Of a DNA stretch of 51,002 nt, positions 1-51,002 are shown piece after piece. The notes below the pieces were generated by a model. It saw only the letters and a program-made list of their open reading frames with translations, was not told where the DNA came from and did no database searches. The stretch covers positions 1 through 51,002 of the forward strand of contig JAZNRH010000087.1 of assembly GCA_045590615.1 (NCBI GenBank), read 5' to 3'. Position numbers and translations under genes: made by a program. Within the stretch, counting starts at the first letter, position 1; every line of letters begins with the position of its first letter. Source of the DNA: Eubacteriales bacterium. Its GTDB lineage: Bacteria; Bacillota; Clostridia; Oscillospirales; SIG627.

Positions 1-27
1 AACTAAAATTAAACAAGTTATGCTTTT

Positions 28-93
28 CGGGAGTCCAAAGGGGGCTTTTTGCTTAAAAACACCCTCTGGTTTTATGTGGTCTAACCTTTTTTT
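28..93. repeat. REP-like hairpin plus a 24-nt dispersed repeat
   Basis: Imperfect inverted repeat CCAAAGGGGGCTTTTT-GCTT-AAAAACACCCTCTGG. Bases 69-92 (GTTTTATGTGGTCTAACCTTTTTT) are the exact reverse complement of 21292-21315. Confidence 0.6.
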
Positions 94-154
94 ACATCCC
101 CTTTTGTGTGTATAAATGCGCTATCTGAGATAGACTTGTTGTAGGTGTACGTTG

Positions 155-958
155 TTATTTGAATTGTATTCTGGTTTGAATTTCTTCGTTTTTGGGCTCG
201 GTTGTGGAGTGTGCAATATTGTGAGTGTCCAATATCTCGATAACCTTTTCCTGAGAGAGTGTCAGGATGATAGTATTTTCTCCACCGTACACGGTTTCAA
301 TAAGACTGTCCTTGAACAGCTCCTTGATTTCTTCGGGCTGTGCATCGACGTATATTGTGAGTGTTGAAGCTGCTGACGGAGCGTATTTTTGCTCTTCGGC
401 TTTTGGCGCTTCCATCATCGGCTCTTCTGCAGTTGGTATCTCCATCACGTCTTCACATTCAATGCGCTCGTCTAAAAATCCGTCTGAAATAGACTCTTTT
501 TGGACAAAGCTCATTCCTGCGTCGTCGCCGACCTCGGCTTTTTCCATAGGCGCATTTTCGGTCTCACTATAAGCAAATTTATAATCGCTGCAGCTATTGG
601 AATAGTTATTGAAGCTGTCTGCCTCGATCATTGCTTCTTTTCTCGGTGCAAGCCTTGTTGACATTGCAACTGCCACGATTATAACGAGGGCTGCAGCTGT
701 GCCGATATATCTGAAGAAAAACGGAGTTTTTTTCTTCGGGCGTTCGTTGTACACTCTGGTCATAACGCTTTCTGCCAGCCTTCCGTTCAATGTTACGTTA
801 AGCTTTGCAAAATCCTTTTTGATTTTCTTCAGCTCTTCATAACGTTTTCGACATTCGCTACATTCGGCGATATGTGACAATATTTCTTCTTTTTCAACGT
901 TTGTGAGCTCGTCGTCAATCAACGCGCTCAGGTTTTCTATAACCTTATTACAGTCCAT
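155..958 (-). CDS. Anti-sigma factor with zf-HC2 zinc finger (RsiW-like), single transmembrane helix
   Basis: MDCNKV start preceded by an AGGAGG RBS. HxxxCxxC motif (HIAECSEC) followed by a hydrophobic helix. Lies directly downstream of an ECF sigma gene. Confidence 0.88.
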   Translation of the reverse strand: MDCNKVIENLSALIDDELTNVEKEEILSHIAECSECRKRYEELKKIKKDFAKLNVTLNGRLAESVMTRVYNERPKKKTPFFFRYIGTAAALVIIVAVAMSTRLAPRKEAMIEADSFNNYSNSCSDYKFAYSETENAPMEKAEVGDDAGMSFVQKESISDGFLDERIECEDVMEIPTAEEPMMEAPKAEEQKYAPSAASTLTIYVDAQPEEIKELFKDSLIETVYGGENTIILTLSQEKVIEILDTHNIAHSTTEPKNEEIQTRIQFK

Positions 959-971
959 TATATCGCCTCCT

Positions 972-1550
972 TTACTTTCTTTCATTAGTTTTGACGGAAC
1001 GGGTGGCTTTTTGTTCCATGAAAATTTCACAAAGTCTTGTTCTCGCCCGACTTATTCGGCTTTTTACGGTTCCAAGCTCTATTGAAAGATGCTCGGCAAG
1101 CTCGACGTAAGACATATTTTCAAATTCACGGAGCACTAAAATCTCACGCATTTCGGGCTCAAGAGCGTTGAGTGCGTGTCTGAGCTCATCTAAATTCTCG
1201 TTGTGAATTACTTCTTGCTCGGGTGAGGGGTGGTGTGAGCTCAGTGTTTCGTCGGCTTCAAGCTCGTTCCAACGTCTGTTTCGCAAGGCAAGAGCATCCT
1301 TGGCGCTGTTGACGGTAATTCTGTACAGCCACGTCGAAAAGGACGAGTCTCCCTTGAAGGTGGACAGCTTGTTCCAGGCTTTTATGAACGAGTCCTGAGC
1401 GACGTCAAAGGCATCGTCGTAGTTTGACATATATGAGTTTGCCACGTTGAATACGAATTTTTCATAGTGGTGGACAAGCTCGCTGAAGGCAAAGGTGTTG
1501 CCGTTGGCAGCTTCCTTTACCAGACGTTCTTCGTTATTGCATTTGAGCAT
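972..1550 (-). CDS. ECF sigma-70 family RNA polymerase sigma factor
   Basis: Region 2 motifs DVAQDSFIKAW and FSTWLYRI; region 4 motif SYVELA...GTVKSRISRAR. Confidence 0.93.
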   Translation of the reverse strand: MLKCNNEERLVKEAANGNTFAFSELVHHYEKFVFNVANSYMSNYDDAFDVAQDSFIKAWNKLSTFKGDSSFSTWLYRITVNSAKDALALRNRRWNELEADETLSSHHPSPEQEVIHNENLDELRHALNALEPEMREILVLREFENMSYVELAEHLSIELGTVKSRISRARTRLCEIFMEQKATRSVKTNERK

Positions 1551-2493
1551 CTGCGTCCTCCTTATATAGCTCCTTCAGGATTTCGATAACCGAGTCTCTT
1601 GTAGAAGCCGAGTTTATTTTTTGCCTTATTTTAGCAGCGCCCTTGATGCTTCTTATGTACCATGCGATTTGTGCTCTGCTTTCCATAATAGCCTGCCTTT
1701 CGCCCTTGAGCGAAACGGCAAGGTCAAGGTGAGTGAGGATTTCCTCGTACAAAGCTCTGCCCGTTGGTATCTCCGTCTTTGGCAATCCGAAGAGCGTGGA
1801 TTTTATTTCGTTGAAAATCCAAGGTCTGCCCAGCGCACCTCTGCCAATCATTATGTGGTCACAGCCCGTTTCGAGCATTTTCAAGGCGCTTTCGGGCGAA
1901 TTGACGTCACCGTTTCCTACTACCTCGCAGGAGACGGCTTTTTTGACCTCTTTTATAATATCGAGGTTTACGGGGGGTGCGTATAGCTGACTTCTCGTGC
2001 GACCGTGTACGGTTATTCGGCTTGCACCTGCCTTTTCAGCCATCAGGGCAATTTCTACGGCGTTGATATGCTCCTCGTCAAAGCCCCGTCTGATTTTTAC
2101 GCTGACGGGAACATCGGGCAGAGCATCAACTACTCTCGCAACGATTTCGTATACCAGCTCGGGCTTCTTCATAAGGGCAGAGCCCTCTGAGTTTTTTACT
2201 ATTTTATTTACGGGACAGCCCATATTTATATCAATAAAATCAGGGTGTGTGGCTTCAAAGAGAATTTTTGCTCCCTTTGCCATTATATCGGGCTCTGAGC
2301 CGAAAATTTGCAGAGAGAAGGGCGTTTCCTCGTCGGTGCGACGGGCAAGCTCTAAGGTTTTTTTGTCGCCAAAGACGGTTGCCTTTGCCGAAATCATTTC
2401 GCTTGTAACTCCGTCTGCGCCGTGTCGCATACAAATCGTTCTGAATGCGCTGTCTCCCACTCCTGCCATAGGCGCAAAAAATAGTTTCGTCAT
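1534..2493 (-). CDS. dusB: tRNA-dihydrouridine synthase
   Basis: Motifs APMAG, IDINMGCP, VHGRT, GNGDV, MIGRG. Start trimmed to ATG 2493 with a GAAGGA RBS. Confidence 0.93.
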   Translation of the reverse strand: MTKLFFAPMAGVGDSAFRTICMRHGADGVTSEMISAKATVFGDKKTLELARRTDEETPFSLQIFGSEPDIMAKGAKILFEATHPDFIDINMGCPVNKIVKNSEGSALMKKPELVYEIVARVVDALPDVPVSVKIRRGFDEEHINAVEIALMAEKAGASRITVHGRTRSQLYAPPVNLDIIKEVKKAVSCEVVGNGDVNSPESALKMLETGCDHIMIGRGALGRPWIFNEIKSTLFGLPKTEIPTGRALYEEILTHLDLAVSLKGERQAIMESRAQIAWYIRSIKGAAKIRQKINSASTRDSVIEILKELYKEDADAQMQ

Positions 2494-2536
2494 ATATAAT
2501 TCCTTCAAAAATTTCAAATCTTGTATTGCCAAATGC

Positions 2537-2586
2537 TTGACTTTATATTATAATAGTATTATATTACGAAAAGTCTGTAAAAGCAA
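2537..2586. promoter_or_regulatory. Overlapping divergent sigma-A promoters for iscS-thiI (+) and dusB (-)
   Basis: Plus strand: TTGACT(2537)-17 bp-TATATT(2560). Minus strand: TTGCTT(2586-2581)-17 bp-TATAAT(2563-2558). Confidence 0.6.
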
Positions 2587-2596
2587 GGGTTATTTT

Positions 2597-3727
2597 ATGA
2601 TATATCTTGATAATAGTGCCACGACACCTCTCTCGGTGTCGGCGAAAAGCAAAATTGAAAAAATGCTCGACGTTTTCGGCAATCCGTCCTCTCTTCACTC
2701 CGAGGGTCTGAGGGCAGAAAAGGAGCTTGCAACGGCTCGTGAGCTTGTGGCGAAAAGTCTTAACGCACGTGCCGACGAGGTATATTTTACTTCGAGTGGT
2801 ACAGAGTCGGATAACCTTGCAATTTTAGGCGCAGTTAAAAAGAACCTTAAGGTAGGAAAAAAGATTATTACTACCGATTCGGAGCACCCTGCCGTTTCAA
2901 GAACTCTTGAAGCTCTTGAAAAGGAGGGCTACAATATAGTAAGACTTTCTACGAGAGGTGGAAAAATTTCCACCTCAGAGCTTGAAGCAGAGCTGAGTGA
3001 CGATATTGCTCTTGTGAGTATAATGCGCACTAACAACGAAACGGGCGCAATATATGACGTTGCCTCGGTGGCAAGGGCTGTAAAGAAGGTGTCTCCGAGA
3101 GCGATTGTGCACAGTGACTGCGTTCAGGCGTATATGAAGGAGAGGCTGTCTCTTGATATGCTGGGCGCTGATATTATTTCGGTTTCGGCACACAAGGTGC
3201 ACGCACTCAAGGGAACGGGCGCGATCGTGGTGAGAAAGGGGCTTGTGCTTCCTCCTCACACCTATGGTGGAGGTCAGGAAAAGGGGCTGAGAAGCGGCAC
3301 CGAAAACACTCTCGGAATTGCTGTAATGGGCGCATCGGTTGACGAGCTTATGAAGGATTCGGGGCGACTTGAATATATAAAGGAGCTTTATTCGTATGCA
3401 GTTGAAGTGCTGGGCTCAATAAAGGGAGTTAAGCTGAATATACCCGAAAAAGCTTGCCCGTCTATTATCAACGTATCGCTTGTGGGATACCGTAGTGAAA
3501 TTTTATTGCACAAGCTGTCAAGTGATGGAATTTTCGTTTCGAGCGGCTCTGCTTGCTCGGCAAAGAAGGGGAAAAGCGGAGTGCTTGATGCCTTTGGGCT
3601 CGACGAAAAGGAGGCTGACAGCGCATTGAGAATAAGTATGTCTCATTATAACACAAAGGAAGAAATAAATACTCTTGCCAAAGCGCTTGAAAAAGCTATG
3701 GAAAGCGTTGCAAGATTGCGAATATAA
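2597..3727 (+). CDS. iscS: Cysteine desulfurase (IscS/NifS family, ThiI-associated)
   Basis: MIYLDNSATT, FTSSGTESDN, SAHK (PLP lysine), RSGTEN, SSGSACS (catalytic Cys). True start is ATG 2597; the upstream part of the listed ORF is antisense to dusB. Confidence 0.93.
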   Translation: MIYLDNSATTPLSVSAKSKIEKMLDVFGNPSSLHSEGLRAEKELATARELVAKSLNARADEVYFTSSGTESDNLAILGAVKKNLKVGKKIITTDSEHPAVSRTLEALEKEGYNIVRLSTRGGKISTSELEAELSDDIALVSIMRTNNETGAIYDVASVARAVKKVSPRAIVHSDCVQAYMKERLSLDMLGADIISVSAHKVHALKGTGAIVVRKGLVLPPHTYGGGQEKGLRSGTENTLGIAVMGASVDELMKDSGRLEYIKELYSYAVEVLGSIKGVKLNIPEKACPSIINVSLVGYRSEILLHKLSSDGIFVSSGSACSAKKGKSGVLDAFGLDEKEADSALRISMSHYNTKEEINTLAKALEKAMESVARLRI

Positions 3728-3737
3728 GGTGAAGAAT

Positions 3738-4913
3738 ATGACAAGAACGATACTTATGAAGTACGGAGAGCTTATTTTGAAGGGTGCTAACAAACGCTCG
3801 TTTGAGAAGCTTCTCTGTGACAAGATAAAGGCGAGAATGAGAAGGCTGATGGGAGATGCCTTTGAGTTTGAGTGCATGCAGTCCACTCTTTACGTAACTC
3901 CTGAGGACGACTCGATGGTAGAAGAGGCTTACGATAACCTTAAAAAGATTTTCGGTATAGTTTCTCTTTGTATTTCCTACAGAGCCGAAAAGAATATGGA
4001 GGACATTATAAGAGTTGCCTGTGAAAATATTCCACAGCATATAAGCTCCTACCGTTCCTTCAAGGTAGACGCTCGCAGAAGCGACAAGCAGTTTCCTCTG
4101 ACCTCTCCTCAGATTATGGCAGAGGTGGGAGGCGAGCTTTCCGAAATTTGCCCCGACGTGAAGGTTGACGTCGTTAAGCCCGAGATTGTGGTAAGGGTAG
4201 AAATCCGAGAGAAGTATGCATATATCCACGCAGGCTCTGAGCACGGTGCAGGGGGTATGCCCTACCTTTCAAACGGTAGGGGACTTCTTATGCTGTCGGG
4301 AGGAATTGACTCTCCCGTTGCAGGCTATATGATGGCAAAGAGAGGTGTTGAGATAGAAGCTGTCCATTTTGAGAGCTTCCCGTACACTTCGGAAAGAGCC
4401 AAGGAAAAGGTAATTGCACTTGCAAAGTGCCTTTGCAGGTATACTGACAGAGTCAGAATTCATTTTATTAGCCTCACAGAAATTCAGGAGGCAATCAGAG
4501 ACAACTGCGAGGAGGATTATTTCACCCTTATTCTGCGCAGATTTATGTTCCCGCTTGCCGAAAGAGTGGCGAAAAAGTGTCACGCTCAGGCACTTATTAC
4601 GGGTGAGAGTATTGGTCAGGTTGCCAGCCAGACAATGTCGGCAATAGCAGTTACCGACTGCACTACCAGCCTTCCCGTATTCCGTCCCTGCATTGGTATG
4701 GATAAGGAAGAAATCGTAGAGATTTCAAGAAAAATAGATACTTTTGAAACTTCAATTTTACCTTATGAGGATTGCTGTACCGTCTTTACTCCCCGACACC
4801 CGAGAACCAAGCCCGAGCTTGAAAAGGTAATCAGGGCTGAGGCGCGTCTTGACAGAGAGGCTCTTATGGATAGGGCTATGGAGAGCGCGAGTGAAATGGT
4901 GGTTGAGTTATGA
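3738..4913 (+). CDS. thiI: tRNA 4-thiouridine(8) synthase ThiI
   Basis: KYGELILKGAN, THUMP region, PP-loop LSGGIDSPVA, GESIGQVASQT, PYEDCC. Confidence 0.95.
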   Translation: MTRTILMKYGELILKGANKRSFEKLLCDKIKARMRRLMGDAFEFECMQSTLYVTPEDDSMVEEAYDNLKKIFGIVSLCISYRAEKNMEDIIRVACENIPQHISSYRSFKVDARRSDKQFPLTSPQIMAEVGGELSEICPDVKVDVVKPEIVVRVEIREKYAYIHAGSEHGAGGMPYLSNGRGLLMLSGGIDSPVAGYMMAKRGVEIEAVHFESFPYTSERAKEKVIALAKCLCRYTDRVRIHFISLTEIQEAIRDNCEEDYFTLILRRFMFPLAERVAKKCHAQALITGESIGQVASQTMSAIAVTDCTTSLPVFRPCIGMDKEEIVEISRKIDTFETSILPYEDCCTVFTPRHPRTKPELEKVIRAEARLDREALMDRAMESASEMVVEL

Positions 4914-5539
4914 GTATATTTGATATTTTTGCAAGGCTTGAAAGGGAGCGTGCCGAAAAGGAAGGCTCGGGTAAAATCGAGTATATCGTAGTGGGCTTGG
5001 GAAATCCGGGCGCTAAATACGAGGGTACAAGGCACAATGCAGGCTATATGACGCTTGACAAGGCTTGTGAAAAGCATGGCTTTCGGATTGACAGAGCAAA
5101 ATATCACTCTCTTATCGGAGAGGGCAATATCGGTGGGCACAGAGTGTTGTTTATGAAGCCAACGACCTTTATGAATAATTCGGGAGAGGCTGTTGGAGAG
5201 GCTTGCAGGTTTTATAAAATCCCACCCGAGAGGGTAGTGGTTATTTCCGATGATATTTCACTTCCCGTAGGGAAAATAAGAATAAGGCGCAAGGGCTCGC
5301 ACGGTGGACACAACGGGCTGAAATCAATAGAAGCGCATCTTTCGTCAAGCAATTACCCGAGAATAAAAATGGGGGTTGGCGAAAAGCCTCATCCCGATTA
5401 TGATTTGGCTGATTGGGTGCTTGGTAAATTCAGCGAGCAGGATAAACGCAATTTTGAAAAGTCGGCTGAAAATGCCGTTGAGGCTTTGAGCTATATTTTA
5501 GACGAAAAATTTGAAGAAGCAATGTGTAAATTTAATTGA
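4910..5539 (+). CDS. pth: Peptidyl-tRNA hydrolase
   Basis: VGLGNPG, TRHNAG, KPTTFMNNSG, GGHNGLKSI. Confidence 0.95.
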   Translation: MSIFDIFARLERERAEKEGSGKIEYIVVGLGNPGAKYEGTRHNAGYMTLDKACEKHGFRIDRAKYHSLIGEGNIGGHRVLFMKPTTFMNNSGEAVGEACRFYKIPPERVVVISDDISLPVGKIRIRRKGSHGGHNGLKSIEAHLSSSNYPRIKMGVGEKPHPDYDLADWVLGKFSEQDKRNFEKSAENAVEALSYILDEKFEEAMCKFN

Positions 5540-5551
5540 AGGAGAAAAACT

Positions 5552-6418
5552 ATGTTGTACGAAGAGCTTTTGGATATCGCAGGTTTTAACGGTGTGGAAA
5601 AAAACAGGCTTATTTCCCTTTCCTACCGTTTTCCCGAAATAAAGGAATACGCTAAAAAGTACATGGAGGGCGCAATTCCGTATAAGTGGGCTGTAAGGCT
5701 GACAGAGTCGTTAAAGACTGCTGAGGCTTCGGATTATGCTCTTGATTTGGTGCTCATTTGCCACGCCTTTGCTATGCTTAAGGATAAGTATGAGGAGAAG
5801 GGAATATCCGACGAGATTTTTGCAGACTCGGCGCGTGACCTTCTTTGTAAAACTCGTGAATGTATTGCAGTAAACGGTGATATCGGTACTGTTTCTGTAT
5901 ACTGGTTTGAGCCTTTTCTCGACCTCAGGCGCTTTGCTCTCGGCAGACTGCAGTTCACAAGACGTAAATTCCCCTTTGACACCTATGAGAAAAACGGTTA
6001 CAAAGTTGAAAAATTTGAGGACATTATAGACTGTCACATTCCATCGGGCGCTCCTTTGACGCAGGAGATGTGCTTTGATTCTTATAAAAAGGCATATAAT
6101 TTCTTCAGCGATTTGTGGAAGGACGGCGTTGCAAAGATTTATTGTGGCTCGTACTTGTTCTACCCCAAGTATCGTGAGGTTTTTGGCGAGAACACAAGAC
6201 TTTTTGCAGGCAACTTTGATATTTTCAAGGTTGAAGAATATGATAGCTTCAAGGATTCGTGGCGTGTTTTTGATACCCACGATATATCAAACCTCGATGC
6301 CCTTCCCACAACCACCTCTACTCAAAGACGTTTTATTGAGTATATCAAAAACGGTGGAACGCACGGACATGCAGAGGGCGTTATAATTTTTGACGGAGAA
6401 AAGATAGTTAATAAATAA
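5552..6418 (+). CDS. Putative acyltransferase (GNAT-like, Dbv8/Orf11*-type motifs)
   Basis: LGRLQF and HIPSGAPL motifs, recalled as typical of this family. AAGGAG RBS. Confidence 0.6.
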   Translation: MLYEELLDIAGFNGVEKNRLISLSYRFPEIKEYAKKYMEGAIPYKWAVRLTESLKTAEASDYALDLVLICHAFAMLKDKYEEKGISDEIFADSARDLLCKTRECIAVNGDIGTVSVYWFEPFLDLRRFALGRLQFTRRKFPFDTYEKNGYKVEKFEDIIDCHIPSGAPLTQEMCFDSYKKAYNFFSDLWKDGVAKIYCGSYLFYPKYREVFGENTRLFAGNFDIFKVEEYDSFKDSWRVFDTHDISNLDALPTTTSTQRRFIEYIKNGGTHGHAEGVIIFDGEKIVNK

Positions 6419-6419
6419 T

Positions 6420-7814
6420 ATGGTATTTTCAAGCTTATTGTTTTTGTTCAGGTTTTTGCCGATCGTTTTGCTTGGTTATTATATCCTTCCAAAGAAATTC
6501 AGGAATTTATTTTTACTGATTCTGAGTCTTGTTTTTTACGCATGGGGCGAGCCAACTTTCGTTATACTTATGCTCGTTTCAATCGTGGTAAACTATATTG
6601 GTGGAATAGCCGTTGACTCAAAGCGTGGCTCAAGGTGGGCAAAAATTGCCTTGCTCCTGACTGTTATTGTGGATATAGGACTTCTTGCAATTTTCAAGTA
6701 TACGGGTTTTGCCTTCGATAATATCAACGCTGTTTTCGGTACGAGTCTCGTAAGTAAGATAGTTCTCCCGATTGGAATCAGCTTTTATACCTTCCAGATG
6801 CTTTCCTACGTAATTGACGTCTACAGGGGAGGTACTCCTGTGCAGAAGAGTATAATCAAATTCGGCTGTTACGTATCTCTTTTCCCACAGCTTATCGCAG
6901 GACCGATTGTACAATACAAGACGGTTGCCGAACAGCTTGACAGCAGGGAGGAAACCGGCGAGCTTTTTGCCGACGGTGTTAAAAGATTTGTTGTCGGACT
7001 TGCAAAAAAGGTGCTCATTGCCAACAACGTCGGTGCACTCTGGACGACGGTGTCCGAAATGGACTTCTCTACTTTGCCCACACTTACTGCGTGGATTGGT
7101 ATAATTGCCTTTACCTTCCAGATTTATTTTGATTTTTCGGGCTACTCGGATATGGCGATCGGACTTGGTAAAATGTTTGGCTTCAGATTTCTTGAAAACT
7201 TCAACTATCCTTATATTTCAAGGAGCATTACGGAATTCTGGAGAAGATGGCACATTTCACTTGGTTCATGGTTCAGGGATTACGTTTACATCCCACTCGG
7301 TGGAAACCGTCGAGGCTTTGCGATACAGCTGAGAAACATTCTGGTCGTTTGGCTTCTTACGGGAATATGGCACGGCGCAAGCTGGAATTTTGTTTTGTGG
7401 GGCTTGTATTTCGGTGTCATTCTCATTCTTGAAAAGCTCTTGTTGTTAAAGCTGTTTGACAAGCTCCCAAGGGTGTTTTCTCATCTTTGGGCAATTTTGC
7501 TCTTTGTCTACGGTTGGGTTATATTTGCAATCGAGGACGTGGGCGCTATTGCAGAGTATACGAGGGCTCTTTTTGGTGGTACGGGAATAGCATATGATAA
7601 AGAGTCTCTTTATCTCTTGACGAATAACGCGTTGATTTTTATAATTGCGCTTGTTGCTTCAACGCCTTTTGTCAAGATGCTTTTTGCTAAAGTTCAGAGA
7701 TTTCCGAGGACGGCTTATGCCCTTAGCCTTGCCTTTATTGTGCTCGGCTTTGTCTTTAGTCTTGTGTATATTACTGCTTCCAGCTACAATCCGTTTTTGT
7801 ATTTCAGATTTTAG
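6420..7814 (+). CDS. MBOAT family O-acyltransferase (AlgI/DltB/PatA-like)
   Basis: LPIGISFYTFQ, FPQLIAGPI, DFSGYSDMAIG, FWRRWHISL, GIWHGA, SYNPFLYFRF. Confidence 0.95.
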   Translation: MVFSSLLFLFRFLPIVLLGYYILPKKFRNLFLLILSLVFYAWGEPTFVILMLVSIVVNYIGGIAVDSKRGSRWAKIALLLTVIVDIGLLAIFKYTGFAFDNINAVFGTSLVSKIVLPIGISFYTFQMLSYVIDVYRGGTPVQKSIIKFGCYVSLFPQLIAGPIVQYKTVAEQLDSREETGELFADGVKRFVVGLAKKVLIANNVGALWTTVSEMDFSTLPTLTAWIGIIAFTFQIYFDFSGYSDMAIGLGKMFGFRFLENFNYPYISRSITEFWRRWHISLGSWFRDYVYIPLGGNRRGFAIQLRNILVVWLLTGIWHGASWNFVLWGLYFGVILILEKLLLLKLFDKLPRVFSHLWAILLFVYGWVIFAIEDVGAIAEYTRALFGGTGIAYDKESLYLLTNNALIFIIALVASTPFVKMLFAKVQRFPRTAYALSLAFIVLGFVFSLVYITASSYNPFLYFRF

Positions 7815-7823
7815 GAGGTAAAT

Positions 7824-8948
7824 ATGAAAAGTAAAATTATTTGTATTATATTTGCACTCCTTATTTTCGGATTTTCGGTGCTCGATATTCTTGTTCCCGA
7901 CAGAGAGTTTTCCGAGTGGGAAAATCGCAGTCTTGCCCAGAGCCCCAAGCTCACCTTCAACACTCTTGCAAGTGGAGAATTCGGCAAGGCGTACGAGGAA
8001 TATATAACCGACCAATTTCCCTTAAGAGACATTCTTGTAAAAGCGAAGTTTGTTTCGGACTCGGCTCTTGGCAAAAAGGATTCGGGTGGTGTTTATATTA
8101 CCGAGTCAGCACTTTATTCTGTGCAGCCTCAGCCCGATATGAAAATTGTTGACAAAAACATTATGGCAATTGATAATTTTTCACTTGCCAATGATTTGAG
8201 CACATTTCTTTTGACGGTTCCGTCATCAACCTATATTTATTCGGATTTACTGCCTCATTTTTCTCCTGTTGTTGATGAGGGCGAGATTTTTTCGCATATT
8301 GAAAATAACCTCAATTCAGCAGAGTTTATAAATGTTGAGAATAAAATTTTTGAAAACAGAGAAAGCTATATTTACTTTCGCACCGACCATCATTGGACGA
8401 GTGAGGGCGCGCTGATCGGCTATAATTCTTTTTTGAATGCACTGGGCAAGCCTTTACTTAATAAAGACGATTTTACGATAGATGAAATTTCTACTTCGTT
8501 TGAAGGAACTCTTACCTCAAAGTCGGGAGCAATCGGCATTGAGAAGGATATAATTCAGCGTTATGATAGAAAAAGCGAGGCGAGTGTAGAAATTTTCAAC
8601 GGCGTCGAGAGTACCTCTTATCCTTCAATTTATTTTGACGAATATATTGACAAAAAGGATAAGTATTCCTACTATCTCGGTACAAATCAACCTATTGTAA
8701 GGGTAAAAACCGACTCTGAGGGTGGAAAGCTACTTGTGTTCAAGGATTCCTACGCTCATATTATGCTTCCCCTGATGCTTGGGGAGTGGTCGGAAATAGT
8801 GCTTGTTGACCTGAGATACGTAAGAAATCCAATTGGCGTTTTGCTCAAAAACGTAACGGGTTATGATATCGGAAATTTTGACACGGCGCTGTTTTTGTAT
8901 AGTACCGAAACCTTTACAACGCAGGATAATATGGTATGGTTAAAATGA
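7824..8948 (+). CDS. DHHW family protein (AlgJ/AlgX-like O-acyl transfer partner)
   Basis: N-terminal anchor; SEWENRSLAQ, YFRTDHHWT and KDSYA motifs. Follows the MBOAT gene. Confidence 0.88.
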   Translation: MKSKIICIIFALLIFGFSVLDILVPDREFSEWENRSLAQSPKLTFNTLASGEFGKAYEEYITDQFPLRDILVKAKFVSDSALGKKDSGGVYITESALYSVQPQPDMKIVDKNIMAIDNFSLANDLSTFLLTVPSSTYIYSDLLPHFSPVVDEGEIFSHIENNLNSAEFINVENKIFENRESYIYFRTDHHWTSEGALIGYNSFLNALGKPLLNKDDFTIDEISTSFEGTLTSKSGAIGIEKDIIQRYDRKSEASVEIFNGVESTSYPSIYFDEYIDKKDKYSYYLGTNQPIVRVKTDSEGGKLLVFKDSYAHIMLPLMLGEWSEIVLVDLRYVRNPIGVLLKNVTGYDIGNFDTALFLYSTETFTTQDNMVWLK

Positions 8949-8986
8949 AAATTTTATCCAATTTCGTTAAAGGTTAGTAAAAGCAC

Positions 8987-9015
8987 TTGCAAAAATTTAT
9001 AAAGTGTGTTATAAT
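8987..9015 (+). promoter_or_regulatory. Sigma-A promoter for the pfl leader
   Basis: TTGCAA-17 bp-TATAAT with an extended -10 TG. Confidence 0.8.
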
Positions 9016-9028
9016 GCAGGTGTCAAAA

Positions 9029-9102
9029 GGAATCGTCCGCAACTGGCGTAACACAGATTACTGTGAGGGAACGGACGCAATATTGAGCCGAACGCCTGGG
9101 CA
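9029..9102 (+). ncRNA. ZMP/ZTP riboswitch (pfl motif)
   Basis: P1 CGTCCG/CGGACG, conserved ACTGGCG, P2 CACAG/CTGTG, and a 3' GCCGAACGCCTGGGCA hairpin able to form the pseudoknot with TGGCG. Lies upstream of pflB, a typical context. Confidence 0.92.
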
Positions 9103-9133
9103 GTTGCAGATTTTCTGCGATTGCCCTTTTTTT
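9098..9133 (+). terminator. Riboswitch expression-platform terminator
   Basis: GGGCAGTTGCAGA-TTT-TCTGCGATTGCCC followed by T7. Overlaps the 3' strand of the aptamer. Confidence 0.85.
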
Positions 9134-9186
9134 AGGTTATGGCAAAATATACACTTTTGAAATTTTTTAGCACAAGGAGAATTTCT

Positions 9187-11409
9187 ATGGATGCATGGAG
9201 AAAATTCAAAACAGGCGCGTGGTGTGAAGAAATAAACGTACGCGACTTTATAATGAATAATATAACGCCCTACGAGTCGGACAGCTCGTTTTTGAAGGGA
9301 GCAACCGATAGGACAAAAAGCTTATATAAAAAGGTAACCGAGCTTTTTATTGAAGAGAATAAAAAGGGCGGCGTGCTTGACGTTGATACCGAGCACGCTT
9401 CGTCGATCCTTTCGTTCAAGCCGGGATATATCGACAAGGAAAACGAGCTGATTGTCGGACTTCAGACAGATGCTCCTCTTAAAAGGGCAGTAAACCCCTT
9501 CGCAGGCTTCCGTAATGCTGAGCAGGCGTGCGAGGCGTACGGTTATCAGCTTTCGGATGCTGTCAGGACGTCGTACGTTTACCGTACAACGCATAATGAC
9601 GGTGTTTTCAGAGCCTATACCGATACTATGAAAAAGGCTCGTCACGCAGGTATTTTGACCGGCTTGCCCGATGCTTACGGACGAGGAAGATTAATCGGAG
9701 ACTACCGTAGACTCGCTCTTTACGGAATGGATAGATTAATTGAAGAAAAGAAGCTTGACAAGGCGAGACTTGGTGAGCGTGATATGTCCGATGAGAATAT
9801 TCGTACAATTGAGGATATTTCCCGTCAGCTTCAGTTTATGAAGGCGCTCGTTCAGATGGCAGGCGAATACGGATTTGATATCACTCGCCCTGCAGAGAAC
9901 GCAAAAGAGGCTATACAGTGGCTCTATTTTGCATATCTTGGTGGTCAGAAGGAGCAGAACGGAGCAGCCAACTCAATTGGCAGAATTACGGGCTTTATAG
10001 ATATTTATATCGAAAGAGATATTGCCGAGGGAACTCTTGACGAGGTTGGAGCTCAGGAGCTTATTGACGACCTTGTAATAAAGCTTCGTATGATAAGACA
10101 CCTCAGAACACCCGAGTATAACGACCTTTTTGCAGGCGACCCCGTATGGGTAACTGCCAGTGAGGGTGGTATGGCACTCGATGGCAGAACTCTGGTTACC
10201 AAGACGAGCTTCCGTATGCTCAATACCCTTTACAACCTCGGTCCGTCGGCAGAGCCTAATATTACTGTTCTTTGGTCGCAGTCTCTTCCTCAGGGATTCA
10301 AGGATTTTTGCGCAGGAGTGTCAATCAATACCGACTCAATTCAGTATGAGAACGATGACCTTATGAGACGTGACTACGGTGACGATTATGCAATTGCTTG
10401 TTGTGTTTCGGCAATGAAGGTAGGACATCAGATGCAGTTCTTCGGAGCTCGCTGTAATATGGCAAAGCTTCTTCTTATGACTCTTAACGGTGGTAAGGAG
10501 GAGAAGGAGGGCTTGCAAATTGCCCCCGAGGGCAAGGTGTTTGAGGGTACGCTCAACTACGACGAGGTTATGAAGTCGTTTGAGGGCTACTCCGATTGGA
10601 TGGCAAGGCTTTACGTCAATACAATGAACATCATTCACTTTATGCACGACAAATACGCCTACGAAAGACTTATAATGAGCTTCCACGATACCGAGCCCGA
10701 GCGTCTTATGGCGTTTGGTATAAGTGGTCTTTCAGTACTTGTTGACAGCCTTTCTGCTATCAAGTATGCAAAGGTAACTCCAATTAAGAACGAAGAGGGT
10801 CTCATCGTTGATTTCAAGACCGAGGGCGATTTCCCCAAATACGGAAATGACGACGACAGGGTAGATGAAATTGCCCAGCTTGTTACAAAGCAGTTCTACA
10901 ATCAGCTTTGCAAGACTCCAACCTACCGTGGTGCAAAGCATACCCTTTCAATTCTCACAATCACTTCAAACGTTGTTTACGGTAAAAAAACGGGTAATAC
11001 TCCCGACGGCAGACGTTCCGGTGAGCCGTTTGCGCCCGGTGCAAATCCTATGCACGGAAGAGATATCGAGGGCGCTCTTGCTTCGCTCAATTCGGTAGCA
11101 AAGCTTGATTACGAGTGTTGCCGTGACGGTATATCCAATACCTTCTCAATTACTCCCGTTGCGCTCGGTGAGGACTACGACAAGCGTGTATCCAATCTTG
11201 TCTCTGTTCTTGACGGCTACTTTATACAGGACGCCCATCACCTCAACGTAAACGTTCTTGACAGACAAAAGCTCATCGACGCAATGAACGACCCGACCTT
11301 ATATCCTACTTTGACCATTCGAGTTTCGGGCTACGCCGTAAACTTCAATAAGCTCACTCGCGATAAGCAGGAAGAGGTAATCAGCAGAACCTTCCACGAT
11401 TCGCTGTGA
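9187..11409 (+). CDS. pflB: Pyruvate formate-lyase (formate C-acetyltransferase)
   Basis: [16 protein letters not shown] (active-site Cys pair), IRVSGY (glycyl radical). AAGGAG RBS before ATG 9187. Confidence 0.96.
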
Positions 11410-11417
11410 TAATGAAG

Positions 11418-11461
11418 CATCAGCAAAGCTGATTACAGACCATGAATCAGCTTTGTTGATG
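11418..11461 (+). other. Intercistronic 17-bp stem-loop between pflB and pflA
   Basis: CATCAGCAAAGCTGATT pairs with AATCAGCTTTGTTGATG (one G-U). No U-tract follows. Confidence 0.7.
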
Positions 11462-11531
11462 TTATGAGTTGACATAGTTGTCGGCTACGTGGTTGAAATA
11501 AATGCCTTTATTACTTTTGGGGAGGTTTGAT

Positions 11532-12248
11532 ATGTTCGTACATTCTTTTGAATCTATGGCAGCCAGAGACGGTGACGGAATTCGTTACTGTATCTTTCTG
11601 TCGGGCTGTCCGTTGAGATGCGTCTACTGTCATAACCCCGACACCCAAAAGGCAGGGGGCAAATATTATTCGCCCGAACAGCTTGCAAAAAAAGCGCTAC
11701 GCTATAAGCCATATTTCAAAAATGGTGGTGGAGTGACTTTTTCCGGTGGTGAGCCACTATTACAGAGTGATGAAATAGTCAGAACGGGCAGGCTTTTGAA
11801 GCGTAACGGCGTTGGTTACGTGCTTGATACCTCTCTTGCTCTGCCACTTACCGATAGTGTGAAAAAGGCGATTGACGAGTCGGATATGGTGCTTGCCGAT
11901 TTGAAATTTCCAACTCCCGAAAAAATGAAGGAATTTACCGTCGGTAATCTTTGCTACGTTCTTGATGCGCTTGATTATATTGCTAAAACAAAAAAACGCT
12001 GTCGTATACGCACGGTGGTTGTGCCCGGCATAAATGACAGCATAGAAGCTCTTTCGGAGTATATACCACTCGTTGAAAAGGCCGAGCCTGAGTTTTGGGA
12101 GCTCTTGCCCTTTCATACTATGGGTTTTTTCAAGTATGAGGAATTGGGCGTTGACAATCCTCTGAAGGATACTAAGCCAATGAGCCTGACGGTTCTTGAT
12201 GAATTGAAGAAAATGCTTAGAGGAAAAACCGAGATACAAATAATATAA
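11532..12248 (+). CDS. pflA: Pyruvate formate-lyase activating enzyme (radical SAM)
   Basis: GCPLRCVYCHNPDT, GGVTFSGGEPLLQ, LLPFH. GGAGG RBS. Confidence 0.93.
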   Translation: MFVHSFESMAARDGDGIRYCIFLSGCPLRCVYCHNPDTQKAGGKYYSPEQLAKKALRYKPYFKNGGGVTFSGGEPLLQSDEIVRTGRLLKRNGVGYVLDTSLALPLTDSVKKAIDESDMVLADLKFPTPEKMKEFTVGNLCYVLDALDYIAKTKKRCRIRTVVVPGINDSIEALSEYIPLVEKAEPEFWELLPFHTMGFFKYEELGVDNPLKDTKPMSLTVLDELKKMLRGKTEIQII

Positions 12249-12283
12249 GTGGCTGTAAAAACCAAATTAGTTTTTACAGCCAC
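12249..12283. terminator. Hairpin between convergent pflA and glyQS
   Basis: GTGGCTGTAAAAAC-CAAATTA-GTTTTTACAGCCAC. Shares its core with the hairpin at 15116. Confidence 0.7.
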
Positions 12284-12295
12284 GTTATTTATGTT

Positions 12296-13672
12296 TTAGA
12301 AATCGAGTTTTGCGTTGATATAGTTTGCAACCTCTGCAATCGGAATTCTTACCTGTTCCATTGTGTCTCTGTCACGGATTGTTACGCAGCCGTCGTTTTC
12401 GGTATCAAAGTCGTAGGTGATACAGAAGGGAGTACCGATTTCGTCCTCACGGCGATAGCGCTTACCGATTGAGCCTGCCTCGTCGAAGTCAACCATAAAC
12501 TGCTTTGAAAGCTGTGCGTGGAGCTCGAGAGCCTTTTCTGAGAGCTTCTTTGAAAGTGGAAGCACTGCAGCCTTGAAGGGTGCAAGAGCAGGGTGGAAGT
12601 GCATTACTACACGGGTGTCACCCTCACCGATTGTCTCCTCGTCATAAGCTTCAACAAGGAATGCAAGAGCAACTCTGTCTGCGCCAAGAGAGGGCTCAAC
12701 AACGTAAGGAATGTATTTTTCATTTGTTTCGGGGTCAAAGTATTCAAGAGACTGACCACTGTGATTCTGATGCTGAGTCAGGTCGTAGTCGGTTCTGTCG
12801 GCAATTCCCCAAAGCTCGCCCCAACCAAACGGGAAGAGGTACTCGAAGTCGGTGGTTGCCTTTGAATAGAAGCTGAGCTCTTCGGGAGAGTGGTCACGAA
12901 GCTTGAGGTTTTCCTTCTTGATGCCGAGGCTGTAAAGGAAGTTTGCACAATACTCTTTCCAGTATGCGAACCACTCAAGGTCGGTGTCGGGCTTGCAGAA
13001 GAATTCAAGCTCCATCTGTTCAAATTCACGTGTTCTGAAGGTGAAGTTACCGGGGGTGATTTCGTTACGGAAGGATTTACCAATCTGAGCAACGCCAAAG
13101 GGAACTTTTTTACGAGAGGTTCTCTGAATGTTTGCAAAGTTTACGAAGATACCCTGCGCTGTTTCGGGACGGAGATAAAGCTCTGCCTTAGCATCCTCTG
13201 TTACACCCTGGAAGGTCTTGAACATAAGGTTGAACTTACGGATATCGGTGAAGTTGTGCGCTCCACATTCGGGGCAGACGATGTTGTTGTCTTCGATATA
13301 TTTCATCATTTCTTCGTTTGACCAACCGTCAGCACTTTCGCCGAGATGCTCTTCGATGAGCTTGTCTGCTCTATGACGCGCCTTACATTCCTTACAGTCC
13401 ATAAGGGGATCGGAAAAACCACCAACGTGACCCGATGCAACCCAGGTCTGAGGATTCATAAGGATTGCGCTGTCAAGTCCTACGTTGTAGGGCGATTCCT
13501 GAACGAATTTTTTCCACCACGCTTTTTTTACGTTGTTCTTGAATTCAACACCAAGAGGACCGTAATCCCAAGTGTTTGCAAGACCACCGTAAATCTCAGA
13601 GCCTGAATATATAAAGCCACGGTTTTTGCAAAGGGAAACAACTTTTTCCATTGTCTTTTCGCTGTTATTCAT
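12296..13672 (-). CDS. glyQS: Glycine--tRNA ligase (alpha2 homodimeric type)
   Basis: [47 protein letters not shown]. Confidence 0.96.
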
Positions 13673-13825
13673 TTTATATACCTTCTTTATATTTATTTCT
13701 AAGCCTTATTCTACCAAAAAACTACAAATAAGTCAATAGTTAATCGTTAAAAAGCGCTTATATATTGACAAAATCGCATTCTGGTGATAAACTTTATAAA
13801 AACAAAATCCAAAGGAGATGTTTTC

Positions 13826-15106
13826 GTGAAGAAGCTGTCGCTTATATTGATTGGTGGGGGAGACAGAGGAAGATGCTATATGAAGTATCTTGACGATCAC
13901 CCCGAAAAATTTGAGCTTGTTGGAATTGCAGAGCCCGTCAAGGCTAAAAGAGATTTTTTCAAGGAAAGGTATAACGTTCCCGAAAAAATGTGCGTTGAGG
14001 ACTATAACGAGCTTTTGGCTTTGCCGAAATTCGCTGACGTAGTTGTGATTTGCACCCAGGACAAAATGCACTACGAGCCTGCTATGAAGGCGATTGAAAA
14101 GAAATATCATCTTCTTTTGGAGAAGCCGATTGGAACGAGCGCCAAGGAGTGCTTTGATATTGCAGATGCAGCAAAGAAAAACGGCGTCAAGGTATTGGCT
14201 TGCCACATTCTGAGATACACTCCTTTTTACAGAACGCTCAAGAAATTTATTGCCGACGGTCATCTCGGTGAAATCGCAAACGTTTCTCATACAGAGGGCG
14301 TTGGAAACGTTCATATGAGTCATAGCTTCGTTCGAGGAAATTGGAGAAGGGAAGAGGAGGCAACTCCTATGATTGTTGCCAAGTGCTGTCATGACACCGA
14401 CCTGTTACAATGGCTACTCGATAAGCCGTGTACCAAGGTTCAGTCATTTGGAACTCTGTCGTATTTCTGTGAGAAGAATGCGCCTGCAGATGCTCCGATG
14501 CGCTGTCTTGACAATTGTCCTCATAAGGACACCTGTTATTACTATGCGCCAAGGCTTTATAAGCTTACGACGACAGAGGTTCAGCATTTCAGGGCAATTG
14601 TTGCCAATAAATTCAACCCGACCGATAAGGAGGTTGACGATGCGCTCGTTACCTCACCCTACGGAAGATGCGTTTTCCGTTGTGATAACGACGTTGTCGA
14701 CCGTCAGATTGTGACTATGCAGTTTGGGGACGACCAGTGCGTTACTCTGACTATGTCACCGTTTAACAAAGGTGGAAGAACAACCGTTATTATGGGAACG
14801 AAGGGCGAAATAAGGGCTAATATTGAAGAGCATACTATAGAGTTTTACGATTTTGAAACACAAGAGGTCCGAGAGCTTTTCAATATAGACAAGGCAGAGG
14901 CGAAGGGTCTTTCCGACGGTCACGAGGGTGGCGATGCCGGAATTATGGAGGACCTTTACGAATATGTTGCTAACGATAATCCTTCGAGCTCGGTTTCAGA
15001 CGTCTCGGTTTTTGCAATGAGCTATCTTATAGCCTTTGCTGCAGAAGAGGCGAGAGTCAGTGGAACGGTGATTGATATGGAAGAATACGTGAAAAAGTTT
15101 ATATGA
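13826..15106 (+). CDS. Gfo/Idh/MocA family oxidoreductase
   Basis: IGGGDRG, LLEKP, KCCHDTD motifs. GTG start with AAGGAG RBS. Promoter TTGACA(13765)-17 bp-TAAACT. Confidence 0.88.
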   Translation: MKKLSLILIGGGDRGRCYMKYLDDHPEKFELVGIAEPVKAKRDFFKERYNVPEKMCVEDYNELLALPKFADVVVICTQDKMHYEPAMKAIEKKYHLLLEKPIGTSAKECFDIADAAKKNGVKVLACHILRYTPFYRTLKKFIADGHLGEIANVSHTEGVGNVHMSHSFVRGNWRREEEATPMIVAKCCHDTDLLQWLLDKPCTKVQSFGTLSYFCEKNAPADAPMRCLDNCPHKDTCYYYAPRLYKLTTTEVQHFRAIVANKFNPTDKEVDDALVTSPYGRCVFRCDNDVVDRQIVTMQFGDDQCVTLTMSPFNKGGRTTVIMGTKGEIRANIEEHTIEFYDFETQEVRELFNIDKAEAKGLSDGHEGGDAGIMEDLYEYVANDNPSSSVSDVSVFAMSYLIAFAAEEARVSGTVIDMEEYVKKFI

Positions 15107-15115
15107 GCTTTTATA

Positions 15116-15158
15116 GGGTCTGTAAAAAACTAAGTTAGTTTTTTACAGACCCCTTTTT
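15116..15158 (+). terminator. Intrinsic terminator / dispersed palindrome
   Basis: GGGTCTGTAAAAAACTAA-G-TTAGTTTTTTACAGACCC followed by a T-run. Confidence 0.75.
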
Positions 15159-15209
15159 GTATAATATTTTTACAGCTTTTTGGAACAATATATCAAAAGG
15201 TGGGATTGT

Positions 15210-15575
15210 ATGAAAAAGCTTTTATTGTTTGCCTTGACGGGTACTGTTGCAGGATTTGTAAACGGACTTTTCGGAACGGGTGGCGCTCTGCCCTTGCTCG
15301 CCTTGTTTTCCTACCTGTCTCTTTCAACGGACAAGGCGTTTGCGACGGCTAATATTACTGCTATGACGCTATCTCTTATAAGCTTTGCAGTCTATATGAA
15401 AAACGGGGCTTTGCCGGAGGGGTTTTTGCCCGATTTTGTTTCGGGTGGGCTTTTGCCTGCTTTGTTGGGTGGCGCTGCAGGTAGTCTGCTTTTGTCTAAA
15501 ATTTCTCCGGATCTGCTCAAGAAAATATTTTGCATAATCACTGTGATTGGTGGAGTCGGGGTGGTGTTGAAATGA
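15210..15575 (+). CDS. TauE/SafE (TSUP) family membrane protein, half-size unit 1
   Basis: AGFVNGLFGTGG motif, hydrophobic helices, LLKKIF near the C-terminus. Confidence 0.8.
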   Translation: MKKLLLFALTGTVAGFVNGLFGTGGALPLLALFSYLSLSTDKAFATANITAMTLSLISFAVYMKNGALPEGFLPDFVSGGLLPALLGGAAGSLLLSKISPDLLKKIFCIITVIGGVGVVLK

Positions 15576-15913
15576 CCTTTTTGATTGCTATGCTCACAGG
15601 TCTTGGAGTTGGCTCGGGTGGGCTTTATATATTTTACCTGACTCTTATTAAAAATTTGCCTCAAAGAGAGGCACAGGGTATAAATCTGCTCTTTTTTATT
15701 ACTGCAACGCTCGCTGCGGCGATTGTGAATTTAATAAAGAAAAGAGTTTTCTTTCCGGCTTTTTTAGTGGTTTTTCCGTTTGGTATTATCGGGGCTTTGC
15801 TTGGCTGTCGGCTTGCCTCCTCGATTGATACAAAGCTTTTATCGATTATGTTTGGCTCTCTGATTGCTATCGTCGGCGCAGTCGGCTTTATAAAGCTGTT
15901 GAAAAAGCGTTGA
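15572..15913 (+). CDS. TauE/SafE (TSUP) family membrane protein, half-size unit 2
   Basis: GLGVGSGG and QREAQGINLLFF motifs. ATGA overlap with the upstream gene. Confidence 0.8.
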   Translation: MTFLIAMLTGLGVGSGGLYIFYLTLIKNLPQREAQGINLLFFITATLAAAIVNLIKKRVFFPAFLVVFPFGIIGALLGCRLASSIDTKLLSIMFGSLIAIVGAVGFIKLLKKR

Positions 15914-15964
15914 CAAAGAAATGTTAATATGCTAAAATTAGGAAAAACAACTAAGGAGCATATT

Positions 15965-17440
15965 ATGAAATATATAGCAGAACAAAAGGCTTTAATTATT
16001 TATTGGGATTTGCCCGAGGATTTTATTGAGGGCGACGGATATACCTTGTTGCTTGACGGTAAGAGCTACGAAACTACAGCTTGTCATCTGAAGGTTGAGG
16101 GGCTTGTTCCCGATACCGAATACAAAGCAGAGCTCGTATTCAAGGGCAGAAGAGAAGAGCTTGTTGCAAGAACTCTTGCCGTTGCTAAGAGAATAGATAT
16201 CACAAAAGCACCGTATAGCGCAGTGGGTGACGGAAAAACTCTCAATACCAAGGCTATTCAAAGGGCGCTCGATGATTGTGGTAAAAACGAGTGCGTTTAT
16301 ATTCCTGAGGGTGATTTCCTTACGGGTGCGCTCAGGCTTCATTCTGATATGGAGCTTTATCTTGATAAAGGGGCAATACTTCACGGTACTACCAACGTAG
16401 ATGATTATAAGCCCAAGATCAAGAGCCGTTTTGAAGGCTACGAGATGCTTTGCTATTCCGGACTTCTCAATCTCGGCGAGCTGTCGAGAGATGAGTATAC
16501 CTGCCGAAACGTAAGAATTTGTGGAGAGGGTATGATTTGTGGTGGTGGAATTGAGCTTGCCAACAACGTAATTGAGGTCGAGAGCCTTCTTATGAAGGAC
16601 GAGCTTGAGGCGATGGGTGACAAAATCAAGGAGTATGAGCTTCCTATTACTGTGCCTGCAAGAGCGAGACCTCGTCTTATCAATATCAGCTCTTGCGAAA
16701 ACGTGGTTATAAATGGAGTTACAATTGCAAACGGACCTTGCTGGAACGTACATATGATATATTCAAACGACATTGTGACATATGGCTCGACCTTCCGTTC
16801 AAGTGGAGTATTTAACGGAGACGGCTGGGACCCCGATTCGTCAACCAACTGTACCATTTTCGGTTGTGAGTTCTTTACGGGTGATGATGCTGTTGCCATC
16901 AAGTCGGGTAAGAATCCCGAGGGCAACGTTATCAACCGTCCGTCCGAGCATATCAGAATTTTCGATTGCAAGAGCAGTCAGGGTCATGGCGTTACCATCG
17001 GCAGCGAAATGTCGGGTGGTGTAAACGACGTTCGCATCTGGAACTGTGATATGGACAACGCTGTTTACGGTGTTGAAATCAAGGGCACGAAAAAGAGAGG
17101 TGGATACGTCAGAAACGTCAACGTTCGTTTCACAAAGGCGTGCAGGCTTCTTATCCACTCGGTTGGCTACAATGACGACGGAGAGGGTGCACCCGAGGCA
17201 CCGGTTTTTGAGAATTGTACATTCGAGGATATTTCGCTTACTGCCCGTATGCAAGATTACGAGGGTAATAAAATAGATTGCGAGGCAATAGAGGTGTCGG
17301 GCTTTGATGACGAAAAGCATTATGCAAAGAACATCAAATTCAAGAACATCACAATCGACAGTGGAGTCGGAAGTCGCAAGCACACGATACTTCTTAGCTG
17401 CTGCGAGGGCGTAACACTTGAGAATATAAAATGTAAATAA
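15965..17440 (+). CDS. Glycoside hydrolase family 28 (polygalacturonase-like) with N-terminal fibronectin-III-like domain
   Basis: GDGKTLNTKAIQ, NGDG, GDDAVAIKSG, GHG, IGSEMSGG. No signal peptide. Promoter TTGACA(15910)-17 bp-TAAAAT. Confidence 0.9.
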   Translation: MKYIAEQKALIIYWDLPEDFIEGDGYTLLLDGKSYETTACHLKVEGLVPDTEYKAELVFKGRREELVARTLAVAKRIDITKAPYSAVGDGKTLNTKAIQRALDDCGKNECVYIPEGDFLTGALRLHSDMELYLDKGAILHGTTNVDDYKPKIKSRFEGYEMLCYSGLLNLGELSRDEYTCRNVRICGEGMICGGGIELANNVIEVESLLMKDELEAMGDKIKEYELPITVPARARPRLINISSCENVVINGVTIANGPCWNVHMIYSNDIVTYGSTFRSSGVFNGDGWDPDSSTNCTIFGCEFFTGDDAVAIKSGKNPEGNVINRPSEHIRIFDCKSSQGHGVTIGSEMSGGVNDVRIWNCDMDNAVYGVEIKGTKKRGGYVRNVNVRFTKACRLLIHSVGYNDDGEGAPEAPVFENCTFEDISLTARMQDYEGNKIDCEAIEVSGFDDEKHYAKNIKFKNITIDSGVGSRKHTILLSCCEGVTLENIKCK

Positions 17441-17462
17441 TAAAAACGACGAGACACAAAAA

Positions 17463-17503
17463 CCCCGAATACGCAGGCAATTTGCTTACGTATTCGGGAT
17501 TTT
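17463..17503. terminator. Bidirectional terminator between the GH28 gene and galE
   Basis: CCCGAATACGCAGGCAA pairs with TTGCTTACGTATTCGGG, flanked by A and T runs. Confidence 0.75.
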
Positions 17504-17504
17504 A

Positions 17505-17556
17505 TTTTTAATTATATATAGAAAATTGTTTTGAATCAACCTCGGCGGCTCGCCAC
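17505..17556. repeat. Internally deleted copy of the 105-bp repeat at 22341-22550
   Basis: 17516-17544 matches 22344-22372 at 26/29 positions; 17544-17556 matches 22532-22544 at 13/13. Confidence 0.8.
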
Positions 17557-18564
17557 TTAGTGTTGCTTTTTGAGTGTTTTTTCTGCAAAGTTCCATGCCG
17601 AACGGCACATATCGTCGAGTCCGAGCTTGGTTTTCCAGCCGAGCTCACGGTATGCCTTTTCGGGGTCTGCGAGGTAGATGGGGATATCACCGGGTCTGCG
17701 CTCGGTTATTACGTAGGGCACCTTGAGTCCGTTTGCTTTTTCAAATGCCTTTACGATATCGAGTACGCTATAGCCCGTTCCTGTTCCGAGATTGTAGATG
17801 TGAACGCCTGCCTCGGTGAGCTTTTCGATTGCTGCAATATGACCGAGAGCGAGGTCGGTTACGTGAATATAGTCGCGCACTCCCGTTCCGTCGTGGGTGG
17901 GGTAGTCGTTTCCGAACACGCTGAGCTGGTAAAGCTCACCTGCAGCTACCTTAACGATATACGGCATAAGGTTGTTTGGAATACCGTTGGGGTTTTCTCC
18001 GATCAATCCACTTTCGTGCGCGCCGATTGGGTTGAAATATCGAAGGAGTGTTACGTTCCATTCGGCATCTGATTTTGCAAGGTCGGTGTAAATCTTTTCT
18101 ATCATCAGCTTGGTCGTGCCGTACGGATTTGTGGTAGAGAGGGGGAAATCCTCTCTGATCGGTACGGTCTCGGGCTCACCGTAGACGGTTGCCGATGAGC
18201 TGAAGATAATTTTCTTACAACCGTATTTTGCCATAACCTCGGCAAGAACCGTTGAGCTTGCTATATTGTTATAATAGTACATCAACGGCTTGACGCAGGA
18301 TTCTCCTACAGCCTTGAGACCTGCAAAATGAATTACAGCGTCAATTTTGTTTTCCTTGAAAATATTTTCGGTATCTTCTCTTTGTGTTAAATCAACGAGA
18401 TAGAATTTGGGCTTCGTACCCGTGATTTCTTCGATTTTATCAAGAACGGTTTCGCTTGAGTTTGAGAGGTTGTCTGCGATAATTACTTCGTAGCCCTTTT
18501 GTATAAGCTCAACTGCAGTGTGTGAGCCGATATATCCCGTTCCACCTGTAACAAGTATTGTCAT
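17557..18564 (-). CDS. galE: UDP-glucose 4-epimerase
   Basis: TGGTGYIGSH, HFAGLKAVGES, YGTTK, LRYFNPIGAH, GVRDYIHV. Confidence 0.95.
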   Translation of the reverse strand: MTILVTGGTGYIGSHTAVELIQKGYEVIIADNLSNSSETVLDKIEEITGTKPKFYLVDLTQREDTENIFKENKIDAVIHFAGLKAVGESCVKPLMYYYNNIASSTVLAEVMAKYGCKKIIFSSSATVYGEPETVPIREDFPLSTTNPYGTTKLMIEKIYTDLAKSDAEWNVTLLRYFNPIGAHESGLIGENPNGIPNNLMPYIVKVAAGELYQLSVFGNDYPTHDGTGVRDYIHVTDLALGHIAAIEKLTEAGVHIYNLGTGTGYSVLDIVKAFEKANGLKVPYVITERRPGDIPIYLADPEKAYRELGWKTKLGLDDMCRSAWNFAEKTLKKQH

Positions 18565-18733
18565 ACGTATAATCCCTTCTTTGCTTTTTTTACTATATTA
18601 ATATTAACACAACAAAAAATCAATGTCAATGTGAATAATTCATATATTCTTGTGATAAATCAAAATTTTTGAATAAATTGACCAAAAAAGCCGTCGTTTT
18701 TTGTATCAGTTGCTGTATGACGATTTTTGTCAT

Positions 18734-18827
18734 ACACAATATATTGTGGTTGAAATCCCAAAATAAATAAAAAAACCCCAAAATATTGAAATTTGCTATT
18801 GACAATATACAATATATGTGATATGAT
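18734..18827 (+). promoter_or_regulatory. Tandem NrdR boxes and sigma-A promoter of nrdD
   Basis: ACACAATATATTGTGG (18734) fits the NrdR-box consensus; a weaker CCCCAAAATATTGAAA lies 42 bp downstream. Promoter TTGACA(18799)-17 bp-TATGAT with extended TG. Confidence 0.8.
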
Positions 18828-18862
18828 ACTATCACCGACGAAAATGAAAGAGAGGATTAGAG

Positions 18863-21247
18863 ATGTATCAGGTAAAAAAGAGAAACGGAAAAGTTACAGA
18901 ATTTAATATAGCAAAAATCGCAAACGCAATCGAACACGCCTTTGACGCAAAAGAGGTGCAGTATAATAAAGACGTTATAGACTTCCTTGCCCTTAAGGTA
19001 ACGGCTGACTTCCAGCCCAAGATTGAGGACGACCTTATTGCCGTTGAGGATATTCAGGACAGCGTAGAGCACGTTCTCGTTCAGGCAGGTTACTCCGACG
19101 TTGCCAAGGCGTATATCCTTTACCGTCGTCAGCACGAGAAGATGCGTAATATGAAGAGCACTATTCTCGACTACAAGGACGTCGTTGATTCATACGTTAA
19201 GGAAATTGACTGGCGAGTTAAGGAAAATTCGACGGTTACCTATTCGGTAGGTGGTCTTATTCTTTCAAACAGTGGCGCTATTACAGCTAATTATTGGTTG
19301 TCAGAAATTTACGACGACGAAATCGCAGACGCTCACAGAAATGCAGATATTCACCTTCACGACCTTTCAATGCTTACAGGTTATTGTGCAGGTTGGTCGC
19401 TCAGACAGGTTATCAAGGAAGGTCTTGGTGGTGTGTCGGGTAAGATTACCTCGGCTCCTGCAAGTCACCTTGCAACACTTTGTAATCAGATGGTAAACTT
19501 CCTTGGCATTATGCAAAACGAGTGGGCAGGTGCTCAGGCGTTCTCGTCCTTTGACACCTATCTTGCTCCCTTTATCAAGGTTGACAACCTCAGCTATGAC
19601 GCTGCAAAGAAGTGTATTGAGTCCTTCATTTACGGTGTAAATACTCCGAGCCGTTGGGGTACTCAGGCGCCCTTCTCGAACATCACGCTCGACTGGGTTG
19701 TTCCTGCCGACCTCAAGGACCAGAAGGCTATTGTAGGTGGCAAGGAAATGGACTTCACCTACGGTGACTGTAAGGCTGAAATGGATATGGTAAACAAAGC
19801 GTTCATCGAAATTATGATCGAGGGTGACGCTAACGGAAGAGACTTTCAGTATCCTATTCCAACTTATTCAATTACACGCGACTTTGACTGGTCGGAAACA
19901 GAAAATAACAGACTCCTCTTTGAGATGACCTCAAAGTACGGAACTCCTTATTTCTCAAATTACGTAAACAGCGATATGGAGCCAAGTGACGTTCGTTCTA
20001 TGTGCTGCCGTCTCAGACTTGACCTCAGAGAGCTCAGAAAGAAATCGGGTGGTTTCTTTGGTAGTGGTGAGTCTACCGGCTCAATCGGTGTTGTAACTAT
20101 CAATATGCCCAGAATTGCATATCTTTCAACTACTCCCGAGGAATTCTATAAGAGACTTGACAAGATGATGGATATTGCAGCCCGTTCGTTGAAGGTTAAG
20201 AGAAACGTCATTACAAAGCTTCTTGATGAAGGACTTTATCCATACACCAAGAGATATCTTGGCACTTTCAACAATCATTTCTCGACTATCGGTCTTGTAG
20301 GTATGAACGAGGCTTGTCTCAATGCACCTTGGATCAAGAAGGATTTGACCAACAAGGAAGCTCAGGAATTTACAAAGGACGTTCTCAATCATATGAGAGA
20401 GAGACTCTCCGATTATCAGGAAGAGTACGGCGACCTTTATAACCTTGAGGCAACTCCGGCAGAGTCTACCTCATACCGTCTTGCAAAGCACGACCTTGCA
20501 CGTTATCCCGAAATTATTACTGCAAGTGAGGACAACAATACTCCTTATTATACCAACTCTTCGCACCTTCCCGTTGGTTATACCGAAGACGTGTTTGAGG
20601 CTCTTGAAATCCAGGACGAGCTCCAGACCCTTTATACCTCGGGTACAGTATTCCATACCTTCCTTGGCGAGAAGCTTCCCGATTGGAAGGCTGCTGCAAA
20701 TATCGTTCGTAAGATAGCAGAAAATTACAGACTTCCTTATTATACACTTTCTCCAACCTATTCCGTATGTAAGAATCACGGATATATATCGGGTGAGAAG
20801 TTCAAGTGCGATAAGTGTGGCGAAAATACAGAGGTTTATAGCCGTATCACAGGCTACTACCGTCCCGTACAGAACTGGAACACAGGTAAGAGTCAGGAAT
20901 ATAAGGACAGAAAGGAATACGTTCTTGCGACCTCAGTATGCAAGAGAGATGGCGTTGCAGACGGAACTCCTCTTGAGCTTGATGCCGAGGTAAAGACTAC
21001 TGTAGCAGTTGCAGAAAGACAGCTTCTCCTCTTTGCTACAAGAACCTGTCCCAACTGTAAGATAGCAATGTCTCTGTTCGAGAAGGCCGGAATTAAGGTT
21101 GAAAAGCTGATTGTTGACGAAAACCTTGAGCTTGCAAAGTCATTTGACTTGAAGATGGCGCCCACTCTCATAGTAACCGATGGCGAAAGCTACGAGAAGT
21201 ATGCCGGTGTTCAGGAAATCAAAACCTATATTAATTCAGTAAAGTAA
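18863..21247 (+). CDS. nrdD: Anaerobic (class III) ribonucleoside-triphosphate reductase with ATP cone and C-terminal glutaredoxin-like domain
   Basis: VKKRNG ATP cone, IHLHDL, SMCCRL, EATPAES, CKNH...CDKC zinc site, YSRITGYY glycyl radical, C-terminal TCPNC...MAPTL. Confidence 0.95.
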   Translation: MYQVKKRNGKVTEFNIAKIANAIEHAFDAKEVQYNKDVIDFLALKVTADFQPKIEDDLIAVEDIQDSVEHVLVQAGYSDVAKAYILYRRQHEKMRNMKSTILDYKDVVDSYVKEIDWRVKENSTVTYSVGGLILSNSGAITANYWLSEIYDDEIADAHRNADIHLHDLSMLTGYCAGWSLRQVIKEGLGGVSGKITSAPASHLATLCNQMVNFLGIMQNEWAGAQAFSSFDTYLAPFIKVDNLSYDAAKKCIESFIYGVNTPSRWGTQAPFSNITLDWVVPADLKDQKAIVGGKEMDFTYGDCKAEMDMVNKAFIEIMIEGDANGRDFQYPIPTYSITRDFDWSETENNRLLFEMTSKYGTPYFSNYVNSDMEPSDVRSMCCRLRLDLRELRKKSGGFFGSGESTGSIGVVTINMPRIAYLSTTPEEFYKRLDKMMDIAARSLKVKRNVITKLLDEGLYPYTKRYLGTFNNHFSTIGLVGMNEACLNAPWIKKDLTNKEAQEFTKDVLNHMRERLSDYQEEYGDLYNLEATPAESTSYRLAKHDLARYPEIITASEDNNTPYYTNSSHLPVGYTEDVFEALEIQDELQTLYTSGTVFHTFLGEKLPDWKAAANIVRKIAENYRLPYYTLSPTYSVCKNHGYISGEKFKCDKCGENTEVYSRITGYYRPVQNWNTGKSQEYKDRKEYVLATSVCKRDGVADGTPLELDAEVKTTVAVAERQLLLFATRTCPNCKIAMSLFEKAGIKVEKLIVDENLELAKSFDLKMAPTLIVTDGESYEKYAGVQEIKTYINSVK

Positions 21248-21251
21248 AATT

Positions 21252-21315
21252 AGGGGGGACTTTTGAAGTCAAAAGTTCCCCTTTTTCCCCGAAAAAAGGT
21301 TAGACCACATAAAAC
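21252..21315. repeat. nrdD terminator hairpin plus dispersed 24-nt repeat
   Basis: AGGGGGGACTTTTGA-AG-TCAAAAGTTCCCCT followed by Ts. 21292-21315 is the reverse complement of 69-92. Confidence 0.7.
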
Positions 21316-21375
21316 AAATAAAATAATAAGAACATCTGTAAAACAATGAAAACATCTGTAAAATAAGGATAAAAT

Positions 21376-22284
21376 ATGAATATATACGATATAATTGTAG
21401 TTGGCGCAGGTCCTGCAGGGCTTACGGCAGCGCTATATGGATTGAGAGCAGGCAAGAGCGTGCTCATACTTGAAAAAGGTGCGTTTGGAGGTCAGGCGAC
21501 TTTTAGTCCAAAAATTGAAAACTACCCCGGAATGACTCAGATTTCAGGTAATGAGCTTGCTGACAAAATGGTTGAGCAGGTGCTTTATCAAGGCGCAGAG
21601 GTTGAAGTTGAAGAGGTGCTTGAGGTAAAGAACGAGGGCGAGCTGAAAAGGATTATCACCGACTCGGGCGAGCATCTTGCCAGAGCTGTTGTAATTGCAA
21701 CGGGTGCTGAGCATCGCAGACTTGGTGTAGACGGTGAGAGCAAGTTTATAGGAGACGGTATTTCCTTTTGTGCAGTTTGTGACGGTGCTTTTTATGCCGA
21801 TAAAGAGGTTGCAGTTATAGGTGGTGGCAACAGCGCTCTGCAAGAGGCTTTATCTCTTTCGGAAATTTGCAAGAAGGTTACAATCGTTCAGAATCTTGAT
21901 TTCTTAACGGGCGAAAAGAGACTTGCCGAGTTGATTGAAAAGAAGGACAATATTGACGTAATTCTTTCTCATACGGTTGAAAGGGTTTTGGGAGACGACG
22001 TTTTCGCAGGTATTGTGATAAAGGGAAGCGAAGGCGAGAGAGAGCTGGGGCTCGACGGAATGTTTGTGGCAATCGGTCTTTCTCCAGCAACTGCAGGCTT
22101 TGAAAACCTGACCGAGCTTGACAAGTGGGGCTATTTTATCGCAGATGAAGGCTGCACTACAAGCACAGAGGGCGTCTTCGTGGCAGGTGATTGCCGTACC
22201 AAGTCAATCAGACAGATTTCCACGGCTACTGCCGATGGCGCTGTTGCGGCGCTTGCTGCAGTGAAATACATAGAGAATAAGTAA
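21376..22284 (+). CDS. trxB: Thioredoxin-disulfide reductase
   Basis: GAGPAG, IENYPG, CAVCDG, GGGNSA, GVFVAGD. Confidence 0.93.
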   Translation: MNIYDIIVVGAGPAGLTAALYGLRAGKSVLILEKGAFGGQATFSPKIENYPGMTQISGNELADKMVEQVLYQGAEVEVEEVLEVKNEGELKRIITDSGEHLARAVVIATGAEHRRLGVDGESKFIGDGISFCAVCDGAFYADKEVAVIGGGNSALQEALSLSEICKKVTIVQNLDFLTGEKRLAELIEKKDNIDVILSHTVERVLGDDVFAGIVIKGSEGERELGLDGMFVAIGLSPATAGFENLTELDKWGYFIADEGCTTSTEGVFVAGDCRTKSIRQISTATADGAVAALAAVKYIENK

Positions 22285-22300
22285 TAAGTAAAAGGAATAA

Positions 22301-22340
22301 GAAAGGAAGAAAATCGCCAAAGCGATTTTCTTCCTTTTTT
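22301..22340 (+). terminator. trxB intrinsic terminator
   Basis: AAAGGAAGAAAATCGC-CAAA-GCGATTTTCTTCCTTT followed by Ts. Confidence 0.85.
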
Positions 22341-22550
22341 ATCATATAGGAAATTGCTTTGAATTAACCTCGCCGTTTTGCCTTGCTTTAGTTTAGAAAA
22401 AGTAAGGATAGGCGAGATTCGCCAGCGACGGCTCGTCGCTTTTTTATCATATAGGAAATTGCTTTGCATTAACCTCGCCGTTTTGCCTTGCTTTAATTTA
22501 GAATAAGTAAGGATAGGCGAGATTTGCCAGTGGCGGCTCGCCACTTTTTT
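22341..22550 (+). repeat. Tandem duplication of a 105-bp structured element
   Basis: Units start at 22341 and 22446 and differ by 8 substitutions. Each unit holds several hairpins and ends in a 7-bp hairpin plus T-run. Confidence 0.92.
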
Positions 22551-24486
22551 ACTTTATTGTAATTATGAAGACTTCAGGATGGATTGGTTTTATCGGGCAG
22601 TTGATGGTTATATCTTTCCCCGATTTTTCAAAGTCTACGGGAACGTCCTCGCCCTTTCCGTTTATGCGAACAACTTTTTCAACTTCTGCGTCAATCCAGA
22701 GTGGAAGGTTTTCCAGGATATCCCAGCCGAGTGCAAAGGGTGCTACGATATATTCCTTGTCCGAAAGCATACCTGCTCTCAGAAATACCTCGCTGTCTCC
22801 TGTATAATAAAGTGGCAGAGCGCCAAGCTCCAAAAGGATTTTCACCATTTGTTTTTTACGGCTTTCGTTGAGGAACGAGAAGCCCTGAGTGTAAGTGAAC
22901 GGCGCTTTAGGTGTGCCTGCAAAGGTAATGGTGGTTTTTGCGTCCTCTCTTTTGTATATTGCAGTTGCAGGGAAGAGGTGTACTCTGTCAACGTCGTTTT
23001 CAAGATGATATGCAAACGAGTCTGCGATGATTTCCTTTTCGGGAACAAGCTCGAGCAGGTTCATTTGATTTTGACACGTTCCACCGTTTGAAAGCTCTTC
23101 GCCCGTAATGGTTGCACCTGTCCATTTTCTTGTAGAGACTCCGAGATATTTTGCGTAGCCACGTTTCGTTAAAGGCTCAACACATTCAGAGGAAAGAATT
23201 ACGTTGCCCGAGAAAATTTTATCAAGGCTTTCGTCGGAAAAGTAGTCGATTGACGATGACAGGAAGGATACGTTGGCAGTCTCGTCGGTAAAATAGAAGG
23301 GTACGCCGATTCTTTCAAGGAAAAATTCCGAGAAAGAACAGTTGTCTTCCGGCCAATTATAAGTTCTTTCTCTGTGGAATGAGAAATCGGTTGATACTTC
23401 AAAGGGAACGGCAGCGCCAACCCACTTTATTTTGGGGGCGAGTTCGGTTATTCTTTCGTACATTCCCTTGTGATCGTTGAGTGTTTTTCTGTATGCCTTA
23501 CCACTATCTGGTTCATAAGCTGAAAGTCTTGTAAACCAATGCTTAGCACCTGTGCATCCGTCTAACAGGTCTGTTGTAAATTGTGCGTGCAAAACGGTTG
23601 CGCTCTTGCCGTAGCGATTGAAGGGAATGGTGTCGGTTTCGGCAAGAATTACGTCAACGCCTTCTCTTTTAAGCTTTGTTATAGTACGGGCACTTCTTTG
23701 AGCTATGTTTGAAAAGCCTCGCATATTCTGAGGAGCATAGATTCCGTTTGGAACGCGCACGATGGTCGGGTTGCCCTTTCCTGCAAAGGCTTTGCCGGTC
23801 AGAGCTCCAAATTCGCAAAAGTTTCCACCTACGCAGATTGCACCCTGAATGGTTGGGTCGATTTCGTCAATACCCTCTCGAATTGCGCAGATTGTTTCGT
23901 AAAGGGAGTCCTTTTGAGTATCGGAGAATACCCTTGTAATCGGGTCGTTTATGGGGTGGGTTTGAGTATAATTCCAGAGCTCCTCTCGAGTCATATTCAG
24001 ACCTGTACGACGGTTGAATTCTGCCATGTGAAGATGGCAGGCACAGCCGTGACCCTGACGGTAGAGCAAGCGAAAGTCGTCGTCAATCATTATTACGCTT
24101 GGGTGACAAGTGGCAAGCTGTCTGAAAGCATTTTTCAGATATTCTCTGAGTCTTTCGTCGGCAGGACAGCCAACAAAGGTTTCTTCACCGTCGTTGAGAT
24201 TTTTTAATGGTGTGAAGGAGATTGGATTATTCAACGGGTAACCGTGACCCAAGGATGATTGAACCAATATTCCGGAGGGCACGCCGATGGCGTCAAGTTT
24301 TTCTTTGAATTGCAAATACTTGTTGCACAGTGGGGTTGTTTTATCAATTGGGGGCTTTCCTTCAGCGTGAAGCTTCATATAAAAAAGTGGAATGGAAATT
24401 CCTTTTTCATATAAATCCTTAACATCTTCACATATCTGGTCAATGTGATTGATGTCAAGTGGTGTTATTGAATAAAGATGTTTCAT
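22549..24486 (-). CDS. Uncharacterised 645-aa protein, possibly glycoside-hydrolase-like
   Basis: Long ORF with an AAGGAGG RBS. Acidic and Cys motifs MIDDDFRL, GCACHLH and AETD. The function is only a guess. Confidence 0.7.
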   Translation of the reverse strand: MKHLYSITPLDINHIDQICEDVKDLYEKGISIPLFYMKLHAEGKPPIDKTTPLCNKYLQFKEKLDAIGVPSGILVQSSLGHGYPLNNPISFTPLKNLNDGEETFVGCPADERLREYLKNAFRQLATCHPSVIMIDDDFRLLYRQGHGCACHLHMAEFNRRTGLNMTREELWNYTQTHPINDPITRVFSDTQKDSLYETICAIREGIDEIDPTIQGAICVGGNFCEFGALTGKAFAGKGNPTIVRVPNGIYAPQNMRGFSNIAQRSARTITKLKREGVDVILAETDTIPFNRYGKSATVLHAQFTTDLLDGCTGAKHWFTRLSAYEPDSGKAYRKTLNDHKGMYERITELAPKIKWVGAAVPFEVSTDFSFHRERTYNWPEDNCSFSEFFLERIGVPFYFTDETANVSFLSSSIDYFSDESLDKIFSGNVILSSECVEPLTKRGYAKYLGVSTRKWTGATITGEELSNGGTCQNQMNLLELVPEKEIIADSFAYHLENDVDRVHLFPATAIYKREDAKTTITFAGTPKAPFTYTQGFSFLNESRKKQMVKILLELGALPLYYTGDSEVFLRAGMLSDKEYIVAPFALGWDILENLPLWIDAEVEKVVRINGKGEDVPVDFEKSGKDITINCPIKPIHPEVFIITIK

Positions 24487-24584
24487 TTTTGCTTCCTCCT
24501 TTATCTGTCTAAATTATATCAGAAACAGTAAAATCAGACAACACTAATAATCGTCAATTTGAACAAAAAAATGAAACAATATTG

Positions 24585-26438
24585 TTATATACCGAGCAGC
24601 GCTGCTCCTATAATTCCCGCATCGTTTCCGAGCTTTGCAAGTTTGATTTCTGTATGCTTGGCAGAAAATCTTGTATATGCATGCTTTTCAAGTCTTTTTT
24701 TCAAAGGCTCTATAATTGCTTCTCCCTCGTGGCTGATGCCTCCTCCTATGGTGATAATTTCGGGCTGGAATACGTTGGTTACGTTAAGCACGCCCTCTGC
24801 AAGATAGGACAGATATCTGTCAATAACATTTTTTGCAACGTCGTCCTTTGCTAAAAACGGAGTTTTTCCGTTTACTGCGTTTATGTCCCCGTTGACTACT
24901 CTCCAAAGGTCAGAGTCGGGATTTTCTTCCATAGCTTTTTTTGTTTGGCGAACGAGTGCAGTCGCTGAGGTATACGCCTCAAGACATCCGTTTCTTCCAC
25001 AGTTGCATGGCTCGCCGTCCACAACGATTACGGTGTGTCCAAGCTCTCCACCCATGCCCCATTGACCTGTCATGAGCTTGCCGTCGATGATTATACCACC
25101 ACCAACACCCGTACCCAGAGTTATCATTATCATACTGCCCGTGTTTTTTCCCGAGCCTGCAATATATTCTCCCCATGCGGCAGCGTTGGCATCATTTTCA
25201 ATATAAATCGGTTTGCCAAGTCTGCTTTTTATGTAGTCTACTACGGGAGTGTTTATAAAGCCCAGATTGTTGGCAAATACAACGACGCCCGTGTCTTTGT
25301 CTATAGAGCCCGGGAATCCCATGCCTATGGATTCGATTTGCTCAAAATCAAGTCCCGATGCCTTGGTACACTCGTATGCGCACGCAATTACGTCGTCTAA
25401 TATTTCGGTATACGGTCTTGGAGCTCGCGTCTTTTTTCTTGCCCTCCCGTATATATTTCCTTTATGGTCTACTACTGCTGTAGCAATGTTTGTGCCTCCC
25501 AAGTCGATTCCGACAAAGTAGCGTGGTGCGTTTTCTGTCATAATGATTTTAGCATATCCTTTCATACTCCACTTGCCGTAGTCGGCAGGTACGAAAAAGC
25601 TGTCTCCTGCCTTGAAGCGTTCGTTTTCAATTGATGCTTCACCCGATACAAGTGTTACTAAATTATAACTTTCACAGTCGGTTTCAAATTCTTGCTCGCC
25701 CGTTACGTTAAGCTCTGAAACCTTAAAGAATTTTGATTGCCCGAGCACTCTGGTGTTGTTTACCGTTGGAGTGAGTCTTGGCCGGTATGGGGTTAGCTTT
25801 ATCGAGCGAAGCCCTTTTTCTACGTGTAAATCACGTGGCTTGCCGTCCTTTCCAACTCTTCCCCAATCATAAAGCCGATAGGTTATATTTGAATTTTGCT
25901 GGATTTCGAGAATTACGCTGCCTGTGCCGATTGCGTGAACGGTTCCTGCAGCTACAAAGAAGCAGTCGCCTGCCTTGGAGTCAAATACGTTGAGCTTGCT
26001 TTCGAGAGTGTTGTTTTCTATTGCAGTTCTGATGTCATTTTTGGAGACTCCGGTTTTTATGCCACAATAAATTTTTGAATCTTTTTCGGCGTCGATGACG
26101 TACCACATTTCCGTTTTGCCGACTCCGTTTTCCAGAGCTTTTGCAGTTTCATCGTCGGGATGAACCTGAAGGCTTAAATGAGATTTTGCATCTATAAACT
26201 TTACGAGTACGGGAAACTCGTCGCTGATACGTCTCGTGCCAAGCACTTCGGGGTTTTTGGCTATATAATCCTTCAGTGTTGTTTTGTCCGAAAGCAGAGT
26301 TTCTCCGTCGGTATGACAGCTTGCCTCCCAGCTTTCTGCAATAACTCTGTTGGCACTTCCTTTGCCGTACAGCTTGTTAAGTCTGTTTCCACCCCATATA
26401 TAGTCTTTATATGCGGGGTAAAGCTTTTCTATTTTCAT
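24585..26438 (-). CDS. Fusion of class I mannose-6-phosphate isomerase and ROK-family sugar kinase
   Basis: N-half: LSLQVHP, GKTEMWY, GTVHAIG, EIQQNS. C-half: GIDLGGT, ENDANAAA, GTGVGGG, GELGH, CNCGRNGCLE. Confidence 0.9.
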   Translation of the reverse strand: MKIEKLYPAYKDYIWGGNRLNKLYGKGSANRVIAESWEASCHTDGETLLSDKTTLKDYIAKNPEVLGTRRISDEFPVLVKFIDAKSHLSLQVHPDDETAKALENGVGKTEMWYVIDAEKDSKIYCGIKTGVSKNDIRTAIENNTLESKLNVFDSKAGDCFFVAAGTVHAIGTGSVILEIQQNSNITYRLYDWGRVGKDGKPRDLHVEKGLRSIKLTPYRPRLTPTVNNTRVLGQSKFFKVSELNVTGEQEFETDCESYNLVTLVSGEASIENERFKAGDSFFVPADYGKWSMKGYAKIIMTENAPRYFVGIDLGGTNIATAVVDHKGNIYGRARKKTRAPRPYTEILDDVIACAYECTKASGLDFEQIESIGMGFPGSIDKDTGVVVFANNLGFINTPVVDYIKSRLGKPIYIENDANAAAWGEYIAGSGKNTGSMIMITLGTGVGGGIIIDGKLMTGQWGMGGELGHTVIVVDGEPCNCGRNGCLEAYTSATALVRQTKKAMEENPDSDLWRVVNGDINAVNGKTPFLAKDDVAKNVIDRYLSYLAEGVLNVTNVFQPEIITIGGGISHEGEAIIEPLKKRLEKHAYTRFSAKHTEIKLAKLGNDAGIIGAALLGI

Positions 26439-27520
26439 TGTTTTTTCTTTCTGTTATAAAATTCAGCGTACCATTCAGCAAAGCGTCTGAGACCTGTTTC
26501 AAGAGAGGTAGACGGCTTGAACCCAAAATCTTCTTCGAGAGCAGACGTATCTGCGTAGGTTATGGGAACGTCACCTGCTTGCATGGGTACAAGTCTGCGA
26601 TGTGCGTCGAAGTCAAAATCTTCAGGAAGAACCTTTGCGCGAACAAGCTCACGAGAGAGAATGTCAACAAAGTCCAAAAGATTTTCGGGGTTATTATTTC
26701 CTATGTTGTAAACAGCGTAGGGTGGTACGGGAAGCCCGTCCTCTCCGAGTTTTTTCTCGGGAGCTGCTTGCATTACGCGTTTTACACCTTCCACTATGTC
26801 GTCAACGTAGGTGAAATCTCTTTTACAGTTGCCAAAGTTGAAAATATCGATAGTTTCGCCCTTTATTAGCTTGTTGGTAAAGCTGAAGTATGCCATATCG
26901 GGTCTGCCTGCAGGACCGTAAACCGTAAAAAACCGAAGCCCTGTTGAAGGGATATCGTATAGCTTTGAGTATGCGTGAGCAAAAAGCTCGTTTGATTTTT
27001 TGGTAGCAGCGTAAAGGCTTACGGGGTTGTCTACCTTGTCATCGGTTGCATAAGGGATTTTTTTATTGGAGCCATATACCGATGATGACGAAGCGTATAC
27101 GAGGTGTTCTACAGGGAAGTGTCTGCAAGCTTCAAGAATATTGTAAAAGCCTATAACGTTAGCCTCGATATAAACGTCGGGATTGGTTATTGAATATCTG
27201 ACACCTGCCTGGGCTGCAAGGTTTACAACCACGTCAAAGTGTTCTTTTTCAAAAAGTGAGTCGATAAGGCTTTTATCGGCAATAGAACCCTTTATGAACG
27301 ACCAGCTTGACGAGGGGTATTCTTTCGCAACACAGTCAAGCTCTTTAAGACGAAAGTCCTTTATCGAAACGTCGTAATAGTCATTGAGGTTGTCAATGCC
27401 AACTATATGTATGGGAGAAAAGCTTTTGATAAGCTCTTTTACAAGGTTTGCACCTATAAATCCCGCTGCGCCTGTTACGAGAATTTTTTTACCTTTAAGT
27501 TCAACGTTGATTTTTTTCAT
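26435..27520 (-). CDS. NAD-dependent epimerase, UDP-glucuronate 4-epimerase-like
   Basis: TGAAGFIG, LAAQAGVRYS, SLYAATKK, RFFTVYGPAGRPDMA, as in the CapI/GAE subfamily. Confidence 0.85.
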   Translation of the reverse strand: MKKINVELKGKKILVTGAAGFIGANLVKELIKSFSPIHIVGIDNLNDYYDVSIKDFRLKELDCVAKEYPSSSWSFIKGSIADKSLIDSLFEKEHFDVVVNLAAQAGVRYSITNPDVYIEANVIGFYNILEACRHFPVEHLVYASSSSVYGSNKKIPYATDDKVDNPVSLYAATKKSNELFAHAYSKLYDIPSTGLRFFTVYGPAGRPDMAYFSFTNKLIKGETIDIFNFGNCKRDFTYVDDIVEGVKRVMQAAPEKKLGEDGLPVPPYAVYNIGNNNPENLLDFVDILSRELVRAKVLPEDFDFDAHRRLVPMQAGDVPITYADTSALEEDFGFKPSTSLETGLRRFAEWYAEFYNRKKKQ

Positions 27521-28251
27521 TTTGTAATACCCTTGTATTCCTTTTGCACCCTTTCGTAGCTTTCGAGATTTCCTATATCGTATCTTTTTCCCGGCATTTC
27601 CATTGCGTTTACGGTGGTATTATGACAAAGCCACGCTATAAAGCTGCCCGGCGCATCTGCTCCGGCGCCCTCTTCGAGCGCTTCTGATACCTTTTTTGCG
27701 TCCTCTCTCGTGTAGTAATAAAATGGTGGACAGCACCAATTTGATTCGGGCTTTTCGGGTTTTTCGGTCATATCCACGATTTTGTCGCCTTCAAGCTTGA
27801 CAACGCCTGATTTTGTCAGCCTTTTTTCATCTGCTTCAAAGTATCGCATTACTGCAGAGGTGCCCTTTTCTTTAGCATAGGCTATAAACCTTGTGAGGCT
27901 GAAATCTAAAACGTTATCTCCTGCGATAACCAGCATATCGTCGTCGAGCGCGAGCTTATCTATTGCAAATTGAATATCCCTTACTGCGCCAAGTCTTGTT
28001 TCGTTGCTTTCGGTCATGTCGTCAACAACCGTGATTTTAACACTTTTGGTCTTTGCCCACTCGTTGAAATGAGAAGCGAACTTGTGATTTGAAATTACTA
28101 CGTATTCGTTCACCTCGCCCATGGTGTCAATATCGTCGATTAAATGGTCGAGAATTGTTTTTTCACCGACCTTCAAAAGCGGCTTCGGGAAATTTTCGGT
28201 CAGGGGATACAGTCTTGTTGCATAGCCTGCTGCAAGTATTAAGCAAATCAT
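27517..28251 (-). CDS. Sugar-1-phosphate nucleotidyltransferase
   Basis: LAAGYATRLYPLT..FPKPLL, AGDN, EKP, YDIG. Confidence 0.88.
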   Translation of the reverse strand: MICLILAAGYATRLYPLTENFPKPLLKVGEKTILDHLIDDIDTMGEVNEYVVISNHKFASHFNEWAKTKSVKITVVDDMTESNETRLGAVRDIQFAIDKLALDDDMLVIAGDNVLDFSLTRFIAYAKEKGTSAVMRYFEADEKRLTKSGVVKLEGDKIVDMTEKPEKPESNWCCPPFYYYTREDAKKVSEALEEGAGADAPGSFIAWLCHNTTVNAMEMPGKRYDIGNLESYERVQKEYKGITK

Positions 28252-29678
28252 ATCTTTTCCTCGTTTTTTCTATTTAATCTTACTCCGTCTGACGTGTGGC
28301 AAACGTGAGCGCTGTATTTTCCGTTCAGTTGAGGGAAGGCGTCCAGATATTCCTTTTCAACCTTTTCGAGAATCGATTCTCTTTTTTCGGGGTCGCATAT
28401 ACCTATTACGCAGCCCTTAAAGCCTGCTCCCGAAAAACGTCCTCCGTATACACCGTCGGTTTCTTTTAGTGTTTCCCATAGCTTTATAAGCTCGGGCGAG
28501 CCCGTTTCCCAATTGTGAATGGAAGAATATCCACTTTCAAAGGAGAGTCTGCCGAATTCTTCGATATCTCCTCTTCTGTAAGCTTCTGCACCTGCTTCGA
28601 CTCTCTTGAATTCTCCGTACCAATGCTCTGCTCTTTTCGCCCAGCTTTCAGGCAGTCGATCCTTGTATTTCAAGTATACTTCGTATGGAACGTCTCTGAG
28701 ATTTGTTTCTTCAAATTTTCCGTAGTCAAGCCCTGCAAAAGCCAACAGCGCGTAGGCAGCGCTTCTGCATTCGTCAACTCTCATATTGAATTTACTTGAA
28801 GCAAGCGAGCGTTCAACTCCACTGAAGAAAACGATTATGTCAAAGGGCTTCATATTCTCAGGAGTTTCAATCAGCTCGTAGGAATTGTCCTTCATATCCA
28901 TATAGAGAAGCTTGTCCTTTTGACAGTAAACCTCACAGCTTTGGTCGAGCTTGCCACACGAAACACCTACGTAGCTGTTTTCTGCAAGCTGAGACAGCTC
29001 GATTAACTCACGCGATTTCAGGCGTATTCCGTTCATCGAGGCAAGGGCTGTGAGAAAGGTTATTATAACTGCAGCCGACGAAGAAAGTCCACCTATCGGG
29101 AGCTCTCCGTCAACAATTGCGCAAAGACCTACTCTCAACGGGTACCTTGAAGAAAGCGCTAAGGTTGCGCCCCTGAGGTGGTCTGCCCAGTCGTTTTGTT
29201 TTTCTCTTGGAATTTCTGAAACGTGCCATTGCGCACGCTTTGGAAATTGCAGAGACGTAATTTCTATAATTCCGTTTTGTTTTGGACCGTATGCTATATA
29301 AATACCTTTATCAATTGCAAAGCCAGTAATTTTTCCGAGCTGATGGTCGGAATGTGCACCTATCGGACAGATTCTGTAGGGGGTAAAGGCAATTTTTTCG
29401 GGCTTTCTGAGATACATTTCCTCAAACGCCTTTGAAACACTCAGCCTTGCATTGATCTCTGTATATTTTGTGGTCGTTATTTTTGATACAGCCTCTTCTT
29501 TTTTTTCACTGAATTCCTTTGTTCTTCTGTCAAGAGGCTTGTCTGCGTTCTCGGGAATAAGCCATAGCTTTCCTTCCTTGATTGCACCTGCAATCTGCTT
29601 GCTTCGGCAAAGCGAGGTAATTCTTCTCTCGCTCATTTGCCATTTGCCTGCAGTCTCGTGAACGTCAATGTATTTCAT
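28248..29678 (-). CDS. GHMP sugar kinase (galacturonokinase-like) with N-terminal HTH domain
   Basis: PYRICPIGAHSDHQ, PIGGLSSSAA, CGKLDQ, GGRFSGAGFKG. The N-terminal ~55 aa (ETAGKWQMSERRITSLC...GAIKEGKLWLIP) resembles an excisionase/MerR-like HTH. Confidence 0.85.
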   Translation of the reverse strand: MKYIDVHETAGKWQMSERRITSLCRSKQIAGAIKEGKLWLIPENADKPLDRRTKEFSEKKEEAVSKITTTKYTEINARLSVSKAFEEMYLRKPEKIAFTPYRICPIGAHSDHQLGKITGFAIDKGIYIAYGPKQNGIIEITSLQFPKRAQWHVSEIPREKQNDWADHLRGATLALSSRYPLRVGLCAIVDGELPIGGLSSSAAVIITFLTALASMNGIRLKSRELIELSQLAENSYVGVSCGKLDQSCEVYCQKDKLLYMDMKDNSYELIETPENMKPFDIIVFFSGVERSLASSKFNMRVDECRSAAYALLAFAGLDYGKFEETNLRDVPYEVYLKYKDRLPESWAKRAEHWYGEFKRVEAGAEAYRRGDIEEFGRLSFESGYSSIHNWETGSPELIKLWETLKETDGVYGGRFSGAGFKGCVIGICDPEKRESILEKVEKEYLDAFPQLNGKYSAHVCHTSDGVRLNRKNEEKI

Positions 29679-29714
29679 AATGCCACTCTCCTTTGATTAT
29701 TTAAGCGTAGCATT

Positions 29715-29775
29715 ATTCTAACATTCAAGTTGGCGTTTGTCAAGTCGTATTTTGACAAATGCTTTATTTGTCAAG
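29715..29775 (-). promoter_or_regulatory. Sigma-A promoter of the kinase operon with overlapping repeated TTTGTCAA motifs
   Basis: TTGACA(29743-29738)-17 bp-TAGAAT(29720-29715) with extended TG. Three TTTGTCAA/TTGACAAA copies in alternating orientation. Confidence 0.7.
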
Positions 29776-29782
29776 GTATTTT

Positions 29783-30760
29783 TTACCATTTCATTGCGAT
29801 TGTGTTTTCGGTGAAGGTTCCCATGTTTTCGAGAACTAATATAGCCGAGGCTTTTTCTTTTTCGGCGATTAAGGATAGCCTTTCGGGACAAAACCGAGGG
29901 TCGATCATAATGACGTCGTAATGCTCTGCCAAAAAGGGCGCTAATGCCGAGGCAAAGCTGTCCCTTATAACGAGCAGGGTTTCTCGAGCTCTTCCGTTTC
30001 TTATTGTAATATACGGTGTGTTTCCCTTGAAGTAGACGGTGTATGGGTCCCACGAGTTGAGCGACTCGGAGTTATACATTCCCTCGAGAGTAACGTTATT
30101 TTCGTCACTGTCGTAGGGATATGAGACAATCGTGGTTGTGAAGGAAGGGTAGCTTTCCGAGTAGTAAAGCTCGATGGTATCGTAAATATTCAGCGTTTTG
30201 TCACTTTTATTGTAGTCGCTTCCACGATAGCTGTCGCACGCTTTTACAATTGTAAATTCGATTTCGGGAACGGGTTCTTTTCCCATTTTTGATATTATTT
30301 CGCAATAAGCAAGATACGCTCCCCGAGAGGTCCAATGATGGTCGGTTGCAAAATACAGTCCTTTTTTGTCAAGAACGGAAAGCAGGTCGATGAATTGTAT
30401 ATCGTTTTTGCTACATTCTTTTTCAATAAGCTCAAAGAGCCTTTTGTGAGGGGCTGTATCAATTTCCTCGGGAATGGAATAAACGTCCATCTTTCTCGGT
30501 GGTATTGCGAGGTAGACGGGCAGATTTGTGCTCTTTGCAAGAGAGAGGACAGGCTCGATGTTTTCTTGCACCTTCTTTTTTCCATGGTATGCATAGAGCG
30601 AAATGATATTCTCATTTTCGTCGATATATAAATTTCCGAGCTTGTCTATTACCTTTTCGCTTTTTGAAACCAGCCTTGCATCGCTGTTTAGCCCAAAGGT
30701 TATAAAGCCGATTATAATAAGGCAGGCAAGAAAATAAATAACGGGGTAAAGCTTTTTCAT
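29783..30760 (-). CDS. DHHW family protein
   Basis: N-terminal transmembrane helix; YFATDHHWT, RDSFA and IDPR motifs. Confidence 0.82.
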   Translation of the reverse strand: MKKLYPVIYFLACLIIIGFITFGLNSDARLVSKSEKVIDKLGNLYIDENENIISLYAYHGKKKVQENIEPVLSLAKSTNLPVYLAIPPRKMDVYSIPEEIDTAPHKRLFELIEKECSKNDIQFIDLLSVLDKKGLYFATDHHWTSRGAYLAYCEIISKMGKEPVPEIEFTIVKACDSYRGSDYNKSDKTLNIYDTIELYYSESYPSFTTTIVSYPYDSDENNVTLEGMYNSESLNSWDPYTVYFKGNTPYITIRNGRARETLLVIRDSFASALAPFLAEHYDVIMIDPRFCPERLSLIAEKEKASAILVLENMGTFTENTIAMKW

Positions 30761-31569
30761 TACTTTTTCCTCAAAACTAAAATATAGAATTCTGCTCTGA
30801 TTTTCATGCCGTTAAGTGCACGAATTTTTTCGAGTGCGCCAATCGGTGTTCTCCAGAAATAAGGAGTCATTGAAAAAAGCCTCTCAACGTCAAGGCCGGT
30901 TTCAAGCTCCATATCAAACGAGCATTCTATCCTTTCAACCTCGTCAAAGCCGTCGTACTTCGGATAGGTGATTTCGTTTTCGTAGGGGTTTTCGTAAAGA
31001 AGCTCCTTTAATTCAAAAAGATGCTTTGGAGCAGGAACTGCATAGAGTATTACGCCACCCGATTTCAAAACCCTTTTATATTCCTTGTCTGCCATAGGGG
31101 AGAATACGTTGGTTATAAGGTCTGTACTGTTGTCGGGAAGTGGCAAATCATATACGCTTGCAACGGCAAAGGTTGTTCTCTTTTCTCTTTTTGCAGATGC
31201 ATCGACGGCAAATTTTGAAATATCGACACCAAGGCATACGGGCTCGTTTAGAGCATCTATTACAGCCGAGGTGTAATAGCCCGTGCCACAGCCTGCATCA
31301 AGATATACGATGCTACCCGAAAAAAGCTCGCCTGCTTTTTTTGCAAGGGCGACTCTGAGAGGCTCGTAATAGCCTTTTTCGAGAAATTCCCTTCTTGCCA
31401 TAACCATTTCTTTGCTGTCGCCGGGGAGCTTGGAGTTCATTTTTGAAGGCAAAAGCAGATTGATATATCCGGAGCGCGCTTTGTCAAAGCTGTGTCGGTT
31501 CATACACACGTATGAGCTCTCGTTTGAGTGCAAGGCTTCTTTACAAATGGGACAGATGAAGCTCGTCAT
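30760..31569 (-). CDS. rlmA: 23S rRNA m1G methyltransferase (RlmA family)
   Basis: Zinc finger CPIC...C...H, GDSKEMV..RR.FL..GYY, LDAGCGTGYY, MTPY. Confidence 0.85.
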   Translation of the reverse strand: MTSFICPICKEALHSNESSYVCMNRHSFDKARSGYINLLLPSKMNSKLPGDSKEMVMARREFLEKGYYEPLRVALAKKAGELFSGSIVYLDAGCGTGYYTSAVIDALNEPVCLGVDISKFAVDASAKREKRTTFAVASVYDLPLPDNSTDLITNVFSPMADKEYKRVLKSGGVILYAVPAPKHLFELKELLYENPYENEITYPKYDGFDEVERIECSFDMELETGLDVERLFSMTPYFWRTPIGALEKIRALNGMKIRAEFYILVLRKK

Positions 31570-32054
31570 TTTATCAGCCTTTCTATTTTTGATACGGTTT
31601 TGAACATGGTATCTTCGCTTTCGACTGTCAGGTCTGCATATTTTTCGTACAAAGGTATGCGTTCAAGATACAGGTCTTTAAGAGACATTCCTTTTTTTAT
31701 GGCAATGCCTCGGTGCTTGTAGTCACCAAGCCTTCTTTCGAGCTCTTCGTATGGAATTTTAATATAAACAATCTTTCCGAGGCTTTTGAAATGCTCCATT
31801 GCCTCTTTTCCGTATACGGCACTTCCTCCCGTTGCAATGACAACCTTGCCACCATTTATTGTTTGATTTATTTCATTTTCCAATTTAATAAAACCTTCAG
31901 CACCCATATCGGCAATTATTTCGTGAAGAAGTCTGCCTTCCTTTTCCTGAATAACGAGGTCGGCGTCAACGTATTTGTAGCCGAGAGCTTTCGCGAGAAG
32001 AACTCCGAGAGTACTCTTTCCCGACGAGGGCAGCCCGATTAAAGTAATAGCCAT
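31566..32054 (-). CDS. aroK: Shikimate kinase
   Basis: GLPSSGKST, DAD, IATGGS, ERIPLYEKYAD. Confidence 0.88.
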   Translation of the reverse strand: MAITLIGLPSSGKSTLGVLLAKALGYKYVDADLVIQEKEGRLLHEIIADMGAEGFIKLENEINQTINGGKVVIATGGSAVYGKEAMEHFKSLGKIVYIKIPYEELERRLGDYKHRGIAIKKGMSLKDLYLERIPLYEKYADLTVESEDTMFKTVSKIERLIK

Positions 32055-32182
32055 TCTTTTTACTCCTGATAATGATATAATAGTATATCAATAAATCCGT
32101 TTTTTTTCAAGTAAATACTTGAAAAAATATTTTTGATATGATAAAATTATTATATAATTTTATCATAAAGGGAGATTTTGCT

Positions 32183-32974
32183 ATGAAGATTTACGTTATG
32201 TGTGATTTGGAGGGAATTTGTGGAATAAACTCACCGGATCAGTTGGGCATTGATAAGCCTAAATATGCCGAAGGCAGAGCCTTGCTTACCAGAGAAATGA
32301 ATAACGTTGCCCGTTATCTCAAGGAGGCCGGAGTTGACGAGGTAATTATGCACGACGCACATGGCTCGGGTGCAAACGTAATCTGGAAGGAGCTTTCATC
32401 GGATATAGATGCTTGTGTTACAGGTGCTGTTCCCACTCGTTTTTTTGAGGAGTACGTAAAGGATTGTGATGGTGTTATTCTTCTTGGATATCACGCAATG
32501 GCAGGTACTGCAGGAGCACTTCTTGAGCATACTATGACCTCTGCAGGAATTCAGAACGTTTGGCTCAACGACGAGAAGGTCGGAGAGGTGGCAATAGATG
32601 CCGGTATTCTCGGAGATATGGGTATCCCGGTAATTATGGTTTCGGGAGACGATAAGGTTTGTCTTGAGGCAGGGAAAATTCTTCCATGGGCAGAGCTTGC
32701 TTGTGTAAAGCACAGCGCAAGCACCTTCTGTACAGCGCTTCTTACGCCCGAAAGGTCGGCTGCAGTTTTGAAAAAGGCTATTCATAATGCAATTTCAAGA
32801 ATTTCCGAGATGAAGCCGTATAAGCTTTCAAAGCCCGTTAAGTGTAAGATTGAAGTGGTTGAAAGAAGTCCTATTCCAAGAAGCAGTAACAGAGCTTCTA
32901 TTGAGTACGAGGACGGACGCACCTGTGTTGTTGTGGCAGATACAGTATTTGATGCATTTTACGGTGCAAGGTAG
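32183..32974 (+). CDS. D-aminopeptidase, peptidase family M55 (DppA-like)
   Basis: DLEG, DAHG, GYHA, LEHT, GE and SGDD motifs. Confidence 0.9.
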   Translation: MKIYVMCDLEGICGINSPDQLGIDKPKYAEGRALLTREMNNVARYLKEAGVDEVIMHDAHGSGANVIWKELSSDIDACVTGAVPTRFFEEYVKDCDGVILLGYHAMAGTAGALLEHTMTSAGIQNVWLNDEKVGEVAIDAGILGDMGIPVIMVSGDDKVCLEAGKILPWAELACVKHSASTFCTALLTPERSAAVLKKAIHNAISRISEMKPYKLSKPVKCKIEVVERSPIPRSSNRASIEYEDGRTCVVVADTVFDAFYGAR

Positions 32975-33008
32975 GTATAATAACTGAACAAATACATATA
33001 CTACTCAT

Positions 33009-33869
33009 ATGAGAGTAGTTGAGATTTGTAAAGCAGTGCTCGGAGGCGTGATTTTTGCGCTTTCGGTAGCCTGGATTGCAGCCCCTGTGGGATTGGTTAC
33101 GGGTGGAGTGTCGGGCGTTGGAATAGTTCTGAAGGAGCTCTTTGAAATACCGATATTCCTTACGGGACTTATATTGAATATTCCTTTGTTCGTGGTTTGT
33201 ATAGTACAACGTGGTTGGCAGTTTATCGTTAAGTCTTTGATTGCTTTTGTGAGCCTGACGTTAGCACTTTCGGCATTCGAAGGAGCTAATTCACCACTTG
33301 ATTTTGAAAACGACCTTCTTATGTCAACTGTGCTTTACGGGATTGTTTCGGGTGTTGGACTGGGACTCGTTTTGCAGTCGGGGGCAACCTCGGGTGGTAC
33401 GGATATGCTTGCCGCTATAATCAAGTACAAGAAGCCCGACGTGGCTATCTCAGAGCTTCTTTTGACAATCGACGTTGCCGTTATTGCGTTTGGAGCGTTC
33501 GTGTTTGGATTGAGATACAGTCTTTATGCAATAATCGCGGTTTTTATATCCGTAAGGGTAATTGATATTATGCTCTCGGGTTTTGGTATTAAAAAATCTG
33601 TGTTCATTATTTCCGATAAGGGCAATGAAATATCCTCTCTTATATCCTCCAGACTTAAAAGAGGGGTGACGGGTATAAGCTCTGTTGGAATGTATACCAA
33701 TGAAAAAAGACGAATGCTTCTCACTGTTGTTTCTTCGAGGGAATTGAACGAGGTCAGACTAATAGTTGGTGAATGCGACGAGAACGCGTTTGTTACTATA
33801 TGGGATACCAAGCAGGTTTTGGGCAAAGGATTTAACGATATTAATATCTCCAAAGGCTCTCTTTCTTAG
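33009..33869 (+). CDS. YitT family membrane protein
   Basis: TGGVSG, LNIPLF, TSGGTD, RGVT, DENAF, GKGF. Confidence 0.9.
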   Translation: MRVVEICKAVLGGVIFALSVAWIAAPVGLVTGGVSGVGIVLKELFEIPIFLTGLILNIPLFVVCIVQRGWQFIVKSLIAFVSLTLALSAFEGANSPLDFENDLLMSTVLYGIVSGVGLGLVLQSGATSGGTDMLAAIIKYKKPDVAISELLLTIDVAVIAFGAFVFGLRYSLYAIIAVFISVRVIDIMLSGFGIKKSVFIISDKGNEISSLISSRLKRGVTGISSVGMYTNEKRRMLLTVVSSRELNEVRLIVGECDENAFVTIWDTKQVLGKGFNDINISKGSLS

Positions 33870-33960
33870 TAAAAACAAACAAATATTAAAAGCAAAAACG
33901 GCTATATAATATTACTTTTTCACATTTTCAAAAAAAAATTAATTTTTTTGAAAAAAACTA

Positions 33961-33989
33961 TTGCAATTTCCAAAGACCTGTGCTATAAT
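33961..33989 (+). promoter_or_regulatory. Strong stable-RNA promoter
   Basis: AT-rich UP element, then TTGCAA-17 bp-TATAAT with extended TG. Confidence 0.85.
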
Positions 33990-34033
33990 AAACAAGCCTT
34001 GAGAGAGGCACTATGAATCACCGAAAGGTGAAT

Positions 34034-34151
<118 letters not shown>

Positions 34152-34158
34152 TTTATAT

Positions 34159-34229
34159 TCCTCCTTAGCTCAGTCGGTAGAGCGATTGAAAGCAAATAAA
34201 CCGGAAAATTAGCTGCTAAAGAGGAGTCA
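34159..34229 (+). pseudogene. tRNA-Asn-derived pseudogene / tRNA-like element
   Basis: The first 26 nt are identical to the 5' end of the downstream tRNA-Asn. A 3' AAGAGGA-GTCA can close the acceptor stem. No recognisable anticodon arm or T-loop. Confidence 0.6.
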
Positions 34230-34256
34230 AAAATAAATGCTGATTTTCCACAATAT

Positions 34257-34332
<76 letters not shown>

Positions 34333-34333
34333 C

Positions 34334-34372
34334 AAAAAGACTTGAAAACATTACGTTTTCAAGTCTTTTTTT
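34334..34372 (+). terminator. Terminator after tRNA-Asn
   Basis: AAAAAGACTTGAAAAC-ATTAC-GTTTTCAAGTCTTTTTTT. Confidence 0.85.
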
Positions 34373-34557
34373 GCGTTTATGGGGATTTTCCTTACGGTGT
34401 ATTTCCTTACATTCGGGTGGCTTCTTCCAAATGATTGTATACCGAAATGTGAACACGGTTGTTGCAGGATTAAATCACTTCAAAATTCAAATTTAACTCT
34501 CTGTTTTCGAAAAGCACCGTGTTTCATATACAAATTCAATACACAGGAGGAGCAATT

Positions 34558-35352
34558 ATGAGTGAAGCAAAAGTAATAGCAATCGCAAATCAAAAAGGCG
34601 GAGTTGCCAAAACAACTACAACTTTAAATTTAGGAGTCGGTCTTGTAAGACTCGGTAAAAAGGTTTTACTTGTCGATGCCGATCCTCAAGGAAGCCTTAC
34701 CATAAGTCTCGGAATCAAGAATCCGGATACGATAAAGAATACCCTTTCGAAGCTTATGCAAAACGCAATAGAGAAAAACTATTTCGTCCCGCACTTCTTT
34801 ACTTTCAAGCACGATGAAGGTGTAGATTTCATTCCCGCCAACATAGAACTTTCAGGTATCGAAATCAGCCTTGTAGGTCTGAAAGAACGTGAACTCGTAC
34901 TTAAGAAAAGCCTACAGGAATATCTGCCACTTTATGACTACATAATCATCGATTGCATGCCGTCACTTGGACTTATGACAATCAATGCACTTGCGGCCGC
35001 CGATAGTGTAATCATTCCGACACAGGCAAATTACCTGTCTGCCAAAGGTCTTGATTTATTGATGTACTCCATAGCAAAAACAAAGCAGGACATTAATCCT
35101 GAGCTTAGGATAGACGGAATACTTCTCACAATGGTGGATAAGCGAACAAGGAATGCACGGATGATAGACAATTTACTGCATGAGACATTCAGCAGCGGAT
35201 TACACTTATTCTTTTCTGAAATTCCGGCTTCAGTCACTGTCCAGGAGTGCAGTAATGAAGGAAAAAGCATTTTTACACGTGGACAACACAACAAGGTTGC
35301 TATAGCATACGATAGATTCTCAAGGGAGGTTGAAGGAATTGAAAGGAAATAG
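34558..35352 (+). CDS. parA: ParA/Soj family ATPase
   Basis: NQKGGVAKTTT, DADPQG, IIDCMPSLG. AGGAGG RBS. Confidence 0.92.
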   Translation: MSEAKVIAIANQKGGVAKTTTTLNLGVGLVRLGKKVLLVDADPQGSLTISLGIKNPDTIKNTLSKLMQNAIEKNYFVPHFFTFKHDEGVDFIPANIELSGIEISLVGLKERELVLKKSLQEYLPLYDYIIIDCMPSLGLMTINALAAADSVIIPTQANYLSAKGLDLLMYSIAKTKQDINPELRIDGILLTMVDKRTRNARMIDNLLHETFSSGLHLFFSEIPASVTVQECSNEGKSIFTRGQHNKVAIAYDRFSREVEGIERK

Positions 35353-36265
35353 AATTGATTTAGGGCTTACGGGATACAACGAACTGTTTTCAAGTGAGTC
35401 AAGCCGTAACGAATCAAAACGCCCCAAGATAATGGACATACCTCTATCGGAAATCGACGATGCTCCAAATCATCCGTTTAAGGTTCGTATTGATGAGGAT
35501 ATGTACAAGCTTGTCGAGAGCATCAAGGAGAACGGCGTTATAGAACCTGCCATACTTCGAAAGAAAGCAGACGGCAGATATGAAATTGTGGCAGGACACA
35601 GACGAAGAAAAGCCTGTGAGCTTGCCGAGATTGAAACTCTCAAATCCGTAATTCTTGATATTGGCTATGATGAAGCTGTTGTTATGATGGTAGAATCAAA
35701 CTTTCAGCGTACAAAGTTACTTCCAAGCGAGCTAGCCTTTTCATACAAGATGAGAATGGATGCTCTAAAACGGCAAGGTAAACGCACCGATATAACTTCG
35801 TCTCCAATGGAGACAAAGTTGAGAAGTGATGAAAAACTTGCTGAGATGAGTGGCAATAGCCGAGCACAAATTCAGCGATATATTCGCCTCACTAACCTTA
35901 TACCTGCTCTGCTTGATATGGTAGACGAAGAAAAAATAGGTTTTCGTCCTGCAGTTGAACTGTCGTATCTCTCGGGAGCAGAACAAGAGCTTCTTCTCGA
36001 TACTATAAAATGTGAGGAAGCAACCCCTTCTCTTGCACAAGCACTTAAAATGAAGCAGTTTTCAAAAGACGGCAAACTTGATGCAGATAAGATCCTTGAA
36101 ATTATGTGCGAAAGAAAACCAAATCAGGCAGAAAAGATTACATTCAAAGCCGAGTCTTTAAGAAAATATATCCCCCGTAGTATCATCTCCCCTAAAGAAA
36201 CCGAGGAATACATTCTTAAGGCATTGGCACATTACAGAGACTTTTTGAAAGAAGGAAACCAATGA
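35330..36265 (+). CDS. parB: ParB/RepB/Spo0J family partition protein
   Basis: HPFKV, YEIVAGHRR, RQGKRTD, IQRYIRLT. TTG start with GGGAGG RBS. Confidence 0.9.
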   Translation: MKELKGNRIDLGLTGYNELFSSESSRNESKRPKIMDIPLSEIDDAPNHPFKVRIDEDMYKLVESIKENGVIEPAILRKKADGRYEIVAGHRRRKACELAEIETLKSVILDIGYDEAVVMMVESNFQRTKLLPSELAFSYKMRMDALKRQGKRTDITSSPMETKLRSDEKLAEMSGNSRAQIQRYIRLTNLIPALLDMVDEEKIGFRPAVELSYLSGAEQELLLDTIKCEEATPSLAQALKMKQFSKDGKLDADKILEIMCERKPNQAEKITFKAESLRKYIPRSIISPKETEEYILKALAHYRDFLKEGNQ

Positions 36266-36654
36266 GGAAACTATACGCATACAAAAAAGAAAACACTTGT
36301 CCAGTTCAGAAATTCATTGACAACTTGAATGGCAAGATAAAAGCAAAGTTTATGTTTCAGCTAAGCTACATAATGGATGAAAGAAACGGCTTTGTCGAGC
36401 CTTATATCAAGCACTTTTCAATGGAAAGATACAGACAGATGTATGAAATAAGAGTAAAGGCAGCGGAAAGAATGATGAGAATCATCTTTTACGAAAAGAA
36501 CGGTGAAATAATCCTTCTTCATGCCTTTTATAAACACGACCGCAAGGACACCGAAAAAGCACTCGAAACGGCACACAAAATTTTAGAAAACATTACCGAC
36601 AAAAACGGCAATGTAAAAGAAGAATACAGAAAGGAGTTGGTACTGTGTGATTAA
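36262..36654 (+). CDS. RelE/ParE superfamily (Gp49-like) toxin-fold protein
   Basis: PVQKFID, EPYIKH, YEIRV, RIIFY and ILLHAFYK pattern. Confidence 0.75.
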   Translation: MRKLYAYKKENTCPVQKFIDNLNGKIKAKFMFQLSYIMDERNGFVEPYIKHFSMERYRQMYEIRVKAAERMMRIIFYEKNGEIILLHAFYKHDRKDTEKALETAHKILENITDKNGNVKEEYRKELVLCD

Positions 36655-37657
36655 CGTAGTAATATGGCTCGGCAAAATAAAGTACAGTGCAGATCTTGCT
36701 ATAGTTTTCGCAAGAAACAACATCCGCATTGTTGATGAGAACTTCGAAAACACCGATGATTTTATCGACAGATTTGATTCTCTTGATGCAAATGTTGATG
36801 TACTTGTAATTGCTGATGCTTTGCTTTTAGGTACGGACAGAAAGAAACTGTTTCAGCGCATTCGACAGATTGAGCCTAATATCAGAATCGTCATTGTTTT
36901 TCCGGGTTATCGCAACCAGTATATCGAAGACCAGATATCCGAATATAAAAATGTTTACGGTATAACCGACATTATTTATGAAGGTTCAAGACTTGATGAG
37001 GAATACTTCGCCGACGTTATCAAGAAAGGCTACATATACGATTACGAGGTTAATGTATACGATGAACCCGGTGAGGTTACAAAGCCTATACTCCCCGAAA
37101 AGAAATGTATTTCGATTGGTATTCTCGGCTTTACTCACGGATGCGGTGTTACAAACGAGGTCATAAATACCGCAGGATATATTTCCATTACCCAGAATGG
37201 AAACGTCAAGGCAATTGACTTTTCGGGAACAGGAAATCTCAGATTTGCAAAGACAAAAGGCGTTACATATATCGTTCATTCTGACATCGACATTGCAAGG
37301 ATAAGAAAGACAAGTAAGGCTGTGGTATACGATTTTGGAACACCATTCAACATATCCTCTAAGGGAAAGCTTCTGTCATATAACGAGTGCTATGACGAAG
37401 AGAAGATGAAGCTTTTCAGAGAGTGTGACCTCAAGGTGTGCAAGTGCTTTTCGGACAGTTGGCACATAGGAAAAATGAAATATTTCTTGAACGATAAGTT
37501 CTGGAGCCGGGAGATAGACGATAGTTACATAATATTACTCGATAAAGTCCCGAGAGACTCGCAAAACTTGAGTTCGAGGATAAATATATGCGGCAGAAAT
37601 GATACGGTTCTTACTGACCGGCTTGCGGTTCTTTTCTCCGTAAAGGATGGTGAATAG
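36647..37657 (+). CDS. Hypothetical protein: receiver-like domain plus degenerate P-loop domain
   Basis: N-terminal DVLVIAD...PNIRIVIV resembles a receiver fold. SIGILGFTHGCGVT resembles a MinD/CpaE-type P-loop lacking the Walker A lysine. Confidence 0.6.
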   Translation: MINVVIWLGKIKYSADLAIVFARNNIRIVDENFENTDDFIDRFDSLDANVDVLVIADALLLGTDRKKLFQRIRQIEPNIRIVIVFPGYRNQYIEDQISEYKNVYGITDIIYEGSRLDEEYFADVIKKGYIYDYEVNVYDEPGEVTKPILPEKKCISIGILGFTHGCGVTNEVINTAGYISITQNGNVKAIDFSGTGNLRFAKTKGVTYIVHSDIDIARIRKTSKAVVYDFGTPFNISSKGKLLSYNECYDEEKMKLFRECDLKVCKCFSDSWHIGKMKYFLNDKFWSREIDDSYIILLDKVPRDSQNLSSRINICGRNDTVLTDRLAVLFSVKDGE

Positions 37658-37717
37658 AAATGTTTCGTTAAATTACACTTATCACAAAAGCAAAATTTTG
37701 AAAAGGAGCTGAAAGAA

Positions 37718-38623
37718 ATGAAATCAGTAAAATCATTCGCAGTAATTCTTATGGCATTACTTATGCTGACAGTAAACGTTCTTGCAAGCGATGTCCTCGT
37801 ACCTAACGAGGTTATCATGGGTACCGCCGACAACTACAAAATAATTGAGAAGGTGTATGTTCTTCCAAAAGGTAGTGATGAAAGCCTTATTCCCAAAGAA
37901 GCCTTTACAGAAAGTGATGTAGAGTATGTCTTTGAAGAAATGAAGGTTGTAGACAATTCTGAAGAAGATACTAAGGAATACGTGGAAAATATTAATTACC
38001 ATACCTCAACAAATGACGCAGAGGCGGTAATTGCACTTTTCTCACCTACTATCGAAGTATCAACCGAAGACGGTTACATCGGAGTTCTCGCATTCGATCA
38101 TTCTACCCTTGAGCTTACCCCTGCAGGATATTCCAGCCGTAAGTTCACGGTAACGGAAGAAAGAAGCTATCCCAACCTTGCATCAGCAGATACTTCTCTT
38201 GTACCCAAGACTATTGACAAGGATGGCACAACTCTTACTCTTGCCAATATCGAATGGGTAACGGCAGCAGATGAAACCATAAGCGGTACAGACGTTGCAA
38301 TAAGATACACTGCGAATGCGATCTACACGGGAACAGAAACAAAGACCTATGTAAACGGATATACCGCAAGTGCCGATTACAAAGGAACAGTTACGAAAGT
38401 CATAAACGATACCGTTACATATACAGCGGTATTTAAGGAAAACAAGGAGACAAACGAGCCTATGATTGACATAGACAAAACAAATGATAAAAAGGATACT
38501 TCTGCAGAAAAGAAAGCAAAGACTGCAGGTATAGTAGCAGGTTCAGTTGCAGGTGCGGCAGCACTTGGTGCAGGCGGATATGCTATTTACAGACTTATCC
38601 GTAAAAAGAGAAAGGGATACTAA
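37718..38623 (+). CDS. Exported protein with C-terminal membrane anchor
   Basis: Signal peptide ending VLA-S, Thr/Tyr-rich body, Lys-rich linker, transmembrane helix, basic tail RKKRKGY. Confidence 0.8.
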   Translation: MKSVKSFAVILMALLMLTVNVLASDVLVPNEVIMGTADNYKIIEKVYVLPKGSDESLIPKEAFTESDVEYVFEEMKVVDNSEEDTKEYVENINYHTSTNDAEAVIALFSPTIEVSTEDGYIGVLAFDHSTLELTPAGYSSRKFTVTEERSYPNLASADTSLVPKTIDKDGTTLTLANIEWVTAADETISGTDVAIRYTANAIYTGTETKTYVNGYTASADYKGTVTKVINDTVTYTAVFKENKETNEPMIDIDKTNDKKDTSAEKKAKTAGIVAGSVAGAAALGAGGYAIYRLIRKKRKGY

Positions 38624-38624
38624 G

Positions 38625-39479
38625 ATGAAAAAGATAGTTTTATTTCTCTCTCTCGGACTTGTGTGCGTGCTTGCAATCCCCGCATTTGCTGCGGATTACA
38701 CGGTAGCACCGCCAACTCAGGCACTGTTCGGCACACCAACATCAGTAGACGTTGTTACGGTTGGTAACAATATTAATCGAACAGCGGTTGATATAAGTAA
38801 GAACAGCGCCCTTATTCCTCCCGCTTTCGGAAGTCATACAAGTAACCTTCGCGGAAGTGGCGAACCACTCACTCCCAATCTTGCATCCTACTACACCGAA
38901 ACACCGCAGGCTCCCGTATCGGTTAGCGGCATTACAGGTCAGCCGATGGTGACGGTTACAAGTACAGTTCCGAATTCATCCGTAACAAACGGTAATGGCG
39001 TGACTATTATCCCGGGTAACATTGATACGGATATTTACGAGGATTACTACACCTACGATGCATTCACGGAAGTTGATGATGATATGTACTACACAGGTGG
39101 ATATATCGCAAAGTTGTCTATTCCCGACATTGACCTTTCTGTAAAGGTTTATGAGGGTACGACAAATTCGGTACTTTCCAAAGGTGTAGGACACTTCAAG
39201 GAAACTTCAATCTGGGACGGCAATGTGTGCCTTGCTTCTCATAACAGAGGTACGGGAGCATACTTCTCGGATATTCATGAGCTTGACCTTGGTGCTACTA
39301 TAAAACTCACGACAAAGCTTGGCACACGAAAGTATGAGGTGTATAGCATTGAAAAAATCTCAGTAGATGATACCTCAGACCTTCAGAACACAAGCGACAA
39401 CATCATCACCCTTATCACCTGCGTCAAGAACCAGTCGGACTACTACAGATGGTGCGTTAAGGCTGAACAGGTGGATTAA
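38625..39479 (+). CDS. Sortase (class D-like)
   Basis: LSIP, GVGH, LASHNRG (His), TLITCV (Cys), YYRWCV (Arg). The N-terminus ends in AFA-AD. Confidence 0.88.
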   Translation: MKKIVLFLSLGLVCVLAIPAFAADYTVAPPTQALFGTPTSVDVVTVGNNINRTAVDISKNSALIPPAFGSHTSNLRGSGEPLTPNLASYYTETPQAPVSVSGITGQPMVTVTSTVPNSSVTNGNGVTIIPGNIDTDIYEDYYTYDAFTEVDDDMYYTGGYIAKLSIPDIDLSVKVYEGTTNSVLSKGVGHFKETSIWDGNVCLASHNRGTGAYFSDIHELDLGATIKLTTKLGTRKYEVYSIEKISVDDTSDLQNTSDNIITLITCVKNQSDYYRWCVKAEQVD

Positions 39480-39530
39480 GAAGCAATCAGCGTCAAACAC
39501 AATTTTAACCAAACTAAAGGAGAAATCAAA

Positions 39531-40616
39531 ATGAGGAAGTACACATATTTCTTGTTAGGTTTACTCTGCGGTGCGGTATTTTTCAGCGGAACGGCAGTAA
39601 TGGCAAATTCCGGCGTTCTTGCACAGATAACATCACAAATATTTTTCTTAAACGGAGAACAAACGGAGCTTTTTGCATATAACATAAACGGCAATAACTA
39701 CGTGAAGCTTCGTGATGCAGCCGCCTTGTTTGGCGCTGATATCGAATATATCGAGGAAACGAACAGCGTACATATGGAGATTCCAAAGAAAGAGGAAATC
39801 CCCGAAGAAACACCTGTAGTAACTCCCGATATAGTCATTGACGGCACATCGTCTTCAAAAGAGGATTTTTCGGCAAATGCTAATCAAGGAATATTCAATG
39901 ACATCTACACAAAGGAAGCATACAACACTATGCGGCAGACGGTAGCAGATACAAAAGCAATCGTTGTCGGTGCAGATAAGGATGGATATAACCCGTCATA
40001 CAGCTATGCTCACTATGTAGATACTGAGTTCACTTTCACAACTCCCGGCAAGACCGATACTGCAATGAAATCGGTAGCGAATGTTCTTTCGGGATATTAC
40101 ACCTACAGCTTCGGTGCAGAACCCACTGTAAAGAATCTGTATGAGTACCCCGGTTACCGAATCCTAAAGGTACAGGTCAACCCCAAGTATGAAAGTGCGA
40201 ATAAGGCAACGGATGAGTTTGTCGGAAGTATAGCAACCCTTTCCGAAAAGGAAACGGTTAAAGCAATAGCGACATACATCGCTGACCGCATAGTTTACAA
40301 GGATGAAAATGTGGCAGGAATAAATGATGTGTTTACATCAGATACTCCCGTAAACGGCATCTGCGGAACTTATGCAAATGCTTTTATCTATCTCTGTCAA
40401 AGAGTCGATATTCCCTGCGTAACCATCAAGGATGCAACTCACGCTTGGAATGAAGTCTACATTGACGGCAGATGGCAGATAATCGACGTAAGCTATTATG
40501 ATGTAGCACGAACCGATGAATCACTCTTTACTACTAACTATCCAAGAATTGACACAACCAAAGAAAAAACGGAATTTGCCAAAGAACTGCTCGTACCCGG
40601 AAGTACGGCAGATTAA
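39531..40616 (+). CDS. Exported transglutaminase-like protein with an N-terminal copper-amine-oxidase-N-like domain
   Basis: Signal peptide; AYNINGNNYVKLRD; catalytic triad motifs GICGTYANAF, HAWNEV and IIDVS. Confidence 0.78.
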   Translation: MRKYTYFLLGLLCGAVFFSGTAVMANSGVLAQITSQIFFLNGEQTELFAYNINGNNYVKLRDAAALFGADIEYIEETNSVHMEIPKKEEIPEETPVVTPDIVIDGTSSSKEDFSANANQGIFNDIYTKEAYNTMRQTVADTKAIVVGADKDGYNPSYSYAHYVDTEFTFTTPGKTDTAMKSVANVLSGYYTYSFGAEPTVKNLYEYPGYRILKVQVNPKYESANKATDEFVGSIATLSEKETVKAIATYIADRIVYKDENVAGINDVFTSDTPVNGICGTYANAFIYLCQRVDIPCVTIKDATHAWNEVYIDGRWQIIDVSYYDVARTDESLFTTNYPRIDTTKEKTEFAKELLVPGSTAD

Positions 40617-40631
40617 CCTAATATAAACTTT

Positions 40632-40663
40632 AAGCAGACTGAAAAAAACGGTCTGCTTTTTTT
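40632..40663 (+). terminator. Intrinsic terminator or attenuator before the adhesin gene
   Basis: AAGCAGACTG-AAAAAAA-CGGTCTGCTT followed by a T-run. Confidence 0.7.
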
Positions 40664-40686
40664 ATTACAAGAAGGAGGACATAAAA

Positions 40687-43600
40687 ATGTCTACAGCAAA
40701 AAGTTCAGGCAAGCAGATAATCGCTCTGTTGCTTGCCCTTATTACTCTCCTCTCCGTCATTCCCATAATGCCCGTAAGTGCAGAAACATTAAGTGACGGA
40801 AAAGCACAGACAGTAACAATTAAGCTTAACGAAACCCACTATATCCTCGAAACTGTTGGCGGCACAAAGCTTCAGGGACAGTCGTGGACATATACAAGTG
40901 ATACAGGTATTCAGGGACCTGCATACTGTATCAACTGGGGACTTGCAAAACCCTCGGAAACAAAGAAGATAACCATTACGGGTAAATACACCACAACTCC
41001 TCAGACGATAGGTGCATTTGCCAACGGTTATCCTCAGAGAAGCCTTGAGGATTTTATCTCCATTAACAAGGTAGATAATCCTCTTATTGCAAATCTTACC
41101 CGTGAGGAGTACGTAGCAGCAACACAGGCGGCAGTATGGACTACTCTCGGTCAGCTCAGAATCGAAGGAACACAATGGGACAGCGGACGTGATACACTTC
41201 TCATTCCCACAGACGATCCTTCAGCAATAAGAGCATATGAAGCACTTAAAATTATCCTTTACAATGCATCCTTCTGGACTAAGCCCTTAAATGCAGGTAT
41301 GCATATACGACTTGGAAGAACCGAGGCAGGAAACGTTCTTAATATCGAAGACGCAAACGGTCTTATAGGTGCTGAACAGAACGGCATGTACGGCATTGAA
41401 AAGGAAACAATCGGTGGTGTTGAATACTACACACGCACCTTTGTTGCTTCTTCCGCAACCTCAACCTACAAGAATAACTACTCCATAAATCTTCACCTTG
41501 CAAACGCTCCCACAGGCACAATAGTTACAAATCTCGATAACGAACAGCTGGTATCCTGGACTGCTTCGGGTAAGACTTATTGGACAGTTCCCACTCCTGA
41601 AAACGAAGTAACAAACATGAATGAAAACGGAATGGAATATGCCGGTGATTTCAAGGTATGTATTCCCGTGAGAAATACACCTAAAAGCGGAAACATTACA
41701 TTCCAGGCAAACGCAACAATTACACAGTTCAACATATACTTTGCCAATAACCAGACAGACACAGAACAGAGCTTTATAATTGCAGACCCGATGTATGCTC
41801 CTATGTCCTGCACAGGTACAATGAAATGGGATACAGTTACATCTCCCTACGGCAGACTTGTTGTAAACAAGGTTGACGGTATGGGAAATCCCTTACAGGG
41901 TGCAATATTCAAGCTGACAGGCTCTAATGGCAAAACATACGAAGGAACAAGCGACAGCACAGGTCAGATTGTATGGGAATATCTTGATCCTACAATTACC
42001 TATACTCTTTCCGAAACACAGGCTCCCGCGGGATATATCAAGGCTGAAGATGTAACCGTCAACGTTCTTGCAGGAACTACAACAACTGTGAGCGTTAAGA
42101 ACCTCAGCGAAAGAATACTTCGCATACGCAAGGTTGATGCACAAAACGGGAATCCGCTTCTCGGTGCTTCTTTCAGAATCGAGCAGACAGACGGCAGTTA
42201 CAAGACCGACCTTTACACAGGTCATAACGGATGTATTGAGCTTCAGGGCGATGCACTTCCTTACGGTACATATAAGGCGTATGAGCTTAAAGCACCCGTA
42301 GGATACGAAAAGAGCAATGACGTACAGACTTTCAAATGGGATGGCAAGAGCGATATTACTCTCACCTTTGAAAATGTGAGAACTCCCTCGTTTGTACTCA
42401 TTAAGAAAGATAAGGACACAAATATACCTCTTGAAGATGTATCCTTCAAGGTTTACAGAGACGGCAGACTTGTAACAACGGTAACAACCAATTCCGCAGG
42501 TTATGCCTATGTGTCTGAACTTTCCGAAGGCTACTATGAGGTCGAAGAGGTTGCTGCACCTGCTGGATATATTCTTGATACAGAAAGACACGGAATATAT
42601 ATCAACCCTTACGATCCCGCAGTGGAAAACGATCCTATTCTTGTACTTACAAACTCAAAGAAGCCTACTCTCATAATTGAGAAGCTTGACACTCAGACCT
42701 TAAAGCCCATAAAGAATACAAGATTTGCAGTATACAAGGACACAAAGCTTATCGGCAACTACACCACCGATGCTGACGGACTTGTAGAGCTTACAAACCT
42801 TGATCCCGGCACATATACGGTCAAGGAAACAAGAACATCAAGCGGATATGTGCTTCAGGATGCACCGCAGTCTATTGAACTTGAGCCCGGCAAAACTGCA
42901 ACACTTACATTCTTCAATCCCACAAAGCCCGGCATCAGCATCAAGAAGATTGATGCTGACACAGGTGATGAACTCTATGGAGCAACCTTTAAGATTGAAG
43001 GCGTGAATGTAACCTATCTTAACGAGCTTACAACAGACAGAGACGGTGAAATCACACTTTCAGACCTTAATCCCGGTGTATATTCGGTTTCCGAAATATC
43101 AGCTCCCGAAGGTTATGTAAGAAATACCGAAGTAAAGGTCTTTGAAGCAACTGAAGACGGTAATGTTCAGCTTGTGTTTAAGAACTACAGAAAACCGTCA
43201 CTTAAAATAACTAAGGTTGACTCGGATAACGGTGATACCCTTTATGGTGCAGCCTTCCGTATAGCAAAGGTTGGCGACGCTACACGCTACTATGACAGAG
43301 TTACCGACAGAAACGGCGTTATTGAAATTGACGGTCTTGACGTTGGCATTTACACTGTACAGGAAATCTCTGCTCCCGAAGGCTATCAGCTTAATGATAC
43401 CCTTTATCATGTTGAGCTTTTCGAGGGCAAAGACAGCACACTTACTGTTGAAAACACCATAAAGCCAAGCCTTACAATCATAAAGCTTGACAGTAAGACA
43501 AACGAGCCACTTTCGGGTGCTGTATTTGAAGTGTACCGTGATGCAAGACTTGTTGGCACTTACACTACAAATATAAACGGCGAAATCAATCTTCGTGACC

Positions 43601-46600
43601 TTAAAACAGGCACATATCTTGTAAAGGAAGTAGCGGTTGATAACGAGCATATCGTAAACTCCACTCCCCAGCAGATAGAGATTGACGAAAACAGCGGTGA
43701 TACCGCAATGCTTGTTTTCCTCAATGATCAGAAGCCGTATATAAGACTTGTAAAGCTTGACAGCACAACTCTTGAACCCCTTTCCGATGTAGTCTTTGAA
43801 GTTAAGAAAACCGACGGCAGCTTCACAAAGGAATTTACAACAGACAGAAACGGCGAAATCTCACTCAGCGAGCTTGAAGTCGGAACATACGTTGTAAAAG
43901 AAACAAAGGCACCTGACGGATATATTGCAGATAATTCTTCAAGAACAGTTGAAGTAAAAGGCAACGAATCCGCAACCTTTGTCTTTACAAACACAGTAAA
44001 GCCAAGCATCAAGATAACAAAGATTGATAAGCACACTGGTGAAAAGCTTGAGGGTGCTGTAGTTCGTATTGTAAATCTTTCGGGTAACGATGTATGGGAG
44101 AAAACTACCGATAAAAACGGCGAAATACTCCTTTCCGAAATTGACGAAGGTGTATATACCGTTCAGGAAATCACTGCTCCCGAGGGCTATCTGTTAAACA
44201 GTGAGCTTTATCACCTTACAGCATCGGCAGGCAAAACAAACGAGCTTACAATCGAGAACTCAAGAAAGCCGAGCCTGACTGTCAAGAAGTATGACAGCCT
44301 TACAGGTGAATTTATGGCAGGTACTTCCTTTGAGGTGTACCTCGATACCACTCTCATCGGCACATATACAACAAACGAGAACGGTATCATTGAACTGTTT
44401 GACCTTAAAACAGGTACATACACAGTCAAGGAAATTGCCACAGACGATGACCATATCGTAAACTCCACACCTCAGTCCATTGAGGTTAAGGAAGACAGCC
44501 TTGACACAGCAGTTCTCGTGTTCCTTAACGACCAGAAGCCGTATATGCGTCTTGTGAAGCTCGACTCACAGACAATGAAGCCTCTTGTAAACGCTACATT
44601 CAAGTTCAAGCAGGTCGGCGGCACTTACGAAAAGGAATACACCACAGACCAGAACGGCGAGATAAAGCTTGACAGACTTGAAGAAGGTACATATACAGTT
44701 ACCGAGACAAAAGCACCTGAAGGATACCTCATTGACAATGCAGAACGCACAGTCAAGGTCGAGGGTAACGAATATGCAACATTTGTGTTCACCAATACAA
44801 AGAAGCCGTCAATAAGAGTTATTAAGTACGATAAGTACAATGACAAATACCTGTCGGGAGCAACATTCCGTATCGCAAAGATTGAAGACGGAAGCAATTA
44901 CCTTGACAGAATTACAGACATTGACGGTAATATCGTAATCGACAATCTTGAACCCGGCGTTTACTCGGTTAAGGAGATTAAAGCACCTACAAACTATGTA
45001 CTCAACGAAACAGAATACCACGTTGAACTATTTGCAGGTAAGGAATCTCAGGTAGTTGTTCTCAACGAAGAAAAGCCCAGCCTTAAGATAGTAAAGACCG
45101 ATGCAGAAACTGGCAAACCAATCGCAGGTGTTGGCTTCCTTGTAAGACTTGCGGATGGCAGTACCGAAAACACGGTAGTTACAGACCAAAACGGCGAATC
45201 ACTTCTTTCTCACCTTAACCCCGGTATTTACGAGGTTATTGAAAAGAGTGTTCCCAACGATTATCTGCTTGACTCTGAACCCAAGCTTGTAACTCTTGTT
45301 CCAAATAGAACATCGGTTATAAGATTTGAAAATTATCAGAAGCCATCCCTTACAGTAAACAAGATTGACAGCATTACAAAGGATCCCCTTAAAAATGCGA
45401 AGTTCAGCGTAGTTTACGCAAGCAATAATACCTTTACAGGTGAAGTAAACCATCTCGGCACATTTACCACCGATGAGAACGGACAGTTTAAGATGTATAA
45501 TCTCAACGACGGCTGGTATAAGATAACCGAAACTGCAGCTCCCGACGGATATGTGCTTTCAAACGAGGCACAGGAAATCTACATCAAGGGCGGCGAAGAT
45601 AAGGAAATCACCTTTGAGAACGTTCCGCTTTCAGGACTTGTTATCAAGAAGGTTGATGCCGATACAGGAAAGGTTCTTCAGGGAGCAAAGTTCCAAGTTA
45701 GATACCTCTCCGGAACAAGCGGCAGCGGCGGTACTGTTATCGGAGAGTATACAACTTCTGCAAACGGTACAATCGTTATCACAAGACTTGAAGCAGGTAC
45801 TTATGTAATCGAGGAAACAAAGGCTCCCGACGGTTATATAATAAGCGACGCTCCCGAAACTGTGTATATCACAGGCAAGGAACAGGATGTAATCACCGTT
45901 ACCTTTGAAAATGAAAAGGACGGCGGACTCATTATCCGTAAGCTTGACAGTATCACAAAACAGCCACTCTCCGGTGCAGAGTTTACAGTTACCACATCTG
46001 ACGGAAAATTTATCCCCACAGAAAACGGTGCAGTATCCTCTAACGGAATTTATACAACAGATGAATTGGGTCAGATACACATTACAAACATCGAAGCAGG
46101 CACAACGGTAGTTGTTACCGAAACCAAGGCTCCCGATGGATATGTAATCGACACTGTTTCAAAGACTGTTAAGATTGATGCAGATGATACGCAGACTCTT
46201 ACATTCTACAACAAGCCAAGCAGCGGACTTATCATTACAAAGCTTGATAAGGAAACCAAAGAACCTCTTTACGGAGCAGTATTTGAGATAACCGACAGCA
46301 CAGGTGCTGTTGTAGGAAATTCAAACGGCAGATATACAACAGATATTTACGGTAATATCAAAGTAAACGGACTTACTCCCGGAACTTATGTTATTACTGA
46401 AGTTGAAGCCCCTGCAGGATATGCTATCAGCGGTGAGCCTCAGACAATAAATGTAGTATCAGGTAAGATCCATAACCTCACATTCTACAACTCTCCCGAA
46501 GGCGGGCTTATTATTACAAAGCTTGATAAGGCTACAGGTGAGCCGCTTTACGGCGCTGTATTCAAGATTACAAACAGCGAAGGAACTGTTGTAGGTAACG

Positions 46601-48162
46601 CAAACGGCAGATATACCACAAACAGAAACGGTATTATTCACTTGACAGGTCTTGCTCCCGACACCTATGTTGTAACAGAGGTAACTGCTCCCGATGGATA
46701 CACTCTTGACGGTGCACCTCAGACAGTTAAGGTAAAGTCAGGACAGACACACGAGCTTACATTCCTTAATGAAGCTCTCGGCGGTATCAGAATTACAAAG
46801 CTTGACGAAGAAACAAGACAGCCTATCAAGGGTGTTAAGTTTGAAGTTGAGTACATGAACGGCAAGAGAATCGGTACATACACTACAAACGCAAGCGGTG
46901 TTATCAACATTGATGATCTTCCTAACGGTTGGTACACGATTGTTGAAACCAAAGCGGCAGACGATTACATTCTTGATGCAGAACCCCACGATGTTGAAGT
47001 AACAGACGGTGAAATTACCCGTGTTACCATTACAAACAGAAAGAACTCCTCCTTCCTCATTCATAAGGTGGATTCCACAACAGGTAAAGGTATAAGCGGT
47101 GTAACATTCCTTATCTCAGATCGCTACGGCAGACCTCTTGCACAGTACGTTTCCGATCAGAACGGATATGTATATACCGACAATAACGAATTTGAAGACG
47201 GTAAGTATTACATCCGTGAGATTGCAGTTCCTAACGGCTATGTGCTTGATAACGAGGTTAAGACCTTCTACGTTGAATACGGGCACACCTCATCTATCAC
47301 TTGGTACAACACTCCCATTCAGGCACAGATTCAGGTGGTAAAGAAATCTGCAGACGATAACCCCATTAACGGACTTCCCGCAGGCTCACTTCTTGAAGGT
47401 GCTGTATTTGAAATCTACGACAAGGCAGGAAATATCGTTGACACCATTAAGACAGACAAGAACGGCAGAGCTGCATCAAAGCCTCTTCCTCTCGGTCTTT
47501 ATACAATGCGTGAGACGGTAGCTCCTACTTATTACACACCCAATGGAACTCTTATGACAGCACACCTTGAGTTTAACGGTCAGATTATGACCTTCGAGGT
47601 GCTTAATAAGTCGGTATCTGTTGGTGTATCAGTAACTAAATACGGCTACAACGAAGTAATGCCCAATAACCCCATTGTTTACAGCTTCAAGAATATCGCA
47701 AACACTTCAAGCGTATCTCTTGACAGCTTCTACTTCCGTGATACACTTCCTTCGGCTATCCGTGCCGAAAAGATAGTGACAGGTACATTCAATCAGAATC
47801 TGTCCTACAAAATAGTGTATCTTACCAACCTTTCTAACGGTGAATACCGCACAATAAACGACAACCTTTCTACAAGCAAGAACTATGTAATTGATGTATC
47901 AAACATCGCTCTCGGTCTTGCGGATAACGAGTACATCACAGAAATTATGTATGTATTCGGAAGCGTCAGAGCAGGTTTTGCACAGGTTGAAACTCCTTAC
48001 CTTTATGCACGTTCCGTTAAGGGACTTGCAAATGGTTCCAGCTTTGTAAATACTGCTGATGTCGGCGGTGTATACAACGGTCAGTGGATAACAACCATTT
48101 CCCGTTTCGTTACAAAGGTTTACAGCTATACCTATATCGAAATGCCGAAAACCGGCTATTAA
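40687..48162 (+). CDS. Giant surface adhesin: thioester (TED/TQXA) domain plus about 21 CnaB/SpaA isopeptide repeats
   Basis: Signal peptide VSA-E; AYCI and TQAAVW thioester-domain motifs; repeated K-x-D...GA.F...T...G...L..G.Y...E..AP.GY...F.N units; ends in MPKTGY-stop. Confidence 0.92.
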   Translation: MSTAKSSGKQIIALLLALITLLSVIPIMPVSAETLSDGKAQTVTIKLNETHYILETVGGTKLQGQSWTYTSDTGIQGPAYCINWGLAKPSETKKITITGKYTTTPQTIGAFANGYPQRSLEDFISINKVDNPLIANLTREEYVAATQAAVWTTLGQLRIEGTQWDSGRDTLLIPTDDPSAIRAYEALKIILYNASFWTKPLNAGMHIRLGRTEAGNVLNIEDANGLIGAEQNGMYGIEKETIGGVEYYTRTFVASSATSTYKNNYSINLHLANAPTGTIVTNLDNEQLVSWTASGKTYWTVPTPENEVTNMNENGMEYAGDFKVCIPVRNTPKSGNITFQANATITQFNIYFANNQTDTEQSFIIADPMYAPMSCTGTMKWDTVTSPYGRLVVNKVDGMGNPLQGAIFKLTGSNGKTYEGTSDSTGQIVWEYLDPTITYTLSETQAPAGYIKAEDVTVNVLAGTTTTVSVKNLSERILRIRKVDAQNGNPLLGASFRIEQTDGSYKTDLYTGHNGCIELQGDALPYGTYKAYELKAPVGYEKSNDVQTFKWDGKSDITLTFENVRTPSFVLIKKDKDTNIPLEDVSFKVYRDGRLVTTVTTNSAGYAYVSELSEGYYEVEEVAAPAGYILDTERHGIYINPYDPAVENDPILVLTNSKKPTLIIEKLDTQTLKPIKNTRFAVYKDTKLIGNYTTDADGLVELTNLDPGTYTVKETRTSSGYVLQDAPQSIELEPGKTATLTFFNPTKPGISIKKIDADTGDELYGATFKIEGVNVTYLNELTTDRDGEITLSDLNPGVYSVSEISAPEGYVRNTEVKVFEATEDGNVQLVFKNYRKPSLKITKVDSDNGDTLYGAAFRIAKVGDATRYYDRVTDRNGVIEIDGLDVGIYTVQEISAPEGYQLNDTLYHVELFEGKDSTLTVENTIKPSLTIIKLDSKTNEPLSGAVFEVYRDARLVGTYTTNINGEINLRDLKTGTYLVKEVAVDNEHIVNSTPQQIEIDENSGDTAMLVFLNDQKPYIRLVKLDSTTLEPLSDVVFEVKKTDGSFTKEFTTDRNGEISLSELEVGTYVVKETKAPDGYIADNSSRTVEVKGNESATFVFTNTVKPSIKITKIDKHTGEKLEGAVVRIVNLSGNDVWEKTTDKNGEILLSEIDEGVYTVQEITAPEGYLLNSELYHLTASAGKTNELTIENSRKPSLTVKKYDSLTGEFMAGTSFEVYLDTTLIGTYTTNENGIIELFDLKTGTYTVKEIATDDDHIVNSTPQSIEVKEDSLDTAVLVFLNDQKPYMRLVKLDSQTMKPLVNATFKFKQVGGTYEKEYTTDQNGEIKLDRLEEGTYTVTETKAPEGYLIDNAERTVKVEGNEYATFVFTNTKKPSIRVIKYDKYNDKYLSGATFRIAKIEDGSNYLDRITDIDGNIVIDNLEPGVYSVKEIKAPTNYVLNETEYHVELFAGKESQVVVLNEEKPSLKIVKTDAETGKPIAGVGFLVRLADGSTENTVVTDQNGESLLSHLNPGIYEVIEKSVPNDYLLDSEPKLVTLVPNRTSVIRFENYQKPSLTVNKIDSITKDPLKNAKFSVVYASNNTFTGEVNHLGTFTTDENGQFKMYNLNDGWYKITETAAPDGYVLSNEAQEIYIKGGEDKEITFENVPLSGLVIKKVDADTGKVLQGAKFQVRYLSGTSGSGGTVIGEYTTSANGTIVITRLEAGTYVIEETKAPDGYIISDAPETVYITGKEQDVITVTFENEKDGGLIIRKLDSITKQPLSGAEFTVTTSDGKFIPTENGAVSSNGIYTTDELGQIHITNIEAGTTVVVTETKAPDGYVIDTVSKTVKIDADDTQTLTFYNKPSSGLIITKLDKETKEPLYGAVFEITDSTGAVVGNSNGRYTTDIYGNIKVNGLTPGTYVITEVEAPAGYAISGEPQTINVVSGKIHNLTFYNSPEGGLIITKLDKATGEPLYGAVFKITNSEGTVVGNANGRYTTNRNGIIHLTGLAPDTYVVTEVTAPDGYTLDGAPQTVKVKSGQTHELTFLNEALGGIRITKLDEETRQPIKGVKFEVEYMNGKRIGTYTTNASGVINIDDLPNGWYTIVETKAADDYILDAEPHDVEVTDGEITRVTITNRKNSSFLIHKVDSTTGKGISGVTFLISDRYGRPLAQYVSDQNGYVYTDNNEFEDGKYYIREIAVPNGYVLDNEVKTFYVEYGHTSSITWYNTPIQAQIQVVKKSADDNPINGLPAGSLLEGAVFEIYDKAGNIVDTIKTDKNGRAASKPLPLGLYTMRETVAPTYYTPNGTLMTAHLEFNGQIMTFEVLNKSVSVGVSVTKYGYNEVMPNNPIVYSFKNIANTSSVSLDSFYFRDTLPSAIRAEKIVTGTFNQNLSYKIVYLTNLSNGEYRTINDNLSTSKNYVIDVSNIALGLADNEYITEIMYVFGSVRAGFAQVETPYLYARSVKGLANGSSFVNTADVGGVYNGQWITTISRFVTKVYSYTYIEMPKTGY

Positions 48163-48174
48163 ACTCCATTTCCC

Positions 48175-48200
48175 GTGGGCTGTCGTAAAAGGCAGCCCAC
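48175..48200 (+). terminator. Stem-loop after the adhesin gene
   Basis: GTGGGCTGTC-GTAAAA-GGCAGCCCAC. No clear U-tract. Confidence 0.55.
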
Positions 48201-48222
48201 AACCATTTTAAGAAAGGATGCG

Positions 48223-48579
48223 ATGCTTTATATGAAAAACAAAATTATGAAGTTCTGTTGTCAGACGCTACCGTTCATTGTGGCACTTGTACCGCTGTTT
48301 GCAATAAATGTATTTGCCGTAGATGATATGTGGGTAGTTGCCGACAGAATTATCGTTGACGTCTACAATCATATTGCAGGAATAAGTACCGTCCTTGCGG
48401 CTCTTATGACTACCGTGTGCGTTGTAGGTATGAAGCTTTCAAACAATCAGCAAAAGGTAGACCAGAGTGTTGACTGGCTCAAGCGTATCTGGATTGCTTG
48501 GGCTATTATCAACGGCATTGGTGCATTCCTTGCTTATGTAAGACCGCTTCTCGACGGACTTGCGACTATTAAGCCGTAA
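48223..48579 (+). CDS. VirB2/TrbC-like small membrane protein (conjugal pilin-like)
   Basis: Signal-like N-terminus ending VFA, two hydrophobic helices flanking WLKRI. Lies upstream of a VirB6-like gene. Confidence 0.6.
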   Translation: MLYMKNKIMKFCCQTLPFIVALVPLFAINVFAVDDMWVVADRIIVDVYNHIAGISTVLAALMTTVCVVGMKLSNNQQKVDQSVDWLKRIWIAWAIINGIGAFLAYVRPLLDGLATIKP

Positions 48580-48620
48580 AAATGAAATACAAAATAACTA
48601 AATAAAGGGGGTGCTGTCTT

Positions 48621-50783
48621 TTGCTTGAACCCATTATGAAGGGGCTGATAGAGTGGATATACGGTCTTATCGAAGATATGGCAGACTATGTGTTCGGCGA
48701 TATTATCGACGTTATGACGATGGATATGGACTATTTCCGAAAGGCAGCTCCTATCGTAAATGACATTTCCGAAATCATTCTCGCTCTCGGATGGGCACTT
48801 TTGCTTGGAAATCTTGTATTCCAACTATTAAAAAGCATAATGTCGGGAGCAGGCTTTGAGGGTGAAGATCCGAAGCTTCTTTTTATGCGTACCTTTGCTT
48901 TCAGCTTTCTCCTCCTTGCATCTCCTCAGATATGCGAAATGTGTACCAAGATGACAGGAACAGTCGTTGCATACCTTAATATCCCGAGAAGCTTTGCTTT
49001 CTCTCCACCGTCAAGCCTGATGTTCTCGGCTGCAGGCGGTGTAAGCTGGCTTATAGCGATAATCGTAAGTATTATTCTCATTATTCAACTCATAAAGCTG
49101 TTCTTTGATATAGGCGAGAGATATGTCATAGCCTGTGTTCTCACATTTATGGCACCTCTCGCTTTTGCTATGGGCGGAAGTAAGAATACCAACGACATAT
49201 TCAAGGGCTGGTGCAGAATGTACGGCTCTATGAACCTTATGCTCATTATGAATATCATCTTCTTAAAGCTCATAATGAACGCAATGGTTAATATGTGGGC
49301 GTCAAATATTATTGTATGGCTGGTATTCGTAATGGCACTCACAAGAGTAGCAAGAAAGATCGATGCACATATAGCGAAAATCGGACTTAACCCTGCACAG
49401 ACAAGCAACAGCGTAGGTGTAAGATTCCCCGGCGGTATGACACTTGTTGTGGTGAGAACTCTTGCATCCCTTGTGGGCAAGAATATGGGCGGTATGAAGG
49501 GTGGCTCCGGCGGTGGTAACCGTTCAGGTGGCAGCAGTAATCATAACCACAACCACGGCGGTGGAAGCCCAAGCGGTGGAGGCTCAAGACCTCGTAACAC
49601 TAATCCTCCTCCGTCAAATAACGGCGGTAATGCGAATCCCGGTGATGCGAACGTAAATGTATCTGTAAACAATCAAAGCAGAACTACTAAGATTAATACT
49701 CCTGCAGGCAATACTGCAAACAGACAAGCTAACAATGCAACAAATAACAGCAGATACACAAATAATAACAGCTCAAATTCCGATAGCAGAAGCAATTCGA
49801 GAACAGACAATTCGAGTCGTGAAACTTCCGGCAGAAATACTCCTTCTACACCTGCAAGGAATAATAAGCCTACAGGCAACGGCGGTAATATCACTGTCAA
49901 TCAGACGCAGGTACAGAATGCCGCAAGAAATGCTGCATCAATTCCGGGTGCAAGACCTAATACAGCTCATACAACCGACAGAAGCAGTTCATCTTCACAC
50001 GACGGCGGCAGAGATACTCATTCCTCAAATCAGCAAAGGACACAGAATACGTCCCGTCCTCCGCTGTCAAGGAATACATCGGGTGGAAGGACAAATATAC
50101 CTGCACCTCCCGTATCTTCTCAGCCTCATACAAATCAGTCCGTTGTTAATAACAACAGTGGTGTTCAAGGTGGTGTAACTGTTAATGCTCCCGCTGTTAA
50201 GACAGGCTCAAAGGGTGTAACAGTTCCTGTTATGCCTCAGACTCAAGGTATGAGCAGAACATCAGGAAGCCTTAGAACTTCCGACAACAGGAGCGTTAAT
50301 AACAACGCTGTTGGTAATTCCTCTGTAAACAGCGATTCGGATGTACATACTTCCAATGTATCCTCTGATAACGGAAGAACAGACAGAAGAAGCACAGTAA
50401 TCGCAGGTGGAAACAGAACTTCAAGCAATGTTTCGGGTGGTAACACTGGTGTTAATGTAAACAATACTACTTCCGTTCGTGGAGGCGGTACAGTTGTCAA
50501 CAACTCAGGTGTATCGTATTCAGAACACGGTGGTGATTCTCATTATGTTGCAAACAACAATATGAGTACCACTGAAAGACGAGTAAATCCCGAATACAAA
50601 TTTGGAAGATACGATCCTGCGGCAGCAAACCGTAAAGGAAAGAAAAACTACTACACCAAAGACACAGAACCCTTAAAGCGTAAGGGTGAATACAAGAGAG
50701 GTGAAGCGGACAATGGCAGAGCAGCAAAAAAGCACAGGTCAGAAGGCGGCTCGCGGAGCTCAGGTCGTAGGCGGAATAGTTAA
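48621..50783 (+). CDS. VirB6/TrbL-like polytopic membrane protein with a long low-complexity tail
   Basis: About 290-aa multi-helix domain (ERYVI...APLAFAMGGSKNTNDIFKGWCRMYGSM) followed by about 430 aa rich in N, S, G, T and R. Confidence 0.7.
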   Translation: MLEPIMKGLIEWIYGLIEDMADYVFGDIIDVMTMDMDYFRKAAPIVNDISEIILALGWALLLGNLVFQLLKSIMSGAGFEGEDPKLLFMRTFAFSFLLLASPQICEMCTKMTGTVVAYLNIPRSFAFSPPSSLMFSAAGGVSWLIAIIVSIILIIQLIKLFFDIGERYVIACVLTFMAPLAFAMGGSKNTNDIFKGWCRMYGSMNLMLIMNIIFLKLIMNAMVNMWASNIIVWLVFVMALTRVARKIDAHIAKIGLNPAQTSNSVGVRFPGGMTLVVVRTLASLVGKNMGGMKGGSGGGNRSGGSSNHNHNHGGGSPSGGGSRPRNTNPPPSNNGGNANPGDANVNVSVNNQSRTTKINTPAGNTANRQANNATNNSRYTNNNSSNSDSRSNSRTDNSSRETSGRNTPSTPARNNKPTGNGGNITVNQTQVQNAARNAASIPGARPNTAHTTDRSSSSSHDGGRDTHSSNQQRTQNTSRPPLSRNTSGGRTNIPAPPVSSQPHTNQSVVNNNSGVQGGVTVNAPAVKTGSKGVTVPVMPQTQGMSRTSGSLRTSDNRSVNNNAVGNSSVNSDSDVHTSNVSSDNGRTDRRSTVIAGGNRTSSNVSGGNTGVNVNNTTSVRGGGTVVNNSGVSYSEHGGDSHYVANNNMSTTERRVNPEYKFGRYDPAAANRKGKKNYYTKDTEPLKRKGEYKRGEADNGRAAKKHRSEGGSRSSGRRRNS

Positions 50784-51002
50784 AATCGCCACAGGTATTG
50801 CTTCACAGAACTATGCACAGGCTATTATCGGTGCCATTGAGGTTATACCTTGGAAGAAAGTATTTACCGTTATCGGTGCATTGCTTTTCCTCTTGCTTAT
50901 ACCCATAATCATTATCGCATCTCTTCCACAGCTTCTTGTAAATTGGGCTCTTTCGGGATTTGATGACCTCATTTCCCGAAATGAGCACGCCGCAGAAATG
51001 GA
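50713..51002 (+). CDS. Partial ORF running off the window (membrane-anchored conjugation-cluster protein)
   Basis: ATG 50713 after GAGGTG. MAEQQKSTGQKAARGAQVVGG...VIGALLFLLLIPIIIIASLP stays open to the window end. Absent from the ORF track because it has no stop. Confidence 0.7.
   Translation, partial: MAEQQKSTGQKAARGAQVVGGIVKIATGIASQNYAQAIIGAIEVIPWKKVFTVIGALLFLLLIPIIIIASLPQLLVNWALSGFDDLISRNEHAAEM

Follow-up and report, generated by a model that had tools for sequence, protein, structure and literature searches.

REP and BIME sequences are extragenic, palindromic and present in high copy number; they lie mostly behind genes, often in clusters, and can stabilise or end transcripts. SPRITE of S. 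pneumoniae, as far as it is characterised in the sections of the reports used here, is a terminator-like interspersed repeat made of an 18-bp duplex and a long T-rich tract and enriched at the 3' ends of convergent genes (PMC3049150; PMC10969869). Group IIC introns, according to the part of the report cited here, are the only known mobile elements located just downstream of terminator motifs, where an inverted repeat precedes a run of T's, and they are oriented with transcription (PMC1702495). Here we describe a 105-nt repeat, family A, two units of which stand head to tail in the window (the whole 51,002-nt stretch of Eubacteriales DNA that was analysed). A description of family A was not found in the literature searched outside subscription journals. 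The family is real and apparently undescribed, a small non-autonomous interspersed repeat that is apparently notable for its terminator-adjacent, self-propagating arrangement.

Compared by description and in kind, SPRITE appears to be the closest known analogue. In the cited accounts it shares with family A the character of a small non-coding Firmicute repeat in which a stem is followed by a U-rich tract (PMC3049150; PMC10969869). Both lie near the 3' ends of convergent genes, cluster with other repeat families and are possible terminators, as far as those accounts go. Unlike SPRITE as outlined there, family A has a terminator hairpin of 6-7 bp, and this hairpin is only the final module, preceded by a 5' box and an invariant clamp. 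Placement directly behind a pre-existing terminator and exact head-to-tail arrays do not figure in the SPRITE descriptions drawn on here, and the genus differs. Family A resembles group IIC introns in lying just 3' of a terminator stem-loop in the same orientation (27-31 of 38 arrays); however, these introns are ribozymes of several hundred nt or more that usually encode a reverse transcriptase (RT), whereas family A is 105 nt long, matches no Rfam intron, has no RT in its own genome and shows shared junction bases, which group IIC retrohoming does not make.

Like REP and BIME, family A is extragenic, palindromic, high-copy, mostly behind genes and often clustered. In contrast, REPs are single palindromes of ~20-40 nt, often in inverted pairs, and family A units are multi-module and strictly head-to-tail. 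A single-copy Y1 (RAYT) gene between copies of the repeat, together with a short palindrome that has a conserved 5' tetranucleotide, marks REP/REPIN systems; no RAYT-like gene with family A units on its flanks was found. With MITEs (Correia, ERIC, RUP and others) the repeat has in common that it is short, non-coding, structured and multi-copy, forms species-specific subfamilies and is presumably mobilised in trans. Unlike MITEs, it lacks terminal inverted repeats (none of 14 inverted pairs links the first 20 nt of a unit to the last 20 nt) and any insertion sequence with the same ends, and its target is a structure (hairpin plus T run) instead of a short word such as TA. The initial annotation did not recognise the family, and Rfam scans agree: with Rfam 15 at the gathering score, the whole window gave only 5S rRNA, tRNA and ZMP-ZTP matches, all outside the repeat, and E-value scans of the units, of a mixed array on another contig and of 14 relatives' loci gave scattered sub-threshold hits, none of which recurs on the element.

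In the window, Tandem Repeats Finder reported a single tandem array at 22334-22551 with a period of 105, 2.1 copies, 92% matches and zero indels. The two units are 92.381% identical over 105 nt by BLAST, i.e. they differ at eight sites, and base-by-base positions (Table 1) confirm the eight differences announced in the initial annotation. Four of these make up two compensated pairs in the terminal hairpins (22424-22440 and 22529-22545): pair 22426:22438 changes from C-G to T-A, and pair 22428:22436 from A-T to G-C. Of the others that had been pointed out, the change from G-C to G-U in the small GGCGA/T(C/T)GCC hairpin was seen at 22420, and two changes, at 22391 and 22399, fall in or beside the loop of the long hairpin when folded. 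The eighth, at 22362, had not been described and sits in the 5' region. The array follows a host stem-loop that scores terminator-like on the minus strand too and is thus predicted to be bidirectional. The minus-strand stop codon of the convergent 645-aa open reading frame (ORF) consists of the last two T of unit 2 and A22551 (distance -1), and ORFs running through the units overlap the neighbouring gene.

Table 1. Positions of the features in the window and, where a contig is named, elsewhere in the same genome.
Feature	Position	Strand	Basis or remark
Unit 1, subfamily A1	22341..22445	+	Identical to 8 copies elsewhere
Unit 2, subfamily A2 (older, more diverged)	22446..22550	+	BLAST; one of 17 distinct A2
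5' box TAGGAAATTGC, unit 1	22347..22357	+	Same box in unit 2 at 22452-22462
Clamp helix, unit 1	22369..22416	+	Folds; CTCGCC (22369-22374) / GGCGAG (22411-22416); unit 2 clamp 22474-22521
Variable stem within unit 1 clamp	22381-22389 / 22399-22407	+	Folds
Terminal 7-bp GC hairpin + T6, unit 1	22424..22445	+	Terminator scan, covariation
Terminal 7-bp GC hairpin + T6, unit 2	22529..22550	+	Terminator scan
Difference 1	22362 A (unit 1) / 22467 C (unit 2)		5' region
Difference 2	22391 G (unit 1) / 22496 A (unit 2)		In or at edge of long-hairpin loop
Difference 3	22399 A (unit 1) / 22504 T (unit 2)		In or at edge of long-hairpin loop
Difference 4	22420 C (unit 1) / 22525 T (unit 2)		G-C to G-T, small GGCGA/TCGCC alternative hairpin
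Difference 5	22426 C (unit 1) / 22531 T (unit 2)		Terminal hairpin
Difference 6	22428 A (unit 1) / 22533 G (unit 2)		Terminal hairpin
Difference 7	22436 T (unit 1) / 22541 C (unit 2)		Terminal hairpin
Difference 8	22438 G (unit 1) / 22543 A (unit 2)		Terminal hairpin
Host stem-loop + T run behind upstream gene	22302..22340	+	Fold -24.9 kcal/mol; array sits behind it
Upstream gene, Pyr_redox_2 (thioredoxin-reductase-like) ORF	21376-22284	+	Pfam
Downstream convergent 645-aa ORF	22549-24486	-	ORF call; no Pfam match
Degenerate short-form family A remnant	17516..17555	+	BLAST; 5' box region joined to 3' end
Family B copies	C43:697-1006 (twice), C70:3-104, C103:47892-47993, C111:2691-2792, C85:27005-27099		Own genome
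Family B remnants	C99, C84, C88		Own genome
Short forms	C5, C49, C93, C108, C112, C85, window 17516-17555		BLAST
IS200-type element	C2:1-700 and C114:1-560	- (C2)	Split over two contigs overlapping by 141 bases

The genome to which the window belongs is an assembly of 1.80 Mb in 125 contigs (88% complete, 42.4% GC) with some strain redundancy, so that the locus counts are maybe a few too high; three pairs of contigs (C22/C115, C24/C117 and C41/C51) have upstream flanks in common, and strain variants or other repeats possibly inflate the counts there. In this assembly the 105-nt unit has 53 BLAST matches at 41 loci and 44 matches to the covariance model. The 37 full-length copies fall into two subfamilies, 20 with the hairpin type of unit 1 (A1) and 17 with that of unit 2 (A2). 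Nine of the 20 A1 copies are identical to one another, suggesting that A1 is a young burst, whereas all 17 A2 copies are distinct, as would be expected of an older subfamily. Unit 1 has 100% matches on C112, C82, C78, C51, C50, C44, C31 and C22, and the order A1-then-A2 recurs at two further loci (C50 and C51). Since both units belong to subfamilies with many copies elsewhere, the eight differences in the window separate two subfamilies and did not accumulate after a local duplication. Therefore, the suspicion of a dispersed REP-like family was borne out by BLAST and the covariance model, with many copies in this genome and in congeners, but the argument that a neutral duplication would not show such changes falls away, because the units are members of two dispersed subfamilies and not mutually diverged copies. 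Many copies lie at contig ends, which indicates that the repeat breaks the assembly.

The modules of a unit were read from an alignment of 67 diverse copies (window and relatives), from folds and from pair counts. Each unit consists of a 5' box, a clamp around a variable stem, a short variable linker, and a GC-rich hairpin with a T tract; the body carries indels between copies. The 11-mer of the box, TAGGAAATTGC, occurs exactly 38 times in the own genome (0.86 expected), and all 38 occurrences are inside family A, a second family (B) or short elements. The clamp is invariant in all 67 aligned sequences, and five of its six pairs never vary in 104 distinct rows, figures to be read with the caveat that most relatives were gathered by a pattern requiring the words CTCGCC and GGCGAG; 29 nhmmer hits gathered without that pattern also keep the clamp words, with few exceptions. 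A GTTT after the first clamp strand and a GATA before the second are invariant or nearly so across species. The variable inner stem is weakly supported, with a mean z of -0.88 against shuffles and values below -2 in 20% of 151 elements.

The terminal hairpins of both units have seven pairs (five GC), a loop of three and a tail of at least T5, and both pass the terminator scan. The 3' module thus has the predicted form of an intrinsic (Rho-independent) terminator, a GC-rich stem-loop followed directly by a T tract. Among the 151 distinct elements of the relatives, 117 carry a T run of at least four after the hairpin; the tract is present in 102 of 116 elements with the 5' box versus 15 of 35 without it, and some versions lacking both box and T tract form tandem arrays. 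This set left out eight elements with GC > 0.60, two with N and three singletons in unrelated taxa, and at least three of the GC-excluded elements (L108, L144 and L182) look like true members. As was proposed from the two units of the window, the terminal hairpin is maintained by compensatory change, and this holds family-wide: 97.6% of cells are paired, six of six pairs include double changes, and double-change cells number 124 in the alignment fitted to the covariance model, whereas shuffles average 35.5 +/- 4.9, none of 500 being as high, and slid-partner controls never exceed 8. A MAFFT alignment, which is not structure-fitted, gives the same covariation; in it, the two inner pairs each occur as four pair types.

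The covariation shows that a stem is required, as it would be in an intrinsic terminator and, equally, in a DNA hairpin that serves mobility. The initial annotation had taken the G-U pairs as favouring a plus-strand RNA. However, across the aligned terminal hairpins wobble pairs (eight) are as common as A-C/C-A pairs (nine), which would be wobbles on the other strand, and both strands fold equally well (units 1 and 2 against shuffles: z of -2.1 and -2.5 on the plus strand, -2.6 and -3.4 on the minus strand). In the inner region, 120 of 151 elements have their better fold on the plus strand, but this advantage was rejected as strand evidence, being confounded by the T+G-rich composition of the plus strand. 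Polarity is therefore given by the T tract, not by the G-U pairs. Meanwhile, the alternative GGCGA/T(C/T)GCC pairing, which had been likened to a switch, is present in only 42 (5 bp) or 62 (>=4 bp) of the 151 distinct relatives' elements, and a riboswitch-like switch was rejected as a feature of the family. A further alternative partner of GGCGAG, the CTCGCC in the A2 hairpin, is found in 15 of 151 elements.

The position of the copies was analysed at the 38 arrays of the own genome with a readable true 5' end and flank. Twenty-seven of them lie directly behind a hairpin of <= -8 kcal/mol whose end is no more than 3 nt from a T run, and 31 do so when four hairpins of -6.4 to -7.7 are counted; seven lack a hairpin by this test, three of which show one further upstream by eye. 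Among control T5-8A sites outside the elements, such a hairpin was found at 143 of 1209 intergenic (12%) and 161 of 2281 coding sites (7%), so that a T run alone fails to explain the position. The polarity is always hairpin, T run, element. A bias of orientation to the G-rich strand (GC skew) is weak (23 of 33 arrays, p 0.035). When remnants and loci with family B only are included, there are 47 array loci: the downstream ORF is convergent at 33, at 22 (the window included) it stops no more than 9 nt from where the array ends, and only two arrays are between divergent ORFs. The genome is compact (about 92% coding by a crude ORF call) and the host hairpins before arrays are often predicted to be bidirectional terminators; thus the transcript of the convergent gene must traverse the repeat in antisense before reaching its terminator. 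Within arrays, units are head-to-tail with exact unit spacing, up to three in number (three A1 in a row on C41). Since each unit ends in a hairpin and T tract, it recreates the site behind which units occur, and this accounts for the exact head-to-tail arrays.

Several host hairpins upstream of arrays (C41, C51, C42, C24, C117, C84 and C88) are near-copies of each other, with a long stem built on CTGTAAAAAA...TTTTTTACAG and sometimes a leader of 15-20 nt in common, which suggests another repeated terminator-like family. A different insert of 88 nt, with 8-9-bp terminal inverted repeats of the classical MITE-like kind, is found at C115:361-448, where it splits the third unit of an array within its 5' box.

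Family B, of about 102 nt, has a body unrelated to that of family A and carries the same 5' box and a hairpin with T6; box and hairpin-plus-T architecture are all that A and B have in common. It occupies the same kind of site and forms mixed arrays with A (B-A-B on C43). Short forms of about 40-48 nt, in which the box region is joined to the last bases of an A2 hairpin across two CTCGCC words, were also found, as were a few 5'-truncated copies.

Junctions were compared for 74 solitary copies, taken from the own genome and from relatives. The base that follows the 5' T run tends to recur directly behind the 3' T run: where the former is G, the latter is G as well in 8 of 11 copies, versus 9 of 63 where the 5' base is not G (Fisher 1.8e-4), a count that leaves out two further G-G cases (C24 and C117). 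Shared prefixes average 1.26 nt, compared with 0.97 +/- 0.10 when the pairs are permuted, and 21 of 5000 permutations reach the observed value. The sharing spans 0-6 nt, with 3-6 bases in individual cases, the true length being masked by the T runs. It may be read as a short duplication or as microhomology joining. Even next to short or interrupted host T runs, copies carry a uniform T5-6 at their 3' end, so this tract is at least partly the element's own.

No empty site was found in the comparisons tried, and insertion is something we infer rather than see. In metagenome contigs, a degenerate two-flank pattern for an empty site of the C78 copy had no hits, and a 21-mer from the end of the upstream gene had one, unrelated. 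Two element loci compared between the close relatives G015 and G005 lie in regions that are both rearranged and gave no clean empty site. In four sequencing runs with the site, the summed depth of the repeat bin is 20-40 times that of the flanks, with short contigs and none bridging; two backward joints in run X2 fit longer arrays, and no joint skipping units occurred among these short, non-bridging contigs.

The covariance model matched 12 of 15 congeneric genomes and none of 35 genomes of seven sister genera. Matches number at least 74 each in G002 and G009, 55 in G012, 28 in G015 and 1-13 in the others. BLAST detected the unit in 10 of 15 congeners and, apart from one 26-nt match, in none of 45 genomes of other genera. 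A pattern scan over bacteria and archaea with one genome per species returned at least 124 stretches; among the 80 matches listed, 75 are in 15 metagenome-assembled genomes of uncultured Clostridia, Eubacteriales or Oscillospiraceae with animal-gut titles, and the remaining five are single, GC-rich, chance-like hits in unrelated taxa. No copies were found in viral contigs, plasmids or phages. Copies are 70-85% identical between species versus up to 100% within a genome. Behind its trxB-like gene, G009 has an independent copy in the opposite orientation, again behind a hairpin and T run, and the other 13 congeners with this gene have no family A copy within 330 nt past the stop, G004 having a family B copy there. 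An old copy stands at the same place in G015 and G005, with the hairpin decayed in both. Together, the genus distribution, the identity levels, the differences at the trxB locus and the decayed copy point to lineage-specific bursts followed by decay, and not to a conserved gene. At locus L187 of G009, a trxB-like ORF runs into an antisense copy of the repeat, which supplies its last codons and stop.

From the observed dispersal, subfamily structure, terminator-adjacent position, hairpin covariation and genus distribution, we consider it probable that family A is a non-autonomous interspersed repeat that both seeks and carries terminators, that the two units of the window are neighbouring insertions, and that the family has spread within one genus of uncultured gut Clostridia. 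Its copies would have arisen by transposition-like events, and a putative enzyme acting in trans would recognise them in cis by the 5' box, clamp and hairpin. A new copy would insert, always in one polarity, directly 3' of a hairpin-plus-T-run that is already present, i.e. a host terminator; every copy, ending in a terminator-like signal, would then offer the next target and give rise to head-to-tail arrays like the A1-A2 pair. Insertion behind a terminator with a terminator aboard should be almost harmless to the flanking genes, and a high copy number could thus be reached. The copies would probably affect their neighbours in two ways: transcripts reading through from the upstream gene would meet a redundant terminator, and the convergent gene would gain a structured 3' UTR in antisense.

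Read in this manner, family A would be an unusually clean case among small interspersed repeats, which are common but mostly poorly explained, combining fixed polarity, a structural target and self-renewing tandem growth. The occurrence of one 5' box on two unrelated bodies may point to a specific mobilising activity in an uncultured gut genus. In practical terms, the repeat breaks assemblies and could be mistaken for a regulatory RNA, and it adds predicted terminators and structured 3' UTRs behind dozens of genes.

A stronger version can be put forward tentatively: terminators would be recognised in a dedicated manner as attachment sites, and the elements would be "portable terminators" composed of a common 5' box, exchangeable bodies (A, B and others) and a hairpin, moved by a putative enzyme or by SINE-like reverse transcription of terminated transcripts. 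If dedicated targeting holds, about one in six terminator-like sites of the genome would already be occupied (27 versus 143 free), and there would be a second route, beside group IIC introns, by which mobile DNA uses terminators as safe havens. However, the terminator association could in part be a survival filter instead of targeting, and the 7 to 11 of 38 arrays with no clear hairpin upstream count against it.

It is rather unlikely that the units are instead functional structured RNAs, whether multicopy sRNAs or cis-acting 3'-UTR/attenuator elements, with the box as a protein site or single-stranded seed, the clamp and hairpin maintained for the sake of the RNA, and the copy number a secondary matter. 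Many trans-acting sRNAs have the same architecture, an unstructured conserved 5' stretch followed by a stem and a terminator; the conservation across species of the clamp and of the flanking GTTT and GATA would fit such a function, and the covarying terminal hairpin and the better plus-strand folding of the inner region can be cited in its favour. Yet a scan of the units and of the sequence ahead of them gave no sigma-70-like promoter (0 against 0.8 expected), and since the units sit behind terminators, their sense transcription needs read-through. Nine identical copies at unrelated loci indicate recent multiplication, and the same-place copies of G015 and G005 carry decayed hairpins. In addition, the inner stem is weak, the strand asymmetry is confounded by composition, the switch pairing is confined to a minority of elements, and no Rfam family matches.

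The search for a partner enzyme covered RVT_1 and Y1_Tnp, by family search and phyletic pattern. The presence of RVT_1 (4 of 16 genus genomes) or Y1_Tnp (8 of 16) does not track the repeat, the RT and Y1 loci of the genus contain no 5' box or clamp, and the own assembly contains no long element carrying the box, all box-like hits being family A, B or short elements or chance hits in coding sequence. The most likely agent is a DNA transposase of some further family, followed by a SINE-like RNA route and, in third place, a Y1/HUH enzyme.

The SINE-like route, in which a terminated, U-tailed transcript is reverse-transcribed from the A run of a nicked opposite-strand terminator, would produce short duplications of variable length and insertions that fall at T runs with a fixed polarity. 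The uniform T5-6 ends at short or interrupted host T runs, junction bases shared over a variable 0-6 nt, the absence of terminal inverted repeats and the many identical copies, which resemble a master-copy pattern, are all compatible with it, and group IIC introns, retroelements downstream of terminator motifs, offer a precedent in the portion of the report cited (PMC1702495). We nevertheless regard this route as quite unlikely: RVT_1 has no match in the 88% complete own genome, is found in only the 4 of 16 genomes mentioned and is lacking in the copy-rich G009, G012 and G015; the RT loci are free of box and clamp motifs, no promoter is seen that would define a 5' end, and 5'-truncated copies are few.

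Movement as single-stranded DNA by a hairpin-recognising Y1 (HUH) transposase, as in REP/RAYT-like or IS200/IS605-derived elements, seems very unlikely. The hairpin-rich anatomy without inverted terminal repeats, the fixed polarity, the weak G-rich-strand bias and the presence of a Y1_Tnp gene in the own genome speak for it. However, when a nearby RAYT/IS200-type transposase was looked for as the initial annotation advised, the only Y1 gene of the genome proved to be an ordinary IS200-type one (~155 aa; Table 1), not flanked by units and with end hairpins unrelated to the repeat. The copy-rich G012, G015, G007 and G003 lack Y1_Tnp, and the copy-free G001 and G013 have it. The freely varying hairpin sequence fits a requirement for shape or terminator function and not a sequence-specific TnpA site, and the shared junction bases argue for a duplication, which these enzymes do not make. 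Lastly, a neutral local tandem duplication of an intergenic stretch, suggested by two head-to-tail units that are 92% identical, is already refuted by the identity of unit 1 with copies on eight other contigs, the membership of unit 2 in another multi-copy subfamily and the recurrence of the A1-A2 order at C50 and C51.

Apart from the repeat, the window contains a ZMP/ZTP riboswitch aptamer at 9029-9108, which passes the Rfam gathering score with 48.7 bits, and a 5S rRNA gene followed by a tRNA gene at 34035-34329 (Rfam).

Follow-up and report, generated by a model that had tools for sequence, protein, structure and literature searches.

Gene organization of the locus

The sequence analyzed here (the window) is a stretch of 51,002 nucleotides from a gut bacterium, in whose list of open reading frames (ORFs) three minus-strand ORFs encode a kinase, a nucleotidyltransferase and an epimerase. 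A first-pass annotation of this DNA had described them as three co-oriented, overlapping genes, a description borne out by their coordinates, by their ATGA junctions and by the Pfam families of their products. A fourth gene, absent from that annotation and encoding a fusion of mannose-6-phosphate isomerase (PMI) and ROK sugar kinase, overlaps the epimerase gene by ATGA in the same manner as the upstream junctions, every junction in the four-gene run being a 4-nt ATGA stop/start overlap. This gene is probably co-transcribed with the epimerase gene. The features of the locus are as follows:

29678..28248, minus strand: GHMP kinase (476 aa)
29544..29678, minus strand: predicted N-terminal winged-helix domain of the kinase, residues 1-45 (structure models, fold match)
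28248..29453, minus strand: kinase domain, GalAK-like GHMP anomeric sugar kinase, residues 76-476 (Pfam; putative substrate D-galacturonate)
28251..27517, minus strand: sugar-1-phosphate nucleotidyltransferase (244 aa; PF00483; putative UDP-galacturonate pyrophosphorylase)
27520..26435, minus strand: UDP-glucuronate/UDP-galacturonate 4-epimerase homolog (361 aa; Pfam Epimerase, PDB matches)
26438..24585, minus strand: PMI+ROK fusion (617 aa)
29715..29743, minus strand: predicted sigma-70-type promoter of the operon (TTGACA, 17 nt, TG-extended TAGAAT)
29733..29774, no strand assigned: operator-like repeats (palindrome plus third half-site)

Among the 80 related loci, only L080 and L099 contain a homolog of the PMI+ROK gene, which lies outside the conserved module. 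The operon itself contains no transporter and no glycosyltransferase gene, which counts against a role in salvage.

A kinase of the galacturonokinase-like clade

The kinase matches the Pfam families GHMP_kinases_N (4.9e-12), GalKase_gal_bdg (5.8e-11) and GHMP_kinases_C (1.1e-9), and its fold matches that of galactokinase (GalK; E = 3e-22). Its substrate motif, at residues 98-113, reads FTPYRICPIGAHSDHQ. The plant-type motif cited in the first-pass annotation was matched by actual sequences: SPYRICPLGAHIDHQG is carried by P0223 from Camellia sinensis, which is named galacturonokinase and is 40% identical to the kinase, and also by proteins from Tetracentron (P0242) and Spirogloea (P0219), and the signature PYRxCPxGAHxDHQ is common to the kinase and the plant and algal proteins named galacturonokinase. 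Across 42 aligned rows resembling galacturonokinase (GalAK) and 10 canonical GalK rows, the changes E->A (A108 in the query) and Y->H (H112) separate the two groups 100% vs 100%, and the sequence difference from GalK is therefore systematic rather than due to chance. These changes strip a negative charge from the sugar site, where the Glu of GalK at the E->A position contacts the C6 hydroxyl of the sugar. The strict GalAK-type signature was found in 110 of the best 150 representatives, and the GalK type in one.

The first-pass annotation had proposed a kinase tree as a check on its reading. The resulting tree does not group the kinase with ordinary GalK, but places it within a GalAK-like clade (SH-aLRT 100) with three plant or algal rows that are named galacturonokinase by homology, the characterized Arabidopsis enzyme being left out of the tree. 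This clade stands apart from the 10 GalK rows and from 11 rows of a third kinase type. The kinase also scores 197.2 bits against a galactokinase cut-off of 226.65 and does not reach the cut-off in any of the galactokinase equivalog models. At the level of sequence, the kinase stands outside the ordinary galactokinases.

The query and 88 of 91 pattern-matched clade members (120 scanned) present Phe at a position occupied by Tyr in plants and in GalK, in which this Tyr is a sugar contact. The substitution, which reportedly has an effect in plant GalAK, may have shifted or widened specificity. Because the sugar-site loops of the kinase model have pLDDT values under 50, the model allows no structural argument on kinase specificity. 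The family is patchily distributed, yet present in several phyla, and some of its bacterial members have already been auto-named galacturonokinase by the JGI pipeline.

The nucleotidyltransferase and the epimerase

The transferase matches the Pfam family NTP_transferase (PF00483; 1.6e-31) and has no match to the Pfam UDPGP family. It meets no NCBIfam equivalog cut-off, and its best solved relative reaches only 1.1e-11; a eukaryotic protein combining transferase and GHMP segments (P0429) is 33% identical to it. We propose that it may act as a UDP-galacturonate pyrophosphorylase.

The epimerase (Pfam Epimerase, 9.9e-54) finds PDB matches in 5u4q, an epimerase from Klebsiella (8.9e-110), and in 6zl6, the B. 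cereus UGAepi (5.4e-42), with which it has in common the catalytic Tyr/Lys pair and the serines that bind the carboxylate. Read against PMC7984243, it has Ser/Ser/Ser at the positions of Thr126/Ser127/Ser128 in BcUGAepi, together with the Tyr, the Lys and FTVYGPxGRPDMA, so that the residues predicted to hold the carboxylate are kept. The same paper states that UGAepis often reject neutral UDP-sugars or turn them over with much reduced activity. Unlike BcUGAepi, the window's epimerase has Ser for Thr126, and its gene is linked to a putative salvage kinase and not just to UDP-glucose dehydrogenase (UGDH).

Conservation of the gene neighborhood

Neighborhood conservation, a further check proposed at the outset, was analyzed in the 80 related loci. 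The nucleotidyltransferase lies directly 3' of the kinase in 73 of them and a gene of the UDP-GlcA 4-epimerase type at most 2.5 kb away in 44, while none of 25 control loci has such a transferase beside GalK or the third-type kinase. The same kinase-transferase order is retained in relatives whose kinase is not fused to a helix-turn-helix (HTH) domain. In 96 longer proteins containing the transferase, the fusion partner is a UGlcAE-like epimerase 53 times and a GalAK-like kinase 11 times, and the kinase, transferase and epimerase steps are linked by such pairwise fusions. Other partners are aldose 1-epimerase (2), a GalE-type epimerase (1) and UGDH (5), the last of which would also suit a transferase making UDP-Glc and counts against D-galacturonate (GalA) as the substrate.

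UGDH is found among the neighbors in 19 loci, and in 17/80 the GalAK-like module runs parallel to the de novo UGDH-epimerase route. Further neighbors are Wzx, Wzy, GT2, UDP-GlcNAc 2-epimerase, DegT and FKP (an FKP-like gene in 3/80); in the closest relative, L080, NTP_transf_5 and Wzy_C follow the epimerase. Since these are polysaccharide-synthesis genes, the route looks anabolic, and the context of surface polysaccharide loci corrects a catabolic reading of the module to a biosynthetic one. A homolog of the window's GH28 gene was found in none of the 80 loci (fetched stretch, up to 7 kb on each side), and synteny thus gives no support to the earlier suggestion that the GH28 enzyme encoded about 9 kb away supplies GalA.

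We interpret the locus as a three-step salvage module activating free D-galacturonate to UDP-uronic acids, a reading to which we assign a probability of roughly 0.6. The GHMP kinase would phosphorylate GalA at C1, the small nucleotidyltransferase would convert GalA-1-P and UTP to UDP-GalA, and the SDR epimerase would equilibrate UDP-GalA with UDP-GlcA; the UDP-uronates would then pass to glycosyltransferases for envelope or capsule polysaccharides. The scheme GalA -> GalA-1-P -> UDP-GalA <-> UDP-GlcA had been put forward in the first-pass annotation and is supported by the tree, the neighborhood and the fusions; that the sugar is GalA and the nucleotide UTP, which way the flux runs and where the products go are inferred.

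A distinctly less probable alternative keeps this architecture and the delivery of an NDP-sugar to polysaccharide loci, but with another sugar: mainly D-glucuronate, both uronates, or a further sugar of galacto configuration, for instance L-arabinose or a uronate bearing an amino or acetamido group. What is conserved at the core is the kinase-transferase pair, with neither epimerase nor UGDH in 16 of the 43 loci whose flanks measure 5 kb or more on each side, and a GalE-type epimerase appears instead in seven Bacteroidales loci, besides the one fusion; both observations count against GalA, and the Phe at the GalK sugar-contact position also favors another sugar. On the other hand, the clade holds plant proteins named galacturonokinase, the uronate-specific epimerase type is the commonest fusion partner and neighbor, and plant glucuronokinase is reported (PMC2823444) to have almost no sequence identity to the GalA kinase.

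A predicted DNA-binding domain on the kinase and operator-like repeats

The N-terminal domain of the kinase models as strand-helix-helix-strand-strand (pLDDT about 88), after which a linker of low confidence extends to about residue 75. In fold comparison the domain comes closest to 1rh6_B, the lambda Xis-DNA complex (TM 0.66/0.74, rmsd 1.7 Å, E = 0.033), with weak sequence matches to HTH_17 (E = 0.014) and, for a homolog, to TIGR01764 (E = 2.4e-4). Residues 1-45 are thus modeled as an excisionase-like (Xis/MerR-like) winged-helix DNA-binding domain, which is kept in all of the best 120 clusters. The first-pass annotation makes no mention of this domain, which a LuxR-type regulator encoded elsewhere in the genome also carries.

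The predicted promoter (11/12 matches, with TG) is the top-scoring site in 22000-32500 and ends 37 nt upstream of the kinase ATG, with a GGAG ribosome-binding site visible. A perfect palindrome, TTGACAAAT-N5-ATTTGTCAA, lies at 29752-29774; next comes a third half-site, TTGACAAAC, that doubles as the -35 box. This operator pattern has one match in the window and none in 100 shuffles. Upstream of the kinase, TGTCA-N(4-34)-TGACA is present in the window and in 7/10 HTH-fused loci, as compared to 0/68 non-fused loci and 6/2000 shuffles, the link between operator and domain being a correlation inside one related clade. The putative Xis-like domain probably binds the TGTCAA...TTGACA repeats that overlie the -35 box; because of this, and because the repeat is restricted to HTH-fused loci, our data suggest that the kinase autoregulates its own operon. 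The operon would be transcribed from its own promoter, with the domain acting as regulator from the repeats over the -35 box.

Sugar-kinase folds coupled to transcription control of the same pathway are known from yeast Gal1/Gal3 and from the ROK repressors NagC and Mlc. Unlike these, the window's kinase has a Xis/MerR-like winged helix directly fused to an apparently intact GHMP kinase, a combination of which we know of no described case. By analogy with Gal3p and NagC/Mlc, the protein could chiefly be a sugar-sensing transcription factor, its kinase activity being lost or secondary and the transferase being fed from elsewhere. The fusion throughout the closest 120 clusters, the confinement of the inverted repeat to fused loci and the sharing of the domain with a LuxR-type regulator would agree with such a role. 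We nonetheless consider it improbable: the catalytic and ATP motifs (Arg102, Asp111, Asp245, PIGGLSSSAA loop, GAGFKGC) do not vary across the fused clade, the kinase-transferase order also occurs in non-fused relatives, and no alternative source of uronate-1-phosphate is evident.

Metabolic setting in the genome

It is very improbable that the operon is an ordinary Leloir paralog, comprising a galactokinase, a transferase making UDP-Glc or UDP-Gal, and GalE. The Pfam galactose-binding signature does match the kinase, galactokinases are its best solved relatives and the source annotations read 'galactokinase family protein', but the kinase scores below the cut-offs of the galactokinase models and falls in a separate clade, and the genome already harbors a canonical GalT-GalK pair on another contig (C111) and a GalE-type gene. 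The epimerase is 26% identical to this GalE-type gene, as against its 9e-110 match to a solved NAD-dependent epimerase, and has the uronate-binding residues. A catabolic entry of galacturonate, alternative to the isomerase pathway, would suit a pectinolytic genome with three GH28 genes and is the least probable reading, given that UxaC is present, that no enzyme returning UDP-uronates to central metabolism was found in the genome (neither UGDH nor another SDR of the epimerase's type) and that the neighbors in related loci are biosynthetic.

Under the salvage reading, GalA would be released from pectin by the organism through its GH28 enzymes and would otherwise be burnt via UxaC. No UGDH was found in the source genome (G000, 88% complete), and a search for NDP-sugar dehydrogenases was likewise negative in G000, G010 (96% complete) and G066 (93%). 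The module is therefore perhaps the sole source of UDP-uronates in the genome, although the apparent lack of UGDH may be an effect of the 88% completeness.

Discussion

The module resembles the plant route from GalA to UDP-GalA through galacturonokinase (GalAK, EC 2.7.1.44) and UDP-sugar pyrophosphorylase in its kinase clade, in PYRxCPxGAHxDHQ and in the succession of an anomeric kinase and a putative pyrophosphorylase. Unlike in the plant route, the second step falls to a PF00483 transferase of 244 aa and not to a UDPGP family member, the genes are arranged as an operon and occur in fused form elsewhere, and part of the bacterial clade carries the DNA-binding domain. With the Leloir pathway (GalK, GalT, GalE) it shares a GalK-fold anomeric kinase and a subsequent 4-epimerase acting on a nucleotide sugar, but it has no GalT-type uridylyltransferase, its kinase lies under all GalK cut-offs, and the real GalT-GalK pair of the genome sits on C111. 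The term 'Leloir-like' used in the first-pass annotation is hence imprecise: with a small PF00483 pyrophosphorylase as second enzyme, the logic would be the one of plant salvage, a kinase followed by a pyrophosphorylase.

Bacteroides FKP (L-fucokinase/GDP-fucose pyrophosphorylase), which mediates fucose salvage into surface glycans (PMC11982464), likewise pairs a GHMP kinase with a nucleotidyltransferase and turns a scavenged sugar into a capsule donor, but differs in sugar, nucleotide and protein families and is always fused. Zebrafish GKUP joins a uronate kinase to a short bacterial-type nucleotidyltransferase; PMC3938481 presents it as a glucuronokinase with a putative UDP-GlcA pyrophosphorylase, whose pyrophosphorylase activity was barely detectable. 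In contrast to the module, its kinase is of the GlcAK type, for which almost no identity to GalAK is reported (PMC2823444).

The new aspects of this locus are the predicted DNA-binding domain on the kinase, the inverted repeat linked to the fusion and the fourth, overlapping PMI-ROK gene. If the module is the sole source of UDP-uronates in this organism, their supply would depend on pectin-derived GalA.

Operon organization and the candidate pathway module

The kinase, transferase and epimerase genes lie on the same strand and are connected by ATGA stop/start overlaps, and a fourth gene overlaps the epimerase gene in the same manner, an arrangement consistent with translational coupling. The coordinates, overlaps and Pfam domains confirm the three overlapping, co-oriented genes described in the first-pass annotation. 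The promoter-like site in front of the kinase gene was the top-scoring one within positions 22000-32500, a region in which no Rfam family was found at gathering score.

Features of the operon and its downstream flank
29743..29715, minus strand: promoter-like site of the operon (11/12 matches, TG-extended), 37 nt upstream of the kinase start
29678..28248, minus strand: GHMP kinase, 476 aa (Pfam PF10509, PF00288, PF08544)
28251..27517, minus strand: NTP_transferase, 244 aa (PF00483)
27520..26435, minus strand: NAD-dependent epimerase, 361 aa (Pfam)
26438..24585, minus strand: mannose-6-phosphate isomerase fused to a ROK glucokinase-like kinase (PMI-ROK), 617 aa
22549-24486, minus strand: 645-aa protein, with a promoter-like site of its own at 24541..24513

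We fetched 80 genome loci encoding relatives of the kinase, out of at least 554 matching stretches. PMI-ROK has homologues in 2 of these 80 loci and was dropped as a pathway member, as was the 645-aa protein, which has homologues in none of them and its own promoter-like site. The 645-aa protein presented no match in Pfam or NCBIfam; an atlas search groups it with hypothetical proteins, the nearest named clusters being probable glycosyl hydrolases, which we treat as a lead only.

The operon resides on contig C87 of a genome of 1.8 Mb and 88% completeness, and the remainder of the window consists largely of housekeeping genes and a mobile-looking block past 34 kb. This block (34519-50783, plus strand) encodes ParA/ParB, a sortase, a transglutaminase-like protein, a TrbL-like protein and a 2491-aa adhesin with SpaA repeats and a thioester domain, and looks like a mobile or conjugative element with a pilus or adhesin. 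An MBOAT and DHHW/AlgX-like pair is located at 6420-8948 (plus strand), and a second DHHW gene (29783-30760, minus strand), directly upstream of the operon, is syntenic in L080, the closest relative among the loci fetched; these genes possibly encode O-acetylation machinery for a cell-wall polymer.

The kinase belongs to a galacturonokinase-like clade

The kinase carries a GHMP fold with sugar-binding, ATP-loop and C-terminal motifs, and it matches the galactokinase (GalK) fold with an E-value of 3e-22. Canonical GalK was nonetheless rejected as its identity, since the protein scores 197.2 bits on the galactokinase model TIGR00131 (cut-off 226.65), falls under the cut-offs of all four other GalK models and bears a motif different from GRVNLIGEHTDY. 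A canonical GalT-GalK pair of the same genome is found on contig C111, with a GalK scoring 352 bits and carrying the motif SPGRVNLIGEHIDYNG.

A HMMER scan of 1.84 billion representatives returned 860 proteins at E <= 1e-30. Among the best 150 of these 860, 110 present the strict signature [PF]xRxxxxGAHxDH[QN], one is of the GalK type and 39 are fragments or variants. The query bears the signature PYRxCPxGAHxDHQ, in which Ala replaces the Glu and His replaces the Tyr of GalK. The columns of the sugar-binding signature that separate the clades are N->C104, L->P105, E->A108, Y->H112 and N->Q113, with E->A108 and Y->H112 differing at 100% versus 100% between galacturonokinase-like (GalAK-like) and GalK sequences. 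The replaced Glu is the residue that we take to contact the C6 hydroxyl in GalK. The query also presents Phe297 where both the plant GalAK-named sequences and GalK show Tyr, at a position that presumably matters for C4 discrimination. Because the sugar-site loops of the kinase model have pLDDT values under 50, the model was left aside for specificity.

Named members of the family include a 'galacturonokinase' of Camellia sinensis (40% identity to the query), a Tetracentron galacturonokinase and a Spirogloea protein, and JGI labels several metagenome members 'galacturonokinase' or 'galactokinase/galacturonokinase'. We inferred the phylogeny with a quick IQ-TREE search on 68 rows: the query, 38 full-length proteins from the best 150 (omitting fragments and unpicked rows), five GalAK-like genes of the same order, three plant or algal sequences, ten canonical GalK and eleven members of a third GalK-like type. 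All 47 GalAK-like rows (44 prokaryote or metagenome, three plant or algal) form a single clade with SH-aLRT support of 100, separate from both GalK and the third type; the plant rows in this tree are named by homology, and the characterised Arabidopsis enzyme is not among them. The earlier suggestion of a plant-type kinase is supported on two counts: the query shares its motif with the galacturonokinase-named clade and lacks that of GalK, and it groups with the plant and algal sequences bearing that name, away from ordinary GalK. By its sequence, the kinase is GalAK-like and not GalK.

The pathway logic is already known from plants, and some bacterial members have been automatically annotated as galacturonokinase. 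Acceptance of GalA has also been reported for certain bacterial GalKs. Our search of the freely accessible literature found no bacterial report on galacturonokinase or on the roles of the residues that distinguish GalAK from GalK; the kinase-related matches concern plants, or enzymes used as tools.

Transferase and epimerase

The transferase matches PF00483 with 110 bits over residues 4-239 and has an N-terminal loop (AAGYATRL) of the G-x-G-T-R-L type, and it reaches no equivalog cut-off. The epimerase matches PDB 5u4q at 8.9e-110 and the Bacillus cereus UDP-glucuronic acid 4-epimerase (UGAepi; 6zl6) at 5.4e-42, and its alignment with 6zl6 retains the S-S-S segment, the catalytic Tyr and Lys, and FTVYGP, with no Glu at position 128. 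PMC7984243 lists Thr126, Ser127, Ser128 and Thr178 as carboxylate-binding residues of BcUGAepi, and describes the serines, the Tyr, the Lys and the FTVYGP segment as holding the substrate carboxylate. On these residues, the epimerase is classified as a UGAepi/GAE-type SDR, predicted to interconvert UDP-GlcA and UDP-GalA.

Conserved synteny and gene fusions

The first-pass annotation had proposed testing whether the gene neighborhood is conserved. Among the 80 loci fetched (of at least 554), a transferase homologue lies directly downstream of the kinase on the same strand in 73 and anywhere in the locus in 76, versus 0 of 25 control loci, centered on GalK or on kinases of the third type, with a transferase beside the kinase. 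One of the four loci without a transferase has just 297 nt of downstream flank. An epimerase resembling the uronate type (UGlcAE) occurs within 2.5 kb in 44 of the 80 loci. A GalE-type epimerase is found within that distance in 7 related Bacteroidales loci of the 80, where this type, of which the window holds an example at 17557-18564 (minus strand), accompanies the kinase-transferase pair instead of the uronate type.

Gene fusions draw the same partners together. Among 96 longer transferase-containing proteins, 53 are joined to a UGlcAE-like epimerase, 11 to a GalAK-like kinase (always N-terminal), five to a UDP-glucose dehydrogenase, two to an aldose 1-epimerase, one to a GalE-type epimerase and one, eukaryotic, to another GHMP kinase. 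In the kinase-transferase fusions of 570 aa (P0178, P0400-P0407), the final ~75 kinase residues are missing, so the kinase part of these proteins may be impaired; P0382 and P0411 are full-length fusions free of this loss. Forms of 903-906 aa join a membrane protein to the kinase and may be merged gene calls. Other combinations, among P0354, P0355, P0372, P0376, P0377, P0431, P0432 and P0434, pair the transferase with aldose 1-epimerase or UDP-glucose dehydrogenase, and the kinase either with a Wzx-like membrane protein or with a hexapeptide-repeat-bearing transferase; some of these may likewise be merged gene calls.

Given the five dehydrogenase fusions, the transferase may instead produce UDP-Glc. 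The genome holds five further PF00483 genes, and the module transferase thus need not be the housekeeping one. A plant-type UDP-sugar pyrophosphorylase (UDPGP, PF01704, ~600 aa) was rejected, the transferase being a 244-aa protein with only PF00483, PF12804 and a weak PF01128. A Leloir pathway operon is dismissed because the second gene encodes a PF00483 protein and not GalT, which adjoins GalK on contig C111.

A predicted role in anabolic galacturonate salvage

The neighbors of the kinase in the 80 loci fetched (of at least 554) are polysaccharide-synthesis genes, including UDP-glucose dehydrogenase (19 loci), Wzx-type flippases, Wzy, GT2, UDP-GlcNAc 2-epimerase, DegT aminotransferases, CapD-like enzymes and FKP. 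Flanks of at least 5 kb on each side were available for 43 loci; 27 of these have the epimerase and/or the dehydrogenase, and 26 have at least one polysaccharide-synthesis neighbor. In L080, whose kinase is 83-84% identical, the epimerase and PMI-ROK are separated by NTP_transf_5 and Wzy_C genes. An NDP-sugar dehydrogenase was detected neither in the window's genome (88% complete) nor in two of the five other genomes of the order that carry the module (96% and 93% complete). The genome encodes UxaC, the isomerase of galacturonate catabolism, and three GH28 genes, so galacturonate (GalA) should reach the cytoplasm and have its usual catabolic outlet there. Taken together, the polysaccharide-synthesis neighbors, the lack of a detected NDP-sugar dehydrogenase and the presence of UxaC and GH28 lead us to read the module as anabolic salvage rather than catabolism. 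The galacturonate salvage originally put forward is thus supported by comparative genomics (clade, synteny and fusions), and the proposed scavenging of GalA into envelope nucleotide sugars would parallel fucose salvage in Bacteroides.

The same proposal had suggested that a GH28 enzyme about 9 kb away could supply GalA. A linked supplier of this kind was dropped, as a GH28 homologue occurs in none of the 80 loci fetched (of at least 554). The GH28 protein of the window (15929-17440, plus strand) has no signal-peptide-like N-terminus and adjoins the GalE-type epimerase gene.

The family is patchily distributed, being found in 6 of 101 genomes of an order sample; canonical GalK is present in only 10 of these genomes, and 83 have some GalK-like match. 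The bulk of the remaining GalK-like matches belongs to the third family (motif PGR[ST]E[IV]xGNHTDHN; L019-L033, from other genomes of the order), which forms a separate clade with SH-aLRT support of 100 and has no member in the window. In a phylum sample, 3 of 401 genomes scored above 500 bits, the next-best scores being at most 319 bits. The fetched records (of at least 554) come from Clostridia, Bacteroidales, Sphaerochaetaceae, Erysipelotrichaceae and Planctomycetes, with animal guts predominating. By record name, Xylanibacter ruminicola is a carrier of the transferase-epimerase fusion, and Sphaerochaeta sp. S2 and Clostridium sp. AM49-4BH are carriers of the module.

A putative DNA-binding domain fused to the kinase

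Residues 1-45 of the kinase are predicted to adopt a strand-helix-helix-strand-strand fold (pLDDT near 88), with the lambda Xis-DNA complex as its top structural match (TM 0.66/0.74, rmsd 1.7 A, E 0.033); sequence matches to excisionase/MerR-type winged-helix models are weak and under cut-offs. This N-terminal domain is present in all 120 best clusters (70-100% identity) and in only 10 of the 80 genome loci fetched (of at least 554). Upstream of the kinase gene lies the palindrome TTGACAAAT-N5-ATTTGTCAA, together with a third half-site that constitutes the -35 box. A TGTCA-N(4-34)-TGACA repeat within 150 nt upstream is found in the window, as well as in 7 of 10 fused loci, in 0 of 68 non-fused loci (two others having too little upstream sequence) and in 6 of 2000 shuffles. 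The loci carrying the fusion are related to one another, and many kinases without it lie inside operons; the association between repeat and domain is a correlation and not proof.

A wider regulon found no support: elsewhere in the genome the strict palindrome occurs once, within the proA coding sequence, and a control pattern is equally frequent. The same Xis-like domain (84 bits) forms the N-terminal part of a 426-aa protein encoded elsewhere in the genome (locus L117; G000 contig C7, 1471-2751, plus strand), whose middle part is helical and which ends in a LuxR-type HTH; no TGTCA palindrome was seen upstream of its gene.

The motifs of the kinase, including catalytic and ATP-binding residues, are invariant within its HTH-fused clade, which leads us to favor a predicted active enzyme that also autoregulates its own operon. 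This regulatory fusion is the most original part of the finding. We further propose, as a speculation that we regard as possible but rather unlikely, that the fused kinase is a bifunctional trigger enzyme. The active galacturonate 1-kinase would also occupy, probably in dimeric form, the TGTCAA...TTGACA operator that covers its own -35 box, and would leave the DNA on sensing GalA or the ATP/GalA-1-P state. In carriers without UDP-glucose dehydrogenase, making uronate-containing surface glycans would then require GalA from dietary pectin.

Implications

According to PMC7984243, UDP-GalA synthesis failed for want of a suitable kinase, the known GalA kinase being unstable and weakly active in those authors' hands. 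If the present assignment holds, biocatalysis would gain bacterial galacturonokinases and a dedicated UDP-GalA pyrophosphorylase. It would also mean that herbivore-gut anaerobes of several phyla turn the main pectin monomer directly into envelope nucleotide sugars, and that in some genomes salvage replaces the de novo dehydrogenase route. The combination of a DNA-binding domain, an intact GHMP kinase and a matching operator would make a compact example of an enzyme that regulates its own operon and, if the trigger-enzyme proposal were true, host diet would directly set bacterial surface composition.

Follow-up and report, generated by a model that had tools for sequence, protein, structure and literature searches.

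The 51,002-nt stretch of DNA analysed here (Eubacteriales bacterium, GCA_045590615.1 JAZNRH010000087.1:1-51002; called the window below) contains genes of a mobile element of gut Clostridia that encodes a giant thioester-tipped surface fibre. We propose, with a probability of roughly 55%, that this fibre is processed by a dedicated, element-encoded sortase pathway which uses a minimal sorting signal. Directly established are the sortase-type motif at the very end of the adhesin and its conservation, the missing membrane tail behind it, the intact catalytic triad of the co-encoded sortase, the synteny of the gene module and the thioester signature of the adhesin. Canonical sorting requires membrane retention of enzyme and substrate alike; a search of the literature yielded no established precedent for a system without membrane retention of both, and no paper describing this tail-less sortase signal system. 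According to the original prediction, a secreted sortase ligates the released adhesin in trans to the membrane protein encoded at 37718 or to the cell wall, possibly that of the recipient cell. This interpretation is partly supported overall, whereby ligation to the wall of the recipient finds no support in the sequence.

The element and its four-gene module

The inserted element is bordered on the left by a tRNA-Asn gene. To the left of this gene are housekeeping genes, where Pfam recognises PFL, NrdD, a tRNA synthetase, ThiI and similar proteins within the left 34 kb, and the genes of the element lie to its right:

34257..34332, plus strand: tRNA-Asn (GTT) (ARAGORN)
34519-35352, plus strand: ParA (Pfam AAA_31, E 3e-55)
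35330-36265, plus strand: ParB (Pfam ParB_N, E 2e-16)
36262-36654, plus strand: Gp49/HigB-like protein (Pfam Gp49, E 1.4e-12)
36647-37657, plus strand: conserved cytoplasmic 336-aa protein, no family
37718..38623, plus strand: P1, type I membrane protein, 301 aa (translation, alignments, AlphaFold2)
38625..39479, plus strand: sortase, 284 aa (Pfam PF04203, E 2.4e-24; alignments, hydrophobicity)
39531..40616, plus strand: secreted transglutaminase-like protein, 361 aa (Pfam Transglut_core, PF01841, E 1.5e-11)
40632..40658, plus strand: terminator-like hairpin with T-run between the transglutaminase-like and adhesin genes (consensus scan)
40687..48162, plus strand: adhesin, 2491 aa (translation, Pfam SpaA and TED)
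48175..48200, plus strand: 10-bp GC-rich hairpin, 13 bases past the adhesin stop, then AACCAUUUU (fold centroid -20.9 kcal/mol, z -3.77)
48223..48579, plus strand: small protein, 118 aa, with a signal peptide and one more hydrophobic helix (translation, hydrophobicity)
48621..50783, plus strand: TrbL/VirB6-like polytopic membrane protein, 720 aa (Pfam TrbL_4, E 9.5e-9, 35.5 bits, cut-off 27)

ParA and ParB are the partition pair of the element. Their synteny is kept in related loci, as is that of the genes for the Gp49/HigB-like protein and for the 336-aa protein, which has no match in Pfam or NCBIfam. Together, P1, the sortase, the transglutaminase-like protein and the adhesin make up a conserved module, which immediately precedes type IV secretion genes. 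The sortase gene had been described as adjoining the adhesin gene; in fact the transglutaminase-like gene, overlooked earlier, stands between them. Similarly, the sortase does not start with the TTG at 38547 assumed before; its true start is the ATG at 38625, one base past the P1 stop, with a ribosome-binding site within the last P1 codons.

In loci down to 55% sortase identity, P1 was found in each of the 19 loci that extend far enough upstream and the thioester N-terminus of the adhesin in each of the 20 that extend far enough downstream, while 23 of 24 loci have the transglutaminase-like gene, in line with the co-occurrence anticipated by the original prediction. The P1 stop and the sortase start are separated by -4 to +2 nt in 17 of 20 loci (1 nt in the window), and the two genes are predicted to be translationally coupled. 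Since eight of these 24 loci carry almost identical copies of the element (at least 95% sortase identity), the independent evidence for synteny amounts to about 14 loci.

The hairpin at 48175-48200 is not among the calls of a strict terminator scan. Its neighbour, the 118-aa protein, has no family match in Pfam or NCBIfam and is a candidate by position only, its gene occupying what would be the VirB2/TrbC-like position by comparison with the operon of a Vescimonas plasmid. The first recognisable type IV secretion gene is the TrbL-like gene downstream of the module, a distant relative of which lies on the Vescimonas plasmid in an operon with PrgI-family and VirD4-like CD1115-family proteins. 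The window ends at 51002, within the gene that follows the TrbL-like gene, and the related loci span at most 10 kb past the sortase.

An adhesin without a membrane tail

The adhesin ends in ...YIEMPKTGY-stop, with MPKTG as residues 2486-2490 (MPKTGY at 48142-48159, stop at 48160-48162). A single Tyr follows the Gly, no hydrophobic segment or basic tail comes after MPKTG, and none of the reading frames past the stop runs on into a membrane tail. Translation and a Kyte-Doolittle scan, in which the only hydrophobic 19-mer is the N-terminal signal (residues 11-29), here agree with the original prediction. So does the thioester tip: the N-terminal part matches Pfam TED (E 3.9e-8, 34.1 bits, cut-off 22) and contains Cys81 in YCINWG (40927-40929) and Gln147 in TQAAVW (41125-41127), a signature from which formation of the thioester bond is predicted. 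The stalk comprises 21 SpaA/CnaB-type repeats (Pfam SpaA, prealbumin-like fold) with a period of about 89-90 residues, and corresponds to an Ig-like stalk of the isopeptide/ester type with predicted isopeptide bonds. It is followed by a C-terminal domain that is specific to this family, about 160 aa long (residues 2326-2485; 47662-48141) and without a Pfam family.

The tail-less end recurs throughout the family. All 120 closest homologues (1577-4146 aa) terminate in [LMI]PxTG[YF]-stop, four of them in IPKTGY. A more diverse sample was drawn from the best 150 adhesin representatives at 50% clustering, 111 of which carry the C-terminal domain; 98 of these 111 end in PxTG plus 1-17 non-hydrophobic residues, with exactly one residue after PxTG in 90 cases (Y 69, F 9, W 4, N 2, H 2, S 2, K 1, A 1). 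Membrane tails are absent from the 111 domain-bearing representatives as well as from the 120 closest homologues. Canonical LPxTG ends with hydrophobic and basic tails occur only in homologues that match via the SpaA repeat and lack the C-terminal domain. Because every homologue that shares this C-terminal domain lacks a membrane tail, the truncation scenario raised against the original prediction fails, and because the tail-less arrangement is conserved in many relatives, the adhesin gene is not broken or truncated. The conservation pattern indicates that the C-terminal motif is under selection and not a product of chance.

Sortase, P1 and transglutaminase-like protein

The sortase scores 85.9 bits against PF04203 (cut-off 26.6) and 66.5 against TIGR01076, above the cut-off of 39.35, and its family comprises 2141 matches, all of similar length. 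The catalytic residues His190 (39192-39194), Cys266 (TLITC; 39420-39422) and Arg275 (39447-39449) are invariant in 41 sequences, which confirms the triad reported before. With regard to class, the protein stays below every NCBIfam cut-off returned at E<=0.01, the models for classes A, B and F not being among those returned (score/cut-off: class C 67.4/160, class E 67.0/160, SrtD 62.9/140, class D 60.6/165, class GN 30.9/158). Membership in class C, the pilus sortases, is not supported, as the class C score lies below its cut-off and there is no C-terminal membrane helix, the chain ending in ...RWCVKAEQVD directly after the last strand. The AlphaFold2 model of the sortase is poor (pLDDT 41.6).

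The sortase consists of a signal-peptide-type N-terminus (residues 1-22), a conserved segment (39-86), a variable linker (87-146) and the catalytic domain (about 147-284). The N-terminus reads MKK, then 19 uncharged residues, then AFA-AD, where the hyphen marks the presumptive cleavage site. The resemblance to a signal peptide noted earlier therefore stands, but the plain Pro/Thr-rich linker postulated behind it does not, given that residues 39-86 hold 17 invariant columns in the 41 sequences, compared to none in residues 87-146. A site of the (A/V)xA-A(D/E) type is present in 88 of the 93 homologues examined, and this conserved pattern suggests cleavage at AxA-A(D/E). A second hydrophobic segment is absent from the sortase by Kyte-Doolittle scan and from all 93 homologues. 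The 19 uncharged residues are nevertheless long enough for an uncleaved signal-anchor, as in class A, an observation that counts against the proposed pathway.

In P1 a signal peptide precedes an all-beta ectodomain of roughly 215 aa, which a variable linker connects to a C-terminal transmembrane helix rich in Gly and Ala; the cytoplasmic tail reads RLIRKKRKGY. As claimed before, it has a membrane anchor and no LPXTG in its sequence; the Lys-rich juxtamembrane stretch, which had also been singled out, is not conserved and varies among homologues in an alignment of 14 sequences. Conservation is instead concentrated in the almost invariant loop SYPNLxxADTSLVPK, which contains Lys164 (38207-38209), invariant in alignments of 14 and 34 sequences. 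The most conserved P1 stretch in the larger alignment includes this lysine, with E147, R149, P152, N153, D158, T159, S160, V162, P163 and K164 as invariant columns. The AlphaFold2 model has a mean pLDDT of 78, with 151 residues at or above 90 and 10-residue block means of 80-95 across residues 31-240, one block at 69 excepted. A Foldseek search of this model against the PDB gave no match at E<=1e-3, and the ectodomain thus appears not to have a CnaA/CnaB pilin fold. P1 has 308 homologues and no family in Pfam or NCBIfam. Judging by hydrophobicity, alignment and model, P1 alone among the proteins of the module has a lasting membrane anchor.

The transglutaminase-like protein (45 bits against PF01841, cut-off 23) has an N-terminal hydrophobic signal, a small N-terminal domain, the core and a conserved C-terminal KELLVPGST. 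Cys278, His304 and Asp319 are invariant in 10 sequences, and the match among PDB sequences is 9crn_A (E 4.8e-6). We infer that both this protein and P1 have roles in the pathway.

The proposed pathway and its alternatives

In the proposed pathway the adhesin would be exported via Sec and fold into an elongated rod built of isopeptide-type CnaB/SpaA domains, whose far end, the N-terminal one, bears the reactive thioester domain. Its C-terminus would present [L/M/I]-P-x-T-G plus one aromatic residue whose carboxylate is free. The co-encoded sortase would cut between Thr2489 and Gly2490, releasing Gly-Tyr, and would then attach Thr2489 to an amine of the donor's envelope. As substrate and enzyme both lack a lasting membrane anchor, they would have to be kept at the reaction site in trans, probably by two elements, the C-terminal domain of the adhesin and P1. 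The acceptor that we tentatively favour is an amine of the peptidoglycan stem peptide; the invariant Lys164 of P1 is our second choice and a more doubtful one.

Taken further, a role of Lys164 as acceptor leads to a pilus-like assembly, in which the sortase, working like one of class C, joins Thr2489 to the epsilon-amine of this lysine; with P1 as membrane-anchored base subunit, the fibre would therefore be membrane-tethered and not wall-linked. The constant presence of P1, the coupling of its gene to the sortase gene, its singular membrane anchor and the position of Lys164 within the most conserved stretch of 34 sequences all fit this reading, as does the marginal lead of class C among the NCBIfam class models (67.4 bits). 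The VPK of P1 may resemble the YPK pilin motif. We still regard such an assembly as unlikely, since the class C score is far under 160 and inseparable from class E (67.0) and class D (60.6-62.9), P1 lacks a pilin fold by Foldseek, and a single Gly/Ala-rich helix would be a weak mechanical anchor for a covalently built fibre. It is also conceivable, though we lean against it, that only the substrate is unusual and that an uncleaved signal-anchor keeps the sortase in the membrane, where the reaction would proceed on lipid II as in the canonical case, with co-translocational or P1-assisted capture of the adhesin. Most sortases are anchored by an N-terminal hydrophobic segment, and a sortase annotated as class A and encoded by a plasmid of Enterococcus hirae has a 20-residue hydrophobic stretch, compared to the 19 uncharged residues after MKK here. 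However, the small-x-small site before A(D/E), preceded by Pro/Ser/Gly, is kept in 88/93 homologues and the N-terminus resembles the signal peptides of the co-encoded P1 and adhesin; an anchor needs no such conserved site, which is lacking in the class A control, the only one used.

The two remaining explanations are considerably less probable. As has been proposed for the adhesin of pLS20, the C-terminal domain could keep the adhesin in place without a covalent bond, with the PxTG-aromatic end serving some other purpose, for instance docking, or as target of the transglutaminase-like enzyme and the sortase acting on a different substrate. This family-specific domain does always accompany the tail-less end, but the residues kept are those of the sortase pentapeptide, with P, T and G near-invariant and L/M/I before P, and the sortase gene is kept two genes upstream throughout. 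Moreover, no ORF of the window other than the adhesin ends in PxTG plus 0-3 residues, and among the 24 related loci nine have one such ORF, their adhesin, and 15 hold none, which speaks for a single substrate per element; we therefore consider a motif unrelated to the sortase very improbable. Least likely of all is ligation away from the donor, whereby a secreted sortase joins the base of the released adhesin to the recipient wall or to other adhesins, giving an entirely covalent bridge or mesh. No lasting anchor is predicted for enzyme or substrate, and a short C-terminal tag suffices in engineered sortase reactions. Yet no sequence feature indicates a recipient, the conserved P1 with its gene coupled to that of the sortase argues for assembly on the donor side, and free enzyme and free 2491-aa substrate, diluted in the gut lumen, would react inefficiently.

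The dedicated sortase pathway that we prefer resembles several known systems in part. With canonical wall sorting (class A/housekeeping) it shares the (L/M/I)PxTG pentapeptide logic, a sortase fold with His-Cys-Arg and TLITC, and a large CnaB-type surface protein with a Sec signal peptide as substrate. It differs in that the adhesin stops one residue past the Gly and lacks the hydrophobic segment and basic tail, and in that the sortase is of the signal-peptide type with a conserved AxA site, has no other anchor and stays under all returned class cut-offs. Class C pilus assembly, with a pilin-motif Lys as nucleophile and a base pilin, likewise employs a dedicated sortase encoded beside its substrate, may have a counterpart to its protein Lys acceptor in P1 Lys164, and yields a long fibre that is stabilised covalently and adhesive at its tip; in contrast, the present sortase lacks a C-terminal membrane helix (67 bits vs. 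a cut-off of 160), the fibre is one 2491-aa polypeptide and no polymer, and P1 has no pilin fold. A comparable surface module upstream of secretion genes is SrtD/CnaC of pCW3 from C. perfringens, where our literature search found nothing joining srtD and cnaC with conjugation. In pCF10 a surface-adhesion module, PrgA/PrgB/PrgC, also lies just upstream of secretion genes; unlike the present adhesin, PrgB carries a complete LPXTG signal and relies on the sortase of its host. The pCF10 adhesin promotes mating-pair formation according to a review on T4SS (PMC12857230).

In the available portions of a study on the Bacillus subtilis plasmid pLS20, the TIE adhesin p34 is described as a protein with thioester domain and CnaB, encoded in the conjugation operon, without the usual sorting signal and required for mating in liquid medium (PMC8092201). 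It is thus, like the present adhesin, a thioester and CnaB adhesin of a Gram-positive conjugative element that lacks this signal. As far as the same portions go, pLS20 has neither an LPXTG motif nor a sortase of its own, and the sortases of the host are not required (PMC8092201), whereas the present family conserves a perfect pentapeptide together with a dedicated sortase. For 023_CTn2 of C. difficile, the accessible text lists an element sortase and collagen-binding/CnaB 'sortase substrates' with I/TPKTG beside parA and parB, and describes genes held in common with gut microbiome bacteria (PMC6814731). The element-borne sortase with CnaB substrates near parA/parB matches the present arrangement, as do the IPKTGY ends found in the present family; unlike here, the substrates are treated as ordinary LPXTG proteins, and the word 'transmembrane' is absent from that text (PMC6814731). 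Compared by description, this element may be related to the present adhesin family, which makes it a lead. In C. sordellii, inactivation of the sortase of plasmid pCS1-1 changed transfer little according to the part of the paper at hand (PMC5770547), a result that counts against the proposed pathway.

If the sortase indeed joins Thr2489 to an amine of the donor envelope, the giant fibre would thereby be fixed at its base, and the thioester tip at its other end would catch a recipient cell for mating.

The module and its genomic setting

The sortase and the adhesin lie in a co-oriented run of genes on the forward strand that starts directly after a tRNA-Asn gene. Hereby, P1, the sortase, the transglutaminase-like protein and the adhesin form the four-gene module.

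Features of the gene run
34257-34332, +, tRNA-Asn, about 190 bases upstream of ParA
34519-35352, +, ParA
35330-36265, +, ParB
36262-36654, +, Gp49/HigB-like protein, start overlapping ParB
36647-37657, +, 336-aa cytoplasmic protein without a family, overlapping the end of the Gp49/HigB-like gene
37718-38623, +, P1, a membrane protein of 301 aa
38625-39479, +, sortase, 284 aa
39531-40616, +, transglutaminase-like protein
40687-48162, +, adhesin, 2491 aa
48175-48200, hairpin of 10 bp, 13 bases 3' of the adhesin stop (centroid -20.9 kcal/mol, z -3.77)
48223-48579, +, small two-helix membrane protein
48621-50783, +, TrbL/VirB6-like protein with a TrbL_4 match

Left of the tRNA-Asn gene (window 1-34200) all genes are housekeeping genes according to Pfam, i.e. 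those for pyruvate formate-lyase (PFL) and its activase, anaerobic ribonucleotide reductase (NrdD), ThiI, Pth, a class II tRNA synthetase and sugar-nucleotide enzymes. Therefore, the gene run forms the left end of an element that has integrated next to tRNA-Asn, its likely integration site; no integrase is visible at this left end in the window. The TrbL_4 match of the TrbL/VirB6-like protein (35.5 bits at a Pfam cut-off of 27), along with a Vescimonas plasmid on which a distant TrbL relative, a PrgI-family protein and a VirD4-like protein are encoded in one operon, suggests that the element, of which the window covers the left end only, is of the type IV secretion type. The module sits at the head of a secretion operon, and the window stops short of where VirB4, VirD4 or a relaxase would be expected. 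The 336-aa protein, whose position is kept in most related loci, gave no match at E ≤ 0.01, its best being a STAND NTPase model at 0.32; it might serve as regulator or as partner of the toxin-like Gp49/HigB-like protein. The housekeeping part also holds a 645-aa ORF (22549-24486, reverse strand) without a Pfam family at E ≤ 1e-5. At 15180-15913 two short ORFs (131 and 127 aa) lie next to each other and overlap. Each aligns with no more than the C-terminal half of the TauE/SafE profile, and we read them either as two half-size transporters or as one gene that was rearranged.

A scan with the sortase alignment, covering one genome for each species, yielded 24 loci, all from metagenome-assembled genomes of gut or rumen Clostridia (Oscillospiraceae, Ruminococcus, Acutalibacteraceae, 'Eubacteriales'), with sortases at least 95% identical to the window copy in 8 loci and 55-76% identical in the rest. 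The gene order ParA-ParB-Gp49-336aa-P1-sortase-transglutaminase-adhesin-small protein-TrbL is kept throughout. P1 is present in 19 of 19 loci that extend 300 nt or more upstream (a further locus, L003, has part of it) and the thioester N-terminus of the adhesin in 20 of 20 with at least 2 kb downstream, so that the homologues of adhesin, sortase and P1 do co-occur, as the original prediction had proposed to check, wherever a locus leaves room for them. The transglutaminase-like gene is found in 23 of the 24 loci; in locus L019 its core is divergent, yet present. The exception is locus L011 (10855-11928), in which mid-adhesin CnaB repeats directly follow the sortase and both the transglutaminase-like gene and the thioester domain are missing, an arrangement that is a deletion or misassembly. 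The module is carried by integrative conjugative elements of gut and rumen Clostridia.

The C-terminal end of the adhesin

The adhesin is a thioester-tipped CnaB rod. Its N-terminal thioester domain (Pfam TED), with Cys81 in YCINWG and Gln147 in TQAAVW, bears out the thioester tip that had been predicted. The rod then continues with 21 SpaA/CnaB-type repeats, whose period is about 89-90 residues. The last ca. 160 residues before the motif form a domain for which no Pfam family was found and which in the ESM Atlas adjoins clusters with DUF7507 (56% of members), DUF11 (12%) and AgI/II C-terminal domains, taken here as leads only. Translation gives the end ...YIEMPKTGY-stop, i.e. a perfect and conserved sortase pentapeptide at the very C-terminus, and the N-terminal signal peptide is the sole hydrophobic 19-mer of the protein; translation and hydrophobicity thus confirm the claimed MPKTGY-stop end without a hydrophobic or basic tail. 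The textbook sorting signal consists of a pentapeptide, a hydrophobic segment and a basic tail, whereas this adhesin family keeps only the pentapeptide and one aromatic residue. The adhesin is the only ORF ending in PxTG plus 0-3 residues in the window, and likewise in each of the nine related loci that have one. Hairpins stand on either side of its gene (40632-40658 and 48175-48200), and thus the adhesin may be transcribed or attenuated apart from the P1-sortase-transglutaminase genes and the secretion genes.

Truncation, a frameshift or an assembly artefact as the source of this end is ruled out by the conserved C-termini of homologues and by the hairpin and the next gene that follow the stop, in the window and in nine loci. 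A search of 5.8 billion proteins with adhesin residues 2150-2491 matched 7952 of 8000 scored candidates at E ≤ 1e-3. The best 120 of these 7952, which measure 1577-4146 aa and share 46-99% identity across the query, end without exception in [L/M/I]-P-x-T-G-[Y/F]-stop, with Y in 118 and F in 2. An exhaustive HMMER search of 1.84 billion representatives (50% clustering) with the last 260 residues gave 4928 matches at E ≤ 1e-3; in both searches the matches come in part through the repeat region. We inspected the best 150 of the 4928 by local phmmer with the C-terminal domain alone, the motif being left out, and found the domain in 111. Hereby, 98 of the 111 carry PxTG plus 1-17 residues without a hydrophobic stretch after the domain, exactly one residue following PxTG in 90 of the 111 (Y 69, F 9, W 4, N 2, H 2, S 2, K 1, A 1); no PxTG follows in 7, the domain is cut short in 6 fragments, and a hydrophobic tail was found in none. 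The remaining 39 of the 150 match via the SpaA repeat only, and many of them bear ordinary LPxTG, hydrophobic and basic tails. Thus, the tail-less signal is a property of the C-terminal domain family and is under purifying selection, and the question of whether homologous adhesins also end at PxTGY is answered in favour of an untruncated end. The adhesin frames of loci L010 and L019 have a final open stretch of only 255 and 744 codons, for which reason we regard these two copies as interrupted or mis-sequenced. The finding is real, widespread and conserved: a minimal, tail-less sortase signal inside a four-gene surface module of Clostridial conjugative elements.

Sortase, P1 and the transglutaminase-like protein

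The sortase matches general sortase models and does not reach the class models, scoring 60-67 bits with those of classes C, E and D at cut-offs of 140-165. In a profile search of the PDB only residues 152-283 align, the best match being 4d70_A (E 5e-17), a class D enzyme of Clostridium perfringens, followed by class C and class A enzymes. As His190, Cys266 and Arg275 are invariant in an alignment of 41 sequences, the enzyme appears catalytically intact, judged by its triad, and dedicated to the module. In the same alignment invariant columns number 17 in residues 39-86, none in residues 87-146 and 46 in the catalytic domain (147-278). The stretch after the signal, originally taken for a linker, is therefore as conserved as the enzyme core, and the true variable linker comes after it, at 87-146. 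For the N-terminal region we found no Pfam family even at E ≤ 5, no solved relative of residues 39-86 in the PDB profile search and nothing meaningful by local BLAST against the other locus proteins (best E 0.007); an AlphaFold2 model of the sortase built from 17 sequences reached a pLDDT of 41.6, too low to be of use. By tblastn against 72,556 plasmids, none of the 37 matching records covers at least 80% of the query, and the matches are only catalytic domains of class A sortases at about 36% identity.

The sortase begins with MKK and 19 uncharged residues ending in AFA|AD. Among 120 homologues, 93 carry an exact 8-residue marker and were surveyed, the 27 without it being left out. An (A/V)xA|A(D/E)-type site occurs in 88 of the 93, the other five having similar sites that the pattern did not cover, and a second hydrophobic segment in none. 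An annotated class A plasmid sortase, used as control, has a 20-residue hydrophobic stretch with no such site after it. The N-terminus hence looks like a cleavable Sec signal peptide.

P1, without a known family in Pfam or NCBIfam, has 308 homologues and consists of a signal peptide, an all-beta ectodomain, a variable linker, a Gly/Ala-rich helix and an R-x-x-RK-rich cytoplasmic end. Its AlphaFold2 model (mean pLDDT 78; 151 residues at or above 90) is confident over the ectodomain with its long hairpins, means of 10-residue blocks over 31-240 being 80-95 except for one block at 69. Foldseek found no PDB neighbour at E ≤ 1e-3 (top TM scores about 0.1), and P1 clusters in the ESM Atlas bear automatic names only, e.g. 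'cell wall anchor protein', a lead at most. In the most conserved stretch E147, R149, P152, N153, D158, T159, S160, V162, P163 and K164 are invariant among 34 sequences; the Lys-rich juxtamembrane segment emphasised originally is not conserved in the alignment.

P1 is translationally coupled to the sortase. Its last codons, AAA GGA TAC TAA, carry the sortase ribosome-binding site, GAAAGGGA, and the sortase ATG at 38625 follows the P1 stop after one base (window 38600-38630); the stop-to-start distance is -4 to +2 nt in 17 of 20 loci and 36, 36 and 103 nt in the others. The ribosome-binding site probably constrains the conserved P1 end, ...RKKRKGY, and explains its 'GY'. That P1 and the adhesin both end in 'GY' is thus probably coincidence, the codons holding the ribosome-binding site and the P1 end being cytoplasmic.

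The transglutaminase-like protein, which bears an N-terminal signal, is invariant at Cys278, His304 and Asp319 and conserved in its C-terminal KELLVPGST; it may act as a protease, a cross-linker or a wall hydrolase. Its end, ...FAKELLVPGST, is strongly conserved (window 40590-40616 and the equivalents in loci L009-L021); the window copy adds AD, and the L019 copy ends in SLVPGTNK. P1, too, has an invariant LVPK, and the LVP motifs might be recognition sites.

Proposed mechanism and relation to known systems

We assign a probability of roughly 0.55 to an overall scheme in which a dedicated sortase pathway joins the fibre to a donor-envelope amine, retention being provided in trans. Hereby, the sortase would cleave between Thr2489 and Gly2490, setting Gly-Tyr free, and transfer the fibre to the amine, while the family-specific C-terminal domain of the adhesin and P1 would replace the missing retention signal in trans; the thioester tip would capture the recipient, by analogy with p34 of pLS20. 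The original mechanism is plausible in outline; its ligation of the adhesin in trans to the recipient wall is a rival reading without support. For the acceptor we tentatively favour peptidoglycan over Lys164 of P1, because a single Gly/Ala-rich helix would be a poor anchor for a fibre of covalent links. P1 as covalent base subunit would be consistent with the invariance of Lys164, and a complex prediction of sortase residues 24-284 with P1 residues 25-250 gave no answer (score 0.00) and speaks neither for nor against binding; we rank Lys164 second as acceptor, not far behind peptidoglycan.

An uncleaved signal-anchor could keep the sortase at the membrane through its 19 uncharged residues; the cleavage-type site that follows them in the homologues argues for release. 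A non-sortase role of the adhesin motif is a further rival reading; the pairing of the motif with an apparently intact, dedicated sortase argues against it. The dedicated pathway might, in its most far-reaching form, be independent of the membrane, the enzyme by cleavage of its signal peptide and the substrate as LPXTG-aromatic-COOH without an anchor both leaving it, while P1 and the adhesin C-terminal domain would organise transpeptidation within the wall or the extracellular space. We think this improbable. If true, it would overthrow the rule by which sorting depends on a membrane-retention signal, permit trans ligation to mature peptidoglycan, P1, a surface component of the secretion system or even the recipient cell and, with the thioester tip, give an end-to-end covalent mating tether.

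Element-borne adhesins are already established in Gram-positive mating, i.e. PrgB, treated in a review of type IV secretion (PMC12857230), and the TIE adhesin p34 of pLS20, reported as required for conjugation in liquid medium (PMC8092201). Sortases have been noted on mobile elements before. In pCS1-1, transfer is reported to be hardly affected by the knockout of a plasmid sortase (PMC5770547). A C. difficile RT023 element carries, next to parA/parB, a sortase and CnaB 'substrates' with I/TPKTG motifs, for which the text never mentions a missing membrane segment (PMC6814731); compared by description only, these substrates may be relatives of the present adhesin family. On the Listeria monocytogenes plasmid pLIS9 (locus L026, 569-1135) an annotated class A sortase precedes a TrbC/VirB2-family gene, from which it is two genes away. 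The annotated ORF of this sortase lacks an N-terminal hydrophobic segment, so that either its start was called wrongly or mobile elements may carry a further sortase without an anchor. In the open-access literature and bioRxiv we found no description of a sorting signal ending right after LPXTG and one aromatic residue or of an anchor-less sortase lineage bearing a signal peptide, nothing relevant on secreted or soluble sortases or on incomplete or truncated sorting signals, and no paper for srtD, cnaC and conjugation combined or for LPKTGY; for PKTGY, PRTGY, PQTGY, PXTGY and LPxTG-Y none concerns this feature by title or abstract.

Genome screens for sortase substrates demand all three parts of the signal, i.e. 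pentapeptide, hydrophobic segment and basic tail, and tail-less adhesins are therefore invisible to them. A naturally tail-less sortase pair could serve as a ligation tool. Such adhesins would show that membrane retention of the substrate is dispensable or supplied in trans. As part of integrative conjugative elements in Clostridia of gut and rumen, the module may bear on the spread of genes among strictly anaerobic commensals.
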